Origin: Sphyrna mokarran
Taxonomy: Eukaryota
DNA: 64,000 nucleotides
Assembly: GCA_024679065.1 (NCBI GenBank)
Contig: JAGIQG010000022.1
Span: 5,952,001 to 6,016,000, forward strand
Direction: 5' to 3'
Made by a program: the position numbers and the translations under genes. Shown in pieces: positions 1 to 64,000 of the stretch; position 1 is the first letter of the stretch; every line of letters starts with the position of its first letter. The notes under the pieces are model-generated. The model made no database searches and was not told the DNA's origin. It worked only from the letters and a program-made list of their open reading frames with translations.

Positions 1-363
1 TTCCCCTTCTTAATCAATCAATCTCTTGGTTTCCCTTTGTTGAATTCTAAACTGCTCCTAACTCTCTTTGTTGTTTATTCTAGCCAATTTGTAAGCCTCT
101 TTCTTGGGTCACCTATGCCCTCTTTTTATTCCCTCTTGTTTCTCCAACTCTAATTATTTTGTCTTCTGTGGTTCTCTATTTTTACTTTGTCTCAGTAGAA
201 TAGGTCCCTTGATATGGATGATGTCTGCACTGAATAGTGACACTGATTGAATCTCTGCAGGTAGCTCCAGGTTCCAGAACTATGGAGTTCTGTTGCAGGA
301 GGATAACCTAGACTAAAGTTGCCAGCTTTAGTTGAATATGTTCTTAGGAATTTTCAACATATT

Positions 364-470
364 GGGTAGGATTTTCTGGCCGCATTCACCCCAAAATTAG
401 AAAATCCCACCTGAGGTTAACAGACTTTTGCATGGTCTGATTCTCATGGCAGGTGGGATGGGACAATTCC
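364..470 (-). mobile_element. Short (~110-130 bp) MITE-like interspersed element, decayed copy
   Basis: Reverse complement aligns by eye with 18504-18631 and 22741-22850 (shared ...tctgttRRcctcRggYRggatttt... core; ends resemble GGCCGGAATTTTAC). Confidence 0.55.
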
Positions 471-1029
471 AATGATGATCTCCTGTCTCTAACTGCATCA
501 CCTTCTGTCGAGACACCTGATATGTCCACCTTTGCAATTCACTAACTTACAACTCAGCTGGAATGTGCACTGATTGAATGATAGTTAAGGATTATCCAAA
601 ATGTTCTGATTCCCATCTCCAGAATTAAATCCGGGTTGTTTACGGTAATGCCCTGGATATTCAGCAATGTTTCACAGAGACTCCACAATGAGTTAAAAAG
701 AGTAAAGAACTGGAGATACAGAACTTGAAACAGTGTTTCATATCATCACTGTGCCAGACTTTGAGGATCTTTGATTCTGTTCTGACACTTTACTCTCCAA
801 GCCACAATTCTGCAGAGCTGTCAACTTGGAATAAGTTGCAGGTGTGAGAATGTTGATGTTGAGTCAGCTGCATGCTCTCACCATAAACAAAACCACACCT
901 TAACACAGAATGTCAGTATGCATTTCAAGACACTCCAACATAAAACAGAACAAACAATTCTTTATAGACTAACACAAACACTATGTACAATGGAGTGTAA
1001 CACATACCAAAATTACATCAACTAGTAAA

Positions 1030-1150
1030 ATTAAAGCAATAGGCTGCAGCTGCTGAAAATCTGAAATAAAAACAGAAGGTCCTGGGAAAAAGCTCAGCAG
1101 GATTGGCAGCATCTGTGGAGAGAGAAACAGTGTTAACATTCAAGTCTATG
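1030..1150. mobile_element. Penelope-type terminal repeat fragment
   Basis: gctgaaaatctgaaataaaaacagaa...ctcagcagg...ggcagcatctgtggagagagaaacag matches the copies at 10626, 11670 and 30145; shorter pieces at ~2355-2450 and ~4763-4815. Confidence 0.6.
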
Positions 1151-3890
1151 TGCATTTATATTATATTACAACCTTCTTGATTAGAGTTATGATGACTTTC
1201 TATATAGGTACTATACATTATTGGCAATAACATGAATAAGGATATTATCAACATACAAAATAAAGGATGATATGGAATAACAAAATAATATGAACTAGTG
1301 TTAGCGTACAGACCAGAAACGCTAAAGTGTTATGAACTCCAACTATACCCCAACAGTTTTTCTATTTTGACATTAGTGTAAGGGTTAGATGTTTCACTCT
1401 ATGTCTGGTTTTAATTATACACTAAGGTTTTATCAAAACAAACTTTATTTAACAATTCAGTTTGACTATAATGAATGAATTAGCTTAATTTTTACTAATT
1501 GAAATATAATTCCTAACTGATAACCTACCTCTATTAGTTGCAGTTCAAGCAATATTCCTCTGATGGACTTAACTCCTCTTCAAAATCAGTTAGCAACACA
1601 CTGGTTTACACGCTCATACTTTGCCAGTCCTTGAACCTCAAGACATCTCTAGGGAGAGATAGAGGGAAATCTATTTCTCCTAGCAAGTCCCAAACAGCAA
1701 CCTCCACAGGGATGGAAAGGACATCTCTTGCTTCTTTCAAAGCCCAGCAATAACTGCTTGCTTTTCTCTGCAAATTTAGCTCCTCCCTTTAAAACACATG
1801 ATTTTGTCAATCAACCTAATCAAAACCCCACTCAGAAACCCCAGGGGGGAAAAAAAAACAAAAATACATTAACTCAGATTAAAACAAACATATGCCTAGC
1901 TAAAATCAATCAGCCTGCATTCTCAACATATGAGCTGCCTGGTGCCCAGACAAATTGGCACCATGTAAATCAGAGCTGAATTTTAAACATATCCCTTACA
2001 AGAACAATTATATAAATGCATTTTTTAAAGACATAGTATCATAACACTATACATTATATAGAACATCACTACATAATTACATGTTTTTGCATTATATGTA
2101 GCAAATACTGTAGAAGAAATGTTATATGTGATGTGGAATAATTCAGAATATCATATAATTGTAGTATTAAATAGTCTGGAGAGTAATGTAGCGTCATAGT
2201 GGAGATGATAGGAGGTAATAACAATAAAAATGCTTTGTTGTGCATGGATATAACATGATATCCTCAATTCATTATAAAAAATATCCATGTTAAATCTGTA
2301 GATTCATTATGGCATACATTATATAGCACATTATATAGCACAGTTTACAGTAGAACATGCAGATACTGGAAAACTAAAATTAAAATAGAATACGCCACAA
2401 ATGCAGACACAGAGCAGTCAGAATGAGAGAGAGAAAAGTCAAGTTCGTGTATTTTTAAAAACATATTTTGGAATTACATCTGAGCTGTTCCTTCAAGTCA
2501 CTTATAAATCAAGGGACAGGTCATAGGGAAAAACTAAATGAAATATAATACTGTGTAACAATTCACTTGAAAATCATTATCAGTTCATAATTGAGTGAGT
2601 TAGTCAGCTTCCAGTCACAAAGCACACTTGTTCATTCTGAAGCTGGCTAATATGGAAATCATGCAGTAGTGTAGGAAAATATACTTTGGTTAGAATCATT
2701 AGAACGTATGGCATAAATAGCCATTCACCTCTGTGCCATCTCCATGGAAAGCTATCCAATTAGTCCCATGTCCCCATGATTTTCTTTCTGTTTCAAATAT
2801 TTATCCAATTCTGGCCAATTATGAGAATGAGGCTTTGCTCCCTGACATCATCCTGAACAGTCAAACTCAAAATTTGATGTTGTTTTGTCCCCTTGATTTA
2901 AGACAATCTATCCATCATAATCAATCCCTTGCATCATCTTAAAAGTCTCAGTTCAAGTCCTATGTATTCATGGAATTACGAGCCTGATTTATAATCTATG
3001 TCAGAATTCATCTCCTTAAGACATTCCAATTAAACTGCACCACACCCCCTCATGGGGTCTAATCAGAACCCTTCCCAACTGTAACATAATTTCCAAATTT
3101 TGATATTATTCCTTCTTCCCTAATGCAGTGTCACTGAGACTAAGTTTAGCAACTCCAACTGAGATGAACCAATCCAGTACACAAATGGAAATTGGGAACA
3201 TTTAGTCCACATGATTTAATCTTGGCACGTGTTCCATTTCCACATCTAGTAACTGGGGAGTAACAGCACCGCGCGCCGCACCCCCCTTTACCTTTGAGAC
3301 AATGACTGCTCTTTTCAATTGCTCAATCAGACAAGGGTTTGGATTCTCGGGTGACCTCAGTGGAAGCTGGCTAGACTACACTTGAATCTATTTACCTGAT
3401 TGCTGGGATATATTTTGATTAATTGTCCACAGATGTTAGGACTCCACATCTGGAACTGATCCATTCCATCAAGTAATTAGTAAAAGTGACCAATAATCAT
3501 CAATTTCCAAATCTCAATGATAATAACCATCAGGTGTATGTCTCTGACACTCAGCCCTGATCCTGATGCATTGACCAATACGAGGGCTTGTTTTTATAAT
3601 TAGTCATTCATAGTGAACCAGGTTAAAGATGTCTCTCTTATCCAAGACTTATGTAGCACAAGTTGCATCTTGTATGGGACAGGATCCATTTCCACGTTCC
3701 CTCTCTTCAGCACAGTGGAAGCAGGAACTCTCTCGGGGATCACAATGTCTGAGGAAGGAGAGTGTGGCATTGAGAAAACTTGTTTTAGTCACATTTTTGC
3801 AATCACCCAAAGATAAAATATCCATATACAGCAAATACAATTTGAATTAGTGAAGACCTTTTAACCCAGCCAACTGCGGCAGATTCCCAG

Positions 3891-4055
3891 TGGGGCTGCA
3901 CAGTGGCACTGTTGCCTCGTGGTGCCAGAGACCAAGTTCAATTCTGGCCTTGGGTAACTGTGTGGAGTTTACATGTTGTCCCTATGTCTGCATGGGTTTC
4001 CTCCAGTTTCCTCACATAGTCCAAAGATGTGCAGGTTAGATGGATTGGCCACTGA
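3891..4055 (+). mobile_element. tRNA-derived V-SINE (HE1-like), 5' half, decayed
   Basis: Decayed A/B-box head (cagtggcac...gttcaattc) followed by tgtgtggagttt...gggtttcctcc...gtccaaagatgtgcaggttag, as in other copies in the window. Confidence 0.8.
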
Positions 4056-4619
4056 AAAAGACATTTTCATTGGGAGGTGTTTGGGAAATGGTGGTGGGGG
4101 GAGGGAGCTAAAAAGATTTCCCCACTTTGTTCAGAAGCATTCAATCCACCCACACTGTTCAAATCTTGAGATGGGTAAACACAGCACATAAAGAGAAATG
4201 AGTGTCACTCCATACCTCTCTGTGACTCACAGAACTGGCTCCTTACACACACACACACACACCAGGATAGCCCAGATTGAAAGGAGCCTTGGAGCCTGCT
4301 GGTAAATGTTAATGGATTATATATCTGACATCCATTGTCAGTTTGCGTTTACATTCCAAACAAATCCTGTCACAGGAATAAAGGAGCCGGATTTAGCAAT
4401 GTAAACTCATGGTCCTCCGGAATCCCAACTAAAAATAGCATTAAGAAATGGAAGGTATCTCAAACTTGCCTTGAGATACACAAGCCCTTAGCTGGTCGAG
4501 ATTGATAGCGCAATAGAGTTTTGCCTCCTGACGGATCTGGAGCAGCAATAGTGTTAATAGGGCTTGAACTAGGTGTGAAAGATACCCATGCTGAGTGTAA
4601 TTACTACATGTGGGGTTAT

Positions 4620-5030
4620 GATTTTCTATAGCACCTTGTCATGACCTCAGGGCACATATTACAGCCAATTAAATACTTTTGAAAAGCAATCCTGGTTGTA
4701 AAGTTGGGATATTTGATCTTTTTCCACACAAGTAAACTCCCACAAACAATAATTTGATCATTAAAGCAAAAAGTGCTGCAGATGTTGGAAACCTGGAATA
4801 AAAACAGAAAATATTCTGCATTTAGGTCAAAATGTGGATACTACTCAGGGAGGGTAAAGATTGACCAGAATATCAGAGTGAACTTTGTTAGATAATCTGC
4901 AGGAATTTGTACCTCAATTTAACAGGGTAGATGGTCTCAGATTAACAACTGCCTCCAGTAATGCCACGATCCTCAGTATGGCAATCAGATGCCAGTCTAG
5001 ATCATGTGCTTAAATCAAACCAATGTCTGA
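4620..5030 (-). mobile_element. Deu-domain-type SINE remnant
   Basis: Reverse complement resembles the + strand tails at 7015-7155 and 30060-30410 (gtgggaNNttNct...acaac...caaaagta...ttggctgta...gctatag). Confidence 0.5.
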
Positions 5031-5044
5031 ACTCTGCAGGATTC

Positions 5045-5745
5045 ACAGTGTCTACACCGACCACCAAGCACCTATCTATTCTCATCCCATTTTCCAGCAC
5101 TTATCCTGCAGTCCTGAATGCTATGATGTTGTGAGTGCACATCTAAATGCTTCTTAAATGTTGTGAGGGTCCTCACCCCTTTCGCTCTTTCAGGCAGCAA
5201 GTTCCAGATTCCCACCATCTCAGGATGAAAATGTTTCTCCTTAAATCCTCTCAAAATCTTCTGTCCCTTCCATTCAATTTGTGACCCCTGGTTATTGAAC
5301 TCCCCCCCCCCCCCCACCCTATACTAAGGGGAAAAGTTTCTTTCTATCCACCTTATCTATGTCCCTTATAATTTTGTGCACCACGATCATGTTCCCCCTC
5401 AGTCTTCTCTGTTGCAAGAAAAAACGACCCCAGCTTTATCAGCCTTTTCATAGCTGAAACTCCAATCCAGGCAACACCCAGGAATCTTTGGACATGCACT
5501 CCAAGGTCTTTTTGGCCCTCTACTTGCCAACATCCTATCGTTCACTGTGAATCCTCTTGTCTTGTTAGTCCAAAGTACATCAGCTCACATTTTTGAAGGT
5601 TAAATTCTATTTGCCACTGTTCTGACCAGCCCATCTATATCATCCTGTAAGGCTTTCCTCCTCATCATTTACCACACCATCAATTCGTTTGGCACCTGTG
5701 AACACACTGATCATATCTCCTACATTCCCATCTAGATCATTAAGG
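5045..5745 (-). mobile_element. CR1-type LINE 3' fragment
   Basis: Minus-strand translation KHFHPEMVGIWNLLPERAKGVRTLTTFKKHLDVH resembles the CR1 ORF2 C-terminus (FF..RVV..WN.LP...V....L..FK..LD). Confidence 0.8.
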
Positions 5746-5876
5746 TGCCAATGAATAAATACATGCTGTCAGAGTTTTCATTAATTGACCTAAATTCCAA
5801 CATTTCTTGGTTGATTTTACACTGTGACAGGAGTGATATACCCACACTTAATGCCAGATAATCAGATTCAAAAGCC

Positions 5877-5950
5877 TCACCAGGTTAAAGTCCAACAGGT
5901 ACAACTTCTTACTGTGCCTACCCCACTCCAACGCTGGCATCCCCACATCA
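5877..5950. mobile_element. Internally deleted remnant of a second Penelope-type terminal repeat
   Basis: caccaggttaaagtccaacagg joined to acttcttactgtgcctaccccactccaacgctggcatccccacatca, recalled as the ends of a common shark repeat; assignment from memory only. Confidence 0.4.
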
Positions 5951-6159
5951 TAGATAATCAGATGTCAGCTCCAAGATTCATCTCAATAATCTGAGTCTAA
6001 ACTAATGTGGAGTTACCTTTTAGTTAACAACATAATGTACTTTCCATATCTCATTTCACCTTAAACATTTAATGTGCACCAGACTGAGGTTTATTCAATG
6101 CATGGGTACCAATAATGGATCTACATCACTGACATGGCATTATAGCAGCCTGTCAGTGG

Positions 6160-6727
6160 AGGGATGTGTTGTTACAATTCTACAGGGCATTGGTGAGGCC
6201 ATGCCTAGCATATTGTGTGCCATTTTGGTCTCCTGTTTTGAAGAGGAATACTCTTGCTCTTGAGGGAATGCAGTGAAGGTTTATCAGGCTGATTCTAGGG
6301 TTGGTGGAACTAATGTATGAGGAGAGATTGACTTAGATAGGATCGTTTTCAATGGAGTTCAGTTGAATGTGGGGAAAGCTCATAGAGACTAGGCAAAGAG
6401 GATATTCCCGATGGTGGGGGAGTCCAGAACCAAGGGTCACAGTCTTCAAGGATTCAGGGTAAACCATTTAGGATGGAGGTGAAGAGACATTTCTTCACCC
6501 AAAAAGTGGTGAGCCTGTGGAACTCATTACCACAGGAAGGACTTGATGCCAAAACATTGAATGTATTCAAGAGGTGGCTGGATATTGCACTCGGGACAAA
6601 TGGGATCAAAGGTTATGGGGCAAAAGCAACTATTGAGTTGGATGATCAACCATGATTGCAATGAATGGCAGAGCAGGCTCGAAGGGCCAAATGGCCTCCT
6701 CCTGTTTTCATCTTCTACATTTCTATG
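6160..6727 (+). mobile_element. CR1-type LINE (HER1-like) 3' fragment
   Basis: ORF 6473-6655 EVKRHFFTQKVVSLWNSLPQEGLDAKTLNVFKRWLD is the CR1 ORF2 end; followed by the tail gagcaggctcgaagggccaaatggcctcctcctg. Confidence 0.9.
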
Positions 6728-7014
6728 GAAGGTCAGTTTTGGGTATGGGCTTCAACCTAGAAACTCCTAAGAAGTGAAGGAGCCGCCAACTCTGGCCATC
6801 TGTATCACCTTTCTATTTCAGATCTCGTGGTCAGTTCTCTGTCAGAGTGTGTCACTAAAATGGAATATTTTGTCATGGCTTTGTTCCTCATGGAAGGATA
6901 AACTCAAAGTATTCATTCAGCACTTTTACTGATCCCATCATGTACACATCAGCAGGCTGTGCTAAACTGCAATTGCCAAATAACAATATTTTAGCTCTCG
7001 CTAACATTACTAGA

Positions 7015-7155
7015 ATGGTTTATCTGGTCAGCATCTGCTATTGGTGGGAGTTCATGTCCAAAAATTGATTGTTACATTTCCAACATTACAACAGTGGCTG
7101 CCATTCAGAAATACTTTGGAATGCCCTGAAGTAATGAGAGGTGCTATATAAATAA
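7015..7155 (+). mobile_element. Deu-domain-type SINE 3' fragment
   Basis: ...acatttccaacattacaacagtg...tttggaatgccctgaagtaatgagaggtgctatataaat tail. Confidence 0.55.
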
Positions 7156-7414
7156 CATTACACTTTAAAGATACAGTTGCAAACTGCTTTCTCACCAGCC
7201 TTTGTTACAATGATGTAGAATTTCATAGGGGGTCAGTGTGAGGTGCTCAGTTTCATAGACCCATGAATGATGGTTGTTCTGTAATGACCTAGAGTCTTCT
7301 TGTTTGTCAGATGTAATTAATTACAGAACCAGAATTCAAGACCAAATAGCAGAGATCAGAGGATACGCAAATTGCTGACTTGAAAATGTAGTGATGATTG
7401 TAATCAGCATCATT

Positions 7415-8130
7415 AATTGCAGAGTAATGTCACTGAACTAATCATCCAAAGGCTTTTATGTTCTGGGGATGTGGTTCAATTCCCACATTCAGTTAATAAA
7501 CCTGGAATTGAAAGCTAGCCTTAGCAATGGTGACCATGAAGCTATAATTAATTGTTGTAAACCATCTTGTTCACTTAGAGGAAGAAACCTACCACCTTTA
7601 TTTGGTTTGGCCTACCTGGAGGTGGGATGATAAAGTGGCATAGTGGTTAGCATTGCTGCCTCATAGCATCAAGGACCTGGGTTCAATTCCAGTCTCAGAT
7701 CATTGTTTGTGTGGAATTTGCACGGTCTGCTTGTGTGGGTTTCCTCTGGGTTCTCCGGTTTCCTCCCACAGTCCAAAGATGTGTGGGTTAGATTGATTAG
7801 CCATGCTAAATTGCCCCTAATGTCAGAGGGATTAGCAGGCCAAATATGTGATCTTATGGGAATAGAGCCTGGGTGGGATTGTGCTGGTGCAGAGTCAATG
7901 GGCTGAATGGCCTCCTTCTATACAGTAGGGATTCTATAATTCTATGATTTTATGTGACTCCAGACCCACAACACTCTGGCTGACTTTTAAATGGTCTCTG
8001 AAATGGTCTAGCAAACGACTCAGTTCAAGAGTGATTAAGGATGGTCAATAAATGCTGGCCTAAATGGGCAATAAACGCTGGCAATAGATGCTTGTCGGCC
8101 ATGCCCACGTAACAGGAAAGAATGAAAAAA
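7415..8130 (+). mobile_element. SINE (SacSINE1/Deu-like) split by a nested HE1-like SINE
   Basis: Left part ends ...tggcctac (~7615); right part resumes at atgtgactccagacccaca (~7952). An uninterrupted antisense relative lies at 61610-61938. Confidence 0.65.
7633..7953 (+). mobile_element. Full-length HE1-like V-SINE
   Basis: A box gtggcatagtggttagc, B box gggttcaattcc, V-domain-like core, CR1-like tail ggctgaatggcctccttct and (attctatg)n end. Confidence 0.9.
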
Positions 8131-9807
8131 AGGGTATAAGGAAAGAATTTTGGATTGAAATTTGAGGTCCAAGTTCATTCATTATTTTAGAATGTTAACC
8201 TACACGAATATGTAACTGTGGCTCTCCACACTTTACAATCCTTCCCCCATCTTCATCCCTTCAGCTAGTTTTCTGTCGGCTGTATGTGGAGGAGGGGAGA
8301 TGCTGGCCAGTGCCAGTTAGGCTCACTGCCTCTGGACGGAGTTTTACCAACTCCTGCCATGTTTGCTCGCTGCGCTCTTTCATCTCTACCTGTGGCCGAT
8401 TCCTAACGTCGCGCTAACTTCATCTAGCAAGGTATGAAATCTAATCCCCAATCTGAGGGTGACCAGGGATGGGTAATAAATGCTGCTTTGCCAGTGACAT
8501 TCACCATCCCCGGAGTGAATTCTTTAAACTTCAGCACAGATAATGGACTGAAACCGAATTCACTCCTAGTCGGTACATTGAAGATACTATTTTTAAACTT
8601 TAAACCAAAATGGATTGAATGCTCAATGTAAATTTTGGGAACGTAGATTTTGAAGCACTTTGATCAAGTTTGCCCAGTTTGAATGGTATTTTCTAAAATG
8701 TATCTTAATGTTTCTTCCTTAATCTTAACCCTTTCTACTTTGCTCTCTGCAACTATGATTTAGAATGGAGCTCGGCAAAGGGTTAATCTTTCATTGCTAC
8801 AACGGGTATTGCTGACAGACGTGAGGGCGGGGATTGCTGAGGTCTTGGACAGACTCGTCCCATGAAGCTTTCACTCTTAATAAATGTAGCTTTAAATTGC
8901 TGGAACTACAGATGAAACATGCAGTCTTGCAGCGCTCTGCGAATATCAGGCACTGGGTCCATCTAATAATGTTTATGATCTGTTTTGAAAATGTTTCAGA
9001 ACAGCTTGATTGTAGCCAGCGGGTTTTCATCTCAGGTGATTTAACACTGTATGGCACAATCAAAAATGAAACCCACATTTCTCTCTCTCCCAGTTGTTCG
9101 GACGGATTTCTGCTACATCTTAGCCAGTCACTCGCCGTGTCTGTGAGGTTTCATCATCGACAGATGGCCCGACCTTTACCTGCGGGCAATTCTGATCCTG
9201 ATCTACTCCCCCTCCGTTAAAATATGTAAAACCATCAAAGACTGACTGCGTGCCTTGCAGAGAAGGCTGCTTGGCTCGATTCAACTCCTGACTGTAAACT
9301 TTACCTGTATCGAAATCAAAGTAGAGCGACAGATTCCTGTCTGCGATTTGAACTAACGATTGCTTGATGTGTCCCCCCCCCCCCTCCATCTTGACTTTGT
9401 GAATATTCTAAGTGAAGATTTGGTATGTTTAAAATAAAAGGGTGCTTTAAAAAGAGAGAGAACTGGAACCGCAATCACTGTGTTTGAATTTTAATGTTTG
9501 TAATTTTAGTAGCTGTCATGGTCTTGGGATTAAATCATAAAGAATTGGATCAGGGGTGGTTGCCTGTTCTTGCAGCAACTGCCCTCGTTAAAACAGTGGA
9601 GAAAATAATTTAATATAAACCTACTGACTGCCCAAAAGGGGAGGGGACCATCCGCCCCTCCAACATTATACTTCAATTAAATTAACCATGTCTGATCCTT
9701 ATCTCAATTCCGTTGATCTGTTTTGATTCCATCCTTCAATGTCTTTACCAACTGAGACATTAGTCCTTTTTTTAATTGCCCCTCCTCCCGCCCCAACCCA
9801 ACCACAA

Positions 9808-10190
9808 TTTGTTTGATTTGATTTGATTTATTAGTATTAGTATACAGTGAAAAGTATTATTTCCTGCGCGCTATGTAGGCAAAACATACCGTTCATAGAG
9901 ATGGAAACGAGAGAGAGTACAGAATGTAGTGTAACAGTTATAGCTAAGGTTGTAGAGAAAGATCAACTTAATGCAAAGTAGAGTCCATTCAAAAGTCTGA
10001 CAGCAACAAGGAAGAAGCTGTTCTTGAATCGATTGGTATGTGACCTCAGACTTTTGTATCTTTTTTTCCCGAAGGAAGAAGGTGGAAGAGAGAATGTCCG
10101 GGATGCATGGGGTCCTTAATGATGCTGGCTCTTTTGCCCAGACAGTGGGAAGTTAGACAGAGTCAATGGATGGGAGGCTGGTTTGTGTGG
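9808..10190 (-). mobile_element. Rex/Babar-type LINE 3' end
   Basis: Reverse complement matches 62085-62492, including the (TTTGA)n tail. Confidence 0.85.
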
Positions 10191-10625
10191 AGTTGCAGAT
10201 TTCCTTTCTGTAAAGTGTCTCCTGACCATTGCTCCCAGGCTGGTTCTGCTCTTGGGGTTAATCTCAGTGACCTGCTTTCCATATTGCTTGTTTTATAACA
10301 TGTCGCTATCAGAAATGCTCCGAGAATTCGTTTCCCAGATGTTCAGTGAAAGAGGGGTAATATTTTGAAAGCTGAAAAAAATATCTGGAGCACAAAGGAG
10401 TCAAACTGCCTATAAATCAACCTTCCCTTCAGACTTGGCCCCGGTTAGTTGGAATTCAGACAATCGAATCTTATTATGGACAGGATTCAGGATTGTGAAA
10501 GAACAGTGTAGGGTAACAAAGCTGACGACTGGACACAAGCACGGCAATATTTAAGAGTTTAAATGAGTTTTTAAAAAGGTTTACAATCAGCAGCTGAAAC
10601 AATGTGTTAATTTAGTGCATCAAGT

Positions 10626-10813
10626 AATAAAAGCAAATAATTACTGCGGATGCTGGAATCTGAAAAGAGAAAACGCTGGAAAATCTCAGCGGGTCTGGCA
10701 GTATCTGGAAGGAGAGAAAAGAGCTGATGTTTCGAGTCCAGATGATCCTTTGTCAAAGCTCTTTTCTCTCCAGATCTGCTGAGATTTTCCAGCATTCTAT
10801 CTTTGGGTTTCTA
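10626..10813. mobile_element. Penelope-type inverted terminal repeat remnant with probable target-site duplication
   Basis: Internal inverted arms (ctggaaaatctcagc...gctgagattttccag); flanked by tgcatcaagt (10616-10625) and tgcatcaggt (10814-10823). Confidence 0.7.
10711..10771 (-). ncRNA. Decayed minimal type-I hammerhead ribozyme (U3-A8 core variant)
   Basis: Minus strand reads GGAGAGAAAAGAGCU-UUGACAA-A-GGAUC-AUCUG-GACUC-GAAAC-AUC-AGCUCUUUUCUCUCC: stem I, core, stem II, GAAA and an NUH triplet in hammerhead order. Confidence 0.55.
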
Positions 10814-11669
10814 TGCATCAGGTGTTAGTGCCGAATGAATATCTTCCCTACCTGTGTTGTAGGGGAGTTAAGAATTTAACAATACGAACTGAAGTTTCCT
10901 CTCAGTGATCCAGCTGGGAATGGCATCACCGGCGTTAACTTATTTTGATTTGAGCAAATGCAACATAATGGTACCCAGATTCTTGAGCAAGGCGTGACCA
11001 CTTGGTGCTGACTCAGAGAACAGCCCCTGTTTAAGACTCTGACATGAGAGGTGTCTTCATACTGCCCGCTCGGTGCTGATCTTAAACCACTTGGCAACAA
11101 CGTTGAGAGTTTCGGGTTGAATCCAGGAGCCAAGTTACAGTTCGAGAGAAACGATGCGAGGACCAAGTCTCTGAGAACAGCTCACCATCAACCTGGAGTG
11201 TTAATGATAGAGATTGGCGGCGAGATTTAACTGACCCGCAGAGATACTGAAATGTTAGCAGTGTGTGTGGGACACTGTGACCCGTGCCCTCAACAGATTG
11301 AAATGTTAATTGTTGCGGCAGTAACCAGGTTTGCAGAAGTTTAATCACAAACCTCCCCTGTCAATACTGAGATGATTCGTTTAACCAGTGAACAAAACAA
11401 AGCGTTCAAAACCTTGTGTAAAAATTCTCCCATTTGTATTTTTATTCCCGGTGGGATTATCCTGTGCGTTCGCGATCAGAAGAGGATTTCAGGAAAGAAA
11501 GTACATCCACTTTTCGGAACTCACACCCAGAATTTTTAATACCCAATGAATTACTTCTAAAATACCGTCGTATTATTGGGAGATTGCAAGCCAGAAAGGC
11601 ACAGCAGGATCCCACAAGCTGAAATGAAATCATTGATAACCGCATGCTGCTGAATGAGGGATAGGATTT

Positions 11670-11808
11670 GCTTTCACAAAAGATCATCTGGACTCGAGAC
11701 GTCAGCTTTTTTCTCCCCTTACAGATGCTGCCAGACCTGCTGAGATTTTCCAGCATTTTCTCTTTTGGTTTCAGATTCCAGCATTTGCAGGAATTTGCAT
11801 TTATTTTG
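11670..11808 (+). mobile_element. Penelope-type terminal repeat with mutated hammerhead core
   Basis: gct-ttcacaa-aagatcatctggactc-gagacgtc-agct followed by the same body as the 10.7 kb copy; lies inside an antisense Deu-type SINE remnant. Confidence 0.65.
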
Positions 11809-11940
11809 TATAGGCATTGCCGCCCCCTCCCCCCCCCGCCCCCGGCCCCGGGCTAAATTCCCGATAAGTTTAACGCGAGGCTAATCCATGCAATTGTGAT
11901 TGTAAACACAATAACATTTTCACCCTCAGCATTTCAGCAT

Positions 11941-12190
11941 TTTATTTGTCACAGATAGACTTACATTAACACCGCAGTGGAATTACTGTGCAGTTCCCCT
12001 GGTCGCCATACTCCGTCGCCTGTTTGGGTATAGTGAGGGAGAATTTAACACGGCCAATGTACCTAACCAACATGTCTTTCGTACTGGGGGAGGAAACCGG
12101 AGTACCCGGAAGAAACCCACGCAGACACGGGGAGAATGTGCAGACTCCACACAGACAGTGAACCGGAACCAGGAATCGAACCCGGGTCCC
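11941..12190 (-). mobile_element. V-SINE variant (tail ...cttacttgtgactaataaa type)
   Basis: Reverse complement has B box gggttcgattcc, the V-domain-like core and the same tail as 20880-21134 and 28895-29143. Confidence 0.85.
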
Positions 12191-14498
12191 ATAAGTTGCA
12201 GTGGAGCCTACAGTGTTCCAGTGTTGTGCAGAATGTTTAAAAATACCTGGTTTGGGTAGCAGTGAGCGTTCGTTGTAACGCAAAATCGGCTTCTGAAAGC
12301 TTTAAAAAGGGAGATATTGTAGGTTTATTTGAAGTGCTTTCATTTCTGATTGGACAATAATCTACCAAAGTAGATTTGTAAACACAGGATCAACTTCAGT
12401 GAGTTTGCAAAATGAAGCTGGTCTCCGGATAGAGAAGCAAGGGTTAGACCCCCTGTCACAATCACTGCCGTGAAACCAGAAAAGGATTATAACAAATAAC
12501 ATCTCATTATAGGAAAAATTTACAAATTGATTAAACGTCTCATTTAGTTGTGAATTTCGATATGCGTCTCAGTTATGAGCTGAATTGTCACTGACACAAT
12601 TCCAGGCACCATTTAGTTTCTACACTAAACGATATTTTCACATCCAGAATTGAAGAGGGAAAATTTGGGTGAGCAGGAAAATGAATACATTACATTGCGT
12701 TGAAAACCCCGATGTGGTTCTGATCAAATTAAGTTCCCAATGCAGTCGCTGCTGCTAATGCAAATAAATAATCCCTGGTCTGATAACTTTTTTTAACCAA
12801 GATACCGCCTCACGAAAAATGCAGGCCAAAAAAAAGTCAACCCAACAATTGTGCTTTTTCCACTGAGATTTCTCAACCTCCCCCTCCCCCGCCTTGCTAA
12901 AAATAATCAGCCCCCGCCCATCTTAAAGTGAGTAAGTGAAGGTGAGTGGATCAAATCAGAAAGAGTTCGAATAAACTGAACACAAATTACACTGAAATGT
13001 CTTCACATTCACTTTCCTCGGGACATCCAGTCAAGGGAATGACTTGTAATAAGGCGAAAACATCCTGAAACGGGACAAATATGTCTTAAGGTTGGCAGGT
13101 TAGTGCTGGAATCAATTCTTTTCCACAACCATGTCTCATTCCCTCCCAGCTTCTAGGTGTTTCGCCTATTTTGAGGTTTGCTGTAAGTGGCTGCCCACTC
13201 TCTCGCGAAAGGAAAGGTTTGAAATGAACATTGGCGACTCAACTGTGGAGAATAACGGTTTGACAGCTGATCAGATATCCTTACTACTGGCCTGGACTTT
13301 TAATCCTTCACTTCCAGTGGCTGAACGCCAAGGGTTTCAAAGATTGCCAAGTCAATACTGTATCTAAATCAAATTCTCATTCACAACCAACTCATTTCTT
13401 CCATGTTGCCAACTTCCCCCACTCTCCCCTCCGAAAAAAGCTTTAGATATTTCTAATCAAATTAATTTTGTTTTAAATCAGCCAGAGGCTTTATGAGCCA
13501 GTTCCAAGGAAGTCTCTAACCACAAGCTCCTTACAGCGCCCTCTCAATTCACTGAAGGTTCGGGTATTTGCTGAATTAGAGGCTTTGTGTTAGGGATACC
13601 TGCGAGCGGGGGACACAGAAGGTTCACAGGTTGCGTGAGAGCCTGGTTTTGGTTCAAATCTTATTCATCAGAAGTCAAAGACAGAGAGGAAACATCAGGA
13701 GTTGGATCCCCTCGCCGTCTCTTGTTATCACGGCGCTACATTTTATAGCCCTTTAACTCTTCATCCGCCTGAATCACCTCTATCAATATTATTATGCGAT
13801 ATATGTTATTCTGATTGAATGTCGGATGAAGCTAATTTTATTTCTAAAGTTCTTGATTACTCGGCGAGAAGATAATCATCTCTGCCTGTCCTCATAACAA
13901 CCTCAACTCGACTCCATTCACACCCAACAAGCCCATACCGCGAGCAATACAAAGATAGAGTCATCAATGAAAACAAAACCAGCTCAGAATGGAAAATGCT
14001 TCGTCTGACTGCCCTGAATCATTTTTTATCAGCTTCCCTAACCCCCGGCGCTTTCATTTCGCTGTATCAGTGGGTGAAACATATTTGAAAGTTATCTTAT
14101 TATCTACAGAAATTGAGACAAAATAAATCTTAATCACGGATTTCAGCCTGTTACGAACGAGTAGGCGCTGCCTCACATCTGGTTGGATGTAAATGATTGA
14201 GTGTTTCACCAGTTCAGTGGTGCGGAATTGTTGCTCTAACATTGGGAACGGGCCGCGCGATTCTCCGTGTAGAAGTTACAGAAGGTCTGGGATTTTCTAA
14301 CAGGAGCTAATAATACCCAATAATTAAAATATGAATTGAAATGATCCTAAATTATTTCAGAAACCCCGCTGGACAGTTTGCTTGGTAAAGCGTCCGAGAA
14401 CCCTGCTTATATTTAATACACAACTCTCTCAACATAGAGTCCAATTTATAATTTATATTGGGTTACTTATTGGAATCTTCATTTGAAATTTTTATTTC

Positions 14499-14890
14499 GA
14501 AGATACAAAAGTCTGAGGTCACGTACCAACCGACTCAATGGATCAACCTCGCACTAAATTGATCTTTCTTTACATCCTAGCTGTGACTGTAATTTGATTT
14601 GATTTATTATTGTCACATGTGTTAGTATACAATGAAAAGTATTGTTCCTTGCGCACGATACAGACAAAACATACCGCTCATAGAGAAGGAAAGAAGAGAG
14701 TGCAAAATGTGCAGTTATAGCTGGGGTGTAGAGAAAGATCAACTTAATGCAAGGTAGGTCCTTTCAAAAATCTGCACTCTCCTTTCCTTCTCTATGTACG
14801 GTATGCTTTGTCTGTATAGCACGCAAGAAACAATTCTTTTCACAGTATACTATGACGTGTGGAAATAATAAACCAAATCAAATCAAATTT
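14499..14890. mobile_element. Two nested Rex/Babar 3' ends in opposite orientation
   Basis: + strand piece 14499-14593 resumes at ~14771; a - strand copy occupies ~14594-14770. Confidence 0.75.
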
Positions 14891-15007
14891 CTGTTTAAAA
14901 TCCGCTGGTTCACTATATTCCCAGCGCAGTTATTATATAAACAGGTTTCACACGTTTAAGCTTCAATTAAAAGCTTGAAAAGCTAAACTCCTAAATATAA
15001 GGGGAAC

Positions 15008-15175
15008 ATCCAAAGATTAGGTTGATCGGCCGTGGAAAATTGCCCCTTAGTGTCGGGGGAGTAGTAGGGTAGATATGTGGGGTTACGGGCATACTGTCTG
15101 GGTGGGAATGTGGTCAATGCAGGCTCGATGGGCCAAATGGCCTCCTCCTGCACTCTCGGGACTCTATGATTCTAT
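15008..15175 (+). mobile_element. HE1-like SINE 3' half
   Basis: tccaaagat...aaattgccccttagtgtc...gggccaaatggcctcctcctgcact...ctatgattcta, matching 7780-7950. Confidence 0.8.
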
Positions 15176-16285
15176 CTCATTCACTTTGAAGAGGGAGTCT
15201 GGCGCTGCTAAAGACTGATGCTCTTTAAACTCTTCCTTTCATTGTTCAAAGCGATACAAGGAGATCGCCAATAACAATCCCCAAGGATGTCTTTCGGGCG
15301 ACATGTAGAAATGCGAAGAGATTAATCAAAAATTGCAATTGTTTTTTTGAACACTCGACCTCAGCCCGGCGTGTTCTGTATTCTCAGCTCCGGTTTCCAC
15401 GGTAGGGAGGCTGGTTGTTTGGAGCAGACACCGCATCGGGAATAAACAGAACCAGGGGTGGCCGGCCGTGGCGTCAAGCCATTCACCTCCGGAATGTTTC
15501 AGAAAATGTTCACCAGTATGTGAAAATAACATTTATATTACAACCAATTTAAGATAAATTACTTGTGTTTTTACACCTGAGAGTAGGCAGTATTCTAAAT
15601 AAATTCTGAAAGTGTGAATGAAATTAGATTGAGTGGAACACAGCGGCAAAATTTATCTTCCCATCTCCCGGACACGGGCAGGGTAAGAATTCTATTTATT
15701 GGAGCCGATTTGCCACCTGGAAGAGTTCATTCAACAGGAGGGATCCCCATTCACCACAAGCTGCCTCGGTGGGATTGGATATGACTTTTCCCCTCACGGA
15801 GGGGAAAGTGAAGAATATATTGTAAACGGGGACCTCACTTACTGCAGAGGCCATCAACCACTGAGGCTGGGGTGGGAGAGGGGCATTCACCAGAGTGGTC
15901 TTTTCACCGTGGGGACAATAGAAAACATCATGTTTATTAATCAGAAACTCATCTCAGATATTAGAGGGAACTCCTAAAGGGAATCTCCTTCGCAGCAGAG
16001 TATCTGGTTGACTGGGTAGGGTCTCACTGACAAGAGAGGATCTTCTTTAATGAGAATATATGGACTGGTGACCACTCAGTCCATGATGCGAGAATCATCA
16101 CCCAGTAGATAGGTTCTCATACAAAAAATTGTAAACAATTCATGAGAAAGGATCTCAAAACACCAGAGAAGATCTAATTCAATAAAGAGATCTCAGTAAA
16201 CTGTTGAATCCCAGTCTCTGGAGATGATTTCATATTTGGTGAAAATTTCACTGAGATCATTCACTGAGTGAGATTAGTATTAAAT

Positions 16286-16465
16286 AAGATTTCACTGGAT
16301 GAGATTTCACTGCATGAGATTTCATTGGATGGGATTTCACTGGATGAGATTTCATTGGATGGGATTTCACTGGATGAGATTTCATTGGATGGGATTTCAC
16401 TGGATGAGATTTCATTGGATGGGATTTCACTGGATTAGATTGCACTGGATGAGATTGCCCTGAAT
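16286..16465. repeat. 15-bp minisatellite, 12 units, with a 30-bp higher-order core
   Basis: Units GRGATTTCAYTGGAT; gagatttcattggat and gggatttcactggat alternate four times over 16316-16435. Confidence 0.95.
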
Positions 16466-17482
16466 TTTCTGATTTTCTGATTGCAGCAGCTTTTAACTAT
16501 TCATTAGTCAGGAACAGAAATTCCTATATTGATCAGATTTTTAATCAAGAACATTTGGCAATATGTTGCTAGAATCAACTCCCTGTCCAACAATCCCATG
16601 AATTACAGGAAACATAAAATGTGTACGGATATGTGCTGATATGTAAACAAGTCCCAAACAACTGTGATTGAGCAGCATTGTAAAAGACATGTTATATTGA
16701 TGATATGACAGGAGACTTGTTCATCTTGCATTGATATCAGATGAACAGTATGTTAATGCCCTGGTTGATTATACTAACTGTATAGTGATGGTACACTAAT
16801 GTTACGTGAACAGTCCATTATTAGTATATGAATGATGTGTTCATGACTGATGAATCATAAAGAAATGCTTCATTTGAAAATTCTCGAAAGAAATTTCATT
16901 TACACAAAGATAGAAAATGATCAAAAATCAAATTTACTAAACTTTTTCCTTATTTATATTTCCTGTCCTATGAATGTATATTGTTGAATTCTGTGCTAGC
17001 TGCTGAACCTCACAGGGTAAGTTATTTACTTGGTCCAATAGCCCAGTTGATTTAGTTGTCCTATTGTGATACCTGTTTTTGTAATTGAGTCTATTGAAAT
17101 ATAAATAAGAAATATTGAATTGACTAGAGTCAAGAATTTAGGGAATGTTGCCTGTCCATGTCTAGAGTTTGTTTTAGTCACTGTAATTTGCTTTTCCCAG
17201 AACTACCAAAGCCTCCTCCTCAGTTGGACATCTGGTGTAGGTTCTTCTTATATTGGTTTTCCCATTTCACAGATGGTCAGGTATAGGTTGTTTGAAACTT
17301 TTGGCAGACTCATGATGTGTGATCATAAGCTGCAATCCCCAATTTGTCGCTGGAAATGGACATTATCTATCTCTTTAAATGAACACAGTTATCAGTCCTA
17401 ACCTCTTCCCTGTGTATAGATACAAGCCACTGTCTCCTTGCTAGACAAAGAAACCAGACCCAATCTTTTCTCTGGCCACAGA

Positions 17483-17575
17483 CATACAAAATAGGAACAG
17501 AAATAAGCCATTTGGCCTCCTTCATCTGCTCTGCCATTTGACAGGATCACGGCTGATCAGTGTTTCAACTTCACA
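17483..17575 (-). mobile_element. CR1 3' tail fragment
   Basis: ataggaacagaaataagccatttggcctcc...ctgctctgccattt...gatcacggctgatc is the reverse of the CR1 tail at 6640-6720. Confidence 0.7.
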
Positions 17576-17971
17576 TTCCCATCATCGGTCCCCTCTTCCG
17601 ATAAACTTTGTAACAATCCGAGCAGGACTCAAATCTGTAATCTGCTTGTAACATTATAATTCATATCAAAGTCAAATACCGTTTTCATGCCCAGGGAAGG
17701 GACAGGACTGGTCACATGCCTAATGGATAAGTACCTACTGTCAATGAGCTGCACTGTAATGAAGGAGATCCTCTTTCGTCACTGAGATGTGCTTCATCTC
17801 CTTTTTAGTCAATAAGATTCTCTGTTGTAAATGAGATTCCCTCTAACAATAAGATTCTCTTCAGCATCTGAAATTCTACATAGTGGATGACTTCCCATCT
17901 AGTGAGGTTCTCTTTCATAAAAAGAGGACTTCTATTGCCCTTATTTAAAAGATTATGGATGGGAATGTATG

Positions 17972-18500
17972 ACAACAAACATGCATTTATTTATCACCTA
18001 CAGCATAGTGAAATGTCCCAAGGAATTTCACAGGAACCTTATTAAACAAAATGAATGCCAAGTCGTATTTGAAGAAACATGGATGGGTTTCTTACGGTAG
18101 GTTCTCAGGCATCTGCTAAATGAAGGTGGATAGATTTAAGGAGAGAATTCTAGAGCCTGGTAATAGGTGGCTGAAGCGGAACCACCAAAGGGAATGTGAT
18201 TAAAATCGAAGATGCTCAAGAAATCTGAATTGATGGACTGCAATTATCACAGAAAGTTACTGGGCTGGAGGAAGTTACAAAGGACAGAGAGGGATAAGGT
18301 CTTGAAAGGATATGAGCACAAGGTTCAGAATTTTAAAATTGAGATATTAAAGGACTGGGAGCCAATGTCTTTCAGCAATACAGGGGCCTTGGGTGAAGAG
18401 GATTTTATATGATTTGAAGTTTTGGATGGAGTTTGCAGTATGAAAGATAGGAAGATGGATTAGGAGAGAATTTAAAATGATCAAAGTATCAGATGAGAGA
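17972..18500 (-). mobile_element. Old L2-type LINE 3' fragment
   Basis: acaacaaacatgcatttatttatcacct...tgtcccaagg tail followed by decayed ORF2-like sequence; interrupted at 18504 by the MITE-like element. Confidence 0.5.
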
Positions 18501-18503
18501 CAA

Positions 18504-18631
18504 TGGCCAGAATTTTACCACAACGCATGCCCCGGAATCAGGGTGGGTGCAGCTTACCGAATGGAATTCTCTGTTGGCCTCAGGCAGGAATTTATGAACT
18601 TCACCCAAATGAGGTCATAAAGCCCCAGCCA
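18504..18631 (+). mobile_element. MITE-like element
   Basis: Starts tggccagaattttacc and ends cataaagccccagcca (imperfect terminal inverted repeats); homologous to 22741-22850. Confidence 0.6.
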
Positions 18632-20329
18632 GGGTGCGAGCAACACCTCAAAGCAGAGGCATTCATGTTGAACCTTCATCCCGACACAAGTCTGGAAGCT
18701 AAATTAGGATCAATTAGAAACACAATTCCCCCTGAAAAGGGGAAAGTCTCTTGTGAAATATTGGAATTGTAAGTATTCCTTACATTTCAGCCAGACAGTG
18801 ACCTAGCAACTTAGGAGCTGATGCAATAACTAACACAATCCATATCCAATGAGATTTCACATATCCCATTTCCAAGCATGAACATTAAGTACTCTGTACC
18901 CAATATTTTATACATATCCCTTCTGTACCCAGTGGAACTTCACTTTTTCAGTTTGTACACTATAAGAGTGCACATACTCCTGGTGCTGTGTACAGGGAGG
19001 TTACAAATAAACCTCTTCTATCATAGAAGGCACCTCTAAACACACTTACTCTGTATTCAATTCATTCCCAGTAGTATCCAATATATTAACTCTATTCTCA
19101 ATGGGATTGTAGTTACACGTATTAATTTTTTACCCAATCCACTTACACATACCTAGTCTGTACTAAATGTGATAACATTTTTTCCTCGCGCAACATTGAA
19201 GGCTGAAGGGCCTGTTCTGTGCTGTAATGTTCTATTATGTATACACTGAATAGAAAATCTCTACTGTTTGTCCAAGGCTTATATAGTCATTTTTTTATTG
19301 ATAGGTAATTTGGAATAAATTCCCACTCAATTCTCAGTAAACGGTGTACTTATTTGCTGTCAAGCATAAACCAGTGTGAAGGAATTCTTTACTCATTGTG
19401 ACAATTTATAAAGTAGGGCCATCAATCAGCTGCTACTGAGGCTGTTCTACATCAAAGCACAAACATATCATTATTCAGTTATGAACTTCATCAGTGATCT
19501 GAATCAAGTCATTTTGTCACATACATAACATCGAACTATCTGAAAAACTGATAGCCTTCAATCCCTTCAAATGCACATTGACTTTAAAACGTCAGTTACA
19601 TGTGGAGCAGGTTCTTGAGAAAGCCTAATATTACCCTTGATATAGATAATCCACTTTCAAAATGAAATCGTTTGTAATAAGTATATAATATGATAATTGC
19701 ATTATTGTTTATATAGAACCCAAACACTTTAATAATTCATTATTTTTTTAAATCCAGTAACTGGTTTCAGGTAGGGATATGGGAAACACATTCCACTAAT
19801 AGCGGTTGGTATTTTCTGCAATTGTCTAAGTCAGGGACACAAGGTGATTTCTTCACTCTCCCTTGAATAGTGCAATGGAATATTTTAGTAGCAATTTTAG
19901 CCAACACATCTGGAGTCTTCCAACACTCAGCATTCTTGGTCTGAGTGTTAAATGTACGAGTATTAAATACGTGACTTCGAATCTGCTGAATCCATAGAAC
20001 AATAGTTTTACCAATTCAACTAAAGAAGTATTTGGGGTTTGTCAAGAAATTTTAAAGGTTACTGAGGAAGGTTTGGTTTAGGAGATGTTTTGCAGGGAGG
20101 CACTTATTAGTGGATTGATGTGTTTTTTGCTTTCTGATGATTACATTGGGAAATTTGTACTGGGCGGCTTTCACAGGTTGTTTTCTTTGTGTATGTGGGG
20201 ACATGCACTGGTAAATGTGTGCTGGGAGAGAAGGGGAGTTTTTGAGAGTTGTTTTAATGGAAGGCTTGCAATAGGATGGTGCCTCGAACAGAGATTGTTC
20301 CAGCAGCAAACTGTGTATCTGAGTGTACG

Positions 20330-20346
20330 TGTTGTGTATGTGCCTA

Positions 20347-20379
<33 letters not shown>

Positions 20380-20400
20380 GTGTATGTGCGTGTAAGTGTG
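20330..20400. repeat. (TG)n microsatellite running into an assembly gap
   Basis: Directly visible. Confidence 0.95.
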
Positions 20401-20543
20401 NNNNNNNNNNNNNNNNNNNNNNNNNNNNNNNNNNNNNNNNNNNNNNNNNNNNNNNNNNNNNNNNNNNNNNNNNNNNNNNNNNNNNNNNNNNNNNNNNNNN
20501 NNNNNNNNNNNNNNNNNNNNNNNNNNNNNNNNNNNNNNNNNNN
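20401..20543. other. Assembly gap (143 N)
   Basis: Run of N. Confidence 1.
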
Positions 20544-20879
20544 TAAGAGCAGAGAAACAACAGCCTCAGAAAGCTGATAGAAAGATCAGAGGTACTGATG
20601 AAGTAAACCTGGTAATGTTCACCAATATATCAGCTGAAAGCACCACCAGCAATGGGATTAATCAGAGTGGAGCTGCTGTATCACACACACTGTGCCACTC
20701 ACCCTGTGTCTCGCGTAATTGCTGTGTCCTTTGTTGCCAACTAAGGTGGGCACTGGGCTAAAATTCCGATGAAGCATTTCTCTTTCAAGACTGCTGTAAA
20801 TTTTCAATCTTCTCACATTTTATTGTCATCCCTTAATCTGCGTATTTGCAACAATTTATAACAAAATAATCCTACCCAC

Positions 20880-21134
20880 AGCAGCACTGTGGTTAGCACT
20901 GCTGCCTCACAGTGCCAGGGACCTGGGTTCAAATCCCAGCTTGGGCAACTGTCCATATGGAGTCTGCATGTTTTCCCCATGACTGTGTGGGTTTCCTCCC
21001 ACAGTCTGGAAGACTGCGTTAGGTGCATTGCTCCAAACAGGCGCCCGAGTGTGGCAACTATGGGAATTTCACAGTAACTCAATTGCAGTGATGATGCGAA
21101 CCTTACTTGTGACTAATACATAAACTTTACTTTA
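20880..21134 (+). mobile_element. V-SINE variant
   Basis: gcagcactgtggttagcactgctgcctcacagtgccagggacctgggttcaaatccc head; tail ccttacttgtgactaatacataaactttacttta. Confidence 0.85.
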
Positions 21135-21689
21135 TCCCGTACCCATATTGTTTGTAAAATGAATAGATTAAAACATCTGAACTGAAAATGAAGTAATTTG
21201 TAACATTTGTATTTACTATTTGTGGCGGGACAGTGCGTTCCGCTTTAACGCTGTGTTTACAATAAAGAATTGGCAACAATCCTTCAGAATCTTGTGCATG
21301 AAGTTGACTTTGATGGTAAAACGTATCTGTCTATTTTAATCTGACAACTGGATTGCTAAAACAAAACTCTTTAGAAAAACATCCTGCACCTTTCCCGGAA
21401 ATCCATTCGCTTGGCTTTGAAAATCCGGATTAGAATCATTCCTCAACCCATCTTCCCACCTCTAATTTAGCAGGAATGGTTTGGGAATGGGAGGCATAAG
21501 GGCCCCGCCTCAAGCTGTCACATTTTCTTTCCCTGATCGGCACAAGACCCTTCCCATCTCAGCTCACTGCTAACCCACAATCCCCAATGGCTGGCAAAGT
21601 GAAACTTGGTGTGTAGTTTTCTTTGGGGGTGGAGGGCGGGGGGAACAGGAACATTATATATTGTTATCTAAACAATTCATATATAAACC

Positions 21690-21752
21690 CATATAATTAT
21701 AATTATATATTATATATTAATTATATATATAATATATAATTTATATATATAA
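21690..21752. repeat. AT-only low-complexity palindrome
   Basis: 21701-21717 is the reverse complement of 21725-21741. Confidence 0.85.
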
Positions 21753-22740
21753 AATTTCATAAGATGTTGATTTAACAAATGCAACATGTTACCTCACTGG
21801 CGAGTCTGAGAAACTGGGCTCCCAGGTGTTGGGCCGATAGGTCTGCGGCGGATGGCTCACCTGAGAAACCGCCTGATGGTGTGGCATTCAGGTGATCAGA
21901 GGGGCCGAATGGCCTTCTTCGTCGCAACTGATCGAGTGACAGTTGTAGAATCTGGCAATGCCGAACATTTCACTCTGTCTCCCCAGTTAAATTCCTGTTG
22001 GGGTTGAGTGGCGGAGGCGCTGGGGGAAGTTAGTGTATGGGGGTGAAAGGGAATTTAGCATCACCCCCCCTCCTTCCCAGGGGCAATTAGGGATGGGCAA
22101 GAAATAGTGGCCCAGCCAATGACTCCCAGATTCTCGAAAGAATGAAAATAACAACCTCCGAGGGTGCGAGGCGAAAGAGGAAGGAAATATTGATTGAATC
22201 GCCCGAAGGTCTCCAAGAAAGAGTTTTTGATACATTTCGTAGAACAGCTTCTCTCCATTCTGAAATGTGTGCCTGGAGTATTGGGGCGCTCTCTCTAACC
22301 CGGTGTCTTCAATCTGCGCTGATATTAAAACTCATCCATCACCCACTCGCCTTCTTTCCAAAAATCACACACAATTGAAGTTTTGTCAGATACTCCAGCT
22401 TCCCGGCCCCATTCCCCGGCCATTCCGGGCTCTTCACTGATGCAGAGAGGTCAGTTGTTACATGGAGATCCCTGGGGAACCCGCAGCTCTTTCCAGTGTG
22501 TAAAAAACTGACTGGATTGGAACAAAAACTATCACTGAAGGAATCTCTTCTTCCCGCTATTTCCTACATTAACACATTCACTGAGGTGCTTTGGGTATTT
22601 GGCGAAAGTTTTGGCGACTTCACCCCCATTGCAAGTCTGGAACTCAGTCCCTCAAAAGCCTGTTTCAGGCCAGGAGTTCACTGAGAAAATGCTGAATGTG
22701 TTTGGGTAAAGTTATTACGGCAGAGAGCAGTAGTTAAATT

Positions 22741-22850
22741 TGGCCGGAATTTTACCTCCTCGCCCGCCCCGAAATCGGGCGAGGCTCGCGGAACTGAAAT
22801 CTCTGTTGATCTCGGGCGTGATTTTACGATCCCGTCCGAGCGAGGTTAAA
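22741..22850 (+). mobile_element. MITE-like element, CpG-retaining copy
   Basis: tggccggaattttacc...tctctgttgatctcgggcgtgattttacg; homologous to 18504-18631. Confidence 0.6.
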
Positions 22851-23699
22851 ACTGCAGATCATTCATGATTCGAGGGGCTGAATGGCCTTTTTTCTATTAG
22901 AATGCTGGATCTGCGAGTGTTTGCCACCTTTGTAAACCTGACTATTGGAAGATGAGAGCCAGGTTGTGGTTCTAGTTTCAACAACAAACAAGATGCTATA
23001 TTAAAACAAACTTTACATATCATCATGTGAAATTATCAAATCATCAAATGTCCAAATGGAAAGAAAGTGCGTCCCTGCCCCCTCCCGCAAGAGGACTGAA
23101 CACTGGAAAAAAAAACAACTTGCATTGATGTAGCGCCTTTAAGTGAGCAGCATGTGCTGAGGGCACGGGCAGGGAGCAAGTTATCTCCAATCTCATTGGA
23201 TTCCCCCCTAATCTGTTTCGGATTCCTTTCACCTCCTGCTTAAAGGATTAACCGTGGGGCGGGGGGGGGGGGGCGACGCGGGCGGGAGAGAGAGACTGAT
23301 AAACTCAGAAGCACAAGGATCGGATTATTACTGTGAAAACATTTAATATTCTCACAAAAACAAAACATCGTTGCAGGGAATTCATCCCCATTTTCAGATA
23401 TCGATATCTGTCCCGAGACAATTGGCACTGGAGATTGTTTTATATCAAACTGTGACAAATGATAATAGATTCTGGTTGTATTGAATGAAAATAATGGCAT
23501 TTCCTCCTAAATATTCTTAAACACAAAATGAAGAAATAACGGATGGCAGAGCGAGAGGAATTGTACTCTTGTACAATCTCAGCCCTGGTTTCAGATTTGG
23601 GTATTAATTATTCTGGCAATCCTTTCCATTTAATCCTTCCACGGTTCCCGCAATTGGGAGGCAAGTCACGCACAGATTGGATTGTGATAAAAGATTTGC

Positions 23700-24300
23700 C
23701 CGGGTCAGCGGCATTGCTGTCGCCAGATCTTGAATCAACTGGTTAGAAATGGGGAGTGGTTTCTCTGGGCTGAACCGGTTGATGTTCTCGGATGTTGGGT
23801 GGGGAGGGAAATGTCCAGCCCTAACCCTCGGTGTCAGCCGCTGATTCTCTCCTATTCCTTGATCAAAGACACCGGCCAGGGGACTGATTGGAGCCGGAGC
23901 CGCTCCCAGCGCAGCGACAATGAGCCGCGGCCGAGCCTCCCTCACTCCCCCTCCGCCGCTCCCCCTCTGCCCCGGGGGCTGTTCCCTCCCGCCAGCGGCC
24001 CCGGTTCCAGCTCCGCCGCCGCTGGAATCCTCTCTTCATTCGGCCCAATAGACAGCCGTGAGCCAAGAGCCAGAGGCCACTGGTCAGACTTTTAATTGAA
24101 AATAAATCCACCTGCTCCACCATTCAACTGATTTACAAGCGGGTCAGAGTTGGCGGATCAAAGACAGCGGGAGACTGTTAATAAAATTTCCCCATCCGTG
24201 GCAGTTTTGTGCACATTTCTGTACCGAGTCTGCTGTGAAGCCGCCTCTGTCCCACTTCGCAGACCCCTGAGAATCCCAGTGCTGCCGTGATGAGTTAGTC
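23700..24300. promoter_or_regulatory. CpG island / candidate distal enhancer
   Basis: High GC and CpG density, no recognisable repeat, clustered TCF and PBX-HOX-type motifs (see findings). Confidence 0.55.
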
Positions 24301-27300
24301 CTTAAACTCGTGTCTCACTTCCTAACTGGTGACATTGGCGCATTTAAATATGTCTTTGTATCTGTCCATGGTATCCATGTTTATGTCCATATCAATGTAT
24401 AGTTATGTTTTTATGTATGCATTTTAATATGTATCAATATCTGTATATGTTAATATAGATAAATAAATGTATGTGTATATTAACAGAAAATGTTTGGACA
24501 TTACTATCCCAGTTGTTCCAATTTCAGATTTCCAGTATTTCTATTGTTTACATATTAATCTCTGCATTGCTCAATACATATATATTAATCTCTAATCAAC
24601 AATATTTGTATACATTAATCTCCACTGACTAATATTTGTGTATTTTAGTCTATGAGTTAATATGTGTGTACATTAATATCTGTATTTATTTATTCCACAT
24701 GTTGGTGCTTTTTAACCTTTAAGTAACAGATGATTAGGAGAATCTGATTGTTAAATCTTTCTCAAATTCTGACCGCAATTTTACAGAGCTTTTTGAATCG
24801 GCTCACTTCTTTTAAGTCTAATTTTCCCGCACCAGGTTTATTGCACTCCGACACACACACACGCACTCACTCCTCCTAACAGGCCAAGGTAGAAAACTAA
24901 CACACTGGAATTGTTTTTAATGGTGGTTATTTAATCAGTCTCCCATTATTCCTGGGACGCTGAAGCTACCGCGTTGCTGGAAAATACTGGCTTCTCTTTC
25001 GCTCCTTCCAGTCCCAACCCTTGCTGGAAATTGCGGGGAGTTTGCTGGACGCTATTTCGGCGCAATGTCCGCTGAGGAGGGTTGATTTAAATTGAACCCA
25101 CTCTCCAACACCCTTCCCCAATCCCGAACCAACAGTGGCGAGGGAAGAAATATGCAGCTTTAGAAAAGTGAGTACGGTTCGCAATTTTAACAATGACCCC
25201 GCAAGCCACAAGATTTCTTCTTTCATAATACATCAGTGATTCTGCCCTCGCATCGATGCAGAGACAGTTTCTGGTGGCGCCGTTTACAAAGACAATTTTC
25301 TGCTCATTGAATAAAATAGAACCGGGAACAGAAACACAGGAGGAGATTGAGTTAAAGGTGGCAACATTCGTTGCTTGGCAAAAATAATCATTTTAAACTG
25401 CCCCTTAACCGTTAATTCTTGACGAAATTATATATTTTGGAAAAAAACTCTGCGTTGAACAATGCATCAGAATTTAATAATTAATAAATGATATACTCGA
25501 GGTGATTAGTTAATAATTTATAATTCCATAACTACAATAAATTAATTTCGTTTGTAAAGATCATTCGATGAATTACACAAGTAGTTTGTTTGATTTCTGA
25601 TATGCAATATTCTCCTAATTGAGTCTTTATAACTATCCGACTTGAATATTAATAATTGTGGACTTTTGGGCCGGGTCACTCTGTCCGTATTACCCCCACT
25701 CGAGGGGCGGAGGGAGAGGAGATGGAATGGGGGAAACACTGATTGCTGTCTCCGGCGTCCTAACGTTAACCCCCTCGACATTTAACCCCCTCTGCGTATT
25801 CCACCTTATTTTTGGTTTGACTCTTGCAAGTCTGGAATCCGAATTGAAAATCTGGAAACCGAATGGGAAATGTCCCGAAATAATAAAAAGAATTTATTTG
25901 CGTACAACAACAAAAAAATGAATCGCCTTTAGATTTACAGATACTGGGGTATTTATTTCAAGGCGGAGTTTGCTTTGGATGTTTATTTGTGTGTTTATTG
26001 CTAACGGACGGTGCGGGGTGTTCCGCTTCGGTTCCGCCGCTTTCTGAGCTCCAGAATCTCTCCTCCTGTTGCAAAACAGTTACTGGCGTCAGCGCCCCCA
26101 TCTGACACCTCACGGGGTGAGTGTGTGTGTGAGAGAGAGACTGTGAAACTCTGTAACTCCCACTGGAAACACACAGAGGACCAACACATCCCAGTAAATG
26201 TAGCAAATTACACACAAGATGGAAGGATTGTAAATTGAGTCAATTTCTTAATTTCACATCGCATTGAAAAGCTTACAAACCTCAGATCCGCGATAAGCAG
26301 AGATCCCAGGCAGGGGAGAAATCCCACCCGCAAAAGCGAGAGAGGGAGAGAAAAAGCAACAAGATACGTTTAAAAATAAAGGCATTTGAACTCTGGCGAG
26401 GGGAATTAATTTCGTCCATTTGTGTTCGATAAAGCAATGTTTCAGTCGCAAATACGGCAGTCCTGGTGACTATTCGGAGTGTTTAAAATTCCAGTTCTCT
26501 TTTCCCAGTTGAAAGGACCTCTCTGAATCAGCCTGGCGTGTGTCCCAAGCCCGGGCGCCAGATCAGTGGCCTGTTACCCCACCGCCCGTTTCTCTCCCCT
26601 CACCAGTCCATCCCACTGCCGCCGAACGGATCTAAAGATCCGTTTCTGAACCTCAAAAGGACTATTGCACCGCGGATGGTCTGAAACTGAGATTCGTTTC
26701 CTGATTATTCCCTGCCTGGCTGACATTTAAATCGAATCTGTCCTTTTTCATGGTTGAGATTGAAATGATCAAACACACACATGTTAGTCAATCTGCTATT
26801 CACGTCAAAATGAGGAGTTGAGCACCACAGTAACAGCACGCGAAAATTCCATCATTGGTTATTTTATTAAACATGGGAAACATTCAGCAGATCGAGTTTT
26901 ACAGAAATTGTTTTTTTAAAAAAACTGATTTGGGAACTGTGTAAAGAGAGAGAGGGGAGTTCTATAAAATAAATGGAGATTTTGACGGTGGAAGTTGGAA
27001 GGGGGGGGTAGAAAATAGGATCGGTCTGATGTTAGTGTCGCCCCTTCGCTTGTCCCAGGAAAAGCTCTCACCTGCTGCTAAGTGATCCTCCCAGGATTAG
27101 CAAGTAAAGATGGAAGATATGAATGGTGTTATTTATCCGGTAATGTTATTGAAAGGTGAATATGTAATTAGCTTTCAGATAAATGTAATGACTTGGATCC
27201 GGAGCTCTGTCTAATGAGGAAAAAGTGATTGAATTGATGTCTTGGAATGTTAATGCCGGGAGCGGAATTATTGCGATCAGATCCGGTAAAATGTGACATT

Positions 27301-28894
27301 CCTGCATTATTTAATCCTTTATCAATATTGATATAGACACAATAGTGTCATTAGCATTTAAAACAAGAATGACAAGCGGAAATTAATGATAGGCTAGAAG
27401 CGTCTGGTCCGGTCTTATCCCTGAATGGTTATTAAATTCGGCTCCACGGAGGATCTTCCAATATTCCCAGGGTTAATAGTCACTGGGGTCGGATGGCCAA
27501 TAAGGAAGGCGCCGGGACCACTCCAGTCCCTCGGCCGTAGAGGCGACAGGTAGACTCACTGAAGAAGAAAATGGTACTAAACGATAACACAAAGAAACTG
27601 ATTACAATCTGTATGAGGCCAGGATTAATACGTGTTTGGTAAAATGATTGCTACTCCAAACGAATGCATCTGAATTATTCTGAGCACCAGCGAAAAGTTG
27701 GCCAAGGCAACTTTGCTCCCCCGTCCCCTCCACTCCAACACTGAAACCAAAGTCTCCCTGTGAGTTAAACAAATTGTCAACATTTTGAATCTTATAACAG
27801 CTACTTTTTTTCAACGATACATTGCGATTTTGTATCACGACAAATGTTCAATCAAATGTTTTTTTAAAAAACTCCAATTAAACGGGACGGTTGGAAGAGC
27901 TAATGGGTCTGAATTAAGTTTAAAAGATTTAGTGGCTCATTCCTCCCGGGTTGCGCACAATTCTAACCTTCCCACACGCACCGCCTGCCAAAAAAGCGAA
28001 GTTTTTATTTTAATGCACAAATTCCGACCGATTGAAAGAATAAGAACAGATATTGTCACCGATTAAACAGCCTGGAAATAACAACTTACTGGGTATGTCG
28101 AGGAGAATTAGCGAAACAGTGAGACATACTCATTGATAATTGTTCTCTGTCCAGTGGATACACATTTCACATTATATATTTGATGTAATAGATTCTACAC
28201 ATTGCGTTTTGATTTCATAGCTAATGTGACATCAGGCTAAAACATACAGAATGGGTTGTTCCAGCCGTGCGGAAATGCACTATTCTGGTGTATGTGATAA
28301 TCTGCCTGCACAGGATACCCCCCAAAACCGGCTAACAAATTACTGTTGCTCTATCGTGGATACATGAATGTAGAAATCTGGAGTGAAGTGACCCCGAGAG
28401 TTGCTAAATGTGCATTCCCAACTAATGAGCGGTTGATGGTAAAATTTTTTCTCTCTTACACAGACCCGGCTCATTCGCCTGAGCTTCTTACAGAATTGAG
28501 ATAGGGACCCGCGAACAGGTGGCTGAACCCGTGTGATTTTTACTCGACACTTTACACACTGGAGCGGTTCGATAATCATAACACTTTCTGGAATTCTGAA
28601 TATTTTGGATTCGGAGGAAGACAATATCTAAAAGTGTTCCAGTATGTAAACACAAAATAATCAGATAAAATCTAACTCACTGGTAGCATATATACCAACA
28701 ATAATACATATAATATACTATATAATATTATTATCATAAATCGTTTTACTAATTCCACTTCTGCTTCTCGAAGTCTTTATCGTAGATATATCATACAAGC
28801 TGTGACAAATCATTTATCATGATATTATCTACAGGTCATGTAATATTCACCGCTTTAACAGAACTGGGGGAGAGGGTAATTTCTCTACCTTTTT

Positions 28895-29143
28895 AAATTT
28901 TATTTACTCGTATCACAAGTAAGGCTTACATTAACACTGCAATAAAGTTATTGTGAGATTCCCCTAGTCGCCACAATCCGGCGCCTGTTCGTCAATGCAC
29001 CTAACCAGCACGTCTTTCAGACTGTGGGAGGAAATCCACGCAGACACGGGGACAATGTGCAAACTCCACACAGATAGTGACCCAGGAATCGAACCTGTGT
29101 CCCTGGCGCTGTGTGGCAGCAGTGCTAACCACTGTGCCACCGT
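28895..29143 (-). mobile_element. V-SINE variant
   Basis: Reverse complement reads gtacggtggcacagtggttagcactgctgcc...ggttcgattcc; tail ends in taagccttacttgtga. Confidence 0.9.
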
Positions 29144-30144
29144 ACCATCCTTGTAGGTGTGATAGATTAGGTCAGGAAATCTTCCCATGCTCGCTATTTC
29201 TAGCCCTCAAGTCGCTAAGAAGAGCAGAAAATGGAATTTTCCTGAACAGGGTTTTCCAATGGTCGCAATGGAAAAGTCAGAGTAAATGGAGAAATGAGTC
29301 CTTCACAGACATTTCCCCCCTGCTGACTCATACCTTCGCTCTATCTCTGTCCTCTCAGTTTCTTCCTCTAGTCTGAAATAAATGACAACAAGATTTCAAA
29401 TTGTGTTCTTATACATCTCCCAAAATGGCAAGCACAAACTTTCCGCTTAAATCCGGGGTGGAGATTGACGGAGATGGAAACTTTTCACTAAACTCCGGTG
29501 GATTTGCAAGAAATTCCTAAGTTTCTCTGAAACAGGGGAGGGGATGTCCATCAGGCAACATGACCCCCCTTCCTCCCCATTGGAAAAGTAAGAGTAGTTA
29601 TTCGTGATGAATGATTAGAAATGAATTCCTATTGCCTGACAGCGATAATCCGGAGGAGATAATCTCCCCAGCCCCGGGACACTACCGGAGAATTCACCTT
29701 GTCCGCTCCCGACTGAGCTCATTGAGATCCGGGAGCCGCCACCCAACATCTGGGACCACTCTTCCGCCGAAATTGCGCCAGTTCCTTCACTCTAGTGGAT
29801 ATCTCGTCTAATTCACTTCTGTTCTTTTACCTCCCTCTCGCAACACTGATTTGCAGAAATGAACTGTGACCCCAATTCTTTCAAACCCTACTGATCCCGC
29901 TATACCATCACCCATTCTGCAACCCCCTTCCCAGGACCTCCCCTCCCCCCAACTCCCGGCATCAACATCGAGGTGAACACCTGATTTTTAAAGGGTGTGG
30001 GACAAAACAAGGCCAACGTCGCCGTTAAATGTTATGTGCAGAGATGTTAGAGTGTAATACATTGCTGTTTTCTTGGGATCTTGCTGTGTGAAAATGGGCC
30101 ACCGCTTTTCCCACAACAGAGGGTGCATTAAAATGTACTTCACT

Positions 30145-30360
30145 AAAAATAAAACGCCGCAGTTGATGGAAATCTGAAATGAAAAGAGAACAGATGATGC
30201 TAAAAAGGTCTGCTGGCATCTGTGGGCGGGGAAGGGTTAATGTTTCGAGTCCAATGATTTCTTCAGAAATAAGCTCAAAATGTGTTAACTCTATTTTTTT
30301 TCTCTCCACAGACATTCCAAATGCGGCTGAATATTTCCAACATTTTCTGTTTTTATCTCA
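30145..30360. mobile_element. Penelope-type inverted repeat remnant inserted in a Deu-type SINE tail
   Basis: Flanked by aaaatgtacttcact (30130-30144) and aaaatgacttcact (30361-30374); the host SINE sequence continues on both sides. Confidence 0.7.
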
Positions 30361-30431
30361 AAAATGACTTCACTGGTTGGGAAGCATTTTGAGATGTCAG
30401 GTGGTCTGGAGTTTCTTTAACTTGACTTGGG

Positions 30432-32998
30432 ACTGTCATTGTTATCGTTATCATACATAAACACTGTCCTATCAGCGTCATTGTACACAAATATTGTACA
30501 CAACATGTACACAAACGCTGTACATGAATATTGTATTATGAGTCAATGTATACAAACACTGTACAATCACTGTTATTGTACACAAGCACTGTACGCAAAC
30601 ACTACAATCAGCGTCAATATACACAAACCACTGTACTATTATTGTTATTATACACAAGCATTGTATTATCAACATCATTGTACATAAACACAATTATTAC
30701 TGTTATTGTACATAAGCACAGTACACAAGCACTACTATCAGCATCCATGTACACAAGTACTGCGCTATCGCTTGTTATTGTACACAAGCACTATATACAA
30801 ATATGGTATCATCAGCATCATTGTACACAAACACTGTACTATTACTATTAATGTACACAAACTCTGCACTATCAGTGTCATTGTACATTGTCAATATATA
30901 CAATCACAGAACTATTGCTGTTATTGTACAGTAATTTTATTTGTTCATTTATGGGACATGGGTCTCACTATATGGTAACATTCATTGATCATCCGTAGTT
31001 GAGTTTAGACTGAGTAGCTTTCTAGGCCATTTCACTGTCATTATACAAAAATACTGTACTGTCATTATTCACTGCCATTGCACACACTTTGCTATCACTG
31101 TCAGTACACACAAACACTACTTTTACTGTTTTTACACAAACAGCACAATATCACTGATAGTATATGCCAACACTGTTCTTTCATTTTCCCTGTACATAAA
31201 CACTGTACCATTAGTATCATTATACAATGTCACTGTACACACTCTTATTACTGTCAGTATACACAAACACAACTATTACTGTTGTGTATTATCACTGACA
31301 CACTACACTGTTATTATACACAAACATCTACTGTCCCTGTATACAAGCACTATACTTTAACTGTCACTGTACCTAAACACTGTAATATTACTGTCATTAT
31401 GCAATGTCATTGCATGCAAACACTGTATTATCACTCTATGCTGTAATTACACACAAATATTGTATTATCATTGTCACTGTATACAAACACTGTACTGCTG
31501 CAGCCATTGTATACCACCATTACACAATGTAATCATTCACATTTACAATTACAGTCATATATACAAACACTATAGTCACAGTTACTTTACACAAACACTG
31601 TAATCACTGTCATTGTACACAAATACTATTACTGTCACAGCACTTTGTAATTAAACACAAATATTGTACACAAACATTGCATTGTCACTACACTTTCACT
31701 ATCACTGTACACAAACAATATTATCATTGTCCACTGTACCCTGTCATCATACACAAACACTGTACTATCATTGTCACTGTATACAAACACTGTATTATTA
31801 CTGTCACTGTCAATTGTCATTGTACACAAGTACTGTACTATTACTGTCACTGTATGCAAGCACTAGTGTCACTGTAACTACATGCAAATACTACTATCAC
31901 TGTCACTATATACAAACTGAACTTTCACTGTCTTTCTACAGTGCCATTGTACACAAATACTGTATGTAGACATGGTACTTTCACTGTCACTACATGTAAA
32001 TGTTGTACTATGACTGTCATTGTACACAAACAATGTACTATCATTATCATTGTACAATGTAATTATACACAAGCACTGTATTATCACTGTCACTATATAA
32101 AATGCTCTACTATCACAGTAATCATACACAAATATTGTACTATCACTGCCATTATACAATACGATCACATATAAGCACTATACTGTCCTTGTCTCTATAC
32201 ACTGTTGTTAAATACAAACATTGAATTCTCACAATGATTATACAAAAATAATATACTATCACAATCACTGTAATTATAAACACTATACTATCACTGTCAT
32301 TTATGCTGCCATTATACACAATCATGTATTATCACAGCCACCAAATACTGCCAAAGTACACAAATAACATACTATCAATATCATTGTACAATGCCATTAC
32401 ACACAAGCATTGTACTGCCACTGTACACAAACACTGTTCTATTACCACCATCACCATACACAAAAGTTGTACTACCACCACCATTCTACACAAATTATCA
32501 TACCAATCTATTAATATACAAACACTGTACTATCAGTGTCAATAAATACAAGCACTGTGCTATGACTTATTATACACAAACACTGTACTATCACTGTCAC
32601 TGTATACAAATGTTGTACTATCAATACTGTTCTACACAGATGCTGTTATGTCAGGATCATTATAAACTAACCTATGCTATCATTGACAAACAGCATAATA
32701 TCAGTGTCATTATACACAAATACTGCACTATCACTTTATACCATCACTTTATGTCTTTACACTCTTTCATTGTACACATTGTACGATCTTAGTTATTATA
32801 CATAAACTCAGTCCTATAACAGGCACTATACACAAATGCTGTGCTGTCCCCTCCACTGTGAATACTATTACATCTGTCATTTTACAGAAATGATGTGTTA
32901 TCACTGCCCTGATACACAAACTCTGTATTATATTATCATTGTATGGAAACACTGTTTTATCACTGTCATGACACACAAACACAGTAATGTCACTATTC
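30432..32998. repeat. Long degenerate ~29-30 bp minisatellite (domain A)
   Basis: Consensus close to TTGTACACAAACACTGTACTATCACTGTCA, repeated with divergence; short SINE-derived interruption at ~30940-31035. Confidence 0.9.
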
Positions 32999-33012
32999 AC
33001 ACACACACACAC

Positions 33013-33825
33013 TCACTGCATGCTGTCACTATACACACTGTACTCAGACTGTCACTATGCACACACTGTACTCTGATAGTCACTATGCACACTCTGTGCT
33101 CTGTCACAATACACATACCGTACTATCACTATACACACACTGTACTCTGATTATCACTATGCACACAACTGTACTCTGACTGTCAGTATGCACAGATTGT
33201 ACTCTGACTGTTGCTATTCACACATTGTACTACCACTATGCACATGGTACTCTGTCAGTATGCACATACTGTACACTATCAGTAAGCATACACTGTATTC
33301 TGTCAGTATGCACACATTGTATTCTGACTGTCACTATGTGCACACTGTACTCTGTCACAATGCACACGCTGTATTATCATTGTATGCACACTGTACTCTG
33401 TCACTACATACACTGTACTGTCACTTACACACATTGTACTCTGACTATCATTATGGACACTATATTCTGTCACTATATACACATTGTATTCTGATTGTCA
33501 CTATACACACATTGTATTCTGACTGTTACTATGCACACACTGTACTCTGAATGTCACTATGCACACACTGCATTTTATTACTGTACACACACTGTCCTCT
33601 GACTGTCAGTATGCACACAGTGTATACTGACTGTCACTATACATACATTACCCTGACTGTCACAATGCATGCACTGTAATCTGACTACTATTATACACGC
33701 ACTGTGCTGTCACTATACACACACTGCACTTCACAATATACACGCTGTACTCTGACTGTTACTATGCACACACTGTACTCTGACTGTCAGTATACACACT
33801 GTACTCTGACTGTCAGTATGCATAA
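33013..33825. repeat. Degenerate ~28 bp minisatellite (domain B)
   Basis: Consensus close to CACTATGCACACACTGTACTCTGACTGT. Confidence 0.9.
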
Positions 33826-34134
33826 CAATAATGTATAATCTGTCATTACATACAAAGGCTCTGCTATCACTGCCAATAGAATCTCGGCTTCCTGAAATGA
33901 CAATTTAATTGCTCATGGGTTTTGTTGAATGTTATAAATGTTACGGTTTCATTTAACACCTCGGCCGTAATTTTGAGCGTTTTAAGTTTTCTTAAGGAAA
34001 CAGGTGTCAAAGCGGAACTTTCTAACTGGGCGATAGGATGGAGTAGGTGTCCGATACGGTGAATCTTGGGGGCAGGAGAATGTGATTCTGAGCAGGGACC
34101 GTGTGGCGCTCGACACGTTACAAACTGATCGGCC

Positions 34135-34370
34135 GAGCGGAGAAGAGAAAGGAGAAGGGGCGAGAAAGAGGGACGCAGAAGCACACAGAGAGCGAGAGGG
34201 GAGAGAGGCGCGCAGGGAGACGGAGGGATAGAGTCAGAGGGAGGAAGAAGGGGAAGATACAGAAGAAGAGAAATAATGAGAGGATAAGAAAAGGGGGGAA
34301 TAGATAGGAATAGAAAAGAGGAAAGGTAGAAAAGATAGATACACACAGAGAGGGAGGGGGGGGGGTGCAC
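34135..34370. repeat. Purine-rich (GA) low-complexity tract
   Basis: Almost entirely A/G on the + strand; a similar tract lies at ~57960-58280. Confidence 0.8.
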
Positions 34371-35089
34371 GGGGAGGCAGGCCGGGGCGACAGGGCGAGA
34401 GCAAACTTCACGTTGAACCGCGGTTCCTGAGTCTTTGTCGATCTCAATGTTGTGAGTGGACAAAGCTCCAGCAGCATTGCTGACTCAAGGTACAGACACG
34501 AAGGACGCGGCGGAACAAATCACAGCCACTCTCTTCCCAGAACATAGGGGGAAAGGCGAGTTAAATTGCTGGTTTTGCATTGATGGTGTACATGTCACAT
34601 GAAAAAACATGAAGGATTTTGACAGCTCTTAAACTGCCTGGCGCCATGGCCAGTGTCTCCGCTAAAAATAGGCCGAAATGGGGCGCAAAATAGAAAATGA
34701 AAATGGGTATCAGGAGGGATTGGAGAGAGAGAAGGAAGGAGAAGGGGGTAAGTTTAAATTAGCACTTGTCTTAGGGAGGAGGGAGAGCCGAAAACTTAAT
34801 CACGATTCGGAACAATCACAAAACAAGAAATGAGGTGAACTTCAATGTACAGAAGCTGAAATATGGAACAGAGCAGGAAAATAAATAAGTGCAGAGATAA
34901 AAGGATTGACAAAAACAAGAGAAAATTATATCAAGGATCAATAAAAGATATTGCCGAGGAAGCGGCTCCCAGTGTGGAGATGAACTGCCCAGAGCTCCCT
35001 TAGCTCCTCATTGCACCCAGAGATAAAATTAGTCCGTTATACCTACGGAGTTTAATGATTGGATTCGTTTTGTGGTTCTACTGCCGTTG

Positions 35090-36575
35090 CACACACATAA
35101 TATCACCTAAACACACTATAGACACTCATATACACACAAACACACTCATAAACACACCCACCCACGTATAGACTTTCACACACATTCACATACATAGGAA
35201 CACATCCATATACACAAATAAACATTTATATACCAAACTCTCACACATTCATATACACACACTTCTATGTACAAACACTTCTATGTACAAACACATTCAG
35301 GCATTCATTCTGACACAAACACATCATACACACATGGCACGGTAGCACAGCGGTTAGCGCTGCTAGGAGCCCCAGGTTCAATTTTGGCCTTGGGTGATTG
35401 TGTGGAGTTTGCACGTTCTCCCTGTGTCTGCGTGGGTTTTTTCAGATGCTTCTGTTTCCTCCCACACTCCAAAGATGGGTAGGTTAGGTGGGTTAGCTAT
35501 ACTGAGTTGCCCCTTAGTGCTAGGAGGATTAACAAGATAAATATGTGTGGTCGTGAGAATAGGATCTGGGTATGATTGTCAATGCAGACTCAATGGGCCA
35601 GAATGGCCTCCTTCTACACTGTATGGATCCTATGTTTCTTACTCTCATACAAACACACTCATCACACCTATGCAGAGATATTCCCATATACAGATTCTCA
35701 CATGCTCTCATATAGACACAAACACATACATTCTCACACAAACACACTAATATACACACTTTCACAAATACACTCATATATACACAAACATACACATATG
35801 CCCACACTCTCATGCAAACACACTCACATATATACAAAAACACATGCGTGTAAACACACTTATATACACACTCTCACAAATACTCTTGTATATACAAAAA
35901 TATTCATATGCCCACACATTCATGCAAGCACACTCATATGCACACTGTCTCACATTTATATACACAGAGACATGTCCACATACACACACTCATATACACA
36001 CAAATGCGCACACAATCCACTAATATATTATATATATATAAAATGACATGCACATTAATACATAGGAACATGTTCACATATACATACACGCAGTCAATAT
36101 GTATTCTTATGCACAAACAGAAAACACACTTGTATATGCACTCACATACATGTTCTCTCACACACATGCTCACTTTGGCAGACACACTGGCATACACACA
36201 AACACACATTCACTGTCAAACTACAGGAACTCACTTTGACAAATGCACACATATACACAAAAACACATAACACACACTCATACACACCAGCATACAATCA
36301 CCACAAGTGCACACTCACACTCAATGACTTAATTTCATACAACACACCCATATTCTCACAACATACATAACCCACTCATTCTTAGACACAAAATATATTC
36401 ACACAAAACATATTCTCACATACAGACTCAGTCGCATACAAACTCCACATTCACCCATTAAAACACATAACACTCATTCTCATACACACTCTGTCACTCA
36501 TACACAACACCCATTTATAAGTACATGCACAACAGAAACACATATACATTCACATATGCACATAAAACACATGTA
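35090..36575. repeat. Degenerate CA/TA-rich simple repeat region
   Basis: Long interrupted (CA)n/(TA)n run, split by the SINE at 35335-35640. Confidence 0.9.
35335..35640 (+). mobile_element. HE1-like V-SINE
   Basis: ggcacggtagcacagcggttagc head, V-domain-like core, tail gggccagaatggcctccttctacactgta. Confidence 0.9.
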
Positions 36576-39500
36576 TTTTAATTTTTCCAGCTTTCTAACT
36601 ATTTTAATTCTAGTAAGAAATTTAAATTCAGAAGACAATGTGCAATTATATACAATAGAATGGACAATTAGGCTGAGGTGGAGTAACTATAGGAAAAAAA
36701 ACAAAAAGTTTTTATAGCTCTTATCCATCTACTTTGGTGAATTAAACTAAATATTAATATAAATCCACTGGGATTTTAAACACTGATATGTTACTGAATA
36801 GCCCTTTGAATGCAGCTCAACACCACCGTATGTGCTCTATAATTATTTGACAAAATAATAAAATGCCTGCCAACTTTGACATTTGTAGAGGAAAATACAA
36901 AGATCGTTGATTTTTTTTAAATTCACATTTCCCATTCATGAAAAAGCAACAGTATCTACTCTCCATGGGAGTTCAGAAAAGTTGTGTCTCCAAATGAGCA
37001 CTGCACATGTCAGTTTAATATACCCACAGGAACCAGAGAAACCTGGAAATGATGGGACTGGTCCAGAGGTATATGATTTCTGGCATGGATATAGATGTAT
37101 ATTAATAAATCGATTTAATATACTGGCACACGAGCTTGCAATGTATATGCAGCTGTATGTATTCACCATACGCATTGGCTACTGTGGATGCATTAAGATG
37201 GTACATTACCAAATCAGATGATAGTTTCTGCTCTATAAATGCATCATATATAATCCAGTAACCGAGGAAATAAACGGCAAAAAGAAGCATAAAGAGGACA
37301 GATTAAAAGTTCATTGATACACCGTTGAGTTTAGAGGTTGGGGTTGTCCTTGCTGCTTTTTCAAATAAACATCGGGTAATTAAATAAATATATTCATAAT
37401 TCCAGAATGCAGAGAGGTTTGCAAATTCCATCGAAGTGTCAACTGACATGCAACAAAATCTGCTAACTTGATTTCCGTAAAGGTGCATGTGTTTTTATCC
37501 ATACAGCTATATAAACCTTTCTGAAAATGGGATACATTGTCCTTCAAATTTGGGAGCTTAATGTACCAACAGTAACCAAAGAGTTATCTCCAAATACTCA
37601 AGCTGACCCAGAGAAGACATTTATATCATTCAGTAACCTGACCATCTGGTGTATTTGGGACGTGATGACTGGAACTTCCACCGCCCACAAAGGTTAAATA
37701 CTGAAAGCACGGTGATTGAATCAAATACTCGGGCGCTTAACAACTAAACCACGGGAAGTTAGCTGTTTAGTGAGGACCCTAAACCATTTTATCTACACTC
37801 TGGTCGGCAGCCGCTCCGCTTTAGCTCAGAATCTGGATTATTCTAATTGTGTTAGTTTGGTTCTTGGAAAGATAACAAAATTGTATTTTAAATTGCATTT
37901 TATTCATTAGCAGATTTAATTGTAAGTCTCCGTTTAACCTGAAACATTTCTGTACCTGTTAAAATCTACTTCCAAAATTAAACCCTCTTCCAAATCAGTC
38001 TGTATAACTGTCTAGTTAAGATTTTTAACTAGAATTGGCCTAACAATCTATGGGTGGGACTTTGCGAGTAATAAATTCTCCAGAAAAAAATTGTTTGGTA
38101 AAGAAGGATTTACAAAAAAAAATCCAAAATTAACATCCTGAGAAATTAGTCATTTAATACGAAGTATTTCAACTTCCCGTCAATAGCTTTATTTCCTATA
38201 GATGTTGGGTCGTATTTTACAAATGCTGTACATTTGTTTTCTGCTAATTTAAAAACAGCAGACCGAGTATTTTTTTTACAATCTTTGTACATGTTTTCCC
38301 ACTGTCCAAGTACAACTTTGAACCAAACTTTTCCCTGAACATTGAAGGAAGCACAAAACCATGTGAGTAACGCCCTGAGTTGGGTGCCAGTGCCACTAAG
38401 TTCTGTGGTGGGCTATCTCGCCAGACCATGATCAATTTTAGGTGAGGATTAATTAGGTTGAATAAAAACCTCAGATATCGGACCCCGCCTCCCCCACTGG
38501 GCTGTTTTGGTGAGTGATTGCGTGGTGGAAGTACGTGGGTATCTTTAGACTGCTGGTTATCTCACAAAGCTGGGCTGGTAATCAGCAAAAAGTACCTGTA
38601 TATATTTTGATTAAACGTTTGGGTTTAGACTGGAGGAGTGGATAAAGGAACAGTCTCGGAGACAATGACCTAGTATAAATGGAGAGAGATTGGCGTTTTA
38701 TTGTTAGCAGGCATTGGGAGATGCTCGTGGCGCCAGTCACACTATCTCGTCAACAGATAGAGAATAAAGACAAAAGCAGCATCGCACCTTGTTCGATAGA
38801 GACGCAGATGACTATCTCCCTCTCGCACTCTGGCGACGGTCAGATACTCACTCCGGCTCAGCCGTCTTGTTTTTAGCAGATCACAGATTCGAAACACGGG
38901 AAGGGGAGATTTAATTATCCAGAAATTGTACAATTTCCCGATATCGAATTATAAAACACGGGGAATAATAGAGAGCGCTTTCCCTGGCCGGGAAATACTA
39001 ATCCTGACGCTATCACTGTTTCGGTTTCCCGATGTTTCGAGTGGGAAGAATCAGATTTGACATTAAATTAACGGGTTCACGTAAAGATTGCGGGTTCTCA
39101 GATTTGTATTCTAGAGTCAGTGCTAATGAACTTGTTTTTTTTAAAAGAAAGATGGAGCTTTCGGTCCAGACCATTGAAAAAGGCAGATGTCAGAATCTTG
39201 GGAAAGAAGAATATTTAAACTTTTCCTTTTCTGAGATGGAAGGTGTGTGTGTGTGTGTGTGTGATTTTCTTTCTTGTTCAGCGGGGTGAGGATACTCTGG
39301 GCACAGAGCGATCCCAGACTTGCGCCGATGGAAGAGCTAGCGACTGGAGAGAGCCGTGACCGAGCGGAGCGCATCTTTACCCGGCTCCCTGAAGCTGCAA
39401 ATATATAAAGCTAACCCAATCACCCAAACATCTCAGCGGTTCTCCCCTGCTAAGGTTCGGCAGATGATTTTTGATTTCCATGCATTCACCGGAGGAGATA

Positions 39501-39939
39501 GTGGGGGAGGCGGCTGGACGGGGAGGGGAGGGGCGCTGGTCAAATTTCTTTGCTTAATGCAAAGTGACAGGAGAGGGTGCTTACTGCTGGATGTCAGCAG
39601 ACTGGCGCCAAGCGCTCTCGACAAGCCGTGTCCGACTTAATCGGAGGAGATGGTTTTGAGGAACCCTTACATTTCTCACCCCGAGAATCTGCTCTGCCTC
39701 TGCCCCTCAAATTCTCACCTCAGCCCCTCCTTGACATTTTCTCATGGGCTTCTTGAGGACCGCCATTCAGATAAACACTCAACTCTAACAAACAAATTCA
39801 CCAAAAGTAATCGAAAATATATAGGATTAAAATTAATGTTGTTTCTATCTCCATTACCTCAGCCCTTACAAACTCAAAAATTAGTTATGGTCTGTATATT
39901 AGACATTCACAGTGAGGAGATGTATTATGTATTACATAT

Positions 39940-40301
39940 TGGCTTCATATTGTCAAATGTATTCTATACATCATATAGGCACTGTATTATATAGGGGCAT
40001 TAAAATAGTATCAGATGTATCATATATTAAATAAGCATCAAGACACTATCAAATGTACCGTATATGTTGTATAGGCAATAAGATGGTGTCAGTTATATTC
40101 TATAGATTATATAGGCATTAAGGCATAGTGACACGCATCATATATTTTGTATAGGTAACAAGATAGTGTCAGAAACATCATATATAGCGTACAGGCGTTA
40201 AAGCACAGCGTCAGATGTATTCTATATATTGTATAGGCATTAAGGCACGGTGTCAGATGAATTCTATATATTATATAAGCATTAACACACAGTGTCAGAT
40301 G
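39940..40301. repeat. Degenerate 40-42 bp tandem repeat (~9 units) upstream of TBX2
   Basis: Consensus close to ATAGGCATTAAGGCACRGTGTCAGATGTATTCTATATATTRT. Confidence 0.85.
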
Positions 40302-40581
40302 GTGGGTTTACTGGCGCGTCCCGCTCGGCTTTTCCCACGACTCGCAAAGCGCTGAAGCGTTTGGGCAACTTGCTGATTGTAAAATTAAAAAGGGCAACGT
40401 CCTTATTTTCGCTGCCAGGGGCTGGAACTGCGGACCCGGGCACACAGTAAGATAACTAGGAGAGAAAGCTGGGTAGAATACCCCTTCCCTTCTACTTCAC
40501 CCCACTCCAAACAAAATCACTAATCTGTTTTAGAATTTAAGGTCGCGCTTTATTTCCCAATAACTTTATCTCAAATCCTAA

Positions 40582-40600
40582 TTACGCCATCTGGTGGGGC
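40582..40600 (-). promoter_or_regulatory. Strong CTCF motif match
   Basis: Minus strand GCCCCACCAGATGGCGTAA fits the CTCF core CCASYAGRKGGCRS at all but the last position. Confidence 0.6.
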
Positions 40601-41199
40601 CCACCGCGATGAAAAAAAATCTATTTTCCCCTGAGCTGGTGATTTTACGAGCAAAGGGATCGTGGGTGGAAAAAACAGCAGAAATATAGACTGATATGTT
40701 TGCCTTTGCAAACTTTAGTGTTTTAAATAAAAATATTGGGGGTGCTTCAGACTGGTGCCTTCAATGTGATCTTGATGAAAAAAAGGAAATGAACCAAAAC
40801 TTAAGTTTCTTTTTTTACTTTATAAAGTGTTGAAGCTGTACCTTCTTCGTACCTTCCCATTTACACCAGAATGGAGGCGAATAATTATTAAAATCGGCGC
40901 TCGAAGCGGAATTGTAGGACTTTTCTAAGCGACTCCTTCAATTTTTTACACTTGCCTACACATGGTTATAATATAATAGGCCATTTACACCCACACACAG
41001 GCATAAAAACAATAGGATTCTAAATAATTAACATAAAATACCTAAAATGAGAAATGCAGTTTTTTTTTAAATAAATGTACCCATTCTGGAGTTGCAGACA
41101 AGTCTAGGACTTGTCATCCCTCTCCGGTTCCCTTTATATTATCTTTTATACAAGTTCACATAGATACTTATCTCTATGCTGTTACCTGTGGGTTTTTGG

Positions 41200-41784
41200 A
41201 GGTTTTAGCGGCTCCAGGTGTTTTGCGGTTCGCCGTGGAGTCTCTGTCCGGGACCGGGCACTCTTAATCCGGGACGCGGGGAGGATGGAGACCGCTTGTT
41301 GGGGGGGGTGGGGGGGGGAGGGGGGAGGGGAGGAGGAAGAAGGACGGGGGGGGGAAATGCCTTCTGTCATTGGTTAATATTTAATTTTGTTGACATGTTT
41401 TCAAAGAGCGATTCCAGTGATGCTTACTGTACGTTGAAGCTTCCGACACCTTTTTCCCCACCCCTCCTCTCTCTTAACTCATCCATCCTGGCCTCATTGT
41501 CAAAACCCCGCCTTTCCAGCCTCACAATTGGTCAGGACGCGTAAAATCACCAATCAACGGGGCGGCTCATTAGCAGGACTGAGGCGAAAGGAGATCACTG
41601 CAGGAAGGATCTGTGTGTGTGTGTGTATGTGTGTGTGTGTGTCACACACACAGAGATTGCCGATCTGTACTTGTTCTTCAAGGAGATGGTGTAAGAGAAG
41701 ATCCGGCGAGAGCGCTTCCAACAGAAATCTTCTCCCCACCCTCTTCCCCCCAACCCCCCTCTCTTTTTTTTACCGGATGCACCG
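41200..41784 (+). promoter_or_regulatory. TBX2: TBX2 promoter and 5' leader (CpG-rich, CCAAT and GC boxes)
   Basis: ATTGG at ~41369 and ~41527; CCAAT plus GGGCGG at ~41551-41566; G-rich tract 41299-41355; directly upstream of the ATG. TSS not determinable from sequence. Confidence 0.7.
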
Positions 41785-42158
41785 ATGAGAGAACCAGTTT
41801 TAGCGACGACTATCATGGCTTATCATCCGTTCCACGCTCACCGGGCCGCGGATTTCCCCATGAGCACGTTCTTGGCCGCCCAGCCTTCCTTCTTCCCCGC
41901 CCTGGCTCTTCCGCCGAGCGGGGCGGCTGCTCTCTCGCTGCCCGGGGCTCTGGGCAAACCGTTGACGGACCCCAATATAGCCGAGGCGGGGATCCGCGTC
42001 TCTAGCCTGGGGCACCAGCCGGCACACCTGCGGCCCCTCAAGAGCCTGGAACCGGAGGATGAGGTCGAGGACGACCCCAAAGTGAACCTGGAAGCTAAGG
42101 ATCTGTGGGACCAGTTCCACAAAGTCGGCACCGAAATGGTTATTACCAAGTCTGGGAG
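41785..42158 (+). CDS. TBX2: T-box transcription factor TBX2, coding exon 1
   Basis: [44 protein letters not shown]...[34 protein letters not shown]; donor AG/gtacgc at 42159, phase 2. Confidence 0.98.
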
Positions 42159-43234
42159 GTACGCATCTCGCTGAAGACAGTCCCCAGTTCATGCGAGCAG
42201 TGTTTGCCACATTCTTATTATTGCTTTAACTTCCTCAACTCGTTTGTGTATCTTTCTTGTTTTTTTCAAAAACACAAAACTGCAATTAAGAATCAGTCAT
42301 CTGTTAAATGATTTCTAGCGAATTTGTGAAGTCCTTAAGAGAGGCCAGTTGACAAGATGCCAAAGGCAGAATTGGATCTGCCCGTGAAATGCGAGCGCTT
42401 TAATACGAACTCCTTTATTAAAGGGCTGAATGGTAACTCCTTAAGGTTGTGTTTTCTGCTCGAGATTCGGATTCATGTCTCTGTATTTCAAATCCATAGA
42501 AAGAGGCCGGGCAAAGCTTGTCGACATTTTCGTCGCTTTGCAATCAGTTTAACATGAAATGTATTAGTTTCCACCTAAGTCTTTTCTTTTGGTAACACAA
42601 CTTCCGAAAACGTCTCTTTTTAAATTATAACTATCGCTCCGCGGCAAACTGCAATGCCCTCTTTTTTTCATGTGTGTGGAAGGAATCCTACTTTGGCCCC
42701 TTAGTTCTCCCTAGCGCTGTCTGTCTCGCTACAGAAGTTTGTGAGTTGGAAGCGATAGGTCTGTTGCTAATTATAACCTTTGATAGTAATCGGCCGATGT
42801 CTCTTCGCTGGAAGGGGCAGAACAGGGCGCAAAAATAAAATAAAAATCAGTTCCCTGCAATGAGATTGTACAACTTTATAAAGTGATCAAACTTTGCGTC
42901 AGTTGAGGGGGTGGGGGCTGGGGGAGACCTGTCCCCGCTTACCCATTTGAACACAATGATTCTTGTTCATTCTCCAATTCCAATCCGGGATAATCGAAAT
43001 GTGATGTGAATTAGAGAAATTAGAAATATTATATCTTTGGCTAAAATATGATTTGAGGAATAAAGTGGAAGCAATCTCAGTTTAGTTATAAAAAGGAAGT
43101 GTTGTTTGAGAAACCTTTAAGAGTTCAGTGCATAGCTGAGCTGGGTGAGAATAATATTTTCAACTGCACCATTTGTCGTTTTTTGACTGATAAAATTATC
43201 TTTCTCACCATTAGCACGTGTCCCCGTATATTAA

Positions 43235-43567
<333 letters not shown>

Positions 43568-45896
43568 TAATTTTGACTGTCCTTTTTTTAAATTTTAGTA
43601 AGTATTTGGGTGAGGGAAGACAGTTCCCTTCTGCTTTCCATTGTTAACAATCTTGTTGCTAAATTCCCTTTGTGTCGGTGAGTATATCCTTGGCCCCGTT
43701 CCTGGGAATAGACTTCAAAAATAACTGCCCTGTGAGGGATGTGTTAGGGATTTGGGAAAATTGACTCGCCCGTGGGCGAGCGAGTCTCTGGGAAAATAAA
43801 TAAAATGCTTTAAAGGCTTCAGAAATACTAGGCCACTTTTTTGTCCAGTATGGATGCCTACAAACTGCAGCAGAAAGTTTAACCTTAATTATCCTGTATA
43901 AGATTGATACGTGTCCATTAATATAATATTTATAGAACACATTAAACCCAAATCCCCTCTAAAACAGTACAGTAATCATTTTACTTTGGAATCAAAATGG
44001 TTTAGGGTTAAGATAAAGGCAAATCAGATCAAATGTCTGCTGAGTGTACACCTCTGAATTCTGCTGACTTCCAATATATGCGCCCCTGTTACAGGAGAAT
44101 CCTTTGAAATCCAGGCCATCAGATTTATTTATTATCCCACATTCAGGAATGAGTTTGGACGCAAATTGTACTAAAAGCCGAAGGACATTAATAATCTGCG
44201 GTAGATACTGGGCCGAGGTTAAGAATTTTATAATTATGCCTTTATATATTACTATTAGAGGCCTTTGTTTTTTTCTCTCGCTGTTTTCTAACGTGGGGTC
44301 AGGCTGAAGTGTGTTAATGGTATGAGTTGTGAAAAGCAGGTCAGGCTTTGTGGCGTCAGGGAGGAGAGAGAGAGAGAGAGAAGAGCAGAGAGTGCTGGCT
44401 AGTTCGAAAGAGCCTGACTGCTGAAAGGACGGTCTCTCTCTGCAGCCAGTGGAACTCGGAAAGAATCAGTCCAGCAGTGATGTTTTAGAGGTGGACAGGG
44501 GCCAGTGGAGAACAATTTGGGACCATTTATTTGCGAGGGGAAATACATGTTTTTAATGCAGTGTCTGGGAAACTTGATTGAAGGTTGGAGGAATAGCACT
44601 TGGAGGTAAAAGCAGCCATTATATGCAGCTTGCAGAAAGCGCCCTGAAGCACAGAGCATTCGACCTAGATCAGCAAGCGTGAAAAAAAGAACGCCGCTCG
44701 CTTTTACTGACAATATACTCAAAATTAGAATAAAAAGTGAAGACAGGCAGATTGTAAGATCCATCAAGAGATGAGAAAAATAGCCCGGTTCAGTGGGCTG
44801 TTACAATCTTTTGTGTGATTAGATTGCAAACGCCATTGACATTATTAATAATAGAAGCTGATATTCATTTTTGAAACGTGTATCTCGGATATCTCCAGGC
44901 TGAAGACTCCAATGTAACGTTGGAGGAATTGTAGCTGGGAACAGTTCAGGGGAATTTTCGGAGACTCAGTGGTTTGTCTGGCTGATCTGAGCTTTTGAGT
45001 GGCTTGGCTCTCGTTTATTTGCACGCCTGAGCGAGGAAGCACTGTAACATTTTATATTATATAAAGGCAGGACAGAGTTGAAATGACGCATCAATGCCCA
45101 GATCCAGTGTCTATCTTTTATGTGTCAGAGACAATGCCTCAGTTTCGCTTTCAGCGTGTCCCAGGATATTTGGAAATAAATGTCAGGGTGATTTTTCTTC
45201 CTCCCCGCCCCGGTGTTCTTTTCAAACAGATTCTCATCCACGAACCTCGTCAGAGATGTGTTTTAATAATAATAAAAACATCGTTTAAAAAAATGAATCT
45301 AGCCGGGGAAATGAGGGAGGCGATCGAAGTCACATTACAGCAGGAAACTGGTGACCTCAACATTCCATGTCTGTAATACGGGTCAAGATCAAACATTTCA
45401 AAGCACCTCCAGCCCAGAAGAGGCCGTTTGGAATTCCCATTTACAAAGTAAAATAAAATAAATTGGGCTGATTTTTTATTGTTTAATATCATTCGGTGCA
45501 AGACGCAAATTATAATTAGAATGTATTGTATAATTAATCTTATTCATTAGTTTGAAAGTACTATTTATATTTATCTACTCATGTACACGCGCGGTTCCTA
45601 TTCAATGCACGCAGCAATGTTTGCAGTTAACAAGCAGGGCAGATTAACCTTTCGATTTTTGCTTGTGTACTGAATTATTGCTAAACTACATTAGGGCAAG
45701 ATGCATGTCCACTTTCCCTGGCCTTCTCCTAAATGTATGAGGAAGGTGAAGGGATGGGGTGTGGGGGGGGGGGGGGGGGGGGAGAATCACCAGAACTGAC
45801 CTGTTTTCACTGATTCCTGGTCCCAGATATAGGAGGCAAACCGCGGGCTGCCCTTCTGTAGAACTAACCTGAGCGTTGTTCCCCTTTTTTCCTTAG

Positions 45897-46070
<174 letters not shown>

Positions 46071-47852
46071 TAATCCCGGGAGCTAACTGGACTCACTCAT
46101 GCACTGAGTCGGGGCACAAACAATTCATAACCGTCCCGCCATATTAATGGTTTACTTCATTCATTCAAATGTTTGGAGATAGTTTGGAGATAATCACGAC
46201 AGCATTTCCAAATAAACATTTCAATGCAGTCAAATGCTGCACTGAATTCAAAGCAACATTATTTTGGCGGGCGGCCGAGATGTCCCTGAATGCAAACAGC
46301 AAAGAGAATCGGTGCCTCACACTCCTGATAATTACAAGCTGCAGTTTGAAGTGGGGATTCGTGTTTTAAAAGTGGTAACACGAGTAGAAAGGTTTTCTTT
46401 ATAAAATGATATTGAGGGAAAATGGAATGATTTGCATCAGGATAAGGATACGCACGGAACTATAAAAGTGCTTTTAAATAATGCTTGCTTAAATAATAAA
46501 ATCTTTGCACCAGATGCGGGGAGATCGCGCGAGGAAGTTAGTCACCCTCAGCCTGGCCTGTGTGAAAACTGGGGGAGGGGTAGCGACGAGTGGTTAAAGT
46601 TTAGATACACGGGGACTTTATCTGCCGTGTAAAAGGCAGTGGAGCAAAATCTGGATGGAAACAGGTTCCACCAAGGTATTAGATTGTGGGTAAAACGGCT
46701 GGTGATAATCCAGCGTTAGGGTAGCGATCACCGCATTCCTGTAACTATCTCTCTGTCGCTTGATACTTTGGGTCAAGTTGGGTTGGGAGGTGGGGGTGGG
46801 GACGAGGGGAAGGAGGGGGTTGTTTATCAACGTTTAACACTTTACAGTGAGAATCCAAATCGATCACTGAATATTCTGATCGAAGCGGAACCGGGGCTTT
46901 ACTGATCTTGGCTGACAGTACCAGCCGGAACGTTGAAAGATGAAATTAAAGATATAATCAGGAGAATATTGTGGCAAACCTGCTTCCTTTTAATAATGAA
47001 AATAGTGATTTTATTTAATATTGTTTCCCAAATAAGCAAATAGACCCAATTAACAAAGAGGCTTAATTCCACTTGGACTGGTGAGATTTCAGGTGTCATT
47101 TCTGATGCCCCTTTAAATACACTAGCTTTCTCCTGCAAAGCGTGGCTGATGAATAATGGATACAGCACAGCAAGGGAGGCAGACTTGTCGGTTAGCTGAT
47201 ATCATATACCATAATTTGTATGAAGTATTCATAACCCGATCACGTAACTATGCTGTTAAAAACCTTTTTAGAAGCGCTCCATAACCTTCTTATTGGCGAG
47301 TAAGATTAAATATCTCAACGCCACACGGAGAGAAGTCCTGATTTATCCAACACTGACTCAACGCATCTCTTTGAATTTGCCTTGTTAACAGAGATGCGAC
47401 AAGGACAATAGAGAATCAGTATCACTCATTTGTCTCCGCCTTTATGCAAGGAAAGGGAGGGGCAGTTGGATTCGTTAATATCTTTTCATATCTTGATATT
47501 CAAATCAAACATTTTGGCTGAGTGTATTCATAGAATTTGTATCGAATTTCCTTCACACCTGGCCTCAGATTGTATCAGAGAATCCTCCAGACAAACGCAG
47601 ACGAACTGAAGCCAATAAAACTGCGGGTGTAGTTAAGGATTGTAGGTTGTCCCAAAGCTCAAAGCAGCTCGCTTGTAATGTCGAAAACATTATCAAAAAG
47701 CACCAGTGTCCACGAATTTGCACATGACCGTCCCTCATAAACACAGCGGGATAAATACTGACCAGAACACAGTTCAGTAAAATCATCTTTTTTTTTGCCT
47801 CGTCCCTCAAATCCAGTGCTGTTTCATTTTATTTTGCTGCTCCCACAATTAA

Positions 47853-48005
<153 letters not shown>

Positions 48006-48405
48006 TAAAATCATTCAACAGCCGACTCAGAGCATTTAGAAATAATTTCTTAAGGGAAGAGAGTTGGTTTTCTCCCATTACCCTGGGTGATTTCCCATCT
48101 GGATAGTTCTGAAAGTGAATTGCGCCGGCACAGACAGCCGGAATAGATGGGAATCTGGCCGTTTCTCTGTTGGATGTGTGGGTTAACAGTGTGCACCTCC
48201 TGGCGGCCAGTAACGGAATGGCACCAGAGATTGTTGGGAATATTGTGTGGGGAGAGAGGGCTGTTTTAATTTTAACTTTTAATATCTTCATATCGTAATT
48301 TTACTCTGATTTATATTTAAAGTAGGAATTAAAATGTGTCATTTCTCAAATAACAACAGTTTAAAGCCCGCCATCGGTCTCATTGTAATGCTGTTTGATT
48401 TTCAG

Positions 48406-48575
48406 AAAACAGCTTTCTCTCCCCTCCTTGCGGGTTTACGAAGATCATTGCAAAGGTGACCGAGATGGTGGCGATTCTGACGCCTCCTCCAGCGACCAGC
48501 CGCCGGCCAGGGAGTCTCTGCGCTCGCCCTTAGTTGTGGACCCCGTTTCTCTGCAATTCAGCCAAGTATCCAAAG
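48406..48575 (+). CDS. TBX2: TBX2 coding exon 5
   Basis: Acceptor ttcag; [41 protein letters not shown]... (TBX2-type); donor G/gtgaga, phase 1. Confidence 0.95.
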
Positions 48576-48904
48576 GTGAGAGATAGGGAGTGAGGGAGTG
48601 GGAGCGGGAGGGAGGCGGCAGGGTCTGATCCCAATCCAGAGATCAAGGGCGAGCGGTTTGTTGACCGCATGGCGCCCCCCAGGTAAATCATGAGGCCAGT
48701 GGCTTAACCTTTAAAGCTTGCTGTCATTATTTGCTCCAGTAAGTTCTCATAAATGAGGGCAGGAGACACCGAAACACAGGAGAAGATCAACTTTGAAAAG
48801 GACTAAAAGACTTAATGAATATAAAATCAGTACATTACCCTGAAACTCAATAGGAACTCTTTAAACCAAGTAAATAACTCTCTGCTACTTCTGTGGAATG
48901 TATT

Positions 48905-49206
48905 TGGAGATAAGAGGAGGAACTTCTCGCAGAGAGGGCGGTGAATTTATGGAACTCGCTGCCCCATAGCATTGTGGAGTCTGAATCGTTGAACGGGATC
49001 AAGAGGGAAATAGATATTTTCCTAATTTAAAAAGGAGAAAGAGGGATATGGGATACAGGTGGGGAGCTGGATTTGAGATCAGGGCGAGATCAGCCATGAT
49101 CTGATTGAATTTACCGGGTAAAGTTTTACAACACCAATTCTACATCATGAATTTACCGGAGCAGGGCTGAATTTACCTACTTCTGCTCCTCATTCCCATG
49201 TTCCTA
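48905..49206 (+). mobile_element. CR1 3' end in TBX2 intron 5
   Basis: gtgaatttatggaactcgctgccccatagc (V.LWNSLP) and tail gatcagccatgatctgattgaat...ctacttctgctcct. Confidence 0.85.
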
Positions 49207-50424
49207 AGAGTTTTAAAGTTGGATTCAATGACTATTCCTCATTAAATATTATTCCCTAATTACTTCAGGACGGGGGTTTGTGTTAAAATAATATATACAT
49301 AAGGAGAGATTAATGGATTTTGGTGATTTAACAATGTACATTACAACATTACAACCGTTATAGGCGAGAGAAGGACAATTTAGTTTGAAGAATAAGTCAT
49401 TTTTACTGGTGAACGACACGAGAACCCCCGAGTGTAAATGTATGTATGTTCTATTTACATTGAAACACAAATGATCACGGATAAGGGGTGTAAGCATTTC
49501 TTAAACTGAAGACTAGTGAATCTGGGGTTAATGTTGGCTGAGAAGCATTGAACCCATTGGTGATTCCAGCCTCTGAATTGGAGTTTATCTTATAGCCGTG
49601 TTGCTAATATTAATTGTTAGTTCCAGATTGGTGAAACATCTTTTCTTTATTAATGGTTCAGACTATTTTCCTTTAAAATATTACTCTACCCAGTGCTCTT
49701 TTAAAAACAAACACAAGGCAAGCAAATAATTGTACTTAACCCATTCGATCGCTGGGTTTTGCATGTGCAGTGTCAATTCAAAAATTATCTGCCTTTCAGC
49801 CAATGTTCTAACTAACATGCTTAAAACACACATTTCATAAAAGCAAGATGTTGTCTGCGTGTGTAATATTTGTATAATTCTGAAGTCCCCTGGTGCAGAC
49901 ATTGTTGACCCGATTACAGAAAGTGAAACCAACCCTCACTGTAACATTTCCAAATAACACTCAGGTATATAACTGACATCAGTTGCCATTCATACACGGC
50001 GCTTCCCTTCCTGGTTTTATTAATATAGATAGAGTTATTGTAGAAATAGTGTTAAGAACTGGATTCTTCAAGGAATCAAAGACTGAAATAAAGACCATCA
50101 AAAAAGGGAAATGGTATTGAGAAAACATGAAAAAAACTGGATTTATTTTAACACATTTTTGTCGTATATTAATATGAGTAATTTTAAGTCGAGAGGGATA
50201 TGTATCATTTGATCTACCGCGGGCGTAGATGAACTAATTTTGTCATATTCTGAATTGAGTTTTTAATGTATTTGCGTGTTTTGAGCGAGATAGATGAAAT
50301 ATTATAACTCATATTTAAATATGCACCGACTTTCTAACCAATACCTGACTGAATGCTGAATTCCTTGTGTTATTGATGCTTCTTCAAAGTTGTGTTTATA
50401 TTTGATCTACTTCCATCTCTTCAG

Positions 50425-51047
50425 ATGACAAGTCCGGTGTGGACAGTGACCCTGAACTGGAGGGGCGGGAGGAAGTCTCCGCCGCCATCAGTACCAGCCC
50501 CCCGCGAACGGCAGCGCCCCGAACAAACACTCCACCCGCCGAGCATGCGGGGGGAGACTTGTCGCACCGGCCAAAGCCAGGATCTATCCCGGAGAAAAAG
50601 AAGGAGTCTCTGGAAGCGAGGAGAGACAGTGATATCTGCTTTACTCACAGGAGTTCGGAGAGAGAGAAAGGCGAAGGGCGGAGGAAGGATGAAGCGAAGA
50701 AGGACAGTGAATGTCTGAGTAAAGATACTTACTCTCCGCTCATGATACAGACTGACGGCCCCTCTCACCTAAACGCTGGACATTTGCAGAGCTTGGCTTT
50801 CTCCGGATTACACAACCAGCAGTTCCTTAACCCTTTAAATGTCGGACAACCCCTCTTTATTCACCCGGGTCAGTTTGCAGTCGCTCCCGGAGCTTTCTCG
50901 GCCATGGCCACAGGAATGGGACATTTATTAGCCTCGGTGTCAGGAGCCGGCAGCTTGGACAACGCGACCATCACCTCGGCCCAGAGCTCGGCAGGGGGAG
51001 GCCCACACTTCCCTTTCCATCTCTCGCAACACGTCTTGGCTTCTCAG
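50425..51047 (+). CDS. TBX2: TBX2 coding exon 6
   Basis: Acceptor ttcag; ...[32 protein letters not shown]...[12 protein letters not shown]; donor gtaagc; phases fit exons 5 and 7. Confidence 0.96.
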
Positions 51048-53467
51048 GTAAGCAAGTCCCGAGTGTTACTTTGCATTGCCTGAACTCATTTCTCAAGCCC
51101 ACCTTGAGTGGGAGATTTGCCATTCAATGTAAACATCGAGGTATAGAATAAATCGATCGCAGAGAATGAAATCAACCTTTAGTTTAGGGACCTGAACCGT
51201 TTGCAAATAAAACCTTTTTTAAAAAACATTAAACACTCCTTCCTGACCTTCTCCGAGATTTTCTCGCCTTCCCTTTTGATGTTTGGGAGTCCGGCTTCAG
51301 TATCCCGGAATATTGCATTTAGATTGCAGCAAGAGAGGGAAATGGAGAGAGAAAAACACATTCCCTGACAGGGGACGGGAAAACCCAAAGGGCAGACAGA
51401 GAATTGAAAACAAAACAGGAAACATTAACATAACATTAATCAGAGAGAGGGAGAGAAAGGGGGAAAACAATTGAATAATGAAAGGAATTGTATAAAAGGG
51501 AGAATGGAAGAGGAGAGTCTGAACTGTTTAAAATATTTTTGGGTTATGTCCTTTAAGCTATTATTGCCGCTGCGGTGCTCCCTGTCTTGTCAGTGCTGAG
51601 ATAATTCTATGAATCGCAGGTTAATAGTCCGACTCTGTCTGATAATATGAGGGAATGTATTTAGATGCCCCATTGAGCACAGGGCTAAATCAGTACTCTA
51701 TCAAAGTGAACAGCCGGGACTCTGGTGGACTCACGGGATTTAGATTCCAAGTGTAACACCTGGAACATTCATTCTAAGCATCCTGATCAGCCTTAATCCG
51801 GATTCAATCATTTATTCGTCAAAAAAGCAGCGTTTTAACTCAGGTTGGGGGAGAAATTTAACTCTCCACATTTTAACATGAAATCATCAAATCCATGTTG
51901 AGAGGAGACCAATCAATAACTTTTAATCCATGCCCAACAGTTCTGAGCAAAGGTCCATGGATGACTGATTGCTAAATTCTGTCCCTGTGAGTGAGTCAAC
52001 AGGCTCCATAGTCCAAGCCCATGTTTGAAATAGATTGTGTGTGTGTGGTGTGTGGGGGGGGGGGGGGGGGGGGGGGAATTGTGCAGCAACATGGCAGATC
52101 CCCTTCATCCAATTCATAATGATGGGAACAGTGTCCTCTCTTTAATTGGGTATAGCTGGAGAAACCTTAAAGTGGGGAGCATTTTGGGTGTTTTACCCTT
52201 TGATACAAAGCAATAGTGAAACTTCTACAACACGCATCAATCTATGATATAAACTACATATGTTTAAATATATTGATGTGTATGTTCAGGATGTATATTC
52301 ATCATAGTATGTACAGAGTATATAGGATATATGTGTCTGTGGTAACAGGTGTGAGTCCATTTTAAAGATGTTTTTCTGTGTGGGGCCGATTAACCAACCG
52401 TTCATTTGATTATTTATACAATTTATTCTGACAATGCTTAGATTTGACTATTGGATAAATCAGCATTATAATGCTACACTGAGTTCTATTTAGTTGGCCA
52501 TCAAAAATTCTGACAGATTCAATTGCGTTTGGTTAATCTAGATCCAGAAAGATACTGGGATGATCGCAGACCTAGAAAAATAAGCATATTTCTTTCTCTT
52601 GTTTATTCATTTATCTACACGCCAATACTTCCATCTCTCCATGCACAGGAGAATATGCTTTGTGCCTACGGTTAATAATCTTTCTTTCCAAGTAAAGAAT
52701 TCCTATTCCAATTATGAAGTTTTATTGTCAAATTAATGAACTGTTTTATTGGCGTTGATCTGTGTTTAAAAGGGTGCCAGATAATGCAAGGCGTGCGGCT
52801 CTGAGAATGCAGCTTAATACATTCCAGCTAAAACCCGGAGAATGGGGCAGCCCCCATTGTAGACTCCTGCACCTGTGGGGTCCTTGTAGCTGAACAGAAA
52901 ACTATAGAGTCCTGTAACCCTTGATGGGCAGCTGGGTAAAAAGGCCAAGAGTGTTTGTATACCTTTTGGAATCTTTTGGCACTTCCGATTGGGCATATCT
53001 GATCTCTGGGTTCAAACTGAACATTCATCTCTGCGTTTTCAAAAAGCCCCATTTGTTTATTTTTCAGTGTGCCTTTGATCCAATGTTCAGCAATAGAGTG
53101 AGGCCATTCAGCCCCTCCAGCATATACGCCATCCAGTTAAATTGAGTTGCTGATTTATTGGCTCCGTGAACTTGAATACCTGGAGCCAGAATTTAAAATA
53201 AATTTCTGCATTTTTAAACATTTTCAGTTGCTTCCCGGCCTCAGGAAGGAAAGTTCTAAATGCTCCCTATCTTTTCAGCCCCATTTCGTGTTATTTTCTT
53301 TCAGAATCCCCATCAGAATTGTCACCAATTGAGAAGGTCACTTTCTTGAAGTTGTTTCAAATGGTGCTAAATATCTTTTGAGTTTGCTGTAACTCTTCAC
53401 TGTATGATGGTACTCACCAGCTGTTTTTCTCTGTCCAACCCCCTCCCCTTCTTGTTTGATAATACAG

Positions 53468-53926
53468 GGGATTCCAATGACCACTTTTGGAGGACTTTTC
53501 CCCTATCCGTACACCTACATGGCAGCGGCCGCCGCAGCCGCCGCTTTGCCCAACAGTTCCGGGGCCCCGTCCTCTCTCCATCGGCACCCTTTCCTGAGCG
53601 GCGGACGACCCCGGCTTCGCTTCAACCCCTACCCGATCCCGGTCTCCATCCCCGCCAGTACCAACCTCCTCACCACGGCCATGCCCTCGGCGCTGGGCGG
53701 CTCCGACAGCAAGCTGTGCAGCCGAGACTCCAGCCCCGTCTCCGTCGGCTTGGCCCCCGAGCTCAACCACAAAAGCAACGGAGGCAGCTTAAGGACTGGG
53801 GCCAGCTCCCTCTCCCCCAAGCCAAGCGCCAAGGAGGCCATCAACGAACTGCAGAATATCCAGAGATTGGTGAGCGGCTTGGAGAATAGCCAGGAAACAC
53901 CTCCAGCTCGGGACTCTCCTAAATGA
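53468..53926 (+). CDS. TBX2: TBX2 coding exon 7 (final)
   Basis: Acceptor tacag; [28 protein letters not shown]...[12 protein letters not shown]...[13 protein letters not shown]...RDSPK; stop TGA 53924-53926. Confidence 0.97.
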
Positions 53927-54581
53927 ACCGCTTTGATCCATTGTTGGGGCATCGGGACTAGCAATAGATGCAGACAAAAAAAACAACCTCACAGTGCAGA
54001 TCCCTTCCGACCGAGGGGAGAGGTGGGAGGTCGGATGGTGTCCAGAGGCAGAGGCACCCAGTGCTCACAGCGTAGGGATAGGAGCAGAAGTGTAAAATGT
54101 GGTGCAACTTGCAGTAAAGGAACGACCACTTGGCTATAAAAAAACCCCGCATAAGATAAATGTACCTTCACACAAGAAAAGAAGGAATTTTGCTATTTAT
54201 GTAATTAATTAGTAATTTTGTGTAAATAAGCTATGGATGGCAGAATATGCAAATCGGTATTAATTTATTCAGTTGTAAATTCGCGTGTACATATATTAGA
54301 GTTTAATTCCTTGCATTTTAATGTTTTTTTTCTTGTTTTGTTTTACACACAAACATCACAGTATATTGTAAATGAAATATATAGCGCATCGGGAAAGTGT
54401 GTGTGTGAGAAAGAATGAATGAGTTTCTAATTGTGTTTTATAAATCTATTCCGCCTGCTTTCCTGAAAACGGTTTTTAAACCACAATGTGCCATCCATTA
54501 CATCAATGCTACTCCAGTGTTACCTGTTCTTTTTTAAAAAAAAATAACTGCTCTCTGTACTGTACCATGCTACAGATTTAA

Positions 54582-54587
54582 AATAAA
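54582..54587 (+). terminator. TBX2: Probable TBX2 polyadenylation signal AATAAA
   Basis: First canonical AATAAA I found after the stop codon, ending an AU-rich ~660 nt 3' UTR; alternatives at ~54724 and ~54812. Confidence 0.6.
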
Positions 54588-57500
54588 TCAAAAAAAAGAA
54601 ACATTTCTAAAGTCCTGTGCCAGCGGGTTATATAAAGAATACCGCTTTCACCTCAGGTTGATTTCACCTCTCGGTGTGGATTTCCGGTGAGACTCTCACT
54701 GGGTTATCTACAAAGCGGCTTCAAATAAAAAAAGACAAAAAAAATTCAAATTGTGTTGGTTATTCGGGTAATCTATCAGCAATTAAAAAAACGAATTCTC
54801 TCACAACTTTCAATAAATATTTTGAAGTGAAACTTCTGCTTGTGATACATTTAGTCGAACTTGTATCCCTATGGAAGCATAAAGCCTGTGTGTGCGTGTG
54901 TCTTAACGTGTGACTATATGTATACACGTGTCATTGTATGTAAGTATTTACTTATGTGTATTTGACCCTTGCAAAAATCATTTGAAATTGTACGCATAAT
55001 TTTTAAGGAATATGTCACATTAAAGGACCTTAGTCCCAACCCTTGCCGTCAACGATGAAAGATATAAAAACTCAGCTTAACTTAATTAGGATCGAATATT
55101 GAATACTTTGTGGGAGCAAATTCTTGTTTTAGATCGGAATTCTAGTACATTCCATGTATATACATCATGCTACATTCTCTCACATGGCCTTTGTCACACA
55201 CTGCGATTCCATTCCCCAGAAAATAAATTAATTATTACAAATTCTGAAGGGCATGTTCTCTGGAAGGTGTGATCAGCAGCACTGGATTTATTCTGGCCAG
55301 TTCAACTTTAGGATTTATCTCGTGCTTGGGACCCCTTTTGCCTGGGCCCATTGTGAATTTCACAGATTGGCGTTGTTTGAGGTGTTGGATTATGTTAGAT
55401 TTGGGAGTTATTTTCACACTGCAGCTTAATTCAAACGCAGAATACACCCTTTGAATCTTAAACAAGATGCACTTGGACCCGTTCTGAACATATATCAGAA
55501 CTTCTCACTAGCGTTTTGGCAATAATTATTACACTGTGTATACTGATAGCTTCACATCTCCTGGCGGCTGTAGATTTGCCTTGGGATCGAATCTTTAGTA
55601 CTTAGAAAAATAAGAGGGCAGAGTTTAAGGATCTAGTAGTTCAGGTGAATGGTCATGTTCCTATTTAGGCACTTTGATTTTAAGTGGAAACGCAGCAAGG
55701 CGCCACATAATATCAAAGGAGTTCAGGTTTTATACTCAAAATATGTCATAAATGCACAAAATACCTCTTCATCATCTGGAAACAATACACTGAGGAAGTG
55801 GCTTCAATGAAGTGATCGATATAAGGAAATTATTCCAATTTTTTCAAACATTTCTTAGAAGTCGCAAAATGACTTTTTAATCAGTTAGGCGTCTATCTGG
55901 GGAACGTGACTGGTCTCCGTGTGTTAAGAGGGGACCGACTCCCAGCACAAAATATGCAACTCATTTTATAGAATCCTTTAGCTTAGGCAGACCAAATGCA
56001 GGATGGCCAATCCATGACCCGCTTGTTGAGTGTTGGGGTGAAAGTTCTGGAGCAGCAGCACAGAAGGGGAATTGGGAGGAAGGACAATTCTCGCTCCCAC
56101 GGAAAAGTTAGGGGAGGAACCGAATCCTAACAAAGTTAGCCAAGAATGGCAATTCGTTATAACATAGATCTGCATTCATTGTCTTAATGTCCCATCTCAT
56201 CCACATAGTCACATACACACACATATACACAAGAGGGACATACACACAGACCTACAAAGGCACAGATCATTATGACTGGTATACACTCAAACACATAACA
56301 CACAGACCAGCTAGATGTTTAACAGATGAATGGCTCATATAGCTACACTCCCAAGTCACACACACAAACACGTCTGCACTCAACAAACATGTACACGCAC
56401 GGATACCTACTCAGGTACACAGATACATATCAGCTGAGATATACAGAGCTGGACTGCTCACATGAGGGGACACACATACACAAATGGACATCGAAAACCT
56501 CAGCAATAAATTAGTTTGAAGTATTTCACATTTAGCCAGCCCCGTTAGCTGAAGATTTCCTTCTTAAATTCATTGGTGAGAATTAATTCAGGAGGATTAA
56601 TTCTCGCCAATGAATTTAAACGAGATTCACAGTTTTTTGCAACTAAATCCACAAACGCAAGCCTGAGAAAGTTATCGTCGGGTGGGCTGCGTTTAGCAGA
56701 TTTTAAATTTTTCCAGAAAGTGCCCAAAAAGTTTGTTTGAAAAGTGACCTCGCGGATTTCGCCGTTCCCCTGGCTAACAGGAGACCGCTTTCGAGTCTCA
56801 TATAACCCAGAAATTAAAAAAAAAATCACTTTGATGTCTGGATTGATGCGAGGTCGCGCTTAAGTACTTTAAATTCAACCTGGCGGCTTTAAGTTCAGAC
56901 CATTAATGTATGAAATAAACAGTCTTTTCCTCGCCAATTACCGATTACTCCGTACCGGCAAGATTTACGAGGTTTTGTGTCAGAAGTTTGATGGCTTCAT
57001 TATCAGCTCCCTGCTGAGATTTGACGCTGTTTGGGCGCCACCTCCCGGACTGGTGCAGCATTGCTGGGGGGGTGGAACGGGGGCGGAGGGGGTGGGGGGG
57101 GGGGGGGGGGGAGGGGGAGGGAATTTGCAACTTGCCCTGAGACTGGCAAGAGTCACGGACTTGGTTCCAGTTCCTGTTTTTTTTAACGCACTTTCACTAA
57201 ATGCCGAATTAATCCCGACAAAAAGTGACTTAACTCAGGTGCGCAAACAGGGGGAACTTTCAGAAGTTTATACACTTTGGGAGAGGCAATTTAATGCTGG
57301 CAGGAAGCGAAATTGTGAGGTTAGTTTTTAATGAATGAAGAAGTGAGATATTTTCTCCGTTCACTGACAATTCTCCAGGATCCTTTTGGATCTGTTGCTG
57401 CTGAAAGCCAGCACTTGTTTTCTGTTTACTTTCCACTCGTTGATTTACTATCGATCTTTATTAACTGCTGCATTCTCGGTAAATATTTAAGCTTATTCAT

Positions 57501-58302
57501 TCTCTGTGGGGAAATCACCGGCATCTTAACGCTGGAATATTGATCGTTGCTGTAGTCTAGCTCAGCTCACGGGGCTGTACTTGGGATGAAAGCCGTTCTC
57601 TACACGACCGGGAGAAATCCATGTTATATTTATGTTCTGGGGAGACACATTTGTACACACAGCTGGCCTCAGTGCGTGCAATCTCCTACAGAATTATACT
57701 TACCATATCGGATCTGTGAATGATAAAGGTCACATCCTCAAAATTCCTGAATTAAAATGTTGTTTTAAATTTTGCACGATTGATATAACGTACATGTTGC
57801 CATGGATAACAGTGTGAGATTGCTGTTCTCTCTCTCTCTGCTGTTGTCCTTAACATCCCCATGGCCAACTTCATTTCCACACGTTTGAGTAGGGTGGGAC
57901 TGACACGACGTTGCAAACAGCAGCTGACTGACTATTGCCGCCCGGATCAAAACAGACCCACAACGGAGAATTGTAGAGAGGAATATAAAGAGGAAGAGAC
58001 TCAGAACGAAAGGCATCGAGAAACAGCGATAAGAGTGGACGATAGCGACAGAGAGAATCGCAAAGTCTGTAAAAGACACTGTGAGAGACAGCGGTAGAGG
58101 GAATAATAGAGACAAAGGGAGCATAGGAGATGTTATTCGGAGAATTATAGGGAGAGAGACTGAGATGGAGAGAATTAGAGGGAGGGATGGAAAGAGAATT
58201 ATGGAGATAGAGAGGGAGCGGGAGATAGTTATAGAGAGAGAGGGACAGAATTATAGAAACAGAGGGGGACAGCAATAGGGGACAGTGTGTATTAAACTGA
58301 GA

Positions 58303-60260
58303 TGGCCTCACCACCAACAGATCAGATCAAACCTCTGCAGTCCTGCCACAGCTAGTGGTGAGTGCTGGTGGAAAACTAATCAACTAACTCGGGGTGGGGT
58401 CCAAAAACATCCTCATCCTCAATGAGGGGAAAAAAGAACATCTGTGTAACCAACAAGGCTGCAGCAATTGCAACCATCTTCAGGCAGATGTGTGGAGTGA
58501 ATGATCCCTGTCGGTCTTCTCCTGAAATCCCAGAATTACAGATGCCAGTCTTCAACCAAATCAATTCACTCCACATGATATTAGTGCATTGTATATAGTA
58601 AAGATGATAGTAAAGAACATCCTGGTACTGAAAACCTGTGCTCCAGAACCAGCCATAACTCCAGCCAAGCTGTTTGAGTTATAGCTATAATGTTGCCTCC
58701 TAGTGAAAAGTTGCCCAGGTATATCCTGTTCATAAAAAGCAAAACAAATTCAACTCAGTCAATTACTGTCCCATCAGTCTATGCATGATCATCTGCATTT
58801 GGATGGAAGGTGATTTGACAGTTAAAAAGCTACCAGGCTGCAGATTACAGCCTTGATCCAAACAGGGACCATAGAATATAGAATCTCTCCAGAAAGAAGC
58901 CATCTAGCTCATCAAATCTGTACTTTCACTCTGAAAGTGCATCCCACTCAAGCCCTTCCCTATCCCCATAACCCCATGCATTTACCTTGGCTAATTCACT
59001 TAACCTAAATATCTTTCGACACTAAGAGAATTTAGTTTGGCCAATCCACCTAACCTGTACACCTTAGGACTGTGGGAGGAAACCAGAGTGCCAAAAGGAA
59101 ACCCACACAGACATGAGGAGAATGCACAAACTCCATACAATCACCCAAGCTGGGAATTGAACCCAGGTCCCCAGCATTGTGAGGCAGCAGTCCTAACCAC
59201 TGTGCCAGCATGCCACACAAAAAGAGTTGGACTCTTTTTGTGTGAAAGAGTTGAACTCAAGAGGTGAGGTGTCTGTGACTGTCCTTGACATCAATGCAGC
59301 ATTTGACTGGGTGTGGCATTAAGTGCCCCGTAAAACTGGAGTCAATGGGAATCAGGGGAAAAAATGCTCCACTGGTTAGCACAAAGGAAGATGGTTGCGG
59401 TGGTTAAAGGCCATTCAGCTCAGTTCCAAGGATATTGCTGCAGGAAACCCTCAGGATAGTATCCAAGACCCAGTCACCTTCAGCTGCTCCATCAATGACC
59501 ACCTCTCTATCATAAGGTCAGAAGTGAGGATGGGAGCTATTGATTGCACAGCATTTTGTACCATTTATGATTCCTCAGATTCTGAATAGTCTGTGTCCAT
59601 ATTCGGCAAGATCTAGGCAACATTCAGGCTTGGGCTGATAACTGGCAAGTAATTTCATATCCCATAAGTGCCATGCAATGACCACCCTCAACAAAACAGA
59701 ATCCAACCATCATCCCTCGATATTAATGATATTACCATTGCTGAATTTCCCACTATCAACATTTTGAAGTTAATATTGACCTGAAATTGAATTGGACTAG
59801 TCATATAAATACTCTGGCTACAGAACAGATTAGAGACTGGGAATTCAGTGGTGAGTAACTCACTCCCCAACTATTGAAGCCTGTCCAGTATCCACAAGGC
59901 ATAAGTTAGGAATGTGATGGAATACACCCCAATTTCCTGGATGGGTGCAGCTCCAACAACACTAAAGAAGCTCAACCCAATCCACTTGATCCAGTATCTT
60001 AAATAGACACTTCCTCCACCATTGCACAAGTGACAGCAATGTGACCATTTACAAGATTAACTGCAGCAACCTGCCAAACCACCCTTCAATAATACCTTCC
60101 AAACCTGTGAACTTACTGACTAGAAGCACAAAGGCTACAGGCATATGGGAACATCACCACCTGCAAGTTCCTCTCCAACCTACTCATCATTCTGACTTGG
60201 AAATTTCTCGCTGTTTTTCATTGTTGCTAAATTAAAATCCTGAAACTCTTTTCTTAATAT
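58303..60260 (+). mobile_element. Decayed CR1-clade LINE ORF2 (reverse transcriptase) and 3' region
   Basis: Decayed RT motifs VLDINAAFDWVWH (~59280-59320) and GNPQDSIQDPVTFSCSINDH (cf. GVPQGSVLGP..F..FINDL); many stops and frameshifts. Confidence 0.85.
58870..59213 (-). mobile_element. HE1-like V-SINE nested in the LINE
   Basis: Reverse complement reads ggcatgctggcacagtggttaggactgctgcctcac...gggttcaattccc; CR1-like tail at the left end. Confidence 0.9.
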
Positions 60261-60574
60261 TGGAAAATGTTAATATTTTCCATTGATTCCTGAGCTCTAG
60301 TCATGAATGAATATATATTTCAGATCCTTCTTCACAATGATACCCTCCACATTTAAAAAAAACTTTTGTCTTTAAAACAAACTTTAAAATGTTTGAAATA
60401 TCTGTGGAGAAAGAAACGGAGAGACACCAAATTATGTTCAACTTGAACTGTTTTACTTTATCAGGCCACTCTCTGCTGATTAATAAATTCAACTCTTATT
60501 ATAAGTGTACCAGGAGTGAAGATTGAAATGAGTTGGTCAGAATCTCATTACTGAATCTATATATTATGTTTTTT

Positions 60575-60730
60575 CTATCATTCTGGATGAGTACATGAGT
60601 AGGGAAGGAATAGAGGGATATGTACCAAGTGAGGAAAGATGTTTTTTTTAAGTTTATTTAAGGCAACATGATCGACAAAGGCTTGGTGGGTCAAAGGAGC
60701 TATTTGTGAACTGTACTTTGTTCCTCATTC
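60575..60730 (+). mobile_element. CR1 3' tail fragment
   Basis: ctggatgagtacatgagtagggaaggaatagagggatatg...ggcttggtgggtcaaagg...ctgtactttgttc. Confidence 0.65.
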
Positions 60731-60836
60731 TCTTGGAGCTGTATCTACTCACTTACTGCAGCTTCCTTCCTATTTTTATTCTTTCCTGGGATGTGGGTGT
60801 CACTCATATTTATTGTTCATCTTCAATCACCCTTGA

Positions 60837-61456
60837 GAAGATGGAATTGTAGATATACCCATAGTTACGATAGGAAAGGAGGTTCAGGAATTTAACCCAG
60901 CAAAACGGTAAAAAATGATGATTGATTTCCAAGTCAGAATATTGTGTAACTTGGAGGGGAACTTGCAGGTGGTGATGTCCCCTTGTGTCTACAGTCTTTG
61001 TGCTTCTAGACGGTAGTGGTCACAGGTTTGAAAGTCAAACGAAGCTTGGTGGGTTGCTGTAGTGCAACTTGTATATGTTACACTCAGCTGCTACTTGTGC
61101 AGCAGTGGAGGGGGTGACTGTTTAAGATGGAATCAAAGGTGTAATATCAACATTTTTGGATGACACCAAATTATGGGAATTGCAAACCGCAATATTGATT
61201 GTGAAAGAGTGCAGCAAGATAGTTTGAAGAATGAAGAGTTATTTGGTAAGCCTCCTTTGACTTTCAAACCTGTGACCACTACCGTCTAGAAGCAAAGACT
61301 GCAGACACAAGGGGACATCACCACCTGCAAGTTCCCCTCCAAGTTACACAATATTCTGACTTGGAAATCAATCATCATTTTTTACCGTTTTGCTGGGTTA
61401 AATTCCTGAACCTCCTTTCCTATCGTAACTATGGGTATATCTACAACTCCATCTTC
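60837..61456. repeat. Near-perfect ~210 bp inverted repeat with ~200 bp spacer
   Basis: 60837-61047 is the reverse complement of 61248-61456, with about 4 substitutions and one 2-bp indel by eye. Confidence 0.95.
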
Positions 61457-61609
61457 AATATGCAAAATATAAAGTGAAACATTTGGGGAATAAAAGTAGG
61501 AATATAATGGTTCTGTTACTGCATTTGTGGTACAGTGAATATGAGTCTGATGCCTGCTGTGGGAATTGGAATTGATATTCTTCCATGTGATGTGGGCAGC
61601 TCTGCAGAA

Positions 61610-61938
61610 CTAGCATTTATTGTCCATCAACAATTGCACTTGAACTGAGTTTCCTGCTTGGCATTTAACAATGCAGTTAAGAATCAACCACATTGCTGAG
61701 GCTCTGCAGCCACATATAGGCCAGACTAGGTAAGAATGGCAGATTTCCTTTCCTAAAGGACATCAGTGAACAGGAGGGTTTTTACAACAATTGATGATAA
61801 TTGTTCTGAGCACCATTACTGAGACTAGCTTTGATATTCCAGATTTAGTCATTAAATTTAATTTCCACCAGCTGCTATGTTGGGATTATGAGTTCAGTGA
61901 TATTAGTCCAGTGACATGATCACTATACCACTATCCCT
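61610..61938 (-). mobile_element. SacSINE1/Deu-like SINE
   Basis: Reverse complement matches the split element at 7415-8130 (gtcactggactaat...ctggaat...aaagctag...ggcctatatgtg...ctcagttcaag). Confidence 0.7.
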
Positions 61939-62084
61939 CCCCCAGTAAAAAAGAAAGTAAGTAATTAGATTGTCCTAAAATCCAAACTGAAACATTAGTA
62001 TCATTTAGGGAAGGAAACCCACCATCCTTACTTTGTCTGATCAATTTGTGGTCTTAAAAACACTCTAACTTAACTATCCTTCGA

Positions 62085-62492
62085 AGAAACTATAATGGGT
62101 TGTGAATGTGGCCCAATCCATCACACAAACTAGCCTCCCATCCATTGACTCTGTCTATACTTCCCGTTGCTTTGGCAAAGCAGCCAGCATAGTGAAGGAC
62201 CCTACACATCCTGGACATTCTCTCTTCAACCTTCTCTCATCAAGAAAAAGATATACAAGTCTGATGTCATATATCAATAGACTCAAGAACAGCTTCTTCC
62301 CTGCTTCCATCAGACATTTGAATGGACCCACCTCCCATTAAGTTGATCTTTCTCTGCAACCTAGCTATGATAGCTTGCACTACATTCTGCACTCTCCCCT
62401 TTCCTTCTCAATGAACGGTATGTATTATCTGGTTTAGCACAAGAAACAATACTTTCACTGTATACTAATACATGTGAATAATAAATCAAATT
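62085..62492 (+). mobile_element. Rex/Babar-type LINE 3' end
   Basis: ORF 62102-62341 SLPSIDSVYTSRCFGKAASIVKDPTHPGHSLFNLLSSRKRYTSL...RLKNSFFPASIRHLN matches the Rex1/Babar ORF2 C-terminal pattern. Confidence 0.85.
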
Positions 62493-64000
62493 TAAAAAAA
62501 CTGGCCAAGCAAGCAACTTGGTTTCGTTTAAACCACTTTCAAAAAAACCAATCCTATCAGTTTTTGGAGTGCTACCAGCAATGAGTAATAAATACTCGGC
62601 CTGCCAGAAAGACACATTCTCAGATTAAATTTGTGCAATATACAATTTACAAAGAAGCAAACACACTGCTTTATCAAATACACGCACGGTTTAACAGTGC
62701 ATAAATACACACACACACATACGCAGGGACACAAACTCTAGCAAAAACATATACATGTTAGGTACACAGAGTCAATTCTTCCCAAACAACAAATTACTCT
62801 GGAGTACAATGGCAGATGCAATGTGGGTAAAGGTAACGACGCAATCACACACAGCAGTTCTCAGCAGAAACTGTACATACAACTAGAATTAATAAACAGG
62901 AAAGTGAGCAGGCAGCTAGGGAGATGAAAAAGAATGAGAGAGATAAAAGAAAAGGAACTGAGTTGAACTGTGTCTAGAAGCAAAATTCAGGGAAGGTCAG
63001 ACTTGTGCGAATGTAAGGAAAGAATTGACTCTGGGTTTTTAACATATATATGTGAGTTTTTGCTAGGGTTTGTATGCATATATATCTGTGTGTTTATGCA
63101 ACTGTGCCTGTGTTTGAATATAGCAGTGTATTTGCTTCTTTGTAAATTGCATATTTGCTGTGATTGTGTATTTTTGGAATACGAGTGTGTCTCAAGATGA
63201 GAGTGAGCCTGCACATATTTTATAATTAATGTGAGATGTAATTCATTCATTCATTCAAGTGTAGCTCTGCCTGAAGGAAGGTCATTGGCTCATTTTTTGC
63301 TAATGTTTCATCCTGATCCATTTCCTTGGCAGTTTCTTGCCTTCCACTCGTGAGATACATTGTGCTAAAATAGGTTAGTAAGTATAGGCTGCGAGTTAGT
63401 GTACATGCAAATGAATTTCTGAGTAGTATGTCACTGTGTGCGTAATGTCCAGTGTCTAAATGATGTGGACAGGATATGACTGCAAATAGTGCACGCACAT
63501 GTGAAAACGCAATGTCGGTGTAAATGATATGGTGAGTGAGTGAGTGTAAATAGTGGTCACGGTGTGTAAATAATGCTGTGCCTGAGAGTATATATAATAG
63601 ACAATCATTGTGAAAATAATGTAGACATGGCGTATATAAAAATATTCTACTGTGGATGTAAATAGCAATATTAAATAGTTTATATGCTGTGAATCCGCAT
63701 TAATAAGGCAGTGAGTAAATGATAGTTTGCGAAACAGCACGTGTGTAAATAATGTAGATGGAATTTGAGTATAAACAGAGTGGATCCCACGCGAAAGTAA
63801 ACAGAGAAAATGTGGAGGTGATGCAGATAAATGTAAGCATTGCCGGTAAATTCTGTGTAAATAGTGTACCTGGAGACAGAAACCTTTGATTACAGTATTG
63901 TCCAGGCAGATCCCAGAGGGATTTTGATTGTGTTCAGAGGGAAATGATTCTCTGATCGGAGTGAGATTTTTCAAGTGGATTACATTGACCGGACTCTCTG

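Follow-up and report, generated by a model that had tools for sequence, protein, structure and literature searches.

A decayed hammerhead motif with a U3-A8 core in a high-copy repeat, probably the terminal repeat of a Penelope-like element

The window analysed here, a stretch of 64,000 nucleotides, carries a degenerate minimal hammerhead ribozyme motif (copy A) whose sequence is a member of a high-copy repeat. The repeat, which is abundant, probably represents the terminal repeat (pLTR) of a Penelope-like element (PLE). We consider it probable that copy A is a decayed, 5'-truncated insertion of such a pLTR, with a hammerhead that has U3-A8, the inferred norm of its family, in its core and is predicted to cut only as a dimer. 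An earlier note, made from the sequence alone, read copy A correctly as a relic that resembles the minimal hammerheads (min-HHRs) of PLEs and is likely inactive. The copy is laid out as follows.

10722..10760, minus strand: predicted minimal type I hammerhead motif of copy A, from sequence inspection and a descriptor search, with family letters from public contigs.
10662..10721, minus strand: sense arm of copy A, made up of the repeat body that follows the hammerhead; compared with other copies it lacks 5 nt near 10663.
10627..10661, minus strand: 3' extension of about 35 nt, likely the PLE 'tail', on the sense arm only, from comparison of the arms.
10757..10811, plus strand: inverted, 5'-truncated second arm of copy A, from an inverted-repeat search, alignment and contigs.

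On the minus strand, the core of copy A runs U3 (10756), U4, G5, A6, C7, A8 (10751) and A9, with one additional A (10749) between A9 and position 10.1. Stem II (10748-10744/10738-10734) is made up of a G-C pair, a G-U pair, an A.C mismatch, a U-A pair and a C-G pair, so that four of its five positions are paired (at least 4 bp being sought), or five of five with the family-majority letter at 10746; the G10.1-C11.1 pair is present as G10748-C10734. Thereafter come G12, A13, A14, A15.1, C15.2, A16.2 (10728), U16.1 and C17 (10726), and the predicted cut site falls between 10726 and 10725. The native stem I of about 4 bp (10760-10757/10725-10722) is contained in a perfect 15-bp inverted repeat (10711-10725/10757-10771). 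Every element of the minus-strand layout claimed in the earlier note, namely stem I, UUGACAA, an extra A and a stem II with one mismatch, is present. When the core is compared with that of the PLE min-HHRs, the Watson-Crick pair at 3-8, G12 A13 A14 A15.1, U16.1 and H17 are all found, and the palindrome at 15.1-16.1 for a dimeric stem III is absent, copy A having ACAU, which is not self-complementary. The min-HHR traits given as conserved by Cervera and De la Pena 2014 (PMC4209133) are an extra nucleotide at 9/10.1, G10.1-C11.1 and a palindromic 15.2-16.2; the copy A family has the first two, and the palindrome is its majority state.

A relaxed minimal-hammerhead descriptor, in which C-G, U-A or U.G was accepted at 3-8, was scanned over both strands of the window and matched once, at copy A; the chance expectation is 0.033 matches per window, and 2 of 60 dinucleotide-matched simulations contained one. 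The hammerhead-shaped fold of copy A, at -24.5 kcal/mol, lies 0.6 kcal/mol above the minimum-energy fold (-25.1 kcal/mol) and has a probability of 0.08; the stem II pairs have probabilities of 0-0.36. Rfam gave no hammerhead family at E<=10 for the 8-14 kb region or for the 52-nt core; hence the earlier remark that standard searches, like a strict CUGANGA pattern, miss this family was right.

Further copies in the window bear on how the motif is to be read.

11670..11806, plus strand: copy B, of the same family, beginning at stem I and including the tail; forms a 97-nt inverted repeat with copy A at 90%.
30148..30360, minus strand: copy C, of a related older family, with a decayed hammerhead at 30266-30232 that has a C3-G8 core and the extra A.
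1030..1145, minus strand: copy D, a truncated, diverged relative in which the motif survives in its 3' half only, followed by the downstream body.

The copy B hammerhead (11670-11707) keeps U3-A8 and the ACGU palindrome and has lesions at C5, A10.1 and G14; it departs from the PLE min-HHR core at positions 5 and 14. The nearest relative of copy A thus lies on the other strand and is without G5, G10.1 and A14. The earlier note had stated that the copy at 11670-11706 shares UU.ACAA, keeps ACGUC and has G5 and A14 changed, all of which we confirm, adding the lesion at A10.1 that it did not list; its view that both copies look inactivated is upheld by ACAU and the stem II change in copy A and by the three lesions in copy B. 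Copies A and B stand head to head, 910 nt apart, and both have a minority A at the third position of stem II (10746 and 11683), which hints at a common origin or a subfamily. In copy C an inverted, tail-less arm (30271-30360, plus strand) lies beside the tailed arm, and its core indicates that canonical C3-G8 and U3-A8 families coexist in this genome.

Fifteen chance open reading frames (ORFs) from unnamed contigs, used only as read-outs of other repeat copies, extend the comparison; the protein searches with chance translations gave 2 matches, 14 matches and 0 of 13 candidates. One of them (P0006) encodes both U3 and A8, and two more (P0002 and P0008) encode A8. G16.2 is read in nine of the ten same-family copies, the query itself having carried G16.2, and the inverted arm occurs in 9 of 15, including P0002 and P0008, a count that is biased because the arm supplies the ATG. 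Upstream residues vary among these ORFs. Five others (P0010 and P0013-P0016) come from another repeat family, related to the first, whose sequence differs just past the cleavage triplet.

The family at large was surveyed by aligning public contigs on 10450-10950, with one run from each of four organisms (A, B, D and F; 4 of 24 listed runs). The alignments comprised 17,032, 15,573, 10,765 and 10,138 contigs respectively, almost all of them on 10637-10810, and the flanks of the copy A repeat had low, single-locus depth. These contig counts are not copy numbers, and the family letters are pooled, depth-weighted shares per position; aligning to copy A favours similar alleles, with C3-G8 sister families such as copy C falling outside the 80% cut. 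At 10746, the third position of stem II, the stem-completing G makes up 72, 84, 87 and 95% of the depth in organisms A, B, D and F, and at 10728 G16.2 makes up 59, 45, 51 and 74%, a majority in three of the four runs. With these shares, the majority letters match the family consensus predicted in the earlier note. The CpG at C11.1-G12 (10733/10734) decays symmetrically (24/20, 21/17, 19/15 and 7/7%), and 10729, the partner of 10728, shows decay of 27, 13, 13 and 8%. The A16.2 share of 26-55% exceeds this opposite-strand decay of its CpG (8-27%) and is two to four times commoner in three runs, an excess that may reflect either reference bias or an A16.2 subfamily. The majority state across the family comprises the other core letters, G10.1-C11.1, five stem II pairs and a self-complementary ACGU.

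At U3 (10756) and A8 (10751), no alternative letter appears among the differences listed, the lowest listed share being 11.3%; as the list includes differences found in single contigs and appears to be ranked by share, alternatives at the two positions would lie below about 11%. No group of loose ends stands at 10750 or 10755 among the six largest per run, where one would be expected if the contigs had been clipped before A8 or U3. Instead, among the six largest groups of each run, 1,013, 640, 381 and 264 contigs (organisms A, B, D and F) have loose ends at 10757-10761, beyond U3. Hence, we infer that U3-A8 is the usual core pair in this repeat family, and the earlier proposal that the subfamily uses U3-A8 agrees both with these contigs and with the readings of P0006, P0002 and P0008.

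It is nonetheless conceivable, if unlikely in our judgement, that the family is PLE-derived and its hammerhead was already non-functional or unselected in the master element, U3 and A8 having been reached by drift, hitchhiking or some other constraint, such as an overlapping reading frame, a splice acceptor or an RT-binding structure. Both C3U and G8A are synonymous in one frame that has no stop over the full length of the copy B segment, but this frame shows no sign of coding, its matches being only chance ORFs without Pfam domains. The six largest loose-end groups of each of the four runs include none at the cut site, which fits the copying of uncleaved RNA. Cleavage is described as dispensable in vitro for insertion of the anole PLE (PMC11167929), and Naiad PLEs as proliferating without canonical hammerheads (PMC8557442). 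Against a non-functional master stands the retention, as the majority state, of the other core letters, G10.1-C11.1, the five stem II pairs and ACGU, as does the recurrence in Schistosoma PLEs of a double change at 3-8 that restores the Watson-Crick pair (PMC4209133).

The assignment of the repeat to the PLEs draws on its layout. In published PLE insertions the 5' truncation is strong, the 5' end bears an inverted copy that is itself 5'-truncated, and a tail of 30-40 bp is found at one end only (PMC8557442). Here, an inverted 5'-truncated copy lies next to the 5' end in both copies A and C, and a tail of about 35 nt is present on the sense arm of copy A and lacking on its inverted arm, with the same arrangement in copy C. 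The repeat is also dispersed, high-copy and strongly 5'-truncated (10,138-17,032 contigs per run). A remnant of an RT or GIY-YIG domain was sought with Pfam in 24 frames over 6.0-15.3 kb and 28.5-31.8 kb, with none found (three weak, irrelevant matches), so that PLE membership rests on layout; the 15 chance ORFs likewise gave no Pfam domain. Six scans for DNA patterns, run over collections of metagenomes, prokaryote genomes and viruses, all yielded 0 loci. As regards a spliceosomal intron in the pLTR, a trait of PLEs, acceptor-like pyrimidine-CAG motifs were noticed in the sequence.

At 10757-10761, on the 5' strand of stem I, hundreds of contigs per organism pass from the repeat into sequence that differs from one to the next, with a loose-end agreement of 0.34-0.38 at the stem I start, as against 0.55-0.6 where a continuation is shared. 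In three runs the dozen loose letters directly behind 10760 resemble one another, a hint that some upstream sequence is shared; on the hammerhead strand they look like a pyrimidine tract with CAG at its end, which may be a splice acceptor where helix I begins, an arrangement reported for Penelope of Drosophila virilis. Many copies seem to have their start no more than a few bases from stem I, with unrelated sequence before it. This could mean that the unit of about 130 nt is not the end of an autonomous PLE but a non-autonomous element of retrozyme or SINE type, moved in trans by PLE proteins, and the differing upstream residues of the chance ORFs and the lack of an ORF nearby point the same way. 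Moreover, pLTR-related non-LTR retrozymes have been reported in one chondrichthyan (bioRxiv 10.64898/2026.07.22.740005). We judge this quite unlikely: no tandem head-to-tail hammerhead units, a trait of non-LTR retrozymes, occur at the copy A locus; stem I is short, unlike that of the canonical retrozyme-type motifs described in PMC4209133; the similar letters behind 10760 suggest that upstream sequence may be shared; and strong 5' truncation is normal for PLEs (PMC8557442).

The second arm explains the exceptional stem I of copy A. Its first letters are the palindromic AGCT of stem I, from position 1.1 on; 14 nt are deleted within it, and it has no counterpart to the last 35 nt of the sense arm. 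At 10761 the depth falls to 2.1, 1.0, 0.8 and 0.5% of that at 10746 in organisms A, B, D and F, which indicates that the native stem I has about 4 bp and that the inverted arm created the 15-bp stem, a rare arrangement; the long stem had been attributed in part to the element's own inversion, and this holds. In the contig alignments, loose ends before 10663 accompany the 5-nt deletion of the sense arm, and a loose end behind 10811 in run X11 provides evidence for the tail. The right flank that follows 10776-10811 here follows it in contigs of organisms B and F as well (records 32 and 24; 35 letters lie within the repeat), so that the copy A insertion is older than their split from organism A, and an organism D contig contains a similar fold-back at another locus (record 16). 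The flank itself (10812-10950) is low-depth unique DNA that aligns at about 88-92% in organisms B and F; from there to about 11660 the sequence may be conserved non-coding DNA that lies upstream of a T-box gene.

The window is animal DNA, likely of a cartilaginous fish to judge by its types of repeat. The T-box gene, at 41695-53926 on the plus strand, is a multi-exon gene of the TBX2/TBX3 type (best solved-structure match TBX3, E 1e-56), which we take to be TBX2. The predicted fold of 10660-10806, at -64 kcal/mol with a z of -7.0, raises the question of whether the copy A locus was co-opted as a long RNA hairpin (miRNA-like or an editing substrate) or as a regulator of the TBX2/3-type gene 31 kb away. 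We hold this to be highly improbable. The inverted arm does sit at the same site in organisms B and F, and Rfam gave weak miRNA-precursor matches, but the inverted duplication fully explains the hairpin, its arms have drifted apart through the 14-nt and 5-nt deletions and several substitutions, and the same fold-back exists at the other locus in organism D. The Rfam miRNA and snoRNA matches all fall far below their gathering scores (30.4 vs 53.5 bits at best) and were rejected as reflecting the hairpin. Elsewhere in the window, a tRNA-derived SINE-like repeat, presumably of the HE1 type, occupies 11950-12195 on the minus strand, with related copies near 7-7.3, 9.1, 15 and 29 kb, and long CA/TA-rich, low-complexity, satellite-like tracts with strong GC skew fill 30400-36700.

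Under the preferred reading, that of a decayed pLTR insertion, the master element would have carried a dimer-competent U3-A8 ribozyme. In tandem transcripts of the element, two motifs would pair via ACGU, building stem III, and the paired dimer would cleave after C17, probably slowly and with the help of protein. Comparable behaviour is described for the minimal hammerheads of PLEs, in which stem III has no loop and slow cleavage takes place in dimers joined by the palindrome (PMC4209133), and in the Poseidon element PAc of Anolis carolinensis cleavage needs protein. Against this picture stand the finding that cleavage of PAc is unnecessary for insertion in vitro (PMC11167929) and the failure of eight of nine Xenopus retrozyme dimers to cleave (bioRxiv 10.64898/2026.07.22.740005). 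The RT of the element would then start in or beside the tail and copy back through a mostly uncleaved motif, and the lack of a large loose-end group at the cut site suggests that mostly uncleaved RNA was copied. The tailed end lies about 120 nt beyond the start of stem II, near the 111-118 nt at which the RT of the anole element starts (PMC11167929). We also considered that integrated copies mostly end at the cleavage site and found no support for this, the six largest groups per run in the four runs including none at 10725/10726.

The inverted arm likely formed when the end of the cDNA folded back on itself at the palindromic AGCT in stem I; that arm does start at 1.1, next to the cut site, but the palindrome makes such a fold-back equally possible. 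After insertion, CpG decay (G16.2 to A) and the stem II transition likely inactivated copy A, which would additionally be trapped as a monomeric hairpin. The U3-A8 pair itself likely arose from C3-G8 by two transitions, C7-G8 being a CpG; a U3.G8 core occurs in nature and is listed for Saccoglossus (PMC4209133).

The closest published parallel is provided by the Cercyon PLEs of Schistosoma mansoni, in which about 1,300 U3-A8 minimal hammerheads with an extra nucleotide are recorded by Cervera and De la Pena 2014 (PMC4209133). As described there, they share with the present family U3-A8 in place of C3-G8, the extra nucleotide at 9/10.1, a short helix I, the missing helix III loop, the palindromic 15.2-16.2, mostly single dispersed copies and close pairs on opposite strands. 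In contrast, the family reported here belongs to a vertebrate host (likely a cartilaginous fish), has an unrelated stem II and flanks, and has C at N7. No shark row is found among the rows examined of the Fig. S3 alignment in that study, and the present family and that of Schistosoma probably have independent origins. In its letters, the copy A motif most resembles the min-HHR of an Acropora digitifera Neptune element (PMC4209133, Fig. S3, Table S1), which likewise has the same letters in the 3-bp core of stem I, C7, the extra A, a stem II ending in CUC and a CGUC cleavage context followed by a U-rich tract, whereas its core is C3-G8 and its stem II has 4 bp; this may serve as a lead towards the Neptune clade. 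PAc of the anole (Frangieh et al. 2024, PMC11167929) is alike in having its hammerhead near the pLTR-ORF junction and unlike in its C3-G8 core and an ORF that starts at stem II, no such start codon or ORF being seen here.

Covariation of the 3-8 pair to U-A is also known from several natural hammerheads (Perreault et al. 2011, PMC3088659), and U3-A8 cores are active in vitro according to earlier work cited in that article; unlike those examples, the motif here is of the minimal dimer type and resides in a high-copy vertebrate repeat. Hence, the U3-A8 swap and its occurrence in PLEs are already published, and it is the vertebrate, likely shark, family of this kind that appears to be unreported: our literature search found no shark or vertebrate U3-A8 PLE family, though Lunse, Weinberg and Breaker 2017, on variants of PLE hammerheads, or the supplements of the 2026 retrozyme preprint, which surveyed one chondrichthyan, could already list one. 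The gain is incremental, since the swap in PLEs is in print and copy A is a relic.

Even so, Rfam-based or strict-core-based counts of ribozymes in shark genomes miss an abundant family, and the presence of U3-A8 beside C3-G8 relatives in one genome offers a ready comparison for testing selection on catalysis. The role of hammerheads in endonuclease-bearing PLEs has been called unclear (PMC8557442). We regard as evenly balanced the broader proposal that a shark PLE lineage independently fixed U3-A8, likely through a CpG-driven U3.G8 intermediate, and was then amplified to thousands of copies across several species. If true, this would be the first vertebrate example of its kind, invisible to Rfam and to CUGANGA searches, and it would be evidence from nature for selection on the catalytic fold of the PLE hammerhead, even with most integrated copies derived from uncleaved RNA.
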